DNA from: a virus
Taxonomy: Duplodnaviria > Caudoviricetes
Virus record (IMG/VR): IMGVR_UViG_3300050343_000164
Coordinates: 1-53,887 of that record
DNA length: 53,887 nucleotides
Reading direction: 5' to 3' (one strand)
Positions 1 to 53,887 of this stretch are shown here, one piece after another (position 1 is the stretch's first letter; each line of letters opens with the position of its first letter). The notes below the pieces were generated by a model. It made no database searches. It was given only the letters and a program-made list of their open reading frames with translations, and was not told the DNA's origin. Both the position numbers and the translations under genes were made by a program.

Positions 1-399
1 GAACGTGCTGAGAAGCAGGAGCAAGAGTCAGGCGGCATCTACGGTCTCGATCTTGCACAGTCTGCAATCGACGACGTTGAGACCGACATGCCTCGCGAGC
101 GCATCAAGCAAGCTGTTCAGTCTGACTACGAGCTGTTGTTCACCACGCAGACTCTGATCATGACCGAGCTCGGTATCGACGGCCAAGCGTTCGACATCGA
201 CTTGTTGTTCTTCAATCCGTCCAGCCTCGACAAGCAAACGGATACGTGGGTCAACGCTACACCAGCTGACACCTACGACAGTGCCATGCTTGTCATGCAG
301 GAGATTGTCGACGAGCTCAAAGCGTCCGACTCCAAGACCCAGCTTGCTGGTTTCATGGCTAATCGCGCGGCAGCGTTAGAGGCACGTCTTGCCGCTTAG
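1..399 (+). CDS. Hypothetical early protein, 5'-truncated
   Basis: The frame of the 88..399 ORF is open back to base 1 (ERAEKQEQESGGIYGLDLAQ...), and a terminator follows. Confidence 0.75.
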   Translation, partial: ERAEKQEQESGGIYGLDLAQSAIDDVETDMPRERIKQAVQSDYELLFTTQTLIMTELGIDGQAFDIDLLFFNPSSLDKQTDTWVNATPADTYDSAMLVMQEIVDELKASDSKTQLAGFMANRAAALEARLAA

Positions 400-411
400 T
401 AGTTACTCCAC

Positions 412-444
412 CCCGGTGCCACTCGTTGGCATCGGGTTTTTTTT
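412..444 (+). terminator. Rho-independent terminator
   Basis: CCCGGTGCCA-ctcgt-TGGCATCGGG followed by T8. Confidence 0.85.
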
Positions 445-471
445 CTTAACCCATAGAGGACTCAGCGTGCC

Positions 472-669
472 ATGAACCATGAAGACGAAGAAGAAGGCTT
501 CATCATCGAATTTGAAGCAGCAGACGAGCTCAAGGAACTACTTGTTGCTCAACAAAAGACCCTAATCGAAGCACAAGAGAGCATGCAGTTAGCAACGGAA
601 GCACTCAACACTGCCGAAGAAGTGATCTTAACTATCGTGCCTCAAACCAATCAGGACACGGACAAATGA
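472..669 (+). CDS. Hypothetical acidic coiled-coil protein
   Basis: GAGGA upstream, and ATGA overlap with the next gene. Confidence 0.7.
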   Translation: MNHEDEEEGFIIEFEAADELKELLVAQQKTLIEAQESMQLATEALNTAEEVILTIVPQTNQDTDK

Positions 670-923
670 ACCAAGAATTTCCATTCGAAGAAATCCGCGA
701 CGAGTACGGCGACCTATTCAACAGTGTCGACGCTGCTATGGCTGCAGGTTTCACCCGCAATCAGGTCTGGTCTGTAGTTGACGCAGACTCAGACGACCCA
801 AATGTACACAGCATCTGGTGCTATGGCCCGCCACACCACTATGTCAATTTACTGGGTTACACCTGCACCAGAGAGAAACACGACGACGACACTTACTTTG
901 AGGAAGTAGTTTACCGTGACTAA
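666..923 (+). CDS. Hypothetical phage protein
   Basis: Coupled ORF in the early cluster with a VWSVVD...HYVNLLGY pattern. Confidence 0.75.
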   Translation: MNQEFPFEEIRDEYGDLFNSVDAAMAAGFTRNQVWSVVDADSDDPNVHSIWCYGPPHHYVNLLGYTCTREKHDDDTYFEEVVYRD

Positions 924-1233
924 TCTAAAGCAACGCATCTTAAACATGGACGCATACCACTCCGGCGATTACTTCGACGTATCGACAGTAGCCCAACGAT
1001 TTAAGGTCGGCTCAGTTGAAGTAAGAGACACGTTCCAAACAATGTGCAACCAGAGATTACTTGTTAAACGCGCACGCCAAGCTCGTTCAACAATCTATAT
1101 GCGCCCCTTCTACAACCGTTGGCTAAGTAAACCATGGGCCATGTATCACCCACCATGTCCCACGCCAGATGAACTGACACCAAACACCTCATTTATCTAC
1201 GGGAGTCCTGTGTATGACCAACATGAAACATGA
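916..1233 (+). CDS. Hypothetical protein, possible winged-helix DNA-binding fold
   Basis: GTG start after AGGAAG; STVAQRFKVGSVEVRDTFQTM...LLVK resembles a wHTH. Confidence 0.55.
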   Translation: MTNLKQRILNMDAYHSGDYFDVSTVAQRFKVGSVEVRDTFQTMCNQRLLVKRARQARSTIYMRPFYNRWLSKPWAMYHPPCPTPDELTPNTSFIYGSPVYDQHET

Positions 1234-1399
1234 TCCATGGACCAAGCTGACAGACATGGCAGCAGCACACATCGAGTCGTGCATCCGTGCAGAAAACAGA
1301 CCCGCTGTTGAGAAGCTACTGAGTGAGCTATGCAACAGCACCAAACTAAAACGAGATGTTTTGGTGGACTTTCTAAGCACTAAGCCAATCAAGGAGTGA
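1214..1399 (+). CDS. Hypothetical protein
   Basis: GGGAG upstream; tightly packed with neighbours. Confidence 0.6.
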   Translation: MTNMKHDPWTKLTDMAAAHIESCIRAENRPAVEKLLSELCNSTKLKRDVLVDFLSTKPIKE

Positions 1400-1402
1400 C
1401 TT

Positions 1403-1708
1403 ATGATATTAGCAGGACTAATCGCAGCAGCCGGTCTGCTGTTCCTACTATTCAAATTTGGCATGCGCCGCATCATTAACTACGACATATACGTCGACTT
1501 GTTCGTCACCGTGCTGCTGATGTTCCTACTCGCAGGCACGTTCAGCGGCATGATGGCAGCACTCTTTGCTGGCCTGGTTGTCAGCGTCATGCTCTTCCTC
1601 ATGAAGCGCACCATGCGACATGAGTCATTCGGCATTATCAAGACTGACAAGTTTCCCTACCGCAAGCTGGGCTGGCGCGTGCATGAGCCACAAGGCGTAG
1701 CGTCGTGA
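1403..1708 (+). CDS. Small membrane protein (about 3 TM helices)
   Basis: AAGGAG RBS and three hydrophobic segments. Confidence 0.8.
   Translation: MILAGLIAAAGLLFLLFKFGMRRIINYDIYVDLFVTVLLMFLLAGTFSGMMAALFAGLVVSVMLFLMKRTMRHESFGIIKTDKFPYRKLGWRVHEPQGVAS
1408..1422. promoter_or_regulatory. Palindromic operator-like site ATTAG-N5-CTAAT
   Basis: ATTAG CAGGA CTAAT, immediately after the start codon at 1403. Confidence 0.7.
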
Positions 1709-1839
1709 CACGCAAAGAGCTGATCGAGTCACTCATCCAATGGACCTACAAAACAGGTGTTGAATGGGAGTTCGGCTTCGAAGACGAAGGCTTCGTCAGC
1801 GTGATCTTCCCTTACGACGAGGAAGAAGACAATGAATGA
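1705..1839 (+). CDS. Hypothetical 44-aa protein (not in ORF track)
   Basis: GTGA overlap with the previous stop; MTRKELIESLIQWTYKTGVEWEFGFEDEGFVSVIFPYDEEEDNE fills the gap exactly. Confidence 0.6.
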   Translation: MTRKELIESLIQWTYKTGVEWEFGFEDEGFVSVIFPYDEEEDNE

Positions 1840-2419
1840 AGAAACACATCGCACCGTGACAATTACAGCCGAGATGCACACCTCCTACTCCATCGAAGTC
1901 AACGTGCCTAGCTATTTAGACGACGACGATATTTGGCAAAAACTCGTCAGAGACGGACACCTTAACGGCAGCAACATGGTGTGCGACAACGATGGATGGG
2001 CAGATTATTGGACTTGGGGCGATATGTACGATTCAGACTTCAATCCCGTTGCTGACGACTATTCAGACTCCTTCCCAGAAATAACAGACTGCTGGGAAGA
2101 CCATATTGATTCGTACCCACCTCCATGGGAACGCCCCGTCATCGAAGCATTAATAGACGGCATTATTAAACGTGGCTTCTCTATTGAGATACGTTGCGGC
2201 ACGCGACGCATGTATGGCCCAGGCATCGACAAGCGTGAAATTTTTGCTGAACTTGCAGCTGGTGATGAGGATGTAATCGCCTTGCACAAAGACGGAAAAC
2301 ATTCCGGCGTCTTTCACCTTATTTACAACAACGGCTCAAAAAAAGATCCACGAGTAGTTATCCATGACTACTCGTGCCACGACTGGTGCGAAGAAATTAT
2401 GAAGGAGCTACCGCAATGA
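1832..2419 (+). CDS. Hypothetical protein, possibly two fused small domains
   Basis: 195-aa ORF coupled to both neighbours. Confidence 0.75.
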   Translation: MNEETHRTVTITAEMHTSYSIEVNVPSYLDDDDIWQKLVRDGHLNGSNMVCDNDGWADYWTWGDMYDSDFNPVADDYSDSFPEITDCWEDHIDSYPPPWERPVIEALIDGIIKRGFSIEIRCGTRRMYGPGIDKREIFAELAAGDEDVIALHKDGKHSGVFHLIYNNGSKKDPRVVIHDYSCHDWCEEIMKELPQ

Positions 2420-2682
2420 CAAATGACATCGCTAAACAACTGCTCCAACAAATCAAAGAAATCAACGAGGCATATGCCATGCAGCTTGACCTATCAGACG
2501 GTCGCATGCCGTGTTCCATCACGGACGACCCACTCAACGACTATTCCCACTGGCATGACAAAACTGGTCCGTATGCACAGCACGAAGAAGAAGACTGCTT
2601 CGACGCTTACCGCAACGAGCGTGCCCCAGACCCTGACCCCAACGAACCTAACGACTACGAGAGCAAAAGCCATGGCTATTGA
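2416..2682 (+). CDS. Hypothetical acidic protein
   Basis: ATG at 2416 with AAGGAG RBS and ATGA overlap (MTNDIAKQLLQ...). Confidence 0.65.
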   Translation: MTNDIAKQLLQQIKEINEAYAMQLDLSDGRMPCSITDDPLNDYSHWHDKTGPYAQHEEEDCFDAYRNERAPDPDPNEPNDYESKSHGY

Positions 2683-2947
2683 TCAAGAAGTATTAGACAC
2701 CGTAACAGATAAGCTCCGAGCAGCTGTTGAAGAGCTTTGGGAAAGCCGAGAAGCAAACGACATTGGCCCGGTAATAGGCGCTGCTTTATGCCACATGGGC
2801 GCATCAATGTACTTTTACTGCGAAGAAGACAAAGCAGTAGCAGCAGTCGCTGTCTTAGAAGCATGCACATTTGGCATTGAAGAAGCGCGCGCTTTTGCAA
2901 TGACCGATGCTTTAGAAAATAGCTGCAAAAGTCTAACGCTCCAGTGA
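2672..2947 (+). CDS. Hypothetical protein
   Basis: Likely start MAIDQEVLDTV, overlapping the previous stop. Confidence 0.65.
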   Translation: MAIDQEVLDTVTDKLRAAVEELWESREANDIGPVIGAALCHMGASMYFYCEEDKAVAAVAVLEACTFGIEEARAFAMTDALENSCKSLTLQ

Positions 2948-3038
2948 AGCAATTGCCCGAAATACCAGAACACCTGTGCGCCCTAATATTAGTAGGGCTA
3001 TTTATTTTACTCATACAAGTATGGGAGCTAACAATTAT

Positions 3039-3233
3039 ATGAGTGATCTCCGATATCACATGTGCAACCAAGACCCCGAAGTTGACTACAGCTGGGAAGA
3101 ATATGACGCACGCGGCATTTACTTATGTCGCGTCTGCCCAAAATGCGTCAAAGCCAAACTCGCAACTTACCGCCCTGAAGTGTTGAACGACTCAAGCTAT
3201 TCAGCAGACGAGCCAATCGAGGAGGACATATGA
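3039..3233 (+). CDS. Small Zn-ribbon-like protein
   Basis: GGGAG upstream of the ATG at 3039; C...WEEYDARGIYLCRVCPKC. Confidence 0.7.
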   Translation: MSDLRYHMCNQDPEVDYSWEEYDARGIYLCRVCPKCVKAKLATYRPEVLNDSSYSADEPIEEDI

Positions 3234-3430
3234 AATGTGAATGGTGCTCTGACGGCATTTTCTCTGATGAAGACCTTGCCGTGTGGCCCGAAGACGCCCC
3301 CGACGACATCAGCATATCCCCTACCACTGACCTCATGCTGTATCACAAGTGGTGTTTTGAATCGCTTATCAACGAAGAGCGGCAACAACAGCACATGAAG
3401 CATGCACCAGACAACATGGAGATCGCATGA
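3230..3430 (+). CDS. Small Zn-finger-like protein
   Basis: GAGGAGG RBS; CEWC...HKWC. Confidence 0.7.
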   Translation: MKCEWCSDGIFSDEDLAVWPEDAPDDISISPTTDLMLYHKWCFESLINEERQQQHMKHAPDNMEIA

Positions 3431-3615
3431 ATAAATACAAAGTCGCTGTCATAGAAACAAGTTACTGGTATGTAACTGTCGAAGGCGAGACCGAATCAAT
3501 AGCGGCAGACAACGCTGTTGTGCTTTTCCAAGAAAACTATGACTCACTTTCAGAAGTCGGTGATGAGTACGTGCCGGGATTTTTAGAGGCACAAATAGAA
3601 GGAAGAGTCGCATGA
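3427..3615 (+). CDS. Hypothetical protein, DpnD/PcfM-like pattern
   Basis: GGAG RBS; KYKVAVIETSYWYVTVEGETESIA. Confidence 0.6.
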   Translation: MNKYKVAVIETSYWYVTVEGETESIAADNAVVLFQENYDSLSEVGDEYVPGFLEAQIEGRVA

Positions 3616-3806
3616 TTAAGACACGCCAAGAAGCAATTCAGTGGTGCCTAACCCATCTACACCATCACATGCAGCACATCGTTACCGACCATGAACCACG
3701 AAACATGATTCAAATAGACCCTGCGGAGCTCACGCAGATTCTATCCGTTCTATCTAACGAGCAATTCTCACGAGGAGACATTAATGAGAACAATCCGACC
3801 CGCTGA
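3612..3806 (+). CDS. Hypothetical protein
   Basis: ATGA-coupled ORF. Confidence 0.6.
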   Translation: MIKTRQEAIQWCLTHLHHHMQHIVTDHEPRNMIQIDPAELTQILSVLSNEQFSRGDINENNPTR

Positions 3807-4785
3807 TCTTGCTAAGCAAGCAGCTAAAGCAGCCAAATCCGGCCAAGCCACAATGATCTGGGGCTCACCTGGCATCGGCAAATCCGAAATCGTTTATCAA
3901 ACTGGTAAAACGCTCAACGCTAAAGTCTTTGAAATTCGCGCAAATCTTTACGATCCAGTTGATGTACGCGGTGGCCTTAAAGTTGTCGAACAAATGGATG
4001 GTACTTACCGTACAAAATACGGCGTGCCAGAAGACTACCCAGACACAAACTACCAGGGAACCGTTGTGCTGTTTATTGATGACATCACACATGCACCAAA
4101 AGCAACACAAGCCGCACTCATGCAACTATTACTTATGGATCGCATTGGTACTTACCAGCTACCACCAAACACTATAAAAATTGCAGCTGGCAATAGAAGT
4201 TACGACCGTGCAGGCGCTGTCGGAATGACATCAGCAGTGCAAAGTCGTTTCCGACACTACACTTTAGAACCTCATATTGACGACTTCTGTGCTCACGCAC
4301 ACCAAATCGGTATGGACCCATCCATTCCTGCATTTCTACGTTATCGACCAAACCTACTTAACGACATGGATACAACCGAAAGTGCATTCCCAACACCACG
4401 CACTTGGTCATTTGTAAACGAAGCGCTGCCATTTATTGATGACGACGGCTTCTATGACGTTGCGTCATGTGTGGGCGACGGTGCAGCAGGCGAATACTTG
4501 ACCTTCCGTAAAATCTACCACGATCTACCTGACATTGATCAAATCATTCGCAGTCCTGGCAGTGTTCGTGTGCCTGACTCACCTAGTACGTTATATGCAG
4601 TAGCAGGCGCTTTGTCAGCTCGTGCAAGTCAGCAAGATATCAAGCCCATCATGACTTACCTGCGTCGTTTGCCTGCTGAGTATCAAGTCGTAGCAGTCAA
4701 AGACATATTAGGTAAAGACCGCACGCTTGCTACCGAACAAGCAGTACAGCAATACATTACCGACAACGCTTCAGTTATCTTCTAA
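3784..4785 (+). CDS. AAA+ ATPase (MoxR-like)
   Basis: Walker A GSPGIGKS, Walker B LFIDD, sensor AAGNR, arginine finger SRF, PTPRTW; GAGGAG RBS. Confidence 0.9.
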   Translation: MRTIRPADLAKQAAKAAKSGQATMIWGSPGIGKSEIVYQTGKTLNAKVFEIRANLYDPVDVRGGLKVVEQMDGTYRTKYGVPEDYPDTNYQGTVVLFIDDITHAPKATQAALMQLLLMDRIGTYQLPPNTIKIAAGNRSYDRAGAVGMTSAVQSRFRHYTLEPHIDDFCAHAHQIGMDPSIPAFLRYRPNLLNDMDTTESAFPTPRTWSFVNEALPFIDDDGFYDVASCVGDGAAGEYLTFRKIYHDLPDIDQIIRSPGSVRVPDSPSTLYAVAGALSARASQQDIKPIMTYLRRLPAEYQVVAVKDILGKDRTLATEQAVQQYITDNASVIF

Positions 4786-4795
4786 GGAGAACAAC

Positions 4796-5461
4796 ATGGC
4801 ATCAGTAAGATTAGGAAAAGATTTACGAAAAACAATCTTTAGGGCTGCAGAAAAAGCATATGACTCTACTGCAACCGAAGCAACAGTAGACAACGATATC
4901 CTCGAACAAATATGGAAAGGCATCGTTGATCACCCAACACATCAAGCTTACAGCAAGTATGTGGCAGACCACAAAAGAAGCACCGAGAATTTTCTTTATC
5001 AACAGATAAAAAAGACCGAATCAAACAGGCTTTGTGTCTCAGGCTACGGAGGAGAAAAAGAAGATCACCGAATTTACCTTGATCTACCGACAACTCGAAC
5101 CTCTTACATAGACTACGGCTATAACGCTCACCACGTCGAACTAAGCGATTTACATTTATCTTCTGTGCAATATCTTGCCATTAAAGACAAAATAAAAGCA
5201 GTTTCTGAAAAACGCGTACAAGCCGCAACAGACAAACAGCATTACCTACGCCAAATCAAAGCTCTGCTTGAAAGCTGTAACACACTTAAACAGTTACTCG
5301 ATACACAACCTTCAATGAGAGAGTTCGTAGACGACGAGCTGGTTCGTGACATGCACAAAAAAGTGACTCGCGAATCTCAAGCTAGAGAACGTCGTGAAAT
5401 TGCACAAGTCGACAGTGACCTTATTAATCAAGTGGTACTCACATCTAAACTGGTAGCTTAA
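4796..5461 (+). CDS. Hypothetical protein, C-terminus resembles Nmad5
   Basis: AAGGAG RBS before the ATG at 4796; LLESCNTLKQLLDTQPSMREFV recalls the Nmad5 C-terminal motif. Confidence 0.5.
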   Translation: MASVRLGKDLRKTIFRAAEKAYDSTATEATVDNDILEQIWKGIVDHPTHQAYSKYVADHKRSTENFLYQQIKKTESNRLCVSGYGGEKEDHRIYLDLPTTRTSYIDYGYNAHHVELSDLHLSSVQYLAIKDKIKAVSEKRVQAATDKQHYLRQIKALLESCNTLKQLLDTQPSMREFVDDELVRDMHKKVTRESQARERREIAQVDSDLINQVVLTSKLVA

Positions 5462-5463
5462 TT

Positions 5464-6582
5464 ATGGAACATGAATCATTAACCATGCAGCGTGTTACCT
5501 CAGCGCGTTCGCAGCTTATTCTCAACGAGCCATTCTTCGGCGTATTGAGTCTCAAGCTAAAAGTACGCGAACGCGATGATCTCAAAACAGCTGCAACAGA
5601 CGGTACTCACTTAGACTTCAACGCTAAATTTATAAACAAACTAACTGACATGGAACTGCAGGGCCTCATTGCACACGAAGTCATGCACTGTGTCAGTCAC
5701 CATATGACGCGACGGCAGGAACGCGATCCTATGCAGTGGAACATTGCAGCCGATCACGCAATCAACTTGTTTCTTTTAGATACAGGCTTCATCTTGCCCG
5801 AGGGTGGCGTACACGACGAGCAATATCGTGATATGACAGCCGAAGCAATCTACGAACAAGTTGACGAAGACGCAAAACCTTGTATTTGGGGCTTAGTTAA
5901 TGACGCAGGTGAAGCTGCTGTTGACGCAGACTCCGGTTCTGGCTTGGAAGTTTCATGGGATCTTGCAGTTCAACAAGCTGCCGAAGTTGCTAAAGCAGCA
6001 GGCAAGCTACCAGGCGGAGTCGAGCGTCTTATTGATCAGTTAGAAAAAGCACAGATCGACTTCAGACAATACTTATGGCCTTTCTTTACAGGCAACAGCA
6101 AAGATGATTTCACCTGGCGTCGCCCACACCGTGCTTACATTAGTGAAGACGAATATTTTCCATCAATGCACAGTGAGGCACCCGGTACATACGTCATCGG
6201 CATGGATACTTCTGGCTCAACGCACAATCAAATACACAAATTCCTATCTGAAATTTGCGCTATTCACGAAGACCTTAAACCAGAACGCATGGTATTTATC
6301 CAATGCGATACAGAAGTTGACGAAGCACGCATCGTCGATGTAACTGGTGATGAGGAACTAACCGATAGCATCCTCAATGTAGGCGGTGGCGGCGGCACGT
6401 TATTCCAACCAGTCTTTCGTTGGGTAGAGCAACAGCAAATCGAGCCGGAAGGCATGGTGTTCTTTACTGACTTAGCTCCAGCGGACAACTATCCCCCAGA
6501 GCCAGATTACCCTGTCTTGTGGGTTTCAACAGACGCTAATGAGGTCGCTCCTTGGGGCCAAACCACTTATCTGTTGCAATAA
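5464..6582 (+). CDS. HEXXH metallopeptidase-like plus vWA domain protein (DUF2201 type)
   Basis: TAATDG, HEVMH, WNIAADHAIN, MIDAS DTSGS, GGGGT, FFTDL. Confidence 0.9.
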   Translation: MEHESLTMQRVTSARSQLILNEPFFGVLSLKLKVRERDDLKTAATDGTHLDFNAKFINKLTDMELQGLIAHEVMHCVSHHMTRRQERDPMQWNIAADHAINLFLLDTGFILPEGGVHDEQYRDMTAEAIYEQVDEDAKPCIWGLVNDAGEAAVDADSGSGLEVSWDLAVQQAAEVAKAAGKLPGGVERLIDQLEKAQIDFRQYLWPFFTGNSKDDFTWRRPHRAYISEDEYFPSMHSEAPGTYVIGMDTSGSTHNQIHKFLSEICAIHEDLKPERMVFIQCDTEVDEARIVDVTGDEELTDSILNVGGGGGTLFQPVFRWVEQQQIEPEGMVFFTDLAPADNYPPEPDYPVLWVSTDANEVAPWGQTTYLLQ

Positions 6583-6585
6583 TAA

Positions 6586-6600
6586 ATTAGTGCGGCTAAT
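6586..6600. promoter_or_regulatory. Palindromic operator-like site
   Basis: ATTAG TGCGG CTAAT, intergenic, running into TAATAT. Confidence 0.8.
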
Positions 6601-6625
6601 ATCGTGTATGCATTGAGGCATAGAT

Positions 6626-6964
6626 ATGAAACCAGCACAAAGCACGACGCTTTCAAGCGATACACAAGACTTTAAAAAATCTATTAGCAGCTTGATACAA
6701 GTCAACAAGTGTCATGTGACACCTGCTGATTGGGCTCGCATCTCAACACTCTACCCTTACGCATCAAGTGCTTGGGTAGCAGTTCCCAAAGAAGACGTGC
6801 GGTTCTTAGAGCTACTTGTCAGAGATGGCTGCTCCTATGCCTACGCATCGTTATTGCAGTCCTGTGATCGCAACAACATTGAGTGGATACATTTTTCCAA
6901 AGATTATCCACTCATACGGGGGCTAGAAGTTTTCACAGATGAGTGGCGAACCCAAACAGCTTAA
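6626..6964 (+). CDS. Hypothetical protein, DUF5983-like pattern
   Basis: GAGG RBS; HVTPAD...GCSYAYASLL...WIHFSKD...LEVF. Confidence 0.55.
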   Translation: MKPAQSTTLSSDTQDFKKSISSLIQVNKCHVTPADWARISTLYPYASSAWVAVPKEDVRFLELLVRDGCSYAYASLLQSCDRNNIEWIHFSKDYPLIRGLEVFTDEWRTQTA

Positions 6965-7139
6965 ACAAAATGTTTTAGACCGCATACGCATCGAACAAGA
7001 AACAAAAGAGTTTTTAGAACGTGGCGGAAAAATCAAAAAAATGCCTAAGCACGCTAGTGCATGGGATGAAGACGCGGTTGAGTTTATCCCGCGCAAAATA
7101 CGAGGTAAAAAACGTGAGCAAGACGCTCCTGACTCTTGA
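6939..7139 (+). CDS. SutA-like RNA-polymerase-binding small protein
   Basis: RIRIEQETKEFLERGGKIKKMP resembles the Pseudomonas SutA core (..MEEFLSRGGKVQEI). Confidence 0.65.
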   Translation: MSGEPKQLKQNVLDRIRIEQETKEFLERGGKIKKMPKHASAWDEDAVEFIPRKIRGKKREQDAPDS

Positions 7140-8931
7140 TTTTGAGACTTACTACGACGTACAGGTTTCGCTACAAAAGATCTCTACAATGGAATACATC
7201 AGACACCCCATGTTCAAAGTGTGGGGTGTTGGCCTTCAAGTAGATGACGGCGAACCATACTGGGTGCCCGAAGACGAAGTTGAAGCTGCGCTTGCAGAGT
7301 TTGATTGGGATGACACTGCCCTTCTATGCCACAACACTCCGTTTGATGGCTTCATACTGACCCAATACTACAAAATCAAACCTGCCTATTACTACGACAC
7401 CGCAGCAATGGCACGAGGATGGTGGCCGGGACAAACAGCTTCTCTTAGAGCAACAAGCGAACGCTGCTTTCCACACGACGAAACTATGCGGAAAGGCACT
7501 GAGTTGGTAAACGCCAAAGGTATTTACGATTTGCCACCTGACATAGAAGAAGAGATAGCTGGTTACTGCAGGCAAGACGTTGCTTTGACTTACGCTATTT
7601 TCAAACAGCTAATAGAGGGATACCCACAAAGCGAGTTAGATCTTATAGATCTGACAACCACCATGTTCTGCGAGCCAATCCTGAAAATAGATAGGGAGCG
7701 GCTCACCATGTACCATGAAACAGAAGTCATGGCTGGTGAAACAGCAATCAGCAACAGTGGCTATTGTAAAAAGGTACTTGCCTCAAACCAAAAGTTTACC
7801 GCTGCAATCAAAGAAGATCTTGATATCACTGCCCCCACCAAAGTCAGCCCAACAACAGGCAAAGTAATACCTGCATTAGGCAAAAATGATGCTGGCTGGA
7901 AACAGATGCGCGCTATGTACCCAGAACACGAGCATGTGTGGGCTGGTCGAGTAGCGGTTAAATCCAGAATAAACGAGACAAGAGCAACACGCTTCCTGGC
8001 TGCAGCTGACCCCGTTACTGATACCCTGCCCGCTCCTTTGCGGTATTACGCAGCTCACACGGGCAGATTCGGAGGCACAGACAAACTTAATCTACAAAAC
8101 TTACCCAGAGGCAGTGAACTTCGTAAGTCTTTAATTGCCCCAGATGACCACCTTGTTTATGTCGCTGACCTGAGCAACATCGAAGCTCGCATGCTTGCAT
8201 GGCTTGCTGGTCAAGACGATTTATTAGCGCAGTTTGCTCACGGCGAAGACATCTACAGCAACTTTGCTGCAACTGTGTACAACAAGCCCATTGATAAGAA
8301 AGAACACCCTACCGAACGGTTTGTAGGCAAGACTGCAATCCTTGGTCTTGGTTACGGCATGGGTGCAAAGAAGTTCCAAGCAACACTTGCCGCCGGAGCA
8401 GCAGGTCCGTCGCTACAATTCTCAGACAGTCAAGCTGCGGGCGTAGTTACAAAGTATCGACAGTCCTATTACAAAATCCCAATACTTTGGAAACGCTTAG
8501 AAAACTTCTTAGCTATGTCACTGCAGCAACGCGGTACTTTGGATTACTCAGTATTACAATTTACTAATAATGAAATAATACTTCCAAACGCTATGTCATT
8601 GAAATATATGGACTTAAAAAACGAGGGAGGAGAATTAGTATATACAGGTAGAAACGGAAGAGAAAAGACCTATGGCGGAAGACTAACTGAGAACGTCGTC
8701 CAAGCCTTATCTAGAATCGTAATTACAGATGCAATGCTCAAACTAAGAAACGAATTAACCGAAGGTCAAGTTGCGCTAACTGTCCACGATGAAGTGGTAA
8801 TAGTTGCCCCAAATACTAACCCTGATGCTACAATGAATTCTATAATTGATATCTTGTGTACACCCCCGAACTGGGCAAAGGACTTGCCGCTAGACGCCGA
8901 AGGGGGATACGCCCATAACTACAGTAAATAA
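7114..8931 (+). CDS. polA: DNA polymerase family A with 3'-5' exonuclease
   Basis: ExoI LDFETY, HN, ExoIII YCRQD, HTGR, NLQNLP, motif A DLSNIEAR, motif B RFVGKTAILGLGYG, motif C VHDE; GTG start at 7114 after GAGGT. Confidence 0.95.
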   Translation: MSKTLLTLDFETYYDVQVSLQKISTMEYIRHPMFKVWGVGLQVDDGEPYWVPEDEVEAALAEFDWDDTALLCHNTPFDGFILTQYYKIKPAYYYDTAAMARGWWPGQTASLRATSERCFPHDETMRKGTELVNAKGIYDLPPDIEEEIAGYCRQDVALTYAIFKQLIEGYPQSELDLIDLTTTMFCEPILKIDRERLTMYHETEVMAGETAISNSGYCKKVLASNQKFTAAIKEDLDITAPTKVSPTTGKVIPALGKNDAGWKQMRAMYPEHEHVWAGRVAVKSRINETRATRFLAAADPVTDTLPAPLRYYAAHTGRFGGTDKLNLQNLPRGSELRKSLIAPDDHLVYVADLSNIEARMLAWLAGQDDLLAQFAHGEDIYSNFAATVYNKPIDKKEHPTERFVGKTAILGLGYGMGAKKFQATLAAGAAGPSLQFSDSQAAGVVTKYRQSYYKIPILWKRLENFLAMSLQQRGTLDYSVLQFTNNEIILPNAMSLKYMDLKNEGGELVYTGRNGREKTYGGRLTENVVQALSRIVITDAMLKLRNELTEGQVALTVHDEVVIVAPNTNPDATMNSIIDILCTPPNWAKDLPLDAEGGYAHNYSK

Positions 8932-8932
8932 T

Positions 8933-9109
8933 ATGTCGCGACTGGTATTGACAAGGAAAGTCAACGATAAGGTCACCCTCTCCAAAGACGGTGAGCATGT
9001 CGCTACTGTAACAGTGGGTCGGATAGACCGAAACCAAGTCAGAATCGTATTCGAAGCAGACTCTAATGTAGAAATAACCCGAGAGCCTCGGGAAAAAAAG
9101 TCTGCCTAA
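8933..9109 (+). CDS. csrA: CsrA/RsmA-like RNA-binding regulator, 58 aa (not in ORF track)
   Basis: MSRLVLTRKVNDKVTLSKDGEHVATVTVGRIDRNQVRIVFEADSNVEITREPREKKSA matches the CsrA pattern LxLTR...VTV...NQVRI...A...V...RE. Confidence 0.85.
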   Translation: MSRLVLTRKVNDKVTLSKDGEHVATVTVGRIDRNQVRIVFEADSNVEITREPREKKSA

Positions 9110-9113
9110 CCAT

Positions 9114-9128
9114 ATTAGCGGGACTAAT
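9114..9128. promoter_or_regulatory. Palindromic operator-like site
   Basis: ATTAG CGGGA CTAAT, 7 bp before the primase ATG. Confidence 0.8.
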
Positions 9129-9135
9129 CTAAACT

Positions 9136-11634
9136 ATGAAGGTTACTTATCTTGGGGCCGCTAACGGCCTTAGACTGAGCAAACACTACGACGGTGAAAA
9201 TAAATTTACTCCTTACCCACATGTCAAAAAAGTAAACTCCTATCAGTATGACGTAGCGTCAATAGATGAGCTCTATAGCTCGGTTGTCGATAACGCAGCC
9301 ATTGGGAACTGTTTACTTAAAGGCAATCTAAAGCGAGAACTAGTAGAAGAAAGCCGTGCGGGCGCAAGCGACAAAGCATCGCCAAGCGGACTATTAGTTT
9401 TAGACTTTGACGGAATAAAGATTCCTGGCAGCAGCTTTGCACCTTACTGGAATATTGACAGTGACAAGTTCAAGCAAATAGCTGAAGCATTAATGAGATG
9501 CATGCCAGCTGAGTTGCAGAACGTAAGCTACATAGCACAAGCCTCATCAAGCATAGGCTTTAAGAACGACGCAATAAGCATGCATATAATTATGATGCTA
9601 GATGTACCGTTAGCTGCAAAAACAATCAAGCTTTGGCTGCAGCACGTCAACTACACGACTACGCTATTTGCAGATCAGTTAGAGCTAAGCGTTAACGGAC
9701 AGTCTCTAAAGTACCCGCTTGATATATCAGTAGCCGACAACAGCAAGCTTATCTTTATCGCGCCCCCAACCTTTACCGACAATAAGAACGATCCATTTAA
9801 CAGTGCGGACGATCGAATTGTATTAGTTAGCAAACAACACGATCAGCTGCAGCTTGCGTCGCTTGTTGCAAACCTTAGTCCTCAACAGGTCTATGAAAAA
9901 AGCCAAGTTATTAAGAACAAGCTGCGAGAAACTAGCGGGCTCAAAAAAGTTACTGAAAAAATTAAAGTAATGGACATCGATCGACAGCCGCAAGAAGTGC
10001 TATTAAACCCAGATCGAATGTCTATTGTGATTGCAGATACAACTAACACGCCGTACATCCGCTGCAACATAAACGGCGGAGACAGCAAAGCGTATTGGTT
10101 CAATCTTGATAACCCAATCTATATGCACAACTTTAAGGGCGAGCCGATATTTCTCATCGAACAAGCCGATAGCGATTTTTATCAGTCAATCTTTGACACG
10201 TTTGCTAGTGAGATGGAGAAAGAAGGCCGACCAGAGTATCCAGTTGTCTTTCGAGACTTCAATACCGACACGTATTGGAACGGGATTTATAACCCAAACA
10301 TCACTGAGTTTGAGGTGCTGAAGCCTACATCTCGACAATCAATTGAAGACTTTATGAGAACACACGGACGCCCTGCCCCAGACTTTGTGCCTGATGCAGA
10401 CATGTCGTTCGACCCAACAAACACAGGCCCAACAGTTGATCTCTCTACGATGCCTTATCGCATTAATACATTTAAACGCACAATGTATATGAACAACGCC
10501 ATCACACCAGAAGCTCCTATTGAGCTTGGCTACGTGACAACAATAGAAAACAAGTGCCCTACTATTTTCAAACTCATGCGACACATCCTCGGAGACGGAC
10601 AGCAAGAAGTAGAACGCTTCTTTAACTGGCTTGCTTATATCTACCAAACTAAAGAAAAAGCAAAAACTGCTTGGGTGTTAAGCGGAGTGCCTGGCACCGG
10701 GAAAGGCGTGTTTGCTTATCAAGTACTCCGTCCTTTATTTGGTGAAGAACAGGCTCCCGTTAAAACTCTAGAAAACCTTGAAGAGCAATTCAACTCATAC
10801 CTGCAGCGCGCACTAGTGTGTGTGGTAGATGAGTTTCATATGGCAAGCAGCACGGCTGCACAAAAGGTCGCAAACAAACTAAAGAATCAGATTACCGAGC
10901 CATCAGTAACAATACGTCGCATGCGATCAAATCAAGTTGAAGTCCCAAACTACACCAGCTTTATATTTTTAACGAACCATGTAGACGCAATTCGCATTGA
11001 ACCGGGCGATAGACGATACAACATCGCGCCTCGACAAGAAGAAAAACTGTTAGATAAGCATCCAGAAATAGTATCGGAATTTAAAAACATACCAAAAGAA
11101 TTGCTGCATTTCGCTGGCGCTTTAGAAACCTTTGCATACAACGAATCTCTTGTGCGAATGCCAGTAGACAACGAAGCAAAAAGACTTATGAAAACTGCAT
11201 CACTCAGCGTATTCGAGGAATTTTGCCAAGCGCTGCGCGAAGGATCTTTAGATTGGTTCAACGACGTATTAGATATACGCATCACAAATGTTATGAACTC
11301 AGGCGAAATTGACGCAGCACAACGCTTTGTTAAAAGCTGGGTGGCAGATGCTCACGCTAAAAACTACAGCATTATCCCCACTGACGCACTGCGAGTTGTA
11401 TTTAACGTACTGACTGAAGCGCGCCCGCCTCTGTCACCAATTGACTTTAAAAAGCGATTAACAAGAAACCGTGTGTCTGTGCAACGCAAGCGAGCAGCCG
11501 ACGCAGGCCGAGACGCGCACCCTATCCGAGGGGTAGTTGTAGACTGGAAGGCTAATCAGATGCAATTACAGTCGATTATTAAGGCTTATTTCACTAATGA
11601 AGACGATGCGCTCTTGCGTACCCGTGCTAATTAG
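9136..11634 (+). CDS. Primase-helicase (AEP-like N-terminus, SF3/DUF5906-type NTPase C-terminus)
   Basis: LLVLDFDG and MHII motifs; GVPGTGKG, VVDEF, FLTN, DRRY. Confidence 0.85.
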   Translation: MKVTYLGAANGLRLSKHYDGENKFTPYPHVKKVNSYQYDVASIDELYSSVVDNAAIGNCLLKGNLKRELVEESRAGASDKASPSGLLVLDFDGIKIPGSSFAPYWNIDSDKFKQIAEALMRCMPAELQNVSYIAQASSSIGFKNDAISMHIIMMLDVPLAAKTIKLWLQHVNYTTTLFADQLELSVNGQSLKYPLDISVADNSKLIFIAPPTFTDNKNDPFNSADDRIVLVSKQHDQLQLASLVANLSPQQVYEKSQVIKNKLRETSGLKKVTEKIKVMDIDRQPQEVLLNPDRMSIVIADTTNTPYIRCNINGGDSKAYWFNLDNPIYMHNFKGEPIFLIEQADSDFYQSIFDTFASEMEKEGRPEYPVVFRDFNTDTYWNGIYNPNITEFEVLKPTSRQSIEDFMRTHGRPAPDFVPDADMSFDPTNTGPTVDLSTMPYRINTFKRTMYMNNAITPEAPIELGYVTTIENKCPTIFKLMRHILGDGQQEVERFFNWLAYIYQTKEKAKTAWVLSGVPGTGKGVFAYQVLRPLFGEEQAPVKTLENLEEQFNSYLQRALVCVVDEFHMASSTAAQKVANKLKNQITEPSVTIRRMRSNQVEVPNYTSFIFLTNHVDAIRIEPGDRRYNIAPRQEEKLLDKHPEIVSEFKNIPKELLHFAGALETFAYNESLVRMPVDNEAKRLMKTASLSVFEEFCQALREGSLDWFNDVLDIRITNVMNSGEIDAAQRFVKSWVADAHAKNYSIIPTDALRVVFNVLTEARPPLSPIDFKKRLTRNRVSVQRKRAADAGRDAHPIRGVVVDWKANQMQLQSIIKAYFTNEDDALLRTRAN

Positions 11635-11644
11635 TTACACTAAT
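11630..11644. promoter_or_regulatory. Palindromic operator-like site
   Basis: ATTAG TTACA CTAAT spanning the primase stop codon. Confidence 0.8.
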
Positions 11645-11654
11645 ACCTGACATT

Positions 11655-12422
11655 ATGTCGGACTTCAATATGACCGTTGCCAAGACACAATCAACTCGCC
11701 CTGACGCTGACAAAATCATGTCAGACAAGCCACCATTAGGCCCTGTCCGTGCATGGTCATACTCAGCACTTAAAGTATTTGAAGAGTGCCCTCACCGCAC
11801 ATTTCTATCTCGTGTCAAAAAAATAAAAGAGCCCTCTAGCCCTGCTGCAGACCGAGGCACGCAAATACACCAAGAAGCCGAAGACTATGTAAACGGTACG
11901 TTAGGTGAATTCCCAAGTAACTTAGAAAAATTTAAAGACGACTTCGAAACTCTACGAGCATTGTTTGCTGAAGCAAAAGTAGAACTCGAAGGCGACTGGG
12001 CTTTCACAGAAGAATGGGAAATATGCGGTTGGATGGAGAGTAGAACATGGGCTCGCATCAAACTCGATGCTTTAGTAAGAGAAGACGAGCAAAGCGCACG
12101 AGTCATCGACTACAAAACTGGCAAGAAATGGGGCAATGAAATTGGTCACAGCCAGCAAGCTTTGCTTTATGCCATTGCTACTTTTGTCAGATACCCATCG
12201 ATTGAGTTTGTGCAAACCGAACTGTGGTACTTAGATAAAGGTGAAACAACCGTTAAAACCTTCACAAGAGCAGAAGCAACACAGTTTCTTCCTGGCTTCC
12301 ACGCTCGCGCTACTCGCATGACAAGTGAATTTAATTTTGAGCCGTCGCCCTCAAAATCAGCATGCCGATGGTGCTCCTATAGAAAAGGCGATAACCCCGA
12401 GTGTGAATGGGGTATTGGCTAA
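11655..12422 (+). CDS. PD-(D/E)XK exonuclease, Cas4/RecB-like with Fe-S staple
   Basis: WSYS..ECP, RGTQIH, KLDA, VIDYKTG, QALLY, CRWC...C. Confidence 0.9.
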   Translation: MSDFNMTVAKTQSTRPDADKIMSDKPPLGPVRAWSYSALKVFEECPHRTFLSRVKKIKEPSSPAADRGTQIHQEAEDYVNGTLGEFPSNLEKFKDDFETLRALFAEAKVELEGDWAFTEEWEICGWMESRTWARIKLDALVREDEQSARVIDYKTGKKWGNEIGHSQQALLYAIATFVRYPSIEFVQTELWYLDKGETTVKTFTRAEATQFLPGFHARATRMTSEFNFEPSPSKSACRWCSYRKGDNPECEWGIG

Positions 12423-12437
12423 CAACGGAGGTTAGCA

Positions 12438-13235
12438 ATGAAGCAACAATTATTAGCTGCGATTGCAGCAAGCTTACTAATATCTGGATGTGCGTCTTCG
12501 ACAACTCAATATTACGAAGCAGTACAAGCTGCTGCACAGGCAAACGCTGCTGCTTCACAAGCAAAATTTGATGCCTTAGCACAAATAGCAAGCGCTGGAG
12601 ACGGACAAGCAGCATCTGCTGCAGTAATGGCTCTTGCACTGACGCAAACGCCTGTTGTAACTCCCCAACCACAACAATCAGAAGCTTTGAAGTGGGCTTC
12701 GGTGCTCGCAACTCCCATAAGCTCGCTTGGTATGATGTGGTTACAAACTGATTCTGCTAACACGATGGCCGAATACAACGCAGAAGTTGACTTAGCACGC
12801 ATCTCTGCAGACTCAGTCAATCAACAAGCGCTATACGGCTCCTTTGTTTCGTCCAACCAGATCACTGGTGACGTTGCCACGGCTGGTATGACTGCGATGG
12901 GCAACGTGGACTACACCCCCTTCGTTAATGGCATGGTCTCGCTGGGTGAGGCTGGGCTTAATTCCAACGTCTCCATCGCCACGGTCGGTTTAAACACGGC
13001 TGGCGAGCTTGGTGTTACCGGCATGAACAACCTAACCAACTTAGGTGCCGCTGGGATGACGGCTATACAAACCGTGGGAACAGAGGGGTTTGACGCACTA
13101 AATGCCTCCACTGCCGCGTGGCTTAACTACTCCGCAACAAGGGATACGACCTTTGCGGGGATGATGGCTACTGAACAGAGCGGATGCGTTGTTACAGCAA
13201 ATGCTGAAGGTCAAATAGTAGTGACCTGCCCTTAG
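12438..13235 (+). CDS. Lipoprotein with 11-residue Gly repeats
   Basis: GGAGG RBS; signal peptide with lipobox LISG-C; repeats of LGxxG[LM][NT]. Confidence 0.85.
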   Translation: MKQQLLAAIAASLLISGCASSTTQYYEAVQAAAQANAAASQAKFDALAQIASAGDGQAASAAVMALALTQTPVVTPQPQQSEALKWASVLATPISSLGMMWLQTDSANTMAEYNAEVDLARISADSVNQQALYGSFVSSNQITGDVATAGMTAMGNVDYTPFVNGMVSLGEAGLNSNVSIATVGLNTAGELGVTGMNNLTNLGAAGMTAIQTVGTEGFDALNASTAAWLNYSATRDTTFAGMMATEQSGCVVTANAEGQIVVTCP

Positions 13236-13261
13236 CAATTACATATTCCTAAACAAACTGC

Positions 13262-13312
13262 AGACCCCCTGGGTCACTCCTATTGACCTCGCTTATGCGG
13301 GGTCTTTTTTTA
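13262..13312 (+). terminator. Branched rho-independent terminator
   Basis: AGACCCC...GGGGTCT followed by a T-run, enclosing two inner hairpins. Confidence 0.65.
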
Positions 13313-13324
13313 TCTGAGGTATTT

Positions 13325-13495
13325 ATGAAAAAACTAGTCAAAGCACTGCAATACATCGGCATAACTGGTCTCTCCTTTGTGCTTTTTTACAGTATCTATC
13401 TCATGTTTATAAGCGTTACCACTTTTGTATTACCAATCTTTTTTCTAATAGCGTTAGTCGTCGTTGTCGGTCTTCAACTAGAGAAAGAAGAATGA
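13325..13495 (+). CDS. Small two-TM membrane protein
   Basis: GAGGT RBS before the ATG at 13325; hydrophobic sequence. Confidence 0.7.
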   Translation: MKKLVKALQYIGITGLSFVLFYSIYLMFISVTTFVLPIFFLIALVVVVGLQLEKEE

Positions 13496-13707
13496 TTTGG
13501 CTATCTCGGTTAATTACAGCAATAGAAGTATTTCTTTTTATCAAAGCCATGCAAAAAAAGAGAGAGGCGCAATGCTCAACAGCAAAGGACGAGTCACCGA
13601 ATGCTTCTTCATCAGAGAAGACGGAACACACATCCAGTACGAGCTCGCAACAGACCCACCAGAAGCAGCCTTCTGGTCAACCTACAAGCTCAAGCCAGGA
13701 CATATAA
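13492..13707 (+). CDS. Possible small protein
   Basis: ATGA-coupled start, but the 3' two-thirds overlap the next ORF. Confidence 0.35.
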   Translation: MIWLSRLITAIEVFLFIKAMQKKREAQCSTAKDESPNASSSEKTEHTSSTSSQQTHQKQPSGQPTSSSQDI

Positions 13708-13889
13708 AAGTTGTTGGTAAATACGATCGAAAAATTAAAAGCGAACTAGCAAAGGAAATATGTAATGACATCAATCGCCGTGAAGCTAAAGTCACCAAGC
13801 AGCCGATCGAGAACAAGATACTTAAAAAGCGTCAAGCCGCCCGCGCTAAACATGCTAAAGCCGGGAAAAAACAACAAGAAGCTCGGTAA
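13572..13889 (+). CDS. Hypothetical basic protein
   Basis: GAGG RBS before MLNSKGRVTECFF; overlaps the next gene by 125 nt. Confidence 0.6.
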   Translation: MLNSKGRVTECFFIREDGTHIQYELATDPPEAAFWSTYKLKPGHIKVVGKYDRKIKSELAKEICNDINRREAKVTKQPIENKILKKRQAARAKHAKAGKKQQEAR

Positions 13890-14463
13890 CAAGATAACCA
13901 AAGGGAAATGGAAAGGTCACCCTATGTACTCACTGACCTTAGAAGAACGCAACTCTTGTCCGGCTCATTGCGAGCAATGGGATAACTGCTACGGCAACAA
14001 CATGCCGTTCGCGCTGCGCTATGACCATGCTCATCCAGACTTCTATCTAATGCTGGAGCAGCAGATAGCGTCTCTTGCCATGAAGCATGAAGCAGGTTTC
14101 GTGATTCGGCTGCATGTACTAGGTGACTTTCACAGCACGGAGTACGTTGGCTGGTGGCGCAGCATGCTTAAAAAATACAAACCATTACACATCTACGGCT
14201 ACACACATCAGAGATCTTTTTCTGAGACTGGTTACGCCATAGTAAAAATGAACCGTAAATACGAGGAGAAATGCCGTGTTCGCTTTTCAGATGATACTTC
14301 TACTTTTTTTAGCACGCGAGTCGTCAAAGGAAGACCTGATGACTACACCTTTGGCAGAACAGATACACCCTGCCCTGAGCAAGCAAAACGCTTAAATAGC
14401 TGCGCTGAATGCACTATTTGTTGGGAATCTCGCGACCAAAGGGTTGTATTTTTCGAGCACTAG
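13765..14463 (+). CDS. GP88-like Cys-rich (putative Fe-S) protein
   Basis: NKKLG, CPAHC...CYG, RLHVLGDF, YGYTH, CPEQ...CAECTICW. Confidence 0.75.
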   Translation: MTSIAVKLKSPSSRSRTRYLKSVKPPALNMLKPGKNNKKLGNKITKGKWKGHPMYSLTLEERNSCPAHCEQWDNCYGNNMPFALRYDHAHPDFYLMLEQQIASLAMKHEAGFVIRLHVLGDFHSTEYVGWWRSMLKKYKPLHIYGYTHQRSFSETGYAIVKMNRKYEEKCRVRFSDDTSTFFSTRVVKGRPDDYTFGRTDTPCPEQAKRLNSCAECTICWESRDQRVVFFEH

Positions 14464-14464
14464 T

Positions 14465-14479
14465 ATTAGTCTGGCTAAT
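14465..14479. promoter_or_regulatory. Palindromic operator-like site
   Basis: TATTAG TCTGG CTAATA, intergenic. Confidence 0.8.
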
Positions 14480-14500
14480 ACATAACCGTCAGGAGGACAC

Positions 14501-14665
14501 ATGCGGATCAAAGTCGAGCTTCACCTCGATGACTACGAATGGGATGGCCGCACTCTCCTTTTAAAACTAACTCCTGCTGACGAATACATCGATGGCGAAG
14601 ACCCTGACCCCGAAGAAGTCATTGTCGAAGTGCCTGAAAAAACATTGAAAGTAATTGGAAAATAA
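14501..14665 (+). CDS. Hypothetical acidic 54-aa protein (not in ORF track)
   Basis: Perfect AGGAGG RBS; MRIKVELHLDDYEWDGRTLLLKLTPADEYIDGEDPDPEEVIVEVPEKTLKVIGK. Confidence 0.75.
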   Translation: MRIKVELHLDDYEWDGRTLLLKLTPADEYIDGEDPDPEEVIVEVPEKTLKVIGK

Positions 14666-14681
14666 ACATGAGACATAAAAC

Positions 14682-16031
14682 ATGCAAAAGCCATTTGAGC
14701 ATCAAGACGCAACCACACAGTTCATCCTCAATAATCCCAGAGTTCTCGTCACAAGTGATCCAGGCACAGGCAAAACACGCTCTGTACTCGACGCTTACGC
14801 TAAACGGCGTGAAGGTAAGCTTCTCGTCATCGCACCCCTCAGTATCCTCGGAGCCAGCTGGGGAGACGACTGCACAAAGTTTCAGCCAAAGCTAAAGTAC
14901 ACGCTGGCATATGCTCGTAATCGTGCTCAAGCGTTCAAAGAAGACGTAGACATTGTCATTACAAATCATGACGCCGTTAAGTGGCTAGTTAAAAACGACC
15001 ATCTACTCGATGGTTTCGACACTCTATGTATTGACGAGTTTACTGCGTTCAAAAACAAAGACAGCCAGCGCAGCAAAGCTATGGCTAAGCTTGCTAATAA
15101 GTTCGAATACCGCATTGCAATGTCTGGCACACCAAATAGCAACACCATACTAGACATATGGCACCCCACTTTCCTTGTAGATGGTGGCGAGCGCTTAGGA
15201 CATCGCTTCTTTGCGTTCCGTAACGAAGTATGCAGCCCGGTATTCAATGGTTTCGCCAACATCTGGCAAGACAAACCTGAAGCCCAGGAGATGGTTGCTG
15301 CAGCTATTAAAGATATCAACGTGCGGTATCAGCTTGAGAAGTGTTTGGACATGCCAGAACAGTCAGTCCACACCATGCTCGTCGATCTGCCACCAAAGAT
15401 ACTAGAGCAATACAACACGCTAGCAGAGGACTCAGTGCTGTATACCGGCAAAGGCACAGTTAACGCTATCCATGCTGGTGCCAAGGTTAAAAAGCTCCTA
15501 CAGCTCTGTTCTGGCGCTGTTTACGATGACAATGGTGCAGCTCTCGTGGTGCATGATGCACGATACCAGCTAGTGCTTGACCTAATACAAGCACGCGACC
15601 ACTCGCTAGTTGCCTTCAACTGGCGGCATGAGCGCGAGAAGCTAACAGAGCTCGTTGACAAAGCTGGCATCAAGTACGCATTCATCGATGGCAGCACCCC
15701 AGCCAACAAACGCAAAGACATTGTTGACCATATGCAATCTGGTCAACTGCAAGTTGTGTTCGCGCACCCACAATCCGCCGGACACGGCCTCACTCTAACC
15801 CGAGCCACATCGGTTATCTGGGCGTCCCCCACTTACAACGCTGAGCACTACCAGCAATTTAATCGACGGATTTACCGTGCCGGTCAAACCAACAAGACCG
15901 AGGTTATCCAAATTGCAGCCCGCGATACCTGGGAGCCTGACGTTTACGAAAAACTGCAGACAAAGCTTGGGCGAATGGAAGACTTGCTAAACGTACTAAA
16001 CAGACTAAACGAACTAAGGAAAACAGCATGA
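14682..16031 (+). CDS. SNF2-family SF2 helicase
   Basis: PFEHQ, DPGTGKT, IDEF, MSGTP, GHGLTL, QFNRRIYRAGQ. Confidence 0.92.
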   Translation: MQKPFEHQDATTQFILNNPRVLVTSDPGTGKTRSVLDAYAKRREGKLLVIAPLSILGASWGDDCTKFQPKLKYTLAYARNRAQAFKEDVDIVITNHDAVKWLVKNDHLLDGFDTLCIDEFTAFKNKDSQRSKAMAKLANKFEYRIAMSGTPNSNTILDIWHPTFLVDGGERLGHRFFAFRNEVCSPVFNGFANIWQDKPEAQEMVAAAIKDINVRYQLEKCLDMPEQSVHTMLVDLPPKILEQYNTLAEDSVLYTGKGTVNAIHAGAKVKKLLQLCSGAVYDDNGAALVVHDARYQLVLDLIQARDHSLVAFNWRHEREKLTELVDKAGIKYAFIDGSTPANKRKDIVDHMQSGQLQVVFAHPQSAGHGLTLTRATSVIWASPTYNAEHYQQFNRRIYRAGQTNKTEVIQIAARDTWEPDVYEKLQTKLGRMEDLLNVLNRLNELRKTA

Positions 16032-16393
16032 ATTTAGGTGAACTCATTGAAGAGCGCGTCGCTAATAAAAAAGCCATAGACGAAATCAACACGCGCCTAA
16101 AAGAACTCAATCAAGAAAAAAGTGATTTGGACTACAAGCTCGTCTCAACGCTAGACGATACAGGTCAAATCAAAGCAGCCAACGACGCCGCATCCGTCTC
16201 CATCAAAGAAGAGACCGTGCCGACTGTCGTCGATTGGGACAAGTTTTTCGATTGGCTTAGTGAAACTAAGAACTTCGAAATTATGCAACGCCGTTTATCG
16301 AGTATCGCATGCAGAGAACTGTGGGCTTTAGGCGTTGATATACCTGGTGTGGAGCAACGCGATCTTCGCAAAATATTAATGCGAATTACTTAA
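16028..16393 (+). CDS. Hypothetical replication-module protein (coiled coil)
   Basis: ATGA coupling; PTVVDWDKF...QRRLS...IPGVE. Confidence 0.75.
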   Translation: MNLGELIEERVANKKAIDEINTRLKELNQEKSDLDYKLVSTLDDTGQIKAANDAASVSIKEETVPTVVDWDKFFDWLSETKNFEIMQRRLSSIACRELWALGVDIPGVEQRDLRKILMRIT

Positions 16394-16414
16394 TAGAAAA
16401 CAGGAAACTTAAAC

Positions 16415-17104
16415 ATGAACGATATGGCAATTATTTCAGACAAAATCCCAGCTCACCTCAAAGATACCTTTGAAGGTATTGGCCGTGGTAACGAGAATGT
16501 TGGCAACAACATCATTATCCCACAAGTCGTACAGATCCATCCCATGTCAAAAGTAGTGGCAGAAGGTGACGGTGACTGGCGACCAGGTGACTTCCGCAAC
16601 ATCGTCACTGGAGAGCGATTTGAGAAAGGGTTCACCTGTCTCAACATTACTGTCTTGTGTTACTGGACAGTAAAGCCCTCCTTCGGCGCGCAAGTCTCTG
16701 ACTATCGTGCGTACCATTTCGAGACGGAAGCGCAAGCTCACGAGCACCTAGCTAGCAACGAAGATGCTAACAAAGATAACTATGAGATCTTTGAGAATCA
16801 CGCGCATATGGTGCTTATGAAGGATGCCAAGACAGGCAAACTAGCTGAGCAGCCTGTCATGTTCCATCTAAACAAGAGCAAAGCTAAGATCTCTAAGCTC
16901 TGGAACACCAACCTTCGTAACATCGGCGGCGACCGTTTTGCCACTGTGTGGGACGTAAAGTCGGTGGTTGTAGCCTCTAAAGCAACAGGCGGCTCTGGAT
17001 ACCAAAACATCCAGATCGACAAAGCAGGCTGGGCTACAAAAGAGGACTACGAAAGCGCAATAGCTATTTACGAGCAGTATGCAAATACACCGTTTGATAA
17101 ATAA
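16415..17104 (+). CDS. Putative ssDNA-binding protein
   Basis: AGGA RBS; GRGNENV...IIPQV...KLWN pattern; position in the replication module. Confidence 0.5.
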   Translation: MNDMAIISDKIPAHLKDTFEGIGRGNENVGNNIIIPQVVQIHPMSKVVAEGDGDWRPGDFRNIVTGERFEKGFTCLNITVLCYWTVKPSFGAQVSDYRAYHFETEAQAHEHLASNEDANKDNYEIFENHAHMVLMKDAKTGKLAEQPVMFHLNKSKAKISKLWNTNLRNIGGDRFATVWDVKSVVVASKATGGSGYQNIQIDKAGWATKEDYESAIAIYEQYANTPFDK

Positions 17105-17110
17105 GCTTGT

Positions 17111-17527
17111 GTGAACGAGCACGGCTTCATAAAAGCCGTGCATCGGCACCTTCCAGCTGAACTGTATCGATGGAAAATCCATGATACATATACCGGCGGC
17201 GTTCCCGACGCTTACTATTGTGGACCCGCCGGTTCCCTATGGGTTGAGTACAAATACATCAAGCTTCCAAAGCGAGAAAGTACGATTGTCACTTATTGCA
17301 CGACAGAACAGCAACGTGTGTGGTTGACAAAGATGCAGAAGTACGGACAATTAACCACGCTAATAATTGGTTGGGATAAACACGCGACTCTTATTGATCC
17401 CCAGCTAATTAATAGTCCTCTCAATAGTGGCGAACTACAAAGACGAGGTATTACTTTTAAGGAAATCGCCCAGCAAATAGAAACAACATGTATGTCAGGA
17501 GGATATATACATGGGAACACTACCTAA
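17111..17527 (+). CDS. VRR-NUC / Holliday-junction-resolvase-like nuclease
   Basis: E..F, GVPD, WVEYK, QRVWL. Confidence 0.8.
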   Translation: MNEHGFIKAVHRHLPAELYRWKIHDTYTGGVPDAYYCGPAGSLWVEYKYIKLPKRESTIVTYCTTEQQRVWLTKMQKYGQLTTLIIGWDKHATLIDPQLINSPLNSGELQRRGITFKEIAQQIETTCMSGGYIHGNTT

Positions 17528-18098
17528 AGCCGTGATCAATCTCCGTAGAATTTGGGAGGCTAAAAAAGATCACTTAGAAGTAACGCAAGCCCAAGCTGCT
17601 CAAAAGCTAGGATGGACGCAAGGCGCATTTAGCCAATACCTTAATAACATAACTGATCTACATCCTGACGCCGTAGCAAAGCTAGCTAATTTCCTTGAGG
17701 TTGACCCACACGAAATCGACCCCGCGTTTAACCCAATAGAAGCTACTCGCTTTAAAGTCCCCATCCTCTACATCCATCCAAAAACACCAGCCAACTACTC
17801 AGAAGTTACGTATAGAAGACGAATAGTCGCAACCGTAGCTGAAGAAAACTACAAGGCAATCTGCGCTATTAGATTAGAAAAAGACCTGCGCCCCATAGGC
17901 TTCAAAGGCCAAATGACGCTGTGCTCAAATATGTTCAAACTAAAAACTCCCAGGCTAACGCCCGGTCGCGTACCAGAATTTTATATCATCAAACGTAAAA
18001 ATAGCGACCCGCTTGAAGTAGTAAAAATCAGTGAATGCCCACCTGACAAAGAGCTAGAAGCAAAGCTGCTGCCACTGCTTACTTACGTCATTAATTAA
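17511..18098 (+). CDS. XRE-family HTH regulator (repressor candidate)
   Basis: AGGAGG RBS; TQAQAAQKLGWTQGAFSQYLN...KLANFLEV is a CI-like HTH. Confidence 0.85.
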   Translation: MGTLPKAVINLRRIWEAKKDHLEVTQAQAAQKLGWTQGAFSQYLNNITDLHPDAVAKLANFLEVDPHEIDPAFNPIEATRFKVPILYIHPKTPANYSEVTYRRRIVATVAEENYKAICAIRLEKDLRPIGFKGQMTLCSNMFKLKTPRLTPGRVPEFYIIKRKNSDPLEVVKISECPPDKELEAKLLPLLTYVIN

Positions 18099-18104
18099 TT
18101 TTAA

Positions 18105-18164
18105 ATTACGACCGCTAATATGTTGCATTAGCAGATACCATGTATCATTATTAGCGGGTCTAAT
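18105..18164. promoter_or_regulatory. Tandem operator-like sites
   Basis: ATTAC GACCG CTAAT (18105), a half site ATTAG (18127) and ATTAG CGGGT CTAAT (18150), directly after the XRE gene. Confidence 0.8.
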
Positions 18165-18181
18165 GACTACATGAGGTAGCA

Positions 18182-18409
18182 ATGTCAGACGCAGTAGAAA
18201 ACCCTCCCCACTACAATACTGGAAGCATCGAATGCATTAAAGCAATCGAAGCTTCTATGTCCCCTATTGAATTCCAAGGCTATTGCAAAGGCAACTGCCT
18301 AAAATATCTTTGGCGCTACCAATATAAAAGCAAGCCCCTTGAAGACTTAAACAAAGCAAACTGGTATTTAAATAAACTCATAACCTCTACGACGGAGCAA
18401 CAAAAATGA
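18182..18409 (+). CDS. DUF3310-family protein
   Basis: DAVENPPHY..IECI...GNCLKYLWRY..K..EDLNKANWYL. Confidence 0.9.
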   Translation: MSDAVENPPHYNTGSIECIKAIEASMSPIEFQGYCKGNCLKYLWRYQYKSKPLEDLNKANWYLNKLITSTTEQQK

Positions 18410-18633
18410 AACATTTACATAGACTTAGGTGGGGTGCTTCTTGGGAGCATTTTAGAGAAACCGTACTACGAATTTGGAGCAGATCTAATTTCGAAGCACA
18501 AGACACATTTTGGACCAGCAAAATCGTTCTCCCCTGTATATTTGTTAAAGGCGTAATTTCTCGTGGCGACAGATCAACTTGGACTTGCGAAGCAAGAGCA
18601 ATTGAGGAGGCGGAGAAATGGAAGCTTTGTTGA
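18406..18633 (+). CDS. Hypothetical protein
   Basis: GGAG RBS; coupled at both ends. Confidence 0.5.
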   Translation: MKHLHRLRWGASWEHFRETVLRIWSRSNFEAQDTFWTSKIVLPCIFVKGVISRGDRSTWTCEARAIEEAEKWKLC

Positions 18634-18827
18634 TTGAAAAGTATGGTCCTTTTATGGACCTACCGGAGATAGCTAGCTTGTTAAAAGTAGAAGCTAGATC
18701 TATCTATAGCCAAATAAATCGAGGAAAACTCGATTTGCCACATATCAAACACGGCAAAAAATACCTGTTTCCCACCCCAGAAGTCGCAGCCTTTTTAGAG
18801 TCCAAAATAACTAATTACCCTCTATAG
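18618..18827 (+). CDS. xis: Excisionase-like HTH protein
   Basis: FMDLPEIASLLKV..SIYSQINRGKL...GKKYLF...VAAFL; converges on the integrase. Confidence 0.8.
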   Translation: MEALLIEKYGPFMDLPEIASLLKVEARSIYSQINRGKLDLPHIKHGKKYLFPTPEVAAFLESKITNYPL

Positions 18828-19857
18828 CAGCAAGCACCTGCCCCGGCTTCAGTTGAGTGTAGCGTTTAAGTGTGTCCCAAGATTTATGGCCGGACACCAG
18901 CGCTACTTGTTCTATCGTTAACTTTTGCTCAAACAAACGACTACACGCTTCGTGCCGAAGATCGTGAAAGTGCAGGTCTGGACATCCTGCTATTTGCGCT
19001 ACATCTGCAAACTTGTCTGACACAGCACCAGCAGTAGCAACCTGGCAGAAGACTCTTCCGCGCTGCTTGCTGCATAGCCATAGACCATGAAGCAGGGTCC
19101 ATGTCTCATGGAGCATGGGGATTGTTTCATCGTTGCCTTCTTTCTCTTGCGGATCTTTGCGATCACGAATGGTAAGCGTGCGGTTCTCGAAGTCTACGTC
19201 TTCCCATGTCTGCCGATGAATCTCAGCAAGTCGCATAGCATTGTGAACGGCAATAACAATGAAGTGCGAGATCCAGTGACCTTTGGCTGCTTCCATTAGC
19301 TTTTCGTACTCACCAGAGGCGAGCCTACGTGAACGCTTGCGACTAGGGCCTACCAACTTCATCTTTGCAAGCGCGTAGCGCGCGTCTCTCACGGGGTTTG
19401 TTTCAAAAGGCATGCCCCATGAGATGCGAGCAAACTCGACGAGCTCCGCCATATATTGAAGCTGAGTATTAAGCGTGCTTCGTGCAACACCCTTCTTGTC
19501 GTCTGTTCCCAACCTACGTTGACGACCATACTCCAACACTTTCTCTACTGTAATTTCATGCAGCTTGTAGTGACCGATTTCGCGTTGCGTCAACCGATAA
19601 GTAGAAATTTTGGACTCGCAGAAATTGTTAAGGGGGTGGACTTCTTCGATGTAGCGATCGATCAGCTGGCCGAACGTCGTCTTCTTTTCAGATCTCTGTT
19701 TGCGTGCCAGCAAAGCGCCGGACTCAATGTCCGCTTCTGTCCGCTTCGCCCACTGACGAGCTTCGGTTTTTGTGTCAAAAGTTCTGCTGACCGCTGGATA
19801 CCCAGCTTTGCGAATTTCGGCGTAAAACCGTCCGTTCCGATTGCGGATTGATGCCAT
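18811..19857 (-). CDS. int: Tyrosine recombinase (integrase)
   Basis: MRLAEI, RKD, HDLRH, SGHKS and RYT give the R-K-H-R-H-Y catalytic set; N-terminal arm-binding-like MASIRNR. Confidence 0.95.
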   Translation of the reverse strand: MASIRNRNGRFYAEIRKAGYPAVSRTFDTKTEARQWAKRTEADIESGALLARKQRSEKKTTFGQLIDRYIEEVHPLNNFCESKISTYRLTQREIGHYKLHEITVEKVLEYGRQRRLGTDDKKGVARSTLNTQLQYMAELVEFARISWGMPFETNPVRDARYALAKMKLVGPSRKRSRRLASGEYEKLMEAAKGHWISHFIVIAVHNAMRLAEIHRQTWEDVDFENRTLTIRDRKDPQEKEGNDETIPMLHETWTLLHGLWLCSKQRGRVFCQVATAGAVSDKFADVAQIAGCPDLHFHDLRHEACSRLFEQKLTIEQVALVSGHKSWDTLKRYTQLKPGQVLAAIEGN

Positions 19858-19959
19858 GTCTTCCTCATGAAGTGCGTCAAAAGTGCGTCATTGCACGAGG
19901 AAAACGATAGCAAGATTTTTTATGTCTGTAAAACAGTGACTTACAAACACCAATTTGAA

Positions 19960-19979
19960 TGGAGGCTCGGGTCGGAATC
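19960..19979 (-). other. attP core: 3' fragment of a tRNA-Cys-like gene
   Basis: The minus strand reads GATTCCGACCCGAGCCTCCA: half T-loop, T-stem, acceptor strand, U discriminator and CCA. Confidence 0.8.
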
Positions 19980-20043
19980 TTGCCGTAAGTTGTTGTTTTA
20001 CAACTACTTACTGTTACTTAGTACTGCATAGTACATATTGGAT

Positions 20044-20071
20044 TACTGCATGCTACTGCATGCTACTGCAT
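20044..20071 (+). repeat. 10-bp-period direct repeats (TACTGCATGC), putative Xis sites
   Basis: TACTGCATGC TACTGCATGC TACTGCAT, with another TACTGCAT at 20022. Confidence 0.7.
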
Positions 20072-20094
20072 AAACTGCGTCAAAAATTGCGTCA

Positions 20095-20625
20095 TTACCA
20101 AGAGATTGCGTCAAGTTCTGTTTCAGTTGTAGCAGCGTCTATCTCTGCGCGTAAACCGCGCGCTTTGACATGACAGGCGTTTACATGCGCCCCTAATGCC
20201 TGCCCAATCTGCTGTAACTCTGTAGCGTTGAACGTCTGACTAGAGTTATCTGCCAGAGTCCAGTCCATCTCTGTCGTATTATCTAAAGCAGCAAGTTGAA
20301 CTGCGCCCTGGATACGCCTTTGGGATACTTCATTGCAGTCAAACGTAAAGCCATCCCATTCAAATAAACCAAACTCTTTAGAGTCTCGCTCTGCCTTAAC
20401 TAACCACCATTTCTCTTCCTTAGCCGCTTCTAGATCAAAAACAGCCACAAGCCGCGCAACATTTTCATCTTCAAAGTATTGCGGCTCGTACTTCAATAAG
20501 GGATTGTCATCCAGCTCTACTTCTTGCCATTCCACCCAGCCATCTGGGGGCGGTTCCACCATTCTTGTTTGTGGACTACCCTCGGGAACGCCCTCTTCGT
20601 TTATCCAAACATACTTTGTTTTCAC
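20095..20625 (-). CDS. Tail fibre assembly-like protein (DUF4376 type)
   Basis: KAERD...FEWDGFTFDCN..SQRRI...WTLADNS. Confidence 0.75.
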   Translation of the reverse strand: MKTKYVWINEEGVPEGSPQTRMVEPPPDGWVEWQEVELDDNPLLKYEPQYFEDENVARLVAVFDLEAAKEEKWWLVKAERDSKEFGLFEWDGFTFDCNEVSQRRIQGAVQLAALDNTTEMDWTLADNSSQTFNATELQQIGQALGAHVNACHVKARGLRAEIDAATTETELDAISW

Positions 20626-20626
20626 T

Positions 20627-22966
20627 TTACACCACGCCTATAGTGTGACCGCTATATCTCATCGTTGAAGATCTACTCAAGTTAGTAGTGCCGTTGTCGT
20701 TGTCATTTGCCATCGCTACAGACACCCTAAATTGCACATCTACGTTGTGAGTAGTACCTGTGCCGCCTGCAAATGGCAAATCCATCCACGAGCTACCGCC
20801 GCCTGCTGACCTTGCTCTCAAAGTGTTTACTGTTGTGTAGCCTGTCCAGCTATTAGAAGCTTGGGTTCTAGTGGTTCTTGCTCTCCACTCTAGCTTGACG
20901 TGTGCCGTGTCTGTTCTGTATTTAGCAGAAAAGCACCCGCTAATAGTGGCCTCATGATATATCGCGGCTTCAGAGTTTTGCTCGCAGATAACTGTAAACA
21001 TGGTTCTAAAGTCAGACGCTGCTGGCGGATAATTAAAAGATGGCCCTGTTGTAATGTTTGCAAAGCTATTAAAAGAGTTAATCGTGTTTACATCACCCGT
21101 CAAATCTGTGACGTACAGCGTCCCGATTTGAGCAGATTCTATAGAAGCATTTCTTATGTATGTGCTCGCGTAGTTAGGGGCAAGCTGCGGGGGCGTTCTT
21201 GAAATGCCCACTGATAAATATGAAATATTCCCACTAGTGTTAAGGTTTCCAAATACCATTTCCGCAAATTTAGCGTTAAAGCTGTTGGGCACAGTAATTT
21301 GACCAACTGCAAAATACTGCTGTGTGCTTGAGTCTAACTGCACATTTAATTGTGTTGGACCAGTGCCGTTACCGCCAGCATAAACAGGCGTGACAGAGCC
21401 GCTAGTTGACGTTGGGTCTGAGGACGAAAAAAACCTAGCGCCCAGCCGCATACCTGCATTTGCGGTTCCGCCTGGATTGCCTACCGCGTAAACGTAAAGC
21501 TTCTCTCCCTTTACAACAGGAAATCTTTGCGTGGTCTGCCGAAAATACTGGCCTGAAGAACAATAAGCGATTCCGCTAGATATAAACGGAGAGCCTACAT
21601 AGGCAGTCCATCCATCTCCGTTTTCATTGAATTTACCGTTGTAAACAAGCTCTCCGCCGGAGCCAGTGCGAAGACCGCCAGCATCTAAAAGAACCGTGTT
21701 GTCACTCGCCTTAACTGTGATGCCTTTCAGCTCAGCCGCTTCACAGTGCATGATGCCGTTAGCATTAACAGAAAAATTACTGACGCGAGCAGTGCCACTG
21801 ACAGACCAGTTCGACGGATCATTCCCAAATTGATTAAAGGTTCCAATGTTAAACGTACCGCCATGTATTGCAGGCGCTCGTATCAAGGTACTCGACAAAA
21901 CGTAATCTGCAGTAACGCTGCCCGCAATCAAATCAAGTATTTTCGCTCTACTAACGAACAAGTCGCGTATGTACACCCCCGCAGGAATGTTTACGACTTC
22001 GCCACTGTCTAGCGTTATATTCCGAGAGTTAGTTTCTATCTGAAATGGTGTGTAACTATTTGATGGGTTACTGTTCGTTTGGCCGACGTTATATGTAGCA
22101 GGATTTATAACAGCAAAGCGATCTGCAGCAACTACAAAAGACGAGGTGGGCGTACCGTTTACAAGCTCACTTGACAAGCCATACCCAGATACCCAAGTTC
22201 CGCCGTTAAAGTTAGTTTGAATCTTTACGGAGTACTGCGCCTCAAGGCCAGTTATGTCCTCCCCTACGTCAACAAGCGACTGATTTGTATTAGTAGGCAA
22301 GTTCGAAATTGGCGTCCGTAAACTTTGCACCAACTGAGAGCTTGTTATAGAGTTATCCAGTACGTTGAGCAAAAAATTTACGTTTGGCGTAAAGGTCACT
22401 GATAAGCCAGAGTTTGCGTGAAACGGGCCTCTTACACCGTCTGTATTAACGTGTCTCGCCCAGTAATAATAAGTTATATTATTTGTCACCGTACCGACAT
22501 AATCGGTGTAAGCACTTCCAGACGAAGAGCCTATTAGAACAGCCGTGGTAATATTATTAGCTGAGTTTCTATATAACTCAGTAAAACTATGTCCGCGATA
22601 GTCATCGCCAGGATAATTCCAAAATAAACCAGCATTCGATAGGCCAGCGATAACAGAAAAATTAGTCGGGGCGGGGGGCGTCTGATCAGTCCCGCCCGTA
22701 GTCGGCGGCGGGTCAAAATCAGAGCCCGGATTATTTGGGTCGTAAGGGCGATTTAGCAAATCAACTGCTAAGCCGCTGTCTATTAACTCGCGCAGCGTAA
22801 TAGCTCGGTCACGAGCGTCGCCTTTTCGACCGAGTCTAATTTCAAGCGCCTCAGACAGGCTAGTAAGATACTTTTGCAGGGACGGCGACGCGTCTGCTGG
22901 CGGCTTGGGGATACCAGGTACTTTTGTGGGATAATTAGTCCGCTGCTTACGACGACCGTCTGTCAT
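20627..22966 (-). CDS. Tail tip / host-specificity protein (FN3-like, DUF1983-like and carbohydrate-binding-like domains)
   Basis: PPAPTNF...YYYWARHVN; AQYSVK...VSGYGL...SSFVVAADRFAV; LVYNGKF..GW. Confidence 0.75.
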   Translation of the reverse strand: MTDGRRKQRTNYPTKVPGIPKPPADASPSLQKYLTSLSEALEIRLGRKGDARDRAITLRELIDSGLAVDLLNRPYDPNNPGSDFDPPPTTGGTDQTPPAPTNFSVIAGLSNAGLFWNYPGDDYRGHSFTELYRNSANNITTAVLIGSSSGSAYTDYVGTVTNNITYYYWARHVNTDGVRGPFHANSGLSVTFTPNVNFLLNVLDNSITSSQLVQSLRTPISNLPTNTNQSLVDVGEDITGLEAQYSVKIQTNFNGGTWVSGYGLSSELVNGTPTSSFVVAADRFAVINPATYNVGQTNSNPSNSYTPFQIETNSRNITLDSGEVVNIPAGVYIRDLFVSRAKILDLIAGSVTADYVLSSTLIRAPAIHGGTFNIGTFNQFGNDPSNWSVSGTARVSNFSVNANGIMHCEAAELKGITVKASDNTVLLDAGGLRTGSGGELVYNGKFNENGDGWTAYVGSPFISSGIAYCSSGQYFRQTTQRFPVVKGEKLYVYAVGNPGGTANAGMRLGARFFSSSDPTSTSGSVTPVYAGGNGTGPTQLNVQLDSSTQQYFAVGQITVPNSFNAKFAEMVFGNLNTSGNISYLSVGISRTPPQLAPNYASTYIRNASIESAQIGTLYVTDLTGDVNTINSFNSFANITTGPSFNYPPAASDFRTMFTVICEQNSEAAIYHEATISGCFSAKYRTDTAHVKLEWRARTTRTQASNSWTGYTTVNTLRARSAGGGSSWMDLPFAGGTGTTHNVDVQFRVSVAMANDNDNGTTNLSRSSTMRYSGHTIGVV

Positions 22967-24750
22967 GCTTGTTTAATCTCATCCATTGTTTGAGCAAGAC
23001 AGAGCTCTCGAACGGGATGCTGCGACTCAACCTGCGCCTCCCACTGACGTGCAGTAACAGCCGGTAATCTCATAATTGGCTCGTGCAAGCTAGCACTGGA
23101 CGCTGTGCTGGGCGTAGTAGGGGACAAAATATACGCGCTGCCGCTGCTCTGTAAGTAGTAGTCGGCTATGAGAGTGTCGTCGGCCCAAACTTTAAGGCGC
23201 AACACATCGGTATAATTTACTCCAGCAGGTGCAGGGTAACTGTCCGCATACACTCCGACCCAAGCCATACTTGTGGGCTGTGGCATAACTAGCTTTTTTG
23301 ATTTCCAGCGCAGCTTGTTTGTCGAAGCAGCCCCTCGATACTTTCGCACGCGTCTGCTCGCCGTCGAGCTCTGCGCGTCAAGTATATATAACTCTCCACT
23401 TTCACTATCCGGCCAAGCAGCATAGACAGTATTTTCAGTGCTAATTGTAGAAATAGCGGCCTCGTCTGCACGAGGATCATAAACCCAGCCTTTGTGATCG
23501 GAGCCATCGTCATAAAATGCAACGTATGTGCCTTCGTGCTTAAAAGCTTTTATAGCAGTAGGTGCAAAGTCATCGCGCCACTGAGCGGGAGAAATTAACC
23601 CCTTGGTTACAACGCGCCCCTCCGTACTATAAATAGCGCATAAGCCGTCTGGGCTCGCGTACAAAATGTACTCGCCCATATCCACGACTGAGTCCCGATT
23701 AACACATGCTTGCGCTAGATCTATTTGCAGCGCGCTCATTGCGCTAGGGTCTACGCCGGTCACAAAATAAGGCTTGCCCTTTGTTAAACAAACCACTCCA
23801 TTAGCGGTAGCACCTATAGCTACAATGTCTTCCTCTAAAGTAATCCGGTAAGAGATAGGCCAAGCGTGCGGCAAATATGGCTCACTTAGACAAAGACGCT
23901 TGCCAGTGAAGCCAGCAAAAACGCCATTGGCTACCGCCGTCAGCCCTTTCAGCGGCCCCTCGGGATATAACGAAGTATTATCATCTGGCGGACCTATCCA
24001 GGTAGCAGATGGTAAAACTTCTTGTAAGGTCGCCGCGTCTTTCGAATCTGAGTAAGCAGTCTGAGAATAAGGCACGTCGTCGACAAACTGAAACGTCGTG
24101 GCAGTAGAGCCCGTATTTGATCGATATATCCGCTTCCGCGAAAAATTTATAGATCCAGACGCGCCGCCATAGTTAGGGATGCTAAAAGATGCGGACTGCT
24201 TGCTTGGGCCAATGGTAGCCTCAACCGCAGTAGTCGGAGAGCTAGGCGGTCCTTCTTCGCCATAAGCAGTCACAAACGTGTAGACATATGACACGTCCTC
24301 AGCAGTAACGGTATCATCGAGAGTGCCGGTTAGCGCCACGGAACCCATATCTTCTGCAGCCGGAACCCCTAGCCGCCATGACGACTCGGGGAAAGGTGCC
24401 GAGCCATCACCCTCAATGACTGTCTGCACGCTCATTTTTGGAAAGGCTTCTCCTGTCCAATAGATACGCTCATATGTATCGCCGGGTATTGGGCCTTCAA
24501 TTACATTGACGTTAGCTGAGTTAAACTGCAGCCATCGATTAGTAACGCTGTTTTCGTAGTAATAGAACGAGAGAACTAAAGCCCCCGAAGAAGTAAACGT
24601 GTGCTCTACCGAGCCTTCTTTTTTAATCGGCACTAAAGAGCCTGACTCAAAATCGATGTTCTCTGCGATCTGCCCAAACTGCTCGGCCAGCAGATTAGGC
24701 GCTACTCCCGGTGCTATGCCGCTGAACCTGTCTCTCTTAAAGTAAGCCAT
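22963..24750 (-). CDS. Virion tail/stabilization protein
   Basis: FSGIAP, YVYTFVTAYGEEGPPS, RIYRS, SEPYLPHAWP, YASPDGL; lies in the tail module. Confidence 0.7.
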   Translation of the reverse strand: MAYFKRDRFSGIAPGVAPNLLAEQFGQIAENIDFESGSLVPIKKEGSVEHTFTSSGALVLSFYYYENSVTNRWLQFNSANVNVIEGPIPGDTYERIYWTGEAFPKMSVQTVIEGDGSAPFPESSWRLGVPAAEDMGSVALTGTLDDTVTAEDVSYVYTFVTAYGEEGPPSSPTTAVEATIGPSKQSASFSIPNYGGASGSINFSRKRIYRSNTGSTATTFQFVDDVPYSQTAYSDSKDAATLQEVLPSATWIGPPDDNTSLYPEGPLKGLTAVANGVFAGFTGKRLCLSEPYLPHAWPISYRITLEEDIVAIGATANGVVCLTKGKPYFVTGVDPSAMSALQIDLAQACVNRDSVVDMGEYILYASPDGLCAIYSTEGRVVTKGLISPAQWRDDFAPTAIKAFKHEGTYVAFYDDGSDHKGWVYDPRADEAAISTISTENTVYAAWPDSESGELYILDAQSSTASRRVRKYRGAASTNKLRWKSKKLVMPQPTSMAWVGVYADSYPAPAGVNYTDVLRLKVWADDTLIADYYLQSSGSAYILSPTTPSTASSASLHEPIMRLPAVTARQWEAQVESQHPVRELCLAQTMDEIKQA

Positions 24751-24757
24751 TTATTAT

Positions 24758-24964
24758 TTACCGAGTAAGTAGAGTGAAAATAACGCCTGCCATACCGCTG
24801 ATTAAAGTAATACCCAGCAAAAACATGTTTTTGTTCATGCCCGCTAGCTGAGTGTCTATGTTGTCTAGACGATTGAAGATGGTTTTAGATCGCTCTTCAC
24901 ACATTGCTTCATGAGTCATGATTCGGTTAATCGCCTCCCAGTATTTTTGATCTTCCATTATCAA
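24758..24964 (-). CDS. XhlA-like small membrane protein (coiled coil plus C-terminal TM)
   Basis: HEAMCEER..IFNRLDNID followed by a hydrophobic tail. Confidence 0.6.
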   Translation of the reverse strand: MIMEDQKYWEAINRIMTHEAMCEERSKTIFNRLDNIDTQLAGMNKNMFLLGITLISGMAGVIFTLLTR

Positions 24965-24992
24965 CTCGCCCTTTCTGTAATACGTTCCGTGT

Positions 24993-25007
24993 ATTAGTGC
25001 AACTAAT
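24993..25007. promoter_or_regulatory. Palindromic operator-like site
   Basis: ATTAG TGCAA CTAAT, intergenic in the tail module. Confidence 0.8.
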
Positions 25008-25021
25008 TTTACCAGACAAAG

Positions 25022-25276
25022 CTATAGATCTGTATCTTTGTGGCAGCATAGCGCTTCGCAAAATTTCTCGTCCTGCTCCCAGGATTTTCTGCAGTGGTCA
25101 TGCTGCCAAAAAAACAGGGTATTTATTATTCTGTGCGTAAAAAACCAGCCTGGCTCGTCTCTGCTACAGTAGGCTCTAGCGCTCAGAGTCATGTTGGGGT
25201 GCCCCCCAATAGCAGCATTCAGTAGCTGGCTGATCGCCGCCAGAATATTTATCAGGTAATCCTTTACCCAGTTCAT
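25022..25276 (-). CDS. Conserved-looking phage hypothetical protein
   Basis: SQLLNA..GGHPNMTLSARAY...INTLFFWQHDHCR; GGAGG RBS. Confidence 0.75.
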   Translation of the reverse strand: MNWVKDYLINILAAISQLLNAAIGGHPNMTLSARAYCSRDEPGWFFTHRIINTLFFWQHDHCRKSWEQDEKFCEALCCHKDTDL

Positions 25277-25482
25277 GCCGCCTCCTGATCATCTCCTGCT
25301 AGAGAGCCAACTAAATTTTTTGTGAACACATCCTGCGCCACAGCTAACTGATCTAAGGAGAATCGCAATGATGACGATTTCTTCTGAAGATCTTGGATCT
25401 GACTGAGGAGGTATTTTTGCTCATCAGTCAACGAATCGAGGTCGTGTTCAACACCATCAATAGTGATTGTTTCTTCTGCCAT
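25273..25482 (-). CDS. Hypothetical coiled-coil protein
   Basis: AAGGAGAGG RBS; ITIDGVEHDLDSLTDEQK. Confidence 0.75.
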   Translation of the reverse strand: MAEETITIDGVEHDLDSLTDEQKYLLSQIQDLQKKSSSLRFSLDQLAVAQDVFTKNLVGSLAGDDQEAA

Positions 25483-25511
25483 TTTTCCTCTCCTTGGATT
25501 TAAACTCTTAG

Positions 25512-26003
25512 TTACAACGTCCCAGCTAACACAAACAAATCATCAATCTCTTCTTCTGACATTCCTAGTGCAGGCATAAGACCTACAACGAGGGGAGACA
25601 GTCGCTCTACTTCAGAGCCATATTCCCACTGTATTTCAGCGGCTTCTTTTTCACCCTCTGGTAAGCCTGCAATTGCCGCATCAACGCTAGACAACAGCCC
25701 TTGCTGTAGTAACGCCAGCCTAGCTTGCCGCATTGTTACAACCATTTCTGGACGATACTCTTCTGGTGTAGCATCTCGTCCTATCCACGTTTGCCACCAC
25801 TCTCCGTCACGGTTTTCAATAGTACCCGCCTGAACAACATCAAAACCTTCTGGGTAATCATCTTGATTTAAAACATAAACACCAAAATCAACAAGAGATT
25901 CTGCGGAAGGTGGAAACGTAAAAGAAACATTAGGATTAGCAGAACGTAACTCCTCAAAACTATAACGAACCGGAGTACCGTCTTGTATTTTTACATAACT
26001 CAT
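25512..26003 (-). CDS. Tail-associated hypothetical protein
   Basis: LRSANPNVSF, and VTMRQARLAL...WEY...VERLSPLV...IDDLF. Confidence 0.75.
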   Translation of the reverse strand: MSYVKIQDGTPVRYSFEELRSANPNVSFTFPPSAESLVDFGVYVLNQDDYPEGFDVVQAGTIENRDGEWWQTWIGRDATPEEYRPEMVVTMRQARLALLQQGLLSSVDAAIAGLPEGEKEAAEIQWEYGSEVERLSPLVVGLMPALGMSEEEIDDLFVLAGTL

Positions 26004-26018
26004 TTGTAGCCTCTTGTC

Positions 26019-26684
26019 TTAAACGCGGTCAAAGGTATTACCAAAAGTTCCACCAATTCCGTTCCCTTGCCTTGTTCTCTCTCTAAGCTCCTTGTACCAA
26101 GTTGCCGTACTAGGGGTGGGGTATGTCGCTCTGTAAGTACCCGCAAGATCAGAAAGATCAGGAAAATTGCCTTGAAATGTTCCATAGCCGCCTCCTGCAC
26201 CACCATATACGTTAGTGCTGGAGGCATCGCTCGAGCCAGTGCCTAGTAGAACTAAATTAGAGGTACTACCTCTTCCCCCCGCTTGAACCCATAATTTAAT
26301 ATTGCCAACAGATACATCGGCCGTTAAATAAAAAGTATTAAAACGCCCTATATACGGAGTAATGACTACTTCTACTTTTGCGGCTGACGGGCGGTTTGTA
26401 GACCAGCTTTCCGCCCCGCTGTAAGCTCTAGCCCTCATCTTTACTGTTGTTCCGTCACCGTATACACCCCAAGACATTCCCCTACTCGCACCAGCTTCCA
26501 TAATAAGCCCACGGTCGCTTAGGGTCGTAAACTCTGTATCAAGGGCCATGCAAAAATCTTGGCTGTTGCTAGATAATCCAGCGCGTAGGCTAGGGAAACT
26601 TGTTACCGTTGCGGTAGGAGAGCCGTAAGGAGACTCGTAATCAAAACCTGAACCCGCCGCTCTGAGCATTCTACTTCTTAGCAT
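26019..26684 (-). CDS. Tail-associated beta-sandwich-like protein
   Basis: TAATG coupling to the fibre gene; G/S/T-rich. Confidence 0.65.
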   Translation of the reverse strand: MLRSRMLRAAGSGFDYESPYGSPTATVTSFPSLRAGLSSNSQDFCMALDTEFTTLSDRGLIMEAGASRGMSWGVYGDGTTVKMRARAYSGAESWSTNRPSAAKVEVVITPYIGRFNTFYLTADVSVGNIKLWVQAGGRGSTSNLVLLGTGSSDASSTNVYGGAGGGYGTFQGNFPDLSDLAGTYRATYPTPSTATWYKELRERTRQGNGIGGTFGNTFDRV

Positions 26685-28282
26685 TAGGCAGTGCCTACAA
26701 ACGCGCCATACAGCGTCCCATCAAGATGCCATAGCTCAATGAAGTTATGTTCATTATTTACAAGTACGGGCGCAGACCCGCCAATCCATGAAATTGTGGG
26801 CCAAGTTGCAGTGGAATTAAAAACGGGAGTAATTCTCAGCGTTACAAACTCGCCATTGGAAAGTGACTCAGTAAACGTGGCGTTACTCTGCATACTCTTG
26901 TACTGCATAGTGCCGTTAGCAGGGTCAATTAAGGTTCCTGTTAGACTGTATTGCTGTTCTTCTATACCCTTTCTAAATTCTACGGCTCCTTCGTCAATAC
27001 GCATGACTTCTGCGCCGTGAGTCTCAAATGCGATTAGTTTGTTAAGTGTAGTACCGCTAGAGTTATAGTCGCTAATTGAAACTTTACCCGAGCCAGAGCC
27101 GTCATAACCAAACCTTGCTCGACCACCTTGATAAAAAGTGAACGCGCTATTGTCATAATTGCCTGTGCCACCAGTAACACTTATGCCACCTCCATCAGCA
27201 GTTGTAACGTCTAAATCGCCAGAAGTAATCTTTACGTCGCCACCTGCGTTAATTCTTAGCTCGCTTCCATCAGACGTTAGAAGTCTAATGCCCCCAGTAG
27301 TCTCTTCATTTTTGATGTAGAAATCATCACCACTGGAGGCTATGCCCATGTAAGCATGACGGTCAGTGCCACGCTCAAACTCCACATAAAGGGGGCCATC
27401 GTCGGTAGAGCGTAAGGTCAGTATGCTGTCATCTGTGCCTTCTAGCTCAAGATGAGATGCGGTTAAATTACCCGCGAATGTTGCGTTGCCGCTGCTGTTA
27501 ATACTAAACCGCGTTGTGTAGTTACCAGTGCTTGCGTCAAAGCTTCGCCAGTATGCGGCCCCCGCGCTTCCATAGGTGTAATATGCGCTCGCGGTGTTGT
27601 CTGCGGCTCCACTAGAGACCCAACCGACGTGCGTATTCCCGCCGTTCGCATCTTTTAAACTCCAGATTGCTTTCCCGCTACTGATGCCGCCTGATCCAAA
27701 ACCAAACGTGATGTTGTTGTTTGAGTCGATCTTGATCTGAGTGCTTGTCGCGAGGTCTTCGATGCCTGTAGAGGTTAGGCTACCAGTAACAATCAAGTCT
27801 TCGCCGGTCGTAATTCTTCCGTTCGAGTCTAAAGAGAAAGCGGTAGTGCCTGTGTCTACTTGCCGAAATGTTGTTGCGGTAACAATGCCATCAACCTGAA
27901 GGTCGTTATGAATTCGAGTCTTGCCGGTGCCCACAGTCATGTGAGTGTAAACTGAGTTGTGAACCCGAAATACACCCTCGCAGGTGACATCATCAAACGT
28001 AACATTAGTGTCTTCCATCGCTACGTCTGTCAGGGTTAGTGGCCCGAAAACAGCGTCAGCTCTTGTAATGTTTAAAGATTTACTCGAAGACTGCCAAGTT
28101 ATCGTGCTGATTGCTTGAGAGGTAGTAGGAATAGACCAGACTGAAGGGACGGCATTTACCCACGCCCCCGCAAGACTGCTGTACCCCAAGATATGAGTTC
28201 CCGCGAGGGTGCCAGTGTTAATCTCAACATCAGTAAGAATCCCATCCGATGCAGAGTTATTGTTGAGCTTTGTGAGCGCCAT
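26684..28282 (-). CDS. Tail fibre protein
   Basis: MALTKL start, G/S/T-rich fibre repeats, C-terminal IDPANGTMQ...TWP..SWIGGSAP domain. Confidence 0.8.
   Translation of the reverse strand: MALTKLNNNSASDGILTDVEINTGTLAGTHILGYSSLAGAWVNAVPSVWSIPTTSQAISTITWQSSSKSLNITRADAVFGPLTLTDVAMEDTNVTFDDVTCEGVFRVHNSVYTHMTVGTGKTRIHNDLQVDGIVTATTFRQVDTGTTAFSLDSNGRITTGEDLIVTGSLTSTGIEDLATSTQIKIDSNNNITFGFGSGGISSGKAIWSLKDANGGNTHVGWVSSGAADNTASAYYTYGSAGAAYWRSFDASTGNYTTRFSINSSGNATFAGNLTASHLELEGTDDSILTLRSTDDGPLYVEFERGTDRHAYMGIASSGDDFYIKNEETTGGIRLLTSDGSELRINAGGDVKITSGDLDVTTADGGGISVTGGTGNYDNSAFTFYQGGRARFGYDGSGSGKVSISDYNSSGTTLNKLIAFETHGAEVMRIDEGAVEFRKGIEEQQYSLTGTLIDPANGTMQYKSMQSNATFTESLSNGEFVTLRITPVFNSTATWPTISWIGGSAPVLVNNEHNFIELWHLDGTLYGAFVGTA
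27764..27784. repeat. 21-bp direct repeat, copy 1
   Basis: GCCTGTAGAGGTTAGGCTACC, identical to 29473..29493. Confidence 0.9.
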
Positions 28283-30144
28283 TAATTAGCCTCCAACGCA
28301 GAGAGTCGGGTCTGTAAGTCTTCGATGATTGCTTGCTGTTCTTGGATGGCTTTGGTCAACAGAGGAACTAGCTTGCTTTGGTCTATGCCTTGGTATTGGG
28401 GAACCTCGCGCGTTCCCATGACAGCGTCCTCAATGGTATTTCCCATGTCGTCTAAAACTGCCGGAGTAATTTCATACTCCTCATTTCTCATGCCGTCTTT
28501 TTCGCCTGATACCGCCTCCGGTACTACCTCAGAAACTTCGTGGGCAATAAAGCCATCTACTGTTACGTTGGCGTCAGCAGTAAAATTGAACTGATACACA
28601 GGAATCTGCTTTAGTCGGTCTACCGCGTTATCTAAGTTGACTATATTTTCTTTTAGTCGGTAGTCAGAACTGGTGTTGTAGCTAGTGGAGCTTGCAGAAG
28701 TGGTGATACCTCCAATATTGGTGCCACCCCTATAAAACAATACGCAGTTTTGGTTCGCGGTTGTATCACTCGATCTGATGTAAAGTATGGGGAATCCACC
28801 CGAAACATCGGTAGCCTCAAAAGTAGCGGCGCACCCTCGAACTGTGTTTTTAACGGTAAATCTTTCTTGGGCACTCCCGTTAAATATATTGGTGTTATGG
28901 CCGACCCTCAGACCGCCAGTTTCGTCTATCTTCATTACCTGATTCGCGGGTGAAGTCGTATTCTGAAAAACAAAGGAACCTGCGACTGAGTTTCCAGCAA
29001 GAAAGCTCATGATCTTACTGCCATTGCTACTATCGTTCCTCACAGAAGCATTGCCAGCTTGGTCTTGATACAGGATAAAGTTGTGACCTGCATTAACATT
29101 CCTTAAATCCATCCGCGCCCAATTAGCCGCTGAGTTATCAGACTCAACAACTATCCCTCTTCCGTAGGCGGACGATCCCTTTACCACTAATTTATCGTGA
29201 GCAGATGAAAACGTCGCAGTGTTAATACCCACGTTGTTACCAGAGAACGTAGCGCTGCCATTGTTTTTTATGGAGAACTTTTCTCCAAGGTGAGTGTCAA
29301 TGGTTAATCTGACTACTCCAGAGCCATCCGTTTTTACCTTGTGTTGAAATCCGTAGGTGTTCCAGTTGGTTGTAGCCCCCGTCCATCCAGAAGTTCCAGC
29401 GATAAGGTATGCAGAATCTACGTTAGATGAGAAGCTCGTACCGTCTGTTCTTACTGCGTCACTAATTACGGAGCCTGTAGAGGTTAGGCTACCTACAGTC
29501 ACAGCATTAGTAGTCGTAGCACCGTTATCAGTTATCGCATCTAGGTTTACCGCAGAAGTTAGCTTCGCAGGTGAGACTGTATTGTCGCTTGGCTCACCAA
29601 TATCAAGTGTCTTTGCTAGATCTACGATGTAGTCGATACTATCAGCGCTAGTCAAAGCGGATGCGAAGGTCAGCGTACTGCCGCTAATAGTAAATGCGTC
29701 AGTAGGCTCTTGAGTGACACCGTTTAGCGACACGACGAGCGCGTTGACGTTAGAGGGAGAGTAGGCAACCCCGCCAACCGCCATGCTATAACTCGCCGTG
29801 GCAGATGCGGTAAGCGAATCCAGCTTGACTACATCTGTTCCCGTTAACGCCTGCTCAAGAAGTCCGGCAGTAACGCGCAGTTCGGCCTTATCCGCCGACG
29901 CAAACGCTCTAGCCGTTGTCCCTTCCTGCGCCCTAACAACTGTTAGCGTGTTCCCAGAAATGGCCGTTACCTTAACGATCTCTAATACATCAGGATCTGC
30001 AACCGTAATAAGGGTGCATAGCGTATGATCGCCAGACCCCAATGTCGGCCACGCAGCAGCATCCACTACAGCAATGCTAGTAGCGGATGAGGTAATGCCT
30101 GAAGAGAGTGTAGTCTTGGCGTTATTGCTAAACTTAACCGCCAT
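28282..30144 (-). CDS. Tail fibre with C-terminal intramolecular chaperone (peptidase S74 type)
   Basis: SNNAKTTL...EIVKVTA..LTVVRAQEGT anchor; TSSDYRLKENI, GFIAHEV, IDQSKLVPLLTKAIQE. Confidence 0.9.
   Translation of the reverse strand: MAVKFSNNAKTTLSSGITSSATSIAVVDAAAWPTLGSGDHTLCTLITVADPDVLEIVKVTAISGNTLTVVRAQEGTTARAFASADKAELRVTAGLLEQALTGTDVVKLDSLTASATASYSMAVGGVAYSPSNVNALVVSLNGVTQEPTDAFTISGSTLTFASALTSADSIDYIVDLAKTLDIGEPSDNTVSPAKLTSAVNLDAITDNGATTTNAVTVGSLTSTGSVISDAVRTDGTSFSSNVDSAYLIAGTSGWTGATTNWNTYGFQHKVKTDGSGVVRLTIDTHLGEKFSIKNNGSATFSGNNVGINTATFSSAHDKLVVKGSSAYGRGIVVESDNSAANWARMDLRNVNAGHNFILYQDQAGNASVRNDSSNGSKIMSFLAGNSVAGSFVFQNTTSPANQVMKIDETGGLRVGHNTNIFNGSAQERFTVKNTVRGCAATFEATDVSGGFPILYIRSSDTTANQNCVLFYRGGTNIGGITTSASSTSYNTSSDYRLKENIVNLDNAVDRLKQIPVYQFNFTADANVTVDGFIAHEVSEVVPEAVSGEKDGMRNEEYEITPAVLDDMGNTIEDAVMGTREVPQYQGIDQSKLVPLLTKAIQEQQAIIEDLQTRLSALEAN
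29473..29493. repeat. 21-bp direct repeat, copy 2
   Basis: GCCTGTAGAGGTTAGGCTACC. Confidence 0.9.
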
Positions 30145-30158
30145 CTAATAACTCCTTT

Positions 30159-30581
30159 TTAACTAACGGTCACTGCCCAGCTAATCGTCATAGAATCAGA
30201 CGCGCCTTTGTTTACAACACTGAATACTGTTCGGCAGAGCATTGAGCCGCCTGACGAAGCGTTGAACAAACCTGCTTCAGTGACTGCACCAGTGCCGTTT
30301 CCTGCGGCAAAGGTGGCGGAATAAGTAACAACCGCACCAGAGGCGCTGGACGTAGCCGACTGCCGGTCAAGCTCACTACCCAGCGCGGTGTCTCCAGCCG
30401 CCGCCGCAGTAGATCCGCTACCGATTGCCATGTTGTCCATCACATCAGCAGACGTACCAATCATGCGAGCGGCAACAAATTCCTTGCCAGCAGTCACAAC
30501 CAAGTTGTCAACTTCCTGCACTACGTTGTCGTTAATTGAAATGATGAGCCGTCCGGTCATCTTCATGTCGTCTTGAAACAT
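30159..30581 (-). CDS. Virion structural protein
   Basis: AGGAG RBS before MFQDD; NLVVTAG...MAIGSG...DTALGSE...TEAGLF. Confidence 0.8.
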   Translation of the reverse strand: MFQDDMKMTGRLIISINDNVVQEVDNLVVTAGKEFVAARMIGTSADVMDNMAIGSGSTAAAAGDTALGSELDRQSATSSASGAVVTYSATFAAGNGTGAVTEAGLFNASSGGSMLCRTVFSVVNKGASDSMTISWAVTVS

Positions 30582-30591
30582 TTCGTTTCTC

Positions 30592-31512
30592 CTACTCGTT
30601 GAATGCAAACGCATTGAATGCGCCGTTGTTGAATAAACTGCTTGAGCCATCACCTAACGCCACTAGGCTTACTGTGATCACCTCAGAAACGCCAAAAACG
30701 TCAGAAAAACTGGTGTCGAAATCAATTGCTGGAGAGTCACTTGGTGAAACACTATCGGATGGGCCGAGAGTAGAATCAAAAGCAAGGCTGTCCCCTACAG
30801 AAAGTGTCTCCGCTAACGAAGAGGCCATCTGTCTGGACAGCGCCTCCTGCATTTGCAGTGTGTCCGCTACAGATTTTTGAGCGGAGTAAGACAGGTTTTC
30901 CGTGACGCCAAAGACGTTGCCCTTGTCGAGATTCGTTTCTTTGAACAGATCTCCAATGCTCGCCAAGTCATCCATCGTAAATGCGTCTGAGAAGGATCTG
31001 ACAAAAGCCATGGTCTTGGTGAGCGACTCGGACATGGAGAGAGAATCGTCTTTGTTAAGCTCTGGTGTCACAGAAGGCGCATCAGAAACAGACAGACTGT
31101 CCGCTTGGGATGAACCAAAGCTGACGCTGTGTATTTCAGTAATCGATGCCGCATCGGTAAAGGCGCGGCTATAATCTATCGTTATACTAAGAACGTCCGT
31201 GACGTTAAAAATATCGCTCTCTGACTTGCTCACTGACTGCGCCAGTAGCTCCGTTATACCAAAGGAATCAGAAGCTGTTTTTGTAACCGTCAGGCTGGCT
31301 AGCTCCGCAACAGATAGCGAGTCCGCAAAGTATCGGTTGAGAGACTCAGCGACAACAAGGTAGCTCGCCGCCAAACCGATATATTCGAGGCCAGCCTGTA
31401 TATCTGCAAAGCTAACTCTGAGACTTGTGTTTACTGAACCCGAGGCGAAAGAAATTGCCGCCTTAGAAGCGGAAGCGCGTACTCTAGAAAATGAGTAGGA
31501 CGCTCTTAGCAT
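30592..31512 (-). CDS. Ser/Asp-rich repeat structural protein
   Basis: About 18-20-aa repeats of DSLSVSD type; ends FNNGAFNAFAFN. Confidence 0.75.
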   Translation of the reverse strand: MLRASYSFSRVRASASKAAISFASGSVNTSLRVSFADIQAGLEYIGLAASYLVVAESLNRYFADSLSVAELASLTVTKTASDSFGITELLAQSVSKSESDIFNVTDVLSITIDYSRAFTDAASITEIHSVSFGSSQADSLSVSDAPSVTPELNKDDSLSMSESLTKTMAFVRSFSDAFTMDDLASIGDLFKETNLDKGNVFGVTENLSYSAQKSVADTLQMQEALSRQMASSLAETLSVGDSLAFDSTLGPSDSVSPSDSPAIDFDTSFSDVFGVSEVITVSLVALGDGSSSLFNNGAFNAFAFNE

Positions 31513-31889
31513 CAGTCAAAATCTTCTCTAATCTTCAACTTCAGTAGGTCATTGACGGTCTGCTTGCCGCCACCGCTATAACTGATCTCAACCTCTGCCT
31601 CAAACAGACCCGCCTCGTTAAGGGTTCCAGAAGGAAAGTTAGTGAACGCTTTACCGTCTGTTGCTGGACTGGGAACTACCATCGTTAGTGTGCTGGCAAC
31701 TGTGGTTGAGCCAACCTTGCGGATACGCATAACAACCGTCGCGCCCGTCAGGTTAATCGGGTCCCAGGTGGCAGAATTGTTGGGGTCTAGGGCTTGCCCA
31801 GCCGCAGCTTTATTTGAGTCGCGCAGAGTCACAGTGACCTCTGGAAGCGTATCTCCCACCACTAGATTAATTGTGTCTGAGTACGCCAT
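31512..31889 (-). CDS. BppU-like Ig-fold structural protein
   Basis: GDTLP...INLTGATV..RIR...AGLFEAEVEI...QTV. Confidence 0.7.
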   Translation of the reverse strand: MAYSDTINLVVGDTLPEVTVTLRDSNKAAAGQALDPNNSATWDPINLTGATVVMRIRKVGSTTVASTLTMVVPSPATDGKAFTNFPSGTLNEAGLFEAEVEISYSGGGKQTVNDLLKLKIREDFD

Positions 31890-31911
31890 AGTTAATCCTC
31901 TGCAACATTAT

Positions 31912-31926
31912 ATTACCACTACTAAT
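31912..31926. promoter_or_regulatory. Palindromic operator-like site (1 mismatch)
   Basis: ATTAC CACTA CTAAT; the minus strand continues GTAATATAAT (-10-like). Confidence 0.75.
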
Positions 31927-31931
31927 AAAGT

Positions 31932-32279
31932 TTAGTAAGCCCAAACCACTGGTTCTGCGTTACGAATATCGACGTGAACAAAGGTCTTAGCTACTCCGAT
32001 GCCCCCAAAACCAAGGTCAAGGGCGTGTTGAATAATCGCTCTACGCTGCGCGCCGTTACTTATGGCAATATCTGCAGCAATTCCTTGAGCGTGAGTACCG
32101 GGAGTCTGCTTAGCAGCCTCGATACTGTGTCTTGCCGACCTAAATCCTGACGTTACTTTGAATGAAAAGCCGCATCGCGCTCTCAGCTCATCCAAACTAA
32201 ACAGAAACTCAGGTTTCATGTCGTTCTCACCTGTCTCTGAGCAATCAAACTCAGCTATGTCAAAGTATCGATAAGTCAC
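31932..32279 (-). CDS. Endolysin, peptidase M15A
   Basis: EFDC, TSGFR, H.QGIAADI, GIGV..FVHVD. Confidence 0.9.
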   Translation of the reverse strand: MTYRYFDIAEFDCSETGENDMKPEFLFSLDELRARCGFSFKVTSGFRSARHSIEAAKQTPGTHAQGIAADIAISNGAQRRAIIQHALDLGFGGIGVAKTFVHVDIRNAEPVVWAY

Positions 32280-32476
32280 TCTTTTCGTCCCGACCCCAGA
32301 AATAATCCAAAAGCGCCCGTGAGCGCTCCCGTCATGACACTCACTAATGATGCTTGCTGCGTGTCGGGGTCAGGCAACGACATGAACCAGTCCAACGTGT
32401 TCCATGTCATAGCCATCATCGTCAAAATTAATAATCTTGGGATGATTCTCCACCTGTCAAACGTCTCAGGGCTCAT
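32276..32476 (-). CDS. Small two-TM protein in the lysis cassette
   Basis: WRIIPRLL...WFMSLPDP; two hydrophobic helices. Confidence 0.7.
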   Translation of the reverse strand: MSPETFDRWRIIPRLLILTMMAMTWNTLDWFMSLPDPDTQQASLVSVMTGALTGAFGLFLGSGRKE

Positions 32477-32874
32477 TTGTCGCGATGCACCCCTTTAAAC
32501 TTTTCATATGTTCGAAGCCCGCCGAGCCCCAGCATCCCTAACAACACGGTCATCAGACTCTGCATATCAAAAGTCGGTAAGGCCGGAACTTCAGAACCTG
32601 TGTAAGCAGTCCAAAACAGGGTTACGGGCAGTCCCAGAAAGTGCCAAAACAGGGCTAGCGCGCAGGTCCAGCCGACAAAGGGTCTCCAGCCAGCAACGAA
32701 CAGTGACTTGTGCGCTGCTTCAGTCTTGTTTACCTCAAGCTGCCCTTTTGCCAGCTCATGTGCATGTCGCTCAGACATGGTGGCGATCTCATGCGCCAGC
32801 CTGTTGCGCTCATCCGCGTCAGGGATGAACTTATCTAGTAGCGTGCTGACTGGTCCTATAAGTGTTTCAAGCAT
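32473..32874 (-). CDS. Holin (3TM/GTA type)
   Basis: LDKFIPD, VNKTEAAH.SLFVAGWRPFVGW, LLGMLGLGGLRTYEK; start MLETLIG. Confidence 0.8.
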   Translation of the reverse strand: MLETLIGPVSTLLDKFIPDADERNRLAHEIATMSERHAHELAKGQLEVNKTEAAHKSLFVAGWRPFVGWTCALALFWHFLGLPVTLFWTAYTGSEVPALPTFDMQSLMTVLLGMLGLGGLRTYEKFKGVHRDK

Positions 32875-32882
32875 AAGGCCCC

Positions 32883-35800
32883 CTATAACTGGCTCCATAT
32901 TGGGAATAGGCGATTGTTAAAAGTCCTATCTACGCGCCATCCGTTCTGAAATGCCTCTTCAATGGTTTCTGCGGTAGGCCCAAGCAAACTAAATATGGCT
33001 GAGTTACCCCACTCTGCGTTTTGATGCGCCATACGAGCCATGCTCATAGGCCCCAAGAAGCCAGACTTGTCGACGATCTCGTACCAGTAATCATCCCAAT
33101 CCATTTTGTCGGAACGGAAATACTTGTCGTCAGCTTCTTTTCCCGGCAACAACCACGCCAGCCCGTTCTTAGCATGCTCACGCAGCTCCATACCCATCAT
33201 GGCAAGCGGCATCGTTGCCACTGCGGTGAGCAACAGAATTGCTGAAACTGCTGTCAACTGCGCCATTCCAGTTGTGTCATTGGTCCGAGCGTTTGCCTCG
33301 CGCAGCACACCGGCCATAATAGTTTTGTAATAGCTATAGAAATACGCCTTTAGCTGCCACGCTAATGCGAAACGGGGATCAGAAGCCCACACAGGGCGCT
33401 CTGCAGCGTTGGGGCGCATGATTGATGACTCTACAAAACGAGCCAGCGCGTCGCGCACCTTAGCGCCTTCGGGAGTATCGAAACTTTTGTTTTCGTTCCA
33501 CGCCAAAATCTCTTCAGCGGTGACGCCGAGCTCTTCTAGGTAGCGAGCAGAGTTCGGATTATTAAACTCGTTACGCGCGTGGTTCGTCAGAAATTGCACG
33601 CCCATGTTGGAAGCGAACTCACGGCTGAACTTGGTAAAAAAATCAAGGCCAATAAGTTTAAAGAAACCATCTGACAGCTCACGCACAAACGGGTCCATAT
33701 AGTCTTGCTCTGCCTGCGTTACCCATGCGTTTGCTACCGTCTCGCTAGTAACAACCCCTATGTCCCTGGCAAGTTGCTGTGCTTCTTGCCGATTTTTTAC
33801 GGTCGCAACAATTTCTTTGAAGCCAACCCACAGCCCGCTAAATTCCTTGTGGTTGATAATTGGGCCAGCAAGATCGGGCAGCGACGCAATAGTGGCGAAC
33901 GGCAGGATCGTAATGAACTGTATGAACTGGCCCCAACTGTTCAGCTTACGCATCCAAGGGGCTATCGGCTGCTTTTGGTAGCCCAGGTAACTACTAATCA
34001 CGTCCTCGGCGGTCTTACGATCTTCGTCTGATAACGCCGCTAGTCTCGCTTGCAGCGCCTCCGGTCCACCAGTCGCTTTGTTAAACTCAACGCGCTTAAT
34101 TACATGGCGCATGTAGTCAATAAATGCAGCGTCTGGAGAGTTTACGAAGCCGTAAAAATCGAGAAGCTCGCGGTCGATGTTTGCGGTCAGCTTAATTGCC
34201 TGCTCCACCGCAGCTGCCGGGTTCGTCGGGTCTATTGCGGGCTCTTCTTCAACAGACTGACCGAGCTTCACAAGGCGGTCGATTGCTTTATCGATTTTCT
34301 TCGCGGCCTCCGCTCTCTTTTTTGGCGTGTCTAACGTGGGGTCGTTATCAAGCAGCAGCTGCTTGAACACCTCTCGCCGCTCTATAAGCTCAGACAGATT
34401 TAGCGAAACCGGGAAATAATCAGGCCGCTTGCCGACGCCCGTGTTACTAGGCTCAACGTATTCGTCGTAGAAAGTCTCCAGGTAATCGCGGATCTGGCGA
34501 GCCACGCCTGTCAATTCAGCGGTGGATTTTGAGCTAAAAGCGCGCTCGAAACCGGCCTTAACTTCAGGCGAGCTCATGTCACCAATCTCACGCTCGAAGC
34601 GGTTTTTCCAACGACCAATAGTGACGTTGGTTGCTCGCAGAAACCCCAGCTTGCCTCGTGCCGCCAGATCCTGTGCTCGAACATAGAACATATTAGCAAC
34701 CTCGTCCCCAGCAATTTTCCGAAGAATGTTATCTGCAGGGAGTAGTAAGGTACGGATCGCACTTGCAAGATTGCTTTTTGTAACCTTGCTGTAGGCTCGT
34801 GCAACAGATCGCGCCCCTGGTATGTCTTGTGTCTGTTCCACAATGTCGGGAATCAGTGTCTGTTGCAGGGTTGTGGTGTTCGCTGTCTCGGTATGCACAA
34901 CTCCTGAATCCAGTACGCCGTCGATGTACTGCTCAAACGTCTCGTTGACCACGTCGTAATTAGCAAACGTGCGTTTGAAATTAACGCGGGTGATGCTGTT
35001 AAACAGATCTTTTAGGCGTCTCGCCAATTTCTTAAAGTGGCGCTCTGTTAAATTGCGAGCCTGTCGATTTATATACTGCTTCGTGGCCCAGCGAGCCACT
35101 TGGTCCGCGTACCATTCTTCAAAACCGAGAAGTTTTGCTGTTGTCGCGTTTTGACCGGCTCGATACGCTTCATAGCTCTTATATTTAGGACTATTTTTGT
35201 AGGCTTCTTCTAGCCTCTTTCGCAATGCAGGATTAGCCATGCCTTTGCTTTGCTCTTGGCGGAACAGCGCGTGGCCCAGTTCGTGCGCTACAGTCAGCGC
35301 GTCTTGCATAGAATTGCCGGTCTCTCTTATAACAATTGTGTTGGTCTGACTGTCGTAAAACCCGTACACAGCGGCTCTCGCTGCAAGCTTTGTACGCATG
35401 TTGATGATCGCGGCTGCAACACTCGGTGGATACTGATTTCGTATGTCAGCGTCAGACATACTTTGCAGCATAGAAAAACTAACAATCAGGGGGCGCTCTT
35501 CTAGGTTGAGCTGCTCCTGCAACTGGTCATGGATTGCCTTGACCAAAGGGTCACTCTGCCATGTCGCGGTTGGACGATTTGCTCGCGTTGGATCGACAGG
35601 TGTCTGAGTTGACGGGGCGGCACCTGTGCGGCGATCTGGTCCACCGCCAAACCGCTCGTCGCGAGTAGGCTCTTGGAGGGAGACCTCCTCGGTTTCCATT
35701 TCCGTACTAGCGGCTCGCTGTGCTACGTCGTTGGGGTTTTCTTCGGATGTGTTACGAGCGTCTAGCTCAGGATCGAAGTCTCGGCGGATCGTCTCAGTTT

Positions 35801-37940
35801 GCCCCCGCTCAAAATCAGTGGGCAGCGAGTCATCGTTCGTTGTATCTCGCTCAACTGTTTCCTCTACTTCCGAAGCAAGCTCAGCGCCGCGCGGAGTGCG
35901 ATTCATCATGGAGCTAATTCGCCGTCCCCCGTCCTCACGACCCTTGTCGCCTGGGCCAAGCGCCACTACCGCGTCTAGCCCTTTGAACTGTCCGTTTGAC
36001 TCGTAATTAGCGGCGTCAAGGAAGCTCACGCCGTTCTTGTCTTGCAAGTCATAGCCTTCAATCGCGAGGTCCGCAAACATCTCGGCCATGCCTGCGCGCT
36101 GTGCGTTAAGGTTTCCGCCTGCGCCCGTAAATTGAGTGCCCTCTCGCCCCTCTACAAGCAAGCGACCAGCGTTTACCAAAGAAACAAGGCTGACCTCGGC
36201 AGTAGTACCATCTGGCCTAACAAGTACAGCGTTTCGAAACTTCTGCGGTGCTCCCTGCGCGTAGCCAACCTGCCGCTCAAGAAACTGCTGTAACGGAAGC
36301 CGCTCGATTTTTCCGTCGCGCTCAAAACGATACAGCTTGTCGAAATCCTGTCGGACAACTTCGAACTTGCCGTCGCGCTCGACAATGGACACGATCGAAC
36401 TTGGGTTTGATTTTTGCTCAGCAACTGCAGTTTCAAGCAGCTTCTGAGAAAACTGCTCTACGCGAGCGTCGTTACCAAACTCGGTAACAAAGGCTTCTCT
36501 CGCAGCCTGCTCGCCAGGAAATAGCTCGCCAGGATTGCGGCGAGCATAGCTAGCGACAATAGTCTCTTCGCCTTCGTCAACCTGAGACGCCGCGTCAACC
36601 TCGTCATCAATCTCCATAGAGCGGAGACCCTCATCCTCAACCTTTTGCTTGCGCGCTTCAAGGGCTTGGTCCGCTGATACCACGCGATACTGGTTGATGG
36701 GCGAAAGCTGTTCTGCTGCAGTTTTTGCTGCTTCGAGGTTAGCTGCGGTGGTCAGCTCTGCAGAGACTACGTTGCCTCTGTAATCTAGTGCCTCTACCAC
36801 CAAATCAGCACCATCTACTTTCTCGGACGTATACCCCAGTGCTACCGCTAGCGACTGTTCGTCAGCACCCGACTTAACAACCTCGTCTGCTAAGGCTTCG
36901 TTTTTAGTAACGATAGTCCCACGGCCCGGTATGTATCGAGCGTAGAAGACTTTGCCGTCTTCTTCATACCGACCGTCTTCTGGGAAGCGCTCTCTGCCCT
37001 GCTCTCCCGCGATCCAAACCGCGTTTTTTGTACTGTTACTATCATGGAGAGCGTCAAGCTGAGCATCAAGGTCAACCTTTGGCTCAGGGGTGGTTACTCC
37101 CGTATCGGTTTCACCAAACTGCTCCGCGTTAATATCTTCATTAACGCGCTGTTCTTGTGACTCATAAAGCTTTTCCTGTGCCTTAGCAAAGATACGCTTA
37201 GACTCACCGGCTGCTGCGCCCAAAGTGCCACCGGCTCCGCCTGCCGCACCACCACCAATAATGCCAGCGAACACGGATTCAGCTAAACGAAGCTTCGCTT
37301 CCTCGGCGGTAAACTCAGGATCTAAATCAAATCGATTAGCTACGCTAATACCTTCTTGCACAAACTCAGTCGCACCTTCGATTGCTCCACCCTTTACAAC
37401 AGCACCACCAATGTCAGAAGCCAATCGATTGAAGATGCCGCCTTCCTTGGCAGCGCGTTTACTGGCTACGTTCCCCACCAGCTTGAGCAAACCTACCTCA
37501 CCCAAAACTCCTACAGCGGCTTGCGGCGCACCAATAACTGCCGCTCTGAATGCCTGCATTGGATCTAGCTCCTTGCCGGAATCCAATGCTTCGGACAAAT
37601 TGCTGCCCGACAGTGGCGCATACTCCGACGCAAACGCGCCCCCGAGTGCTCCGCGCCGAAAGTACTTATACATCTCGTCTGCAAGCTGACTCTCATCTGG
37701 AGTAGCGACGCCCTTTGCTACTCTTTTTAATGAGTCAGAAACAACGCGCTTGGCCGCGCTACGGCCCGTTGCTGACAGGACTCCTCGCCCCGCTACTGCT
37801 GCGATGCCGCCTATCCCTGCGCCTGCAATCGAACTGATTGCGGAAGGGAGAACCTGCCCGCCCGCTTTGAATGCCTGTGTGACTAAACCGCCAAAAGTCG
37901 GCTGATCGAGAAACTCCTCAAAGGACTCAACGCCCTCCAT
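32883..37940 (-). CDS. Large internal virion (ejection) protein, main part
   Basis: 1685 aa, with an Ala/Gly-rich hydrophobic N-terminal region and a helical C-terminus; apparently continues from 38158 across a frameshift. Confidence 0.7.
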   Translation of the reverse strand: MEGVESFEEFLDQPTFGGLVTQAFKAGGQVLPSAISSIAGAGIGGIAAVAGRGVLSATGRSAAKRVVSDSLKRVAKGVATPDESQLADEMYKYFRRGALGGAFASEYAPLSGSNLSEALDSGKELDPMQAFRAAVIGAPQAAVGVLGEVGLLKLVGNVASKRAAKEGGIFNRLASDIGGAVVKGGAIEGATEFVQEGISVANRFDLDPEFTAEEAKLRLAESVFAGIIGGGAAGGAGGTLGAAAGESKRIFAKAQEKLYESQEQRVNEDINAEQFGETDTGVTTPEPKVDLDAQLDALHDSNSTKNAVWIAGEQGRERFPEDGRYEEDGKVFYARYIPGRGTIVTKNEALADEVVKSGADEQSLAVALGYTSEKVDGADLVVEALDYRGNVVSAELTTAANLEAAKTAAEQLSPINQYRVVSADQALEARKQKVEDEGLRSMEIDDEVDAASQVDEGEETIVASYARRNPGELFPGEQAAREAFVTEFGNDARVEQFSQKLLETAVAEQKSNPSSIVSIVERDGKFEVVRQDFDKLYRFERDGKIERLPLQQFLERQVGYAQGAPQKFRNAVLVRPDGTTAEVSLVSLVNAGRLLVEGREGTQFTGAGGNLNAQRAGMAEMFADLAIEGYDLQDKNGVSFLDAANYESNGQFKGLDAVVALGPGDKGREDGGRRISSMMNRTPRGAELASEVEETVERDTTNDDSLPTDFERGQTETIRRDFDPELDARNTSEENPNDVAQRAASTEMETEEVSLQEPTRDERFGGGPDRRTGAAPSTQTPVDPTRANRPTATWQSDPLVKAIHDQLQEQLNLEERPLIVSFSMLQSMSDADIRNQYPPSVAAAIINMRTKLAARAAVYGFYDSQTNTIVIRETGNSMQDALTVAHELGHALFRQEQSKGMANPALRKRLEEAYKNSPKYKSYEAYRAGQNATTAKLLGFEEWYADQVARWATKQYINRQARNLTERHFKKLARRLKDLFNSITRVNFKRTFANYDVVNETFEQYIDGVLDSGVVHTETANTTTLQQTLIPDIVEQTQDIPGARSVARAYSKVTKSNLASAIRTLLLPADNILRKIAGDEVANMFYVRAQDLAARGKLGFLRATNVTIGRWKNRFEREIGDMSSPEVKAGFERAFSSKSTAELTGVARQIRDYLETFYDEYVEPSNTGVGKRPDYFPVSLNLSELIERREVFKQLLLDNDPTLDTPKKRAEAAKKIDKAIDRLVKLGQSVEEEPAIDPTNPAAAVEQAIKLTANIDRELLDFYGFVNSPDAAFIDYMRHVIKRVEFNKATGGPEALQARLAALSDEDRKTAEDVISSYLGYQKQPIAPWMRKLNSWGQFIQFITILPFATIASLPDLAGPIINHKEFSGLWVGFKEIVATVKNRQEAQQLARDIGVVTSETVANAWVTQAEQDYMDPFVRELSDGFFKLIGLDFFTKFSREFASNMGVQFLTNHARNEFNNPNSARYLEELGVTAEEILAWNENKSFDTPEGAKVRDALARFVESSIMRPNAAERPVWASDPRFALAWQLKAYFYSYYKTIMAGVLREANARTNDTTGMAQLTAVSAILLLTAVATMPLAMMGMELREHAKNGLAWLLPGKEADDKYFRSDKMDWDDYWYEIVDKSGFLGPMSMARMAHQNAEWGNSAIFSLLGPTAETIEEAFQNGWRVDRTFNNRLFPIWSQL
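37335..37349. promoter_or_regulatory. Palindromic operator-like site, intragenic
   Basis: ATTAG CTACG CTAAT, a perfect copy inside the large virion gene. Confidence 0.5.
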
Positions 37941-38158
37941 AGCAGAGAGGCTGTGTACTCCTCGTTTTGACGAGCTTGGAAGATATTTTCTGCAGCGGCT
38001 TCGTCCGCCCCGACAAGCGTCTGTGCGAGCGCTTGAAAGTAGTCGATGTCGGTAGCGAGACCTTCGGCACCCGCCTGTACAGACCTAGAAAAAACCTCCG
38101 TAAGAGGCATTTCTCGCACCAGTCTGCCATTTTCAATTTTTGGGGGTTTAGAGGCCAA
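37883..38158 (-). CDS. Probable N-terminal fragment of the large internal virion protein
   Basis: TTG start; protein-like up to ...NEEYTAS, then out of frame with MEGVES. Confidence 0.55.
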   Translation of the reverse strand: MASKPPKIENGRLVREMPLTEVFSRSVQAGAEGLATDIDYFQALAQTLVGADEAAAENIFQARQNEEYTASLLWRALSPLRSFSISRLLAV

Positions 38159-38163
38159 CGTCT

Positions 38164-38805
38164 TTATTCCTGACCGGGTGCGTTTTTCGCTATGACCGCG
38201 AGCTCAAGTATCCTGTAGACGTTCTCATTCAAATCTTTTAGTACGCGTGGCCTGACCATTTCGTCAAGTGTCTCGCCATAGGCGTCGGTATATGTAAAGC
38301 CGATTATTAATCCTTCGCTGTTAAACTTCCCATTGACTCGTGCGAGGTCAAAGTCGGTGGTGTCTATGTTCTCGCCCGTAGCATCACCCCGAAATAACGA
38401 TTCCCACGTCTCGGATAAACCCCCCTCCTCTTCCGCTGCATAAACAGCCAATATCTGACTAGCTATAGGCTTGAGGGCATTCAGCGCGTACTTAGCTGCG
38501 CTTGGATTCTTTGCAAAAAATGGCTCTGCTTCTACAAAGAACTGAGTAAGGGCAGGCATAAACCTCTCAACAGCCTGTGGGTCTAACACGCCATCTTCGT
38601 CTCGTTCATCATTAAACGCTGTTACCAGATCGCCCCCGATCTTTGATGCGGTAGCTGCATCGGTAAAGTCTTGGGTTTTTATAGCTTGCATAAGACGGGC
38701 GAAGCTAGTGTCTGCGTTCTGCTGTTGTATAGCCGCCGTAGTTGCGTCTTTCGCGGACATTGATGTTGTGCCTGTCTCAAAGAGATTGTTAATTTCAGCC
38801 AGCAT
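38164..38805 (-). CDS. Internal virion protein, C-terminal part
   Basis: The frame is open upstream of its ATG (GGTSNDRAPDRATQRQ) and overlaps the previous ORF. Confidence 0.6.
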   Translation of the reverse strand: MLAEINNLFETGTTSMSAKDATTAAIQQQNADTSFARLMQAIKTQDFTDAATASKIGGDLVTAFNDERDEDGVLDPQAVERFMPALTQFFVEAEPFFAKNPSAAKYALNALKPIASQILAVYAAEEEGGLSETWESLFRGDATGENIDTTDFDLARVNGKFNSEGLIIGFTYTDAYGETLDEMVRPRVLKDLNENVYRILELAVIAKNAPGQE

Positions 38806-40175
38806 CTGTCGTTGAGTAGCGCGGTCTGGAGCCCTGTCATTACTTGTGCCACCGACATGGCTGCGATCATGGCTACCCGAGCCATGGCACGGTCTTTACT
38901 GTTTTTAAGGCTTGCCAAGTCAGCGACAGTTTCCACGCCTGCTTGCTGCAGCTGTGTTGCTATCGCCGCTTGCTCCTCTGGCGAGACAGTAATTTCGCCG
39001 GACATAACCTTCTCTACTACCTGATCAGTCGGCATGTCCTTGGTTTGTTCAACCACTTTATCGACAGACGCCTGCTGCTCAGGGGTGTCCATGGTGAATG
39101 TTGCGGGTTCGAGTTCGGCCATCTCTGCTTTCAAGCCGGTAATCTTGTCTTTGCGCTGTTGAATAGCGGGATGCTCAAGCTCCCCGTTCGCTCCCTGGCG
39201 TCGTGGCTTAACACCACGTTCCTCGAAGTCTGCTTGAACTTGGGCAAGGTCGGCCTCCGCAGCTGCTATTTCGTCAGGTAGCTGACTTCTTCGCCGCTCA
39301 GCGCGTGTGTTGTTTAGTCTTTCGCGAGCGTCGAGCCCCCGTTGCTCTTGCTCGCCCATAACTGCAAGCGGACCTCGGCTTGGGCGCGGGGCTTGCGTAG
39401 GCTCCTCATCAGGAGTCATAGTATTTTCTGGCGCTGGAGTTTCGGATTCAGCGGGCGGCTCACCGGATGCAACGGAATCAATAAACTTCTGCTTCTCAGC
39501 TGGGTCCTTAATCTGTGCAGCGCCTGCTACTACGCCTCTTCTTGTTGCTATTTGTTGCTCAGGGGGCAAGCCTGCTATCGCTTCTTCAACCCCCCTGTAG
39601 TCAGCAGTCACGATGCCTTCAGCCGCAAGTGCCGTAGCATTATCAAATTTCGTTTGATACCTCAATGTGTCCGCTAAGGCTTCATTCGTTACGTCGACAA
39701 ATTGTTCAAGGGTTTTAAATGAAGCAACTGGAGCATTCGGGTCGTTACTGCCGTCCAACGTGATAACGCCAAATGAGCCGTCCTCATTGGAAGTCTGAAT
39801 AACCCATTCGTCGTTTGGTCCTTTGGTCCACCTAGCATCTACTACTGAGGGATCAATTAAGCCATTCGATCTGGCAATACCAAGCGCCACACTTCTAGCC
39901 TGAGCATCGCCAGCTTCTAGCCCCGCAGCTAATCTTTTGCCGTCGATGCGAGTTTTAGTGTCGTTCCAAAACCCCGCGTTATCAATTAACGTCATGGTGC
40001 CATTCGCGGCGTCTACGTCTAGTCGCTCTCGTTCTTCAGTAGCTAGACGCGCCCCCTGTTGTTCGTTGAGGACAAGCTGCCGTTCCGCGCGTTCGCTAGC
40101 TTCGCGCCTAGCAAAAGCCGCGCTGCCCTGAGCCGCGCCCATGCCAAAACCTGCTAACCCATCTAAAACGCTCAT
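38679..40175 (-). CDS. Internal virion protein, N-terminal part
   Basis: AAGGA RBS; GLAGFGMG start; protein-like until about 38855. Confidence 0.65.
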   Translation of the reverse strand: MSVLDGLAGFGMGAAQGSAAFARREASERAERQLVLNEQQGARLATEERERLDVDAANGTMTLIDNAGFWNDTKTRIDGKRLAAGLEAGDAQARSVALGIARSNGLIDPSVVDARWTKGPNDEWVIQTSNEDGSFGVITLDGSNDPNAPVASFKTLEQFVDVTNEALADTLRYQTKFDNATALAAEGIVTADYRGVEEAIAGLPPEQQIATRRGVVAGAAQIKDPAEKQKFIDSVASGEPPAESETPAPENTMTPDEEPTQAPRPSRGPLAVMGEQEQRGLDARERLNNTRAERRRSQLPDEIAAAEADLAQVQADFEERGVKPRRQGANGELEHPAIQQRKDKITGLKAEMAELEPATFTMDTPEQQASVDKVVEQTKDMPTDQVVEKVMSGEITVSPEEQAAIATQLQQAGVETVADLASLKNSKDRAMARVAMIAAMSVAQVMTGLQTALLNDRCWLKLTISLRQAQHQCPRKTQLRRLYNSRTQTLASPVLCKL

Positions 40176-40184
40176 AGTTTTTCC

Positions 40185-40796
40185 TTACAGTAAAAACGCG
40201 CCGAGAATTGCTGCCGACCCTAAACTACCAATCAGCCCATAGGTCTGAGCTTTTGAGGCGGCTTTAGCTTGCGTATATGCGTTGTTCCGAGCAGTTGCGT
40301 CGGCAGCGGCAGATCCCATCTGCTGCAGAGACGAGCGATTTACGCCCTGCCCAATATTAATAAGGTCCGATAATGTTCTCTGGTTCGCGTCGCGTTGTGC
40401 TAAGCGGGCATCCGAGATAGATTGAATCCCACCGAGCGTGTTACTGCGCCCCAGACTACGCTGCATCTCTTGCTGCTGCGCTGGTGTAAGACTTGCGCCG
40501 TAGCGACTGATATTGCGCTGTGCAACATCACTTGCCATCTGCTGGGCACCCGCCACGTCCTCGCGCGCCTGATCGATGAGGCCAGTATCATTTTGCGCTT
40601 GATTGATCAGATCCTCTTCAAACTGCCCGTATTCATTGACGTAGTCGAGATACTGCTGGCGAGTCATGTCAGCGTAGGTCTTGTCGGGATCGCTCACTGT
40701 TGGGATCTGCCCGTTTGTATAGGGGTTTCCGCCAGTGTTGGGATTGCCGCCGCGCCTTATAGCCGCTACATCTGGGATGTTTCCGATTGACATCAC
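40185..40796 (-). CDS. Internal virion (pilot/ejection-like) protein
   Basis: Gln/Ala-rich, with a C-terminal Gly-rich hydrophobic helix. Confidence 0.7.
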   Translation of the reverse strand: MMSIGNIPDVAAIRRGGNPNTGGNPYTNGQIPTVSDPDKTYADMTRQQYLDYVNEYGQFEEDLINQAQNDTGLIDQAREDVAGAQQMASDVAQRNISRYGASLTPAQQQEMQRSLGRSNTLGGIQSISDARLAQRDANQRTLSDLINIGQGVNRSSLQQMGSAAADATARNNAYTQAKAASKAQTYGLIGSLGSAAILGAFLL

Positions 40797-41383
40797 TATA
40801 CCCCTCTTGGAGCCGTTGGAGTTTCCAACACATCAAGCGTGTTGGTGATTAATTTGCTCGCAGTGCCGTCTCCAAAATAACCTGCTTCATTGGCTCCCCT
40901 AACCGTCGCGCCTAGCAACTGACCGCCAGCTTTGTACTTAGCAGCGGAAACCTCCTGGTTGGCTCTCGCTTTTGTTAATGCCTCAGATCTGCCAAGTCGG
41001 GAAGCTTGTGCTAGGCCAACTTGTGCCTCTCCTGCTTGCCCCCTAGCGGTCGCAAGAACGCCGGTCTTCATGCGGTTCTCGATGCCTTTGGCGGCGGCAG
41101 TAGCTTGACCTAACTGACCTTGTATCGCAGCGGAACGATCGCCCGCTGCATTGACTCTCTGCGTCTCTTGAAAGCCTCCACCGGACAGCGCTTGCTGCGT
41201 GTCGGCGTTGGCCCTGCCTCGCAAGGTAGTCTTGTAATCGTCAGTCATAGACTTGTCGCGCATCTGCTTTAGCAGTGGGTCGTACAACTGTTTAAAACGG
41301 TCGTACTCCGCTTTCGCCACGCCCGCTGAAACTTTTTCAGCTTCTGAGGGCTTGTAGTCTTGCTGTTTCGGTCCGCATCCCAT
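40796..41383 (-). CDS. Internal virion (pilot/ejection-like) protein
   Basis: Ala/Gly/Gln-rich helical protein following the GNAT gene. Confidence 0.7.
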   Translation of the reverse strand: MGCGPKQQDYKPSEAEKVSAGVAKAEYDRFKQLYDPLLKQMRDKSMTDDYKTTLRGRANADTQQALSGGGFQETQRVNAAGDRSAAIQGQLGQATAAAKGIENRMKTGVLATARGQAGEAQVGLAQASRLGRSEALTKARANQEVSAAKYKAGGQLLGATVRGANEAGYFGDGTASKLITNTLDVLETPTAPRGV

Positions 41384-41385
41384 AT

Positions 41386-41901
41386 CTAAACTCTCTTCAC
41401 CATTGTTGCCCCTGCGTATTCATAGCCCGAGGCTTCTAGCTTCTCTTCAGTGCGCCGTGTCTTCACGCGGCTCGTTATATCAAACACCAGCGCTTTCGCA
41501 GACTCGTGAATGGCCCAAGACTCAAAAGCAGCCAGCAAAAAAGAAAAACCTCCATGTTCACGCGCCTCTGGCAGGACAAAACAAGTTTCTTCATACGCGA
41601 CCAAGTCTTCGCCAAAAAAGGTTGGGCCAAGCGACGCAAACAACGCGCCGACCGGGGTGCCGTGGTGCTCAAGCAGAAATATTCTTTTGTCTGGCCTAAT
41701 CGTATACTCATCAAATCGAGCCCAAAGCTTCTCTTCATTTAAGTCCATGTGTGAGTACACTGACTCACGCCACATAACCTCCCCGATCAACAACATTGTC
41801 GGGAAGTCTTCGCGCTGCGCTTCCCTAACAAGCAGCCCGCTACTTGCTTTCTCTTCCGTATCGGTTTTTTGAGTGCTTCGGGGAGCGGTACAACCCTCCA
41901 T
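41386..41901 (-). CDS. GNAT-family acetyltransferase-like protein (start uncertain)
   Basis: VREAQREDFP, VGALFA, FVLPEAR..G..LL..FESWA, GY. Confidence 0.75.
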   Translation of the reverse strand: MEGCTAPRSTQKTDTEEKASSGLLVREAQREDFPTMLLIGEVMWRESVYSHMDLNEEKLWARFDEYTIRPDKRIFLLEHHGTPVGALFASLGPTFFGEDLVAYEETCFVLPEAREHGGFSFLLAAFESWAIHESAKALVFDITSRVKTRRTEEKLEASGYEYAGATMVKRV

Positions 41902-42529
41902 AATTCACCTTCCTGGCTATTGGCATATCTTCATGGCGCGATCTGCGCTCGGCTTCTTGAATACTCTGCTGAAAAAGGGTGCCGTATACCTGTGCGCCAC
42001 CAAAATCAGTCCAATCCTTACTGGGCATCCGCAACAGGCGGAACAGTGCCCCCTGTACAATTGCGTCGCGGTAATCAGTCATAACGCCGTCATCACAGGC
42101 GGTAGACGTATATGTTGGCTTCAGTTGAGCTCGCAGGATGACCGCCTGTGACTCTGTGGCGTTTGGGACTGGAGCGAGCCAGAACGCGGCCTGCGTCACC
42201 TTCACAAAATACTTTGGCGTACCCGCATTACTCGCGTCCCGCCACTTCGGTAAACGCTGCTCTAGCAACCCCGTAGAGATAGGCTCTAAGTCGTGCCCTT
42301 GATGCGTTACCCACAGTATTTTATGCGTGACCGCCCCGCTTGGTGGCTCCAAGTCGTACTCGTAAATGTTAGCGACCGTTGTGACAGGGTCTAGCTCCTG
42401 CTGATACACAGGCGCTTTCTCGCACAGCTCGATTGCCGCTGCGCGGATGTTGTTTTCTATTAGGGTGTCAGGACAGCCCGGCACCATCGGCATTATTTCA
42501 GGGAGCAGCGTCTCGTAAGTTGTAGCCAT
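41840..42529 (-). CDS. Head-tail adaptor / tail tubular protein
   Basis: VPGCPD...AAIELCE...GALFRLLRMP..WTD; position after the capsid gene. Confidence 0.7.
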   Translation of the reverse strand: MATTYETLLPEIMPMVPGCPDTLIENNIRAAAIELCEKAPVYQQELDPVTTVANIYEYDLEPPSGAVTHKILWVTHQGHDLEPISTGLLEQRLPKWRDASNAGTPKYFVKVTQAAFWLAPVPNATESQAVILRAQLKPTYTSTACDDGVMTDYRDAIVQGALFRLLRMPSKDWTDFGGAQVYGTLFQQSIQEAERRSRHEDMPIARKVNYGGLYRSPKHSKNRYGRESK

Positions 42530-42531
42530 AG

Positions 42532-43212
42532 TTATACTCCCGGCCTTGCGCTATCAGCGTTAGGGCTCGTCACGACATCGATCTGCCCCTTACCCGCAAC
42601 AGCCGTCGTAAACAACTGGTAGTGACCACCTGCGCGCTGAGCGTTACCTGCGTACTCAGAATCTTTCATGAAAGCCATGTATAAGACGTAATTCATTACG
42701 GCTGTGCCGAAGATGTCAGGTATTGCAAGGTTGTCACTTGCGCCGACAGTCGCTGGGTTTGCTGAGTAAACGATCTCGATGTAAGCGTTACCACTTACCC
42801 CAGGATAGACGTAGTAGTTACGGGGGTTCTCATCGTTATAAACATAATGCTTCACTTGAGTCCCGTGTTTTGCATCCCCAGTTACAGCCGGGTCATGCCA
42901 GCTAGGAGTCTGCGCGTCCAGAATCTCCTCGGAAACTAGTCTAATAGTTCTGCCGCCCGTTCCATTTGACGCAGCGGACATGTTTCGAACAACCCGAAGC
43001 AACCGATTGCCTGAGCTAGGAATGTCCTGCTTAGTACCAGTGGCAAGTGTGACGGTGGTGTTAGTAGCAGTAGAGTCAGGTTTAATCAGCGCAATTTCAC
43101 GCTGCGCGTCATTAACCCACAGTATTAACTCAGCCTCGGGCCATCGAATGCCACTGGCGTCCTGTATCACCGATTGCACTCTGTCTATAACGCTTGCTAC
43201 TGTGACACTCAT
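42532..43212 (-). CDS. Head-tail adaptor (DUF6682-like)
   Basis: QD..GIRWPEAEL..WVNDAQREI...YYVYP...YMAFMKDSEYA. Confidence 0.75.
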   Translation of the reverse strand: MSVTVASVIDRVQSVIQDASGIRWPEAELILWVNDAQREIALIKPDSTATNTTVTLATGTKQDIPSSGNRLLRVVRNMSAASNGTGGRTIRLVSEEILDAQTPSWHDPAVTGDAKHGTQVKHYVYNDENPRNYYVYPGVSGNAYIEIVYSANPATVGASDNLAIPDIFGTAVMNYVLYMAFMKDSEYAGNAQRAGGHYQLFTTAVAGKGQIDVVTSPNADSARPGV

Positions 43213-43226
43213 ATAGACCCTTCGCT

Positions 43227-43580
43227 TTAAGAGTTAAGAGCTTGCTCCCAAGCCTCTTCACGTTCTGTCGTAGTGACAGAACGCCCTGCATACTTGTTTA
43301 CGACGGTAGCTTTTGGCGTTCCATCTGCTTTGAAATCACCAGGGTTCGCCGCCTCGATAATATCTTCCATAACTTGAGCCAACGTCTTCTCGGCCCCGGT
43401 CTCTTCTTCCGGTGCAGCTACCGGCGTTTCTTTTAATGAGTCCGACACGATGTCCGCGCCCATAACCAATGCTGCTTTCCCGATTTCCTCGCCTACTTCA
43501 CGAGGTACGCCAGCTTCGAATAGCACTACGGCCCCAGACAGAGTGGCGACTCTGAGAGGCTCCTTGCAAATAATCTTCAT
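43227..43580 (-). CDS. Hypothetical head-associated protein
   Basis: DFKADGTPK...EREEAW; in the late operon. Confidence 0.7.
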   Translation of the reverse strand: MKIICKEPLRVATLSGAVVLFEAGVPREVGEEIGKAALVMGADIVSDSLKETPVAAPEEETGAEKTLAQVMEDIIEAANPGDFKADGTPKATVVNKYAGRSVTTTEREEAWEQALNS

Positions 43581-43588
43581 GAAAAATC

Positions 43589-43972
43589 CTATTTAGTCTT
43601 AGTGGTGTATTTTTTGCCGTTCCAAGTAAAAGTCTTGTAGCCCTTTTTTCTTGCGGCTGCGAAAGCAGATCTAAAGTCCTTCGCCGCTGTGGAATCTTTT
43701 CTAAACGTCTTATAAGTGCCAGCCTTGGTCTTCACGCCGCCCGTAACATCTTGTGACTTGCTTTGCGCGACAGCCCTAGGATTACGCTTGCCCCCTTTTG
43801 TTTCGGGTGCCGGTGATGCATCGTAGTTACGATTAGTCTTTGTATTTGCACTTCCAGAGCTAGCAGCAGCTTTTGCAATTCCGCTGGAGTACCTCTTGGG
43901 TGATCTTGGTTCAACCCTCGCCTTAGAACGAGTAGCTGCTCTTCTTTGTCTGCGTCTAGTACCAGGATTCAT
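43589..43972 (-). CDS. Very basic hypothetical protein
   Basis: AAGGA RBS; R/K-rich; ends FRSAFAAARKKGYKTFTWNGKKYTT. Confidence 0.7.
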   Translation of the reverse strand: MNPGTRRRQRRAATRSKARVEPRSPKRYSSGIAKAAASSGSANTKTNRNYDASPAPETKGGKRNPRAVAQSKSQDVTGGVKTKAGTYKTFRKDSTAAKDFRSAFAAARKKGYKTFTWNGKKYTTKTK

Positions 43973-43984
43973 ATAGCTATCCTT

Positions 43985-44006
43985 AAAAAAGCCCCCCGAA
44001 GGGGGC
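43985..44006 (-). terminator. Rho-independent terminator after the capsid gene
   Basis: GCCCCC-TTCG-GGGGGC-TTTTTT. Confidence 0.9.
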
Positions 44007-44014
44007 GATCATTA

Positions 44015-45160
44015 TTACTGAGCGGTATCGAGGCAGATGACTCCAAAGTCTTCTACGCCGCCGTTTACGTCGCTGTTGTACTTAGGCTTGCGAAGACCGA
44101 AGATCTTGCCTACCGAAATACCCAGCTGGTTACCGTAGTCAAAGGTATCTTCTACGATATCGGGCAGACCAATGTCAGCCATAGCCAGTGCTTGAGCGCC
44201 GACAAACAGGGCTCGTGCTCCGTCGATGTTTGCGTCCGCGCCCCACTTGTAGCCAGCTGCACCAGCGTTGCTAGAAGCACCGGACGTTGCGCCTTCGGTT
44301 GAAAAGACGTGTCGGAACTCATGGACCATGACGCCATCAACCATCAGGCTAGAGGAACCAGCAAACAACTCGTTGTTGGGTCCACGAACACCTGCGTTAC
44401 GGACGTTAGCTAGGAAGTCTGAGTCCAGCTTCAGACTAGCCATCTGCTGTGGAGTAACAAACAGGTGGAACACCTCTTGGTTACCCGCAGCTCGCATACC
44501 ACGAATAAAGTTATCCTTGGCGTAAGCCTTCAGATTCACAATGTGGCTATAAGCAAGCTTGTCCGTAGCTGTGATTGCAGTCGTGTCACCAGCTAGAAGG
44601 TTTGAACCGCTGATGCGTCGGTGCCGGTTGGTGGTAGGAGCAGAGACATCTGAAGCAAACTCCAGGTCTACCAGCTCGTGTCCAGCAGTACCGGAAGTAG
44701 TTCGCAATCCGCCGTTAGTCTTCGACGTATAAGCAACACCTGACAACGTCAAGAACGCCAGCTGGTCCATACGGTCAGCCATGGCATATGCCAACATGTC
44801 GCGTGAAGTCTCACGGAAGTTAACGATCGTCTTCTGATCGGCAACTCGGCCAGCAATACGGTTCGCGAAGCGCAACTGATCCAGCTCAATGGTGATGTCA
44901 TACGCGCGGAGGGCTTCTTCGTTACCTTCCAGAGTATTGTCACCAGTGATACCGTCTCCAGTCATGTCAGCGAGCAGCGTCAAGTTAGCCTTGGTGCCTT
45001 TCTCCGACTTGGTAAGCTCAGTAATCCGCTGAACAGCAGCGTTCTGACCAGTACCAGCGAACTGGTTAATGAAAGAAGCGTTACGAGCAACGCGCCAAAA
45101 ATCACGGGACCACGCCTGAAGCTGGTCACCCGAGAGTGTTCCAAAGTTAGTATTAGCCAT
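44015..45160 (-). CDS. Major capsid protein (N4-gp56/DUF4043-like)
   Basis: AAGGAG RBS; LTKSEKG..A..TL, GDNTLEGNEE, IELDQLR, FDYGN, EDFGV; terminator downstream. Confidence 0.9.
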   Translation of the reverse strand: MANTNFGTLSGDQLQAWSRDFWRVARNASFINQFAGTGQNAAVQRITELTKSEKGTKANLTLLADMTGDGITGDNTLEGNEEALRAYDITIELDQLRFANRIAGRVADQKTIVNFRETSRDMLAYAMADRMDQLAFLTLSGVAYTSKTNGGLRTTSGTAGHELVDLEFASDVSAPTTNRHRRISGSNLLAGDTTAITATDKLAYSHIVNLKAYAKDNFIRGMRAAGNQEVFHLFVTPQQMASLKLDSDFLANVRNAGVRGPNNELFAGSSSLMVDGVMVHEFRHVFSTEGATSGASSNAGAAGYKWGADANIDGARALFVGAQALAMADIGLPDIVEDTFDYGNQLGISVGKIFGLRKPKYNSDVNGGVEDFGVICLDTAQ

Positions 45161-45372
45161 TTTTTGGCTCCTTTAGTGCATAGATAAAAGTTGATGGCAC
45201 AGCGCCACCGTTTTTAGCCGACTTAAAGGAGCGGCTAATCCGTATCTCCGTATCGTGGAGCGACGAACTAGCGCTTATTAACGAGGGGCGACCTCGGCTT
45301 GTTTTACGCCTGTGCAGGCGAAGACGTTTTTAGCGTGACCGACACGATCAGATATCGTTCTGATGGACGAAC
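45161..45372 (-). ncRNA. Candidate structured cis-regulatory RNA leader of the capsid gene
   Basis: Seven consecutive stem-loop/pseudoknot elements in ~210 non-coding nt, including a loop complementary to the capsid SD. Confidence 0.65.
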
Positions 45373-45383
45373 CTATCATGTAT

Positions 45384-45398
45384 ATTAGCGTGGGTAAT
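45384..45398. promoter_or_regulatory. Palindromic operator-like site (1 mismatch) upstream of the capsid leader
   Basis: ATTAG CGTGG GTAAT; the minus strand continues CTAATAT. Confidence 0.75.
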
Positions 45399-45415
45399 AA
45401 TATGAAGCAAGCCAT

Positions 45416-45646
45416 TTATACCCTGTAACTACCACGATTCTTCTTCCTGCTTACAACAGTGGTGTTGCTGCTTTTGTTGTTTCGTGGATTACCATCTTTA
45501 TGATGCACGTCTTTCTTGTCACCTTTTTTAACCTTTCCTTTTGCTAAAGCAGCTCGGCGCGCTTTGTTGCGGGCGGCACGACGCTTCTTCTCCGCGTCTG
45601 TCTTGTGATACTCATACTCTTTTTTGTAGTTACGCGTGTTAGCCAT
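45416..45646 (-). CDS. Small basic HNH-like protein
   Basis: Start MANTRNYKKEY after GAGG; DVHHKDGNPRNN..N......NR. Confidence 0.75.
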   Translation of the reverse strand: MANTRNYKKEYEYHKTDAEKKRRAARNKARRAALAKGKVKKGDKKDVHHKDGNPRNNKSSNTTVVSRKKNRGSYRV

Positions 45647-45650
45647 GACC

Positions 45651-46046
45651 TCACCTGTGTCGAGATGTTTTCTTTGCAATCTTCTTCGGCTGAGAAGAAA
45701 ACTGCTTCCCTTTGGCGGTGTCAGCACGCTTCTTACGGGACGTAGCGGCGTATTCTTTCTTACTTAGAGACTCACGGGCTTTTTTCGGTAAGTACCGCTC
45801 GCCGGTAGCCTTGCTGCCCTGGGTGCTGTTCTTCCCGCTCTTAGTGCCCCACTTCTCTTTTGTCCACTTTGAAAGAGACTTCTGAGCTTCTGTCTTGGGG
45901 CCTGTATAACCCCCACCGGATTTTTTATACCGCTGCGTAGCCAGTTGCGCCTTCCTAGCGCTCCACTGCCCCGGCTTCCCGCCTTTAGAACCAGCTTTTA
46001 CTGATGCAACGATGCGCTTCCATTTCGGCTCATCTTTTCGGGCCAT
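45651..46046 (-). CDS. Very basic protein (DUF5872-like)
   Basis: AGGAG upstream; GSKGGKPGQWSARKAQL...GGGY...SLSKWTKEKW...GERYLP. Confidence 0.75.
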   Translation of the reverse strand: MARKDEPKWKRIVASVKAGSKGGKPGQWSARKAQLATQRYKKSGGGYTGPKTEAQKSLSKWTKEKWGTKSGKNSTQGSKATGERYLPKKARESLSKKEYAATSRKKRADTAKGKQFSSQPKKIAKKTSRHR

Positions 46047-46050
46047 TGGT

Positions 46051-46170
46051 TCAGTAGCTCCTGCGCTTGGCCTTGGCTTTGGGCTTAGCCTTTGCCTTTG
46101 CCTTGGCCTTAGCTGCCGCTGCGCGTCCTGCTTTCGTGTACGGATACTTCTTTCCACCTACGTTTGGCAT
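46051..46170 (-). CDS. 39-aa Lys/Ala-rich protein (not in ORF track)
   Basis: GGGAG RBS; MPNVGGKKYPYTKAGRAAAAKAKAKAKAKPKAKAKRRSY fills the gap between its neighbours. Confidence 0.75.
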   Translation of the reverse strand: MPNVGGKKYPYTKAGRAAAAKAKAKAKAKPKAKAKRRSY

Positions 46171-46172
46171 AG

Positions 46173-46484
46173 CTAGCTCCCTTTTTTCCACTTGTTTGAG
46201 GGTGATTTAGTCTTGCTGGGTGACCATTTGACCTTGTCGGCCCAATACGCGGCTGACATCTTTCCTTTAGCGATGTTTTTACCGTGACGTGACTTAAATG
46301 CCTTCCTCTGCCCCGCCGTTTGGTTGGTTTTGACGCCCTGTTGACCAAAACGAATGGTTTTGACCTGATCACCTTCCTTCGCCACCACGATGTGCGACTT
46401 TTTCGGGTGAGACGGGGTGCGTTTCGGCTTGTTGAAGCCAGATACACCCGCTCGCTTTAGTCGAGAGTCTTTTTCACTAGGCAT
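46173..46484 (-). CDS. Very basic phage protein
   Basis: FNKPKRTPSHPKKSH.V.AKEG...IRFGQQG...FKSRH...SAAYWA; TAATG coupling. Confidence 0.8.
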   Translation of the reverse strand: MPSEKDSRLKRAGVSGFNKPKRTPSHPKKSHIVVAKEGDQVKTIRFGQQGVKTNQTAGQRKAFKSRHGKNIAKGKMSAAYWADKVKWSPSKTKSPSNKWKKGS

Positions 46485-47515
46485 TACAAGAGATCTCCTC
46501 GCAATCGTTTGATGGTTGCATCAGGAAGCGCGTTAAACTCGTCTTCCGTCATGTTGCTAATGTCCAACGCCTTCTCCCCGCGTGCAGCAGAGCTCTCCCC
46601 AGGTAACTCGGGCGGTTGCGACTTAGCTGCTTTGAGCTTTTTGTTTACCTCGGCCCGCTTTTTGGCAACTTCGTCCTGCATAGGAGCCGCTGTTTGCGTC
46701 AAAGTGGACTCCTGCGCGACATCAGTAACCAAATCGTGGTCCTTAATGACGAAACTGGCAGCTTTTGACAGTGCGTCTACCGCCTCGAAGCCCTGAACGA
46801 TGAATGCGTCGCGCAAATCGATGACTTCTTGAGTGAAATCGGCGTTATATTCGGCGGCGTTCTGATCAAACACCGGGAAATTAGCCTCTAGCTCGTTCGC
46901 AGCAGCCTGTAACGCGGTCGCCTGTGCGTTTTGCGACACTGTTTGCTGCATCTTCTGGCCCATGTCGAACTCAAGCTGGGTTTTTTCGGCGGTACGGATC
47001 TGCTGTCGGAGCTGCACAGCCTCTGCTTCCTTGCCGTCGAGCAGTAAGTTCATGTACTCGCGCTCTTTCGCGTCAAAGTCATAGGAATCAGGCGCATCCG
47101 CAGCGGGTTCTTGCGCTTTCTTCATGTCCTCAACCTGCTTCTGAAGCGCTTTTTGCTTCGCAAGCACCTCATCTAGCCGCGATTTCGGCACCATGGGCTT
47201 ACTAGTAGTAACGTCGGGCTCCTGGGCGGGCTCCGGCGCTGCTTCTTCAGCAACAACTTCTTCAGTTTCCTCGGCTACGGGCTCCTCTTCGGCTGCCGTT
47301 TCCTCTGCTTCTTCGGCTTCTTCGGCTTCGGCGACTACCTCTTCCTCGACCGCTTCCTCAACCTCTTCGGCTTCGGCAACCGGCTCTTCCGTGGGCTCAT
47401 CGCCCAAACCGAAATTCAGATCAAGTGTTTCATTCTGCTCTGTGGCTTTATCGGCACCGGGCATAGCATCAAAAACGGTGTCGAACTGATCGGTTGGGGT
47501 ATCTTTCTTCGCCAT
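46484..47515 (-). CDS. Capsid scaffolding protein
   Basis: Acidic N-terminus, VPKSRLDEV, coiled coil, MTEDEFNALP..KRLRGD end; lies between portal and capsid genes. Confidence 0.8.
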   Translation of the reverse strand: MAKKDTPTDQFDTVFDAMPGADKATEQNETLDLNFGLGDEPTEEPVAEAEEVEEAVEEEVVAEAEEAEEAEETAAEEEPVAEETEEVVAEEAAPEPAQEPDVTTSKPMVPKSRLDEVLAKQKALQKQVEDMKKAQEPAADAPDSYDFDAKEREYMNLLLDGKEAEAVQLRQQIRTAEKTQLEFDMGQKMQQTVSQNAQATALQAAANELEANFPVFDQNAAEYNADFTQEVIDLRDAFIVQGFEAVDALSKAASFVIKDHDLVTDVAQESTLTQTAAPMQDEVAKKRAEVNKKLKAAKSQPPELPGESSAARGEKALDISNMTEDEFNALPDATIKRLRGDLL

Positions 47516-47526
47516 AAGGCAATCTC

Positions 47527-49689
47527 CTATTGGGGGTTACGAAAATTCGGTACATCTGTTTGCTTCGGACGGGCTGCTTGCTTCTTGGCTGATGTCTGCA
47601 TAGCCGTAGCAGCCATACGCGTTGCAGCATTCGTTTCCGACTGACTGCGACGTGTCTCGTTTGTAAGGTCAGCAAGCTCGCGTCGTAACATCAGCTCCTG
47701 TTCCTTCATACTCATCTTGCCTTGCAGCTCAGCGACTCTGACCTGCGGATCAACCTCGGCGATATCCTGAACCTTGGCAGCGTTGAGTGCGGCTTCGGTC
47801 TGCGTCTTCTTAACGTCTGCGTCGAGCTGCGCGATCTCAAGCTGCAACTTCTGAATAGCCATCTGTTGCTGCATCGCCATAACCTCGGCCTGCTCCGGTG
47901 TAGGCGGCTCAGCACCAGTAATCTGACGGATACGCTTAGCGAGCTCACCCTTCTTGGCGAGGTGGCTATATTCAATAATCGCGTCATCAGGAATAGCCAC
48001 GCCCACTTGGCGAAGGTTGAGGGCTTCAGCGAACTGAACCTCATCAAACGAGTCGCGCGCAGGTGCAGTAGCAATAACTACGTCGTACTCACCAAGGGTC
48101 AAGTCATTGAGAATCTGACCTTCGGGGGTCATCTCGTTAACTACCATAGGCTCTCTAGGTTTCAGCGGGTCACTGTCGTCTGTGACCATAATGATGCGCT
48201 GCTCGGTATAGAACGCTTGCACCAGATCGAGCACCTTTTCGGCTAGGTACTGTCGGGACTTACGCAAGTTATCTAGCGGCACCTGAATCATTACCACGCC
48301 ACGATTCTGCTTGGCTTGTATAGCTACGCCCGACACTTCGGCGCTGTCTGATCCCAACATGCTGTCGTTGATGCCAGAAATCGTCTTAATGTTGAGCGCT
48401 GCCTTCTGGCTGATACGGTCTAAGCCGGTCGGGATCTGGTTGGGTTGGATCTTTGTCGGCGGTGATGAGCCACGGTTGTATTCGACAACCAGGCCCGTCT
48501 CTGCGCCATGCTCTTCCAAGTCGTCAGCGGACATACCTACCAGCGACCCGCTCTCTACCATCCAGCCACTATTAGCTGTGGTATTAACGATATGCAGCTC
48601 TTGGCTGGCGATCTTGTTTAGCTGCTCCTGCGGTGAGAGCAAGTTTCGCACCATGCCGAATGGTCGCCCTCGGCGGAAATACGCGAAGAAAGGCACGATG
48701 GTGAGATCGTTATACGGGCTCCAGTCATCATGCAGCACGATGTGGTCGCATGTCACAGTCCACCTGACTCGCCGCTTCACCTTACTAATAATGTCTAGAC
48801 CGTACTGCTTGGCGAACTTCTTGGCCTTAGCGTCAGACCAGTTCTCTGGTACATCTCTCGTGTCGCCTGTATTAGGGTCCACGTAGCAGTCAACACGGTG
48901 CATGCGTTTGTGCTGGCGCTCGATGACTCGCAAGGATCTGACGTTGCGGTACTCGTCTTCGCCGGGCACACCTGCGCCGAAATAGTCGTCTGCAGAGTCT
49001 GTATCACCGAAACGATTCTCCTCGTACTCAATGGAATCCCTGCCGAATCCAGACCCGTTCTCAGCAATGAAGCGCAAATCCTCGGCCTTCTTCTTGCCGT
49101 ACAGCTCTTCGATCTCGTCCAGAGTCATCCACTTAGTCTCGAATACTTCGTTCCAGCTCTTGGGGTCTGAGTCCTTGGCGTCTGGGTCAATCAGAATATC
49201 GAGTGGGTCTTTGGCGGTTATGCGAATCTCGCCTTCAACGTGATCGCTGAAGTCCATGCGGACATCAAAATAGCCACGGCCATCGAGGATCAAACCGTCA
49301 CTAAATACCTGCTGCTCGACCCAATCTAACTTGTTGTTGTCAGCAATCTGCATGTACAGCTTGGTCAGGGTCTGGGCAACGTCCATTTCTCCTGCACGGC
49401 GAGGCTTAAACTGCACGTCTGCTCGGCGTGTGGACTGCTCGCCTAGTACCGTATTAACAGTTGGCAAAATTGTATTAATAGTAAGAGCTGGTCGCCCTTC
49501 ATTATCTAGGGCATGCAGATCATCCAAGTCCCACTGATCGCCGCGATAGAAGGCATCGCACTTCTTCGCCATGTCGATATATTCAAGGTGGCCGTTATCA
49601 CGCGCTCGGATATAACGATCCCACTGCTTAGAAGCTACTTCCTGTTGCTCAGCCGCCGTCATCCTTGACAGTTTCTTTTTATAACTCAT
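47527..49689 (-). CDS. Portal protein (P22-like)
   Basis: FYRGDQW, GRPALTIN, GMVRNLLSPQEQLNK, SGVAI, GEYDV; directly after TerL. Confidence 0.9.
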   Translation of the reverse strand: MSYKKKLSRMTAAEQQEVASKQWDRYIRARDNGHLEYIDMAKKCDAFYRGDQWDLDDLHALDNEGRPALTINTILPTVNTVLGEQSTRRADVQFKPRRAGEMDVAQTLTKLYMQIADNNKLDWVEQQVFSDGLILDGRGYFDVRMDFSDHVEGEIRITAKDPLDILIDPDAKDSDPKSWNEVFETKWMTLDEIEELYGKKKAEDLRFIAENGSGFGRDSIEYEENRFGDTDSADDYFGAGVPGEDEYRNVRSLRVIERQHKRMHRVDCYVDPNTGDTRDVPENWSDAKAKKFAKQYGLDIISKVKRRVRWTVTCDHIVLHDDWSPYNDLTIVPFFAYFRRGRPFGMVRNLLSPQEQLNKIASQELHIVNTTANSGWMVESGSLVGMSADDLEEHGAETGLVVEYNRGSSPPTKIQPNQIPTGLDRISQKAALNIKTISGINDSMLGSDSAEVSGVAIQAKQNRGVVMIQVPLDNLRKSRQYLAEKVLDLVQAFYTEQRIIMVTDDSDPLKPREPMVVNEMTPEGQILNDLTLGEYDVVIATAPARDSFDEVQFAEALNLRQVGVAIPDDAIIEYSHLAKKGELAKRIRQITGAEPPTPEQAEVMAMQQQMAIQKLQLEIAQLDADVKKTQTEAALNAAKVQDIAEVDPQVRVAELQGKMSMKEQELMLRRELADLTNETRRSQSETNAATRMAATAMQTSAKKQAARPKQTDVPNFRNPQ

Positions 49690-49690
49690 G

Positions 49691-51355
49691 CTATGCACTC
49701 ATCGCTGATTTTGAGGCACGCTCTGGCCCCACCATGTGTTCCAGTCGATCTCGCCAAGAGGGCGGCTTTACGACTGGTGCTTGGTACGTCGAAAACTCGG
49801 ACATCATCAGACCGAGCCATGCAAGTGCATCGACTTGGTCATCGTGGACCCCATTGGGGAAACGCAGCATCTCTGCTATCAGTGGTCCAGTGAAAACTTC
49901 ATTCCTGGGAAAGAACACCATCCCCTGCTGCATACGTCCCTGTATCGCTCTAGCTCTTGCTTCCTTATCGCGGCGTCCGGTCTTCAAGTCCTTGAAGTAC
50001 GCCTCGTACAAACCACGCTCTCGGACACGTTTCTCTAGAAACGGCCCCAGTGCCATCTCGATATGGCCCTTTTCGATTCCTACGATGCTGGGCTTCCACG
50101 ACTCGTAGAGGTCTAGGATCTGCTCCACCAATTCAAAGCCATCGAACTTCCCGCGCACTACATCAATTACAAACAGTCGATCCTGCTCGTCTACGCCGAT
50201 AACCATGCCGACTGAGAAGTCGTTACGATCGCGCTTACCAATCGCCAAGTCCCATGCTGCGTAGTAGCGCATCTGGTTGTAGTCGAGATCCTCTGGGTCG
50301 TAGTACTGGATCATCTGACGTGTGAAATAGTCACCGTCATCGGCCACCGGATTCTGCTGGTAGAGGGCCGACCAATCTCTCGGTCCAACGGCTCTCTGTA
50401 TCTGTTCGAGAGCTGGCACGTCGTAGCGTTCGGGATGCAGGGCCTCTCCGTACTGCCTGAACTCTTCGTCTTCTTCTGCGATGGCTGGGTATTTAACGAC
50501 GGCCCACTCGTCTCCGCCTTCCGCCCCGGCTTTGAGTAGTCGTCCAGCCAGATCGTCATCGTGCCACCGAGTGAGAATGACCAGTACGCCACCGCCAGGA
50601 GCGAGGCGTGTATAAGCAGTCGACGTATACCAGTCCCAGTTAGCGTCGCGATTATTCTGACTTTCAGCGTCTTCACGGTTCTTTACAGGATCGTCGATGA
50701 CAAGGACGTGTGCGCCCTTACCAGTGATACCGCCACCGACACCAGCAGCAACGTAGCCACCGCCTCCAGTAGTAAGCCATGCCTCCGCACTTTGGGAGTC
50801 TTTGTCCAGACGCGTCTGAAAAGCGGTTTTATATGTTGGCTCACGAAGGAGTTGACGGACTTTCCTACTAAAGCCCATCGCAAGCGAACCCGAATACGAA
50901 CAAGAGATAAATTCATGCTCAGGATGCCTGCCGAGATGCCAAGCCGGGAACGAAACTGACGCCAGCGTACTTTTTCCATGGCGAGGTGGCATAAAGAGCA
51001 TAAGTCTTGGACTCTTCTTTTCAGCCACGTCGCGACTGAACTGCTCCAGCCGTTGGCAGATGTCTTTATGGACCCAACCAGCTTGGTAATCGGCGTTAAA
51101 CCGCTCGACAAAAGGGAGGAGACGCTTTCGTGTGAGGATGCGTAACGCCAGCTCTGCTTTAGCTTTTTGTTCAAGTGTGCCCTCCCTCGGCTCCGGTTCG
51201 TAGACTTCTGTCTCTGAAAGTTGTGGTGCTGGTAGCGCTTCTGCCATAGCGGCTAAGCAGTAAACGCAGGTGTCGATTATGTCGTTTGCAAACAGCGTTT
51301 CTGGCTGCAGTGTTTTGCAGTTAGAACACTCACGTTTAATAATTTCATTCGGCAA
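49691..51355 (-). CDS. terL: Terminase large subunit
   Basis: MPPRHGKS, ITGKGA, LVIDDP, TRWHDDDL, AWDLA, HDDQVDA. Confidence 0.95.
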   Translation of the reverse strand: MPNEIIKRECSNCKTLQPETLFANDIIDTCVYCLAAMAEALPAPQLSETEVYEPEPREGTLEQKAKAELALRILTRKRLLPFVERFNADYQAGWVHKDICQRLEQFSRDVAEKKSPRLMLFMPPRHGKSTLASVSFPAWHLGRHPEHEFISCSYSGSLAMGFSRKVRQLLREPTYKTAFQTRLDKDSQSAEAWLTTGGGGYVAAGVGGGITGKGAHVLVIDDPVKNREDAESQNNRDANWDWYTSTAYTRLAPGGGVLVILTRWHDDDLAGRLLKAGAEGGDEWAVVKYPAIAEEDEEFRQYGEALHPERYDVPALEQIQRAVGPRDWSALYQQNPVADDGDYFTRQMIQYYDPEDLDYNQMRYYAAWDLAIGKRDRNDFSVGMVIGVDEQDRLFVIDVVRGKFDGFELVEQILDLYESWKPSIVGIEKGHIEMALGPFLEKRVRERGLYEAYFKDLKTGRRDKEARARAIQGRMQQGMVFFPRNEVFTGPLIAEMLRFPNGVHDDQVDALAWLGLMMSEFSTYQAPVVKPPSWRDRLEHMVGPERASKSAMSA

Positions 51356-51881
51356 CAGATGGCTCCAAGTAAGCCGTTTCTTTACCCGCGATCTTGATCA
51401 GCTCTTCATCAGACAGGCGTTCCAGCTGCTTAGCCGTTGCGTTTATCTGCACATTTACTTGAGCTTGCGGTTCCTGCTGCACGAGGCCGTGCAACTTAAC
51501 CAGTGAATCTGTTGTGTTCTTCATCTCCGTGGCATTTGATGAAGCGGTGTACGCCTCCATATACATGCCGTGAGCATTGGTAATTGTGAACTTCACCGTC
51601 TCCCGCGCCTGTTCGCGGAAGTAGTCGAGCGCTTTTTTCATCTCGGGGCGACGCATGGCTTTCAACGCGCAGTCATAGTTCTTGTAACCTGCAGCACGAG
51701 ACCCTGCCCTGATGGACATTCCTGATGCAACCAGCATGACGAGCTTTTCCTGCTGCACGGTTAATGTTCCATGATGCACGCCCATGTAAGGCATATGCGC
51801 TTGGAATTCGGTGTGAGTAAGATCAACCCCGTCTTTAATGGAGTCGATGCTTTCCTCCTGTAGTTGCGCCCGTGATTTCAT
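51345..51881 (-). CDS. terS: Terminase small subunit
   Basis: LTVQQEK...RAAGY HTH-like segment; LERLSDEEL; upstream of TerL. Confidence 0.75.
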   Translation of the reverse strand: MKSRAQLQEESIDSIKDGVDLTHTEFQAHMPYMGVHHGTLTVQQEKLVMLVASGMSIRAGSRAAGYKNYDCALKAMRRPEMKKALDYFREQARETVKFTITNAHGMYMEAYTASSNATEMKNTTDSLVKLHGLVQQEPQAQVNVQINATAKQLERLSDEELIKIAGKETAYLEPSVAE

Positions 51882-52113
51882 TTTTTAAATCGTCGTCCAA
51901 CCAAACAAACATAGGTGCGCGTTCACCCAGGTCAGCTATATCTAGCTCCTGTAGAAACGCCCACAACGAGAGCTCGTAACCACGGCTCTGCAATAGTTCT
52001 TCAACGCGTGCGGCATCGTACACAAGTACCTCTTGGCCGCTTTCTCTTAGTCCGATTCCAACAAGGGCTTCTAAAAGCCCCTCTACCGCATACGCTTCAG
52101 TGTGATCGGACAT
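51835..52113 (-). CDS. Hypothetical protein
   Basis: GLLEALVGIG...LVYD...GERAPMFV. Confidence 0.7.
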   Translation of the reverse strand: MSDHTEAYAVEGLLEALVGIGLRESGQEVLVYDAARVEELLQSRGYELSLWAFLQELDIADLGERAPMFVWLDDDLKNEITGATTGGKHRLH

Positions 52114-52121
52114 ACCTATAT

Positions 52122-52136
52122 ATTACCCCCACTAAT
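52122..52136. promoter_or_regulatory. Palindromic operator-like site (1 mismatch)
   Basis: ATTAC CCCCA CTAAT, intergenic ahead of the packaging genes. Confidence 0.75.
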
Positions 52137-52138
52137 AT

Positions 52139-52615
52139 TTAATCACAAGCGTAGTCGTGTATTGTCTTGACCCACCACCAGAACATGTCAGTGGACAAGG
52201 TGTGTCGCATAATGTTGATTCGATACGCAACAAGACGCACGTTCTCCCTGGAGTAACCTTCGTCGTTGTTTAGGCGGTCTATAGATGCGTTGAACTCTTT
52301 CTTTCCTGACCCGTCGAGGTGATGAGTCAGCGCTACACCTGATACCGCACACTTGCCATCCTGCAAATCCCACTGCTGCAACACTTCTTCTGCGGTCAAC
52401 GAGAAACTGTGTGTGTTCCTGCGCGTGCTTCTTAGCTTCGCGAAAAGATTCCTGAGATATGCCTCATGCGAGCCGCCCATGTTTTCGTAGCGTTTGCGGT
52501 TTTTCTGCAGCATGCGGCATGGCGTACATTTCTTGCGCCATGTTCCAGTTGGGTATTGCTCAAATTTAGTGTCTGGTAGCTTTTCTTTACACGTCGTACA
52601 GATCCGTAATCCCAC
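52139..52615 (-). CDS. Zn-ribbon plus His-Me-finger (HNH-like) endonuclease-like protein
   Basis: CTTC...CTPC; QDGKCAVSG...SIDR....GYSRENVRLV...N. Confidence 0.7.
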   Translation of the reverse strand: MGLRICTTCKEKLPDTKFEQYPTGTWRKKCTPCRMLQKNRKRYENMGGSHEAYLRNLFAKLRSTRRNTHSFSLTAEEVLQQWDLQDGKCAVSGVALTHHLDGSGKKEFNASIDRLNNDEGYSRENVRLVAYRINIMRHTLSTDMFWWWVKTIHDYACD

Positions 52616-52884
52616 GGCCTGTCCCTCAAAGTAGCTTACCTAGGAAGATAGGGCCTTAAAAAAATATTGCAAAAAAAAAATTTGAAAACTATTTCTGAAT
52701 CGCTCACGCATTGTCTCCCTTGCCGGGTTGTCCCGCTCCCCTTTCCCCTTTTCCGTTTTTGGAACCTTGTTTCATGTCGATATACATGAACCTTGTCTGT
52801 CAGTAACCCCTTTCGACGCTCGCTTCGCTCTCGCCGCTCATTAATGTTTGTGAGCTATGACGCTCAATTACTTGGAGATACACC

Positions 52885-53085
52885 ATGCTTGGAGATTACT
52901 CAGTTACCTTCACCGATGAGGTGCTCAACCACGACGCTCCCGATCAACTGGCCCTTCCGTTTGGTCAGCTTGAATCAGAGTTCAACGACTACGCAGACTT
53001 CTTCAGTGCTTGCTTCATGCACTCCGACGACCCGCTGCAATCCTTCATCCGCCATGAACTCAACTGCATGGAGCATAACTCATGA
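52885..53085 (+). CDS. Hypothetical early protein
   Basis: GGAG RBS. Confidence 0.7.
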   Translation: MLGDYSVTFTDEVLNHDAPDQLALPFGQLESEFNDYADFFSACFMHSDDPLQSFIRHELNCMEHNS

Positions 53086-53342
53086 AGCAGCTCGAACTGG
53101 ACCTCACAAACTGGGATTACGTGGACAACTGGCCTCACTCAGCAGACCCTTACTTCGAAGTTGACTGTGAAGAAGAAGTGGTTATCGAGAGAGCTATCGC
53201 TGTCTGTTACATCATCGAGGGACACGACAAGCTCTTTGAGACCCGCGAAGACGCCGAGCAACACCGCGACTTCCTCTGCATGACCTACGGTTACCAAGAC
53301 GGCTGGCCTATCAGCGCCGTTTCATTCGAATACGCTCAATAA
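53082..53342 (+). CDS. Hypothetical early protein
   Basis: GGAG RBS; ATGA coupling. Confidence 0.7.
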   Translation: MKQLELDLTNWDYVDNWPHSADPYFEVDCEEEVVIERAIAVCYIIEGHDKLFETREDAEQHRDFLCMTYGYQDGWPISAVSFEYAQ

Positions 53343-53352
53343 GGAGATCATC

Positions 53353-53562
53353 ATGAGATTCCACAACTTCGACATCCCACGCACCGAGTCAATGCAACAA
53401 GCCTTTGACTTCATGGGTCTTGATGAAGACCAGCAACGCGAAGCAACCGCCGAGGTATACAAGATGGCTGTCACCGCTTCCGCTCACGACATCGTCGACA
53501 CCGTCAAGCGCAACCCCGGCAAGTTCCTCACTGCCTTCATCGCTGGCGCAATCACCTTCTAA
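53353..53562 (+). CDS. Hypothetical early protein
   Basis: AAGGAG RBS. Confidence 0.75.
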   Translation: MRFHNFDIPRTESMQQAFDFMGLDEDQQREATAEVYKMAVTASAHDIVDTVKRNPGKFLTAFIAGAITF

Positions 53563-53574
53563 TTGGAGATCATC

Positions 53575-53676
53575 ATGAAAGAACTCGTTAATCACCTGCT
53601 CGCTACGGCGTTAGGCATGGCTCTTGCCTTCATCGTAGTCCCTTACATCATCATGCCTATGATCAATGGAGCATGA
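53575..53676 (+). CDS. 33-aa single-TM peptide (not in ORF track)
   Basis: GGAG RBS; MKELVNHLLATALGMALAFIVVPYIIMPMINGA. Confidence 0.65.
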   Translation: MKELVNHLLATALGMALAFIVVPYIIMPMINGA

Positions 53677-53679
53677 CTC

Positions 53680-53769
53680 ATGATTCAGTTCGCAATTCTC
53701 ATGGGGGTCTTATTGGCCCCTGTGTTTCTCAGCATGGTTCTTGTCAATCTGGAGGATCGGGGTGAATAG
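53680..53769 (+). CDS. 29-aa single-TM peptide (not in ORF track)
   Basis: GGAG RBS; MIQFAILMGVLLAPVFLSMVLVNLEDRGE. Confidence 0.55.
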   Translation: MIQFAILMGVLLAPVFLSMVLVNLEDRGE

Positions 53770-53887
53770 CCCCCTTACTCACAGCTCAATTCACTATCAT
53801 CGCGTGCCATTCATGCACCATGATCCGTGATTCATGCCGCGTGTGACGGGGGACATCGGCGAGATGGGGTGTGTGCCATGTGTGCCA

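Follow-up and report, generated by a model that had tools for sequence, protein, structure and literature searches.

The major capsid gene of the virus record IMGVR_UViG_3300050343_000164 (whose full length of 53,887 nucleotides is referred to here as the window) is preceded by a structured leader RNA of about 165 nt which, on comparative evidence, is a well-defined RNA family outside Rfam that belongs to one clade of uncultured marine phages. Within this leader, six predicted hairpins (P1 to P6) and two pseudoknots (PK1 and PK3) are backed by covariation, and the loop of the last hairpin, P6, carries a complement of the capsid Shine-Dalgarno (SD) sequence (Table 1). The most likely mechanism, proposed tentatively and with somewhat less than even confidence, is that this cis-acting leader of the capsid mRNA masks the SD with the P6 loop. 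The leader lies between a conserved, predicted host-type promoter, with a predicted start near position 45375, and the capsid start. Under this proposal, the (C)UCC of the P6 loop would pair with GGAG, the core of the SD some 45 nt farther downstream, with the small hairpin P7 acting as a compact spacer; this pairing would lower or gate 30S binding at the capsid start; and the P1 to P5 domain would set, or sense via a ligand or protein, which of two helices forms, P6 or a competitor termed P5ext.

Table 1. Features of the capsid leader and of the genes discussed in the text (window coordinates; paired arms are given 5' to 3' on the coding strand).
Feature	Position	Strand	Remarks
-35-like hexamer TTGCTT	45410..45405	-	conserved position
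-10-like hexamer TAATAT	45387..45382	-	predicted transcription start ~45375
Structured leader RNA, P1-P6 + PK1 + PK3, ~165 nt	45373..45210	-	covariance model R1, 183.4 bits, E 6.8e-60
Module A	45370..45347	-	P1 hairpin + pseudoknot PK1
PK1, 5'-terminal UCGU with P1 loop ACGA	45370..45367 with 45358..45355	-	covariation
P1 AUCAG/CUGAU	45364..45360 with 45351..45347	-	5/5 pairs changed on both sides
P2 hairpin CGUG/CACG	45346..45334	-	100% of cells paired
P3 hairpin CGCCU/AGGCG	45320..45316 with 45311..45307	-	within 45297..45320
PK3, P3 loop GCA with UGC just 5' of P4	45315..45313 with 45299..45297	-	mutual information
P4 hairpin CGAGG/CCUCG	45296..45282	-	100% paired; 3/5 pairs changed on both sides
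P5 hairpin CUCC-ACGAUAC-GGAG	45260..45246	-	93.8% paired; 4/4 pairs changed on both sides
P6 hairpin UUAGCCG / loop CUCCUUUAAGU / CGGCUAA	45238..45214	-	letters checked
P6 anti-SD stretch GCUCCUUUA	45232..45224	-	exact complement of UAAAGGAGC
P7 small hairpin GGUGGC..GCCAUC	45209..45193	-	letters checked
SD region UAAAGGAGC of capsid gene	45175..45167	-	followed by CAAAAA, then AUG (45160..45158)
Major head (capsid) protein gene, 381 aa	44015..45160	-	phrog_334 major head protein, E 6.1e-82
Integrase	18811..19857	-	phrog_1, E 7.5e-50

The starting point was a sequence-only reading of the window that described a hairpin, an anti-SD stretch in its loop, the capsid SD, and a small hairpin between them, all of whose coordinates and letters proved correct to the base. 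On the plus strand, positions 45167..45175 read gctccttta and positions 45224..45232 read taaaggagc; in coding-strand order, the region runs ...ACGGA UUAGCCG CUCCUUUAAGU CGGCUAA AAAC GGUGGCGCUGUGCCAUC AACUUUUAUCUAUGCAC UAAAGGAGC CAAAAA AUG. The loop-SD duplex has a calculated energy of -13.6 kcal/mol, and the predicted probability that the capsid GGAG is unpaired, 0.008, is the fourth lowest among the 37 SD-bearing starts in the window. Additionally, and absent from that reading, the 5' arm of P6 (UUAGCC) is complementary to a GGCUAA that overlaps the start codon (AUGGCUAA); as a result, GAUUAGCCGCUCCUUUA binds the SD as well as the start region in the RNAfold prediction for positions 45260..45140, a fold of -34.3 kcal/mol with a z score of -2.63 that was equaled in 3 of 200 shuffles. 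Perfect inverted repeats of 9 nt whose arms are separated by 3-120 nt number 27 in the window and 27.0 +/- 4.5 in 30 dinucleotide shuffles, while repeats with an SD-like arm followed by ATG number 2 compared with a shuffle mean of 0.3, at least one being present in 23% of shuffles. The 9-nt match by itself is thus not convincingly beyond chance, and the hairpin is taken to be real on the basis of its conservation in relatives rather than this match.

Relatives were collected from IMG/VR, where at least 599 stretches matched the capsid protein; 80 of these capsid loci, at 81-100% identity, were fetched. A total of 176 loci were pooled to give 105 unique leaders, and an alignment of 93 unique cores (A2) was used to build a covariance model (R1) of 167 positions. 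The block of about 165 nt that is conserved extends from just past a promoter-like element down to P6, with neither the sequence farther upstream nor the linker between P6 and the SD being conserved among relatives. All 105 distinct versions of the leader, on IMG/VR contigs, are located directly upstream of capsid orthologues, and the R1 copy in the window is the sole one in the record, which is estimated to be 92% complete. Searched exactly, the P6 16-mer ACGGATTAGCCGCTCC occurs in 119 viral stretches, in 110 of which a capsid homologue starts 74-103 nt past the motif; of the other nine, six run into a contig end and three, which lack the hairpin, match by chance. A stricter pattern, CCGAGGTCGNNCCTCGT followed by a fixed 8-nt gap and CGCT, recovered 28 stretches only and was too strict. 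Further, R1 matches 95 of 96 additional capsid loci, the exception (L373) having just 34 nt of upstream DNA.

Beyond this set of loci, a search of the whole window against Rfam 15 at gathering thresholds returned no matches, and positions 45100..45480 searched at E<=10 gave only irrelevant weak matches to mir-1322 and IS009. The best named relatives of the capsid protein are those of Pseudomonas phages KPP25 and phiR18 (53% identity), such that the protein has no close named relative. Leaders of 130-200 nt also precede the capsid genes of KPP25, phiA008, and AP1, whose capsid proteins are more distant (44-53% identity), and R1 at E<=10 detected nothing in these three leaders, indicating that the RNA is confined to a closer clade. 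Similarly, a nucleotide search of a phage collection with positions 44900..45500 gave no match. Across 596 Gb of bacterial and archaeal genomes, 109 exact matches to the 16-mer were recovered, approximately the chance expectation; among 80 of these, the RNA was present in L255 and L258, both of which are short or phage-like contigs in metagenome-assembled genome bins, and L253 was marginal (16 bits), so that no host or prophage assignment follows. An open reading frame of 45 aa overlaps the leader (45278..45415, minus strand) and was considered as a candidate coding sequence; it is probably not one, since the alignments contain indels that are not multiples of three, for example a 4-nt absence at its 5' end and insertions of 1-8 nt between P2 and P3.

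Covariation was tallied over nine helices in the 93 sequences of A2. Standard pairs account for 97.1% of cells compared with 88.0% after shuffling, and 21 of 41 pairs have changed on both sides. The covariation score of 0.282 compares with 0.117 for shuffled alignments, none of 500 of which reached it, and with 0.03-0.04 when partners were slid; RNAalifold likewise finds both-side changes in 17 of 31 pairs. Covariation is seen in P1, P2, and P5 and, less markedly, in P3 and P4. The inner pairs of P2, for example, occur as GC:45 UA:32 CG:16 and as CG:62 GC:30 GU:1. In PK1, pair 7-16 is found as UA:81 UG:8 CG:4 and is unpaired in none of the sequences, and the same site reads CUUG/CAAG in L058 and L405. 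In PK3, which is 90.7% paired as a helix, pair 68-88 is found as GC:58 AU:25 GU:9 with one other, and the third pair in the window is A-A. The P5 loop repeats the ACGAUA of P1, and by analogy with PK1 a pseudoknot involving the P5 loop (PK2) was considered; it was rejected because none of its pairs shows a compensatory change and each has 11-18 unpaired cells. RNAalifold also proposed a long-range CG/CG pairing (columns 5-6 with 151-152), which shows no variation, is disrupted in two sequences, and was left out of the model. It should be noted that all folding energies and pairing probabilities given here are nearest-neighbor predictions from pseudoknot-free ensembles. As a point against SD masking by P6, a 4-nt complement of GGAG in one of six or seven loops would not be improbable by chance.

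P6 is the least variable helix, with 98.6% of cells paired and a single pair that has changed on both sides (in L069, GCCA/UGGC). In L401, a hairpin at the place of P6 has a diverged stem (GUCU/AGAC) with two compensated pairs, and its 11-nt loop, AUCCAUUAAAA, shows clear homology to CUCCAUUAAGU; the combination of a compensated stem and a homologous loop indicates that selection has kept the hairpin fold on the one hand and the loop sequence on the other. The constant parts of the loop are (C)UCC at its 5' side and, less strictly, AAGU at its 3' side, separated by 1-5 variable A/U-rich letters (UUU, AU, AA, UA, AG, AGU, UGAA, and others). CUCC is present at the 5' side in 15 of 18 loop types, the exceptions being CACC and UACC (and ACUCC at the closing base), with AUCC in L401. 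Of the 105 unique leaders, 60 have 53-55 nt between P6 and the AUG (54 nt in 35 of them), and this distance falls to 34-37 nt in two leaders that lack P7. The hairpin is therefore conserved, at a near-constant distance before the capsid start and with its stem compensated in L069 and L401, in partial support of the sequence-only reading. The same reading treated the hairpin as a small riboswitch-like platform, and here the hairpin stands as a real element but not as a stand-alone one, since it belongs, as a single helix, to a far larger structured RNA. As for the complementarity to the SD that homologs were anticipated to keep, its core is retained in nearly all of them, whereas P6 itself is missing in the L058/L405 lineage, which keeps P1 to P4 and has neither P6 nor UCC, and in L007, which carries a clean deletion of P6 and P7 beside an otherwise identical relative, L008. 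The persistence of P1 to P4 in the P6-less lineages suggests that the 5' domain is functional, or at least is retained, where the anti-SD hairpin is lacking.

The near invariance of P6 could also reflect recognition by a protein rather than pairing with the SD, in which case P6, and perhaps both ACGAUA loops, would be operators for a phage or host RNA-binding protein that represses or activates capsid translation. Precedents for operators of this kind are the autoregulation of T4 gp32, the RNA-phage coat-protein operators, and Mu Com/mom. The T4 gene 32 leader combines a 5' pseudoknot with an unstructured A/U-rich stretch and mediates autogenous translational repression. The capsid leader resembles it in being a phage mRNA leader with a 5' pseudoknot followed by an A/U-rich linker to the SD; it differs in being much larger (six hairpins), in preceding the gene of a capsid protein rather than that of a protein that binds single-stranded DNA, and in carrying an explicit anti-SD loop. 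A protein operator would be consistent with the invariance of the P6 sequence beside other helices that covary freely, with the ACGAUA common to two loops, with the fixed spacing to the start, and with the gp32 pseudoknot precedent and the candidate leaders upstream of phage structural genes that are described in the relevant passages of one survey (PMC10690425). No candidate protein was found, however, and the small basic open reading frames that neighbor the leader (phrog_4590, phrog_14910, and phrog_7595) are of no known function; an operator of this type is judged distinctly unlikely.

For the preferred explanation, SD masking by P6, the informative comparison is between loop and SD across the family. 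The (C)UCC of the loop faces the SD core GGA(G) in nearly all members; the mean predicted probability that GGAG is unpaired is 0.09, and in 71 of 105 leaders the minimum free energy structure pairs it with the P6 arm or loop. The placement of the loop opposite the SD, as first proposed, is upheld to this extent, whereas every change seen in the core has gone uncompensated, on the loop side to CACC (L070 type), UACC (L075 type), and AUCC (L401), and on the SD side to GGAA (L029 type) and GGAU (L350). The SD-side changes are weak evidence because the SD must also match rRNA and cannot vary freely. Matched loops and SD regions pair with a mean of -8.62 kcal/mol compared with -8.16 kcal/mol for permuted ones, with a permutation p of 0.0016 when 69 related combinations are treated as independent. 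Shuffling of the flanks gave a mean z of -0.57, a mild excess of complementarity, with p<=0.05 in 12.5% of combinations. The co-variation of loop and SD in related phages that the sequence-only reading had proposed to look for was not significant: 10 of 18 loop types pair more favorably with the SD regions that accompany them (Wilcoxon p 0.20). Similarly, the mean extension of pairing past the core was 1.04 nt compared with 0.89 nt in permuted combinations (p 0.15).

The exact 9-nt anti-SD is a property of this record that does not carry over beyond its close kin; no pair past the 4-nt core forms in 28 of the 69 loop/SD combinations. Long complementarities unlike that of the window occur elsewhere in the family, for example GCUCCUAA with UUAGGAGC (L045 type), CUCCAAA with UUUGGAG (L127), and UCCAUUAAA with UUUAAU-U-GGA (L401). 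A fair summary of these alignments would be that the conserved contact is a core of 3-4 nt, that longer pairing comes and goes, and that the window lies at the strong end; we infer that its perfect 9-nt match is a lineage-specific strengthening of the 4-nt core contact rather than a conserved feature.

Folding predictions also point to a competitor of P6. In the pseudoknot-free ensemble, P6 has a median probability of 0 and exceeds 0.5 in a single leader of the 105; forcing it to form carries a mean cost of 4.9 kcal/mol, which makes the competing fold about 5 kcal/mol more stable by prediction across the family. This competitor, P5ext, pairs GCGCUAGUUCGU with ACGGAUUAGC and would use four bases of the 5' arm of P6 while leaving CUCC free for the SD. 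It is compatible with 74-93 of the 93 sequences at each pair, with one-sided changes only, of a kind expected for a helix (GU to AU in 24 sequences and UG to CG in 13), and no double changes. With P6 enforced, the SD is still predicted to be mostly paired (probability unpaired 0.21), such that P6 is not the sole predicted masker. Two alternative partners for the P6 arm would explain why P6 is invariant beside drifting neighbors, and P6 and P5ext as alternative states of a switch are, on these predictions, suggestive only.

A translational switch at the capsid start, kept off for example in the lysogen as the sequence-only reading had imagined, would be plausible. It may be noted that the record encodes an integrase, which is relevant to the lysogen idea. 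A more specific version, in which the leader would be an orphan riboswitch-like sensor or a protein-responsive switch gating capsid synthesis of a temperate marine phage, is considered unlikely; here, the P1 to P5 domain would recognize a metabolite or some factor reflecting host state or infection stage, and binding would pick P6 or P5ext and hence whether the anti-SD loop frees the capsid ribosome-binding site. Pseudoknots between a loop and the SD are the expression platform of several translational riboswitches, and the leader resembles riboswitches that sequester the SD in having a conserved, covarying upstream domain, a C/U-rich SD complement at a fixed distance, and predicted competing helices. 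Unlike them, it matches no Rfam riboswitch, and its putative platform hairpin, P6, is its most conserved part, whereas riboswitch platforms usually vary. It differs further in that its complementarity past 4 nt is not conserved and in that the regulated gene encodes a capsid protein; we know of no riboswitch for a capsid gene. If the sensor reading were true, the capsid gene would be the first virion structural gene placed under RNA-sensor control, and a leader that senses something would constitute a new regulatory RNA class and offer a way into how uncultured temperate marine phages schedule virion production or shut it off.

The small hairpin that the sequence-only reading placed between the loop and the SD was borne out as P7, a covarying hairpin of -4 kcal/mol or better that 103 of the 105 unique leaders possess, its 5' arm coming in 48 distinct forms. 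In being a G+C-rich hairpin followed by some U, P7 resembles a terminator or attenuator, and a consensus scan flagged the window's copy as terminator-like. In contrast to such elements, a U tail (at least 5 U in the next 8 nt) follows P7 in only 18 of 103 cases, the U run usually beginning 5-9 nt after the stem, and P7 is absent in two lineages. As an intrinsic (Rho-independent) terminator, P7 was rejected for most members, a proper U tract being absent in 85 of 103.

At the other end of the leader, a predicted sigma-70-type promoter is conserved. Of 79 unique upstream stretches, 73 contain the arrangement TTGnnn-N16-18-TAnnnT, nearly all with a spacer of 17 nt, and TAATAT is the -10 hexamer in 55 of the 73 promoter-bearing stretches. 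The distance from the end of the promoter to the first conserved CGU is 3-25 nt, and 7-12 nt in most leaders. A consensus scan of positions 44800..45800 returned no promoter-like sites, as the hexamers in the window are weak and below threshold; the promoter call in the window thus relies on the conservation of position. The region is also present in marine metatranscriptome runs (24 rows from 15 studies, 17 of them on record as RNA), for which the evidence consists of Logan contigs rather than reads, such that words shared among strains inflate depth and uncovered stretches in runs X2-X4 are uninformative. In run X1, contig depth is 53.5 over positions 45216..45369 and 5.4 over the adjoining 45372..45613, and in run X2 it is 35.9 over the capsid-side 44893..45245 and 3.9 over the upstream 45367..45529. 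This step in contig depth is a weak hint of a transcript start near position 45370. Additionally, RNA-library contigs span P6 into the gene in both runs (44937..45245 in X1 and 44893..45245 in X2).

These observations bear on whether the RNA could be a separate, trans-acting small RNA that ends at P7, with the C/U-rich loop as a seed against the SDs of other mRNAs and with its place beside the capsid gene a matter of synteny. Such an RNA would account for the presence of its own promoter, for the terminator-like call on the window hairpin with its U-containing tail, and for the somewhat greater depth of the leader contig in X1 (53.5) relative to the capsid contigs (35.1 and 21.1), although this extra depth can stem from related strains sharing words. 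The leader, however, is always directly before the capsid gene and never elsewhere, has a single copy in this record, is bridged into the gene by the RNA-library contigs, and ends in a P7 that mostly lacks a proper U tract and is missing in two lineages, making a trans-acting role very unlikely.

A leader that is real but whose chief role is not SD masking must also be weighed. It could stabilize the 5' end of the mRNA, or the RNA could act on polymerase as an antitermination element that serves about 26 kb of downstream minus-strand structural genes, with the match between CUCC and GGAG being incidental; processive antitermination has precedents in HK022 put and in boxA/nut. This possibility, rather unlikely in our estimation, would be consistent with a structured domain that begins a few bases past the predicted start (the -10 ending 7-12 nt before CGU), with the persistence of P1 to P4 in lineages that lack P6, with the minus-strand genes that run downstream from 45160 to 18811, and with the lack of conservation of extended loop-SD complementarity. 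The window loop CGCUCCUUUAAG also resembles the boxA consensus (GCUCUUUA), and this was counted in favor of an action on polymerase. Yet the U-rich part of the boxA-like stretch varies (UUU, AU, AA, AG, UA) and lies inside a hairpin loop; there is no obvious terminator to read through, given how few P7 copies have a U-rich tail (18 of 103); the constant distance from P6 to the AUG points to translation start; and an RNA of about 165 nt with two pseudoknots is more than a mere stabilizer would need. A boxA/nut-type signal is itself not supported, since GCUCC is conserved but the part that follows varies (UUUA, AUA, AAA, AGA, UAA, AGUA), and since the element lies in a hairpin loop.

Among phage proteins, capsid protein is produced in the greatest amount, and control of its synthesis is usually ascribed to late transcription. 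A leader that is tied solely to the capsid gene, that exists in more than 100 environmental variants, and that has its own predicted promoter and an SD-complementary loop suggests an extra, post-transcriptional control. Even if the leader merely tunes translation or stabilizes the mRNA, it would represent a new RNA family with a covariance model ready for virome annotation. A literature search for an anti-SD hairpin or structured leader for this capsid family returned no paper, the nearest being a catalogue of candidate structured RNAs (csRNAs) (PMC10690425). The csRNA passages of this catalogue mention five IMG/VR candidates upstream of a major capsid domain, along with the gp32 precedent from T4 and the candidate leaders noted above. 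The leader shares with the capsid-associated csRNAs, compared by description only, an IMG/VR source and a covarying structure directly before a major capsid gene, and it may be among these uncharacterized candidates; the same passages give neither a function nor an anti-SD feature for them.

With respect to the phage itself, 10 of the approximately 60 open reading frames in the record were sampled. No RNA polymerase was found among these 10, making use of the host polymerase plausible, and the presence of the integrase among the sampled genes makes a temperate lifestyle likely, as judged from gene content. Near the leader are the small basic open reading frames assigned to phrog_4590, phrog_14910, and phrog_7595. 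The sampled genes also include those for DNA polymerase, primase, helicase, and terminase.

The RNA also occurs in leaders that lack P6, the hairpin whose loop carries the anti-SD CUCC. In the lineage represented by L058 and L405, helices P1-P4 are retained with compensated changes, and pseudoknot PK1, formed between the 5' terminus and the P1 loop, is present in a CUUG/CAAG version. The 3' part of these leaders has diverged, and P6, the spacer hairpin P7, and the UCC motif before the SD are all absent from them. A clean deletion of about 60 nt distinguishes the IMG/VR contig L007 from its near-twin L008, also an IMG/VR contig: L007 has lost hairpins P6 and P7 along with a portion of the linker, so that ...ACGGAU directly abuts AUGCACUAAAGGAG, and all of these elements are retained in L008. 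Either L007 is a natural variant devoid of the anti-SD hairpin, or the deletion is an artefact of assembly.

In the window, as in its close relatives, hairpin P5 reads CUCC/GGAG, which adds a further copy of CUCC and of GGAG to the leader. These additional copies could cross-pair with the SD and the P6 loop. The P5 letters differ in other lineages.

Table. Coordinates of the features discussed
Feature	Location	Strand	Details
Integrase gene	18811..19857	-	phrog_1, E 7.5e-50; far end of minus-strand block
Perfect 9-nt inverted repeat, SD-like arm followed by ATG	21584..21623	-	arms start at 21584 and 21615
Hairpin P5	45246..45260	-	
Three small, very basic ORFs	45416..46484	-	103, 168, and 103 aa; phrog_4590, phrog_14910, phrog_7595
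Leader copies, L058/L405 lineage	L058:1335-1488, L405:234-384		
Leader with deletion	L007:335-493		
Leader RNA, genome collection	L255:5678-5869, L258:1-115		

The leader RNA was also found on two contigs of the genome collection, binned in a Dehalococcoidales MAG (L255) and a Verrucomicrobiales MAG (L258). The latter is identical to a 7,547-base contig that is also an IMG/VR record, and both are probably phage contigs swept into MAG bins rather than evidence of host.

Searches of the entire record (1..53887) recovered no tRNA genes, nor did any Rfam family reach its gathering score. Besides the capsid site, the window contains a single perfect 9-nt inverted repeat in which an SD-like arm precedes an ATG. 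The small basic ORFs, none of which belongs to a family with a known function, occupy the interval from the scaffold-like gene to the leader. The ORF adjoining the promoter includes HHKDGNPRNN, which we take to resemble an HNH motif. Given the presence of an integrase gene, the phage is probably temperate. The SD-like site of this gene, GAGGAAGACATG, has a predicted P(unpaired) of 0.0, the lowest among the 37 starts examined.
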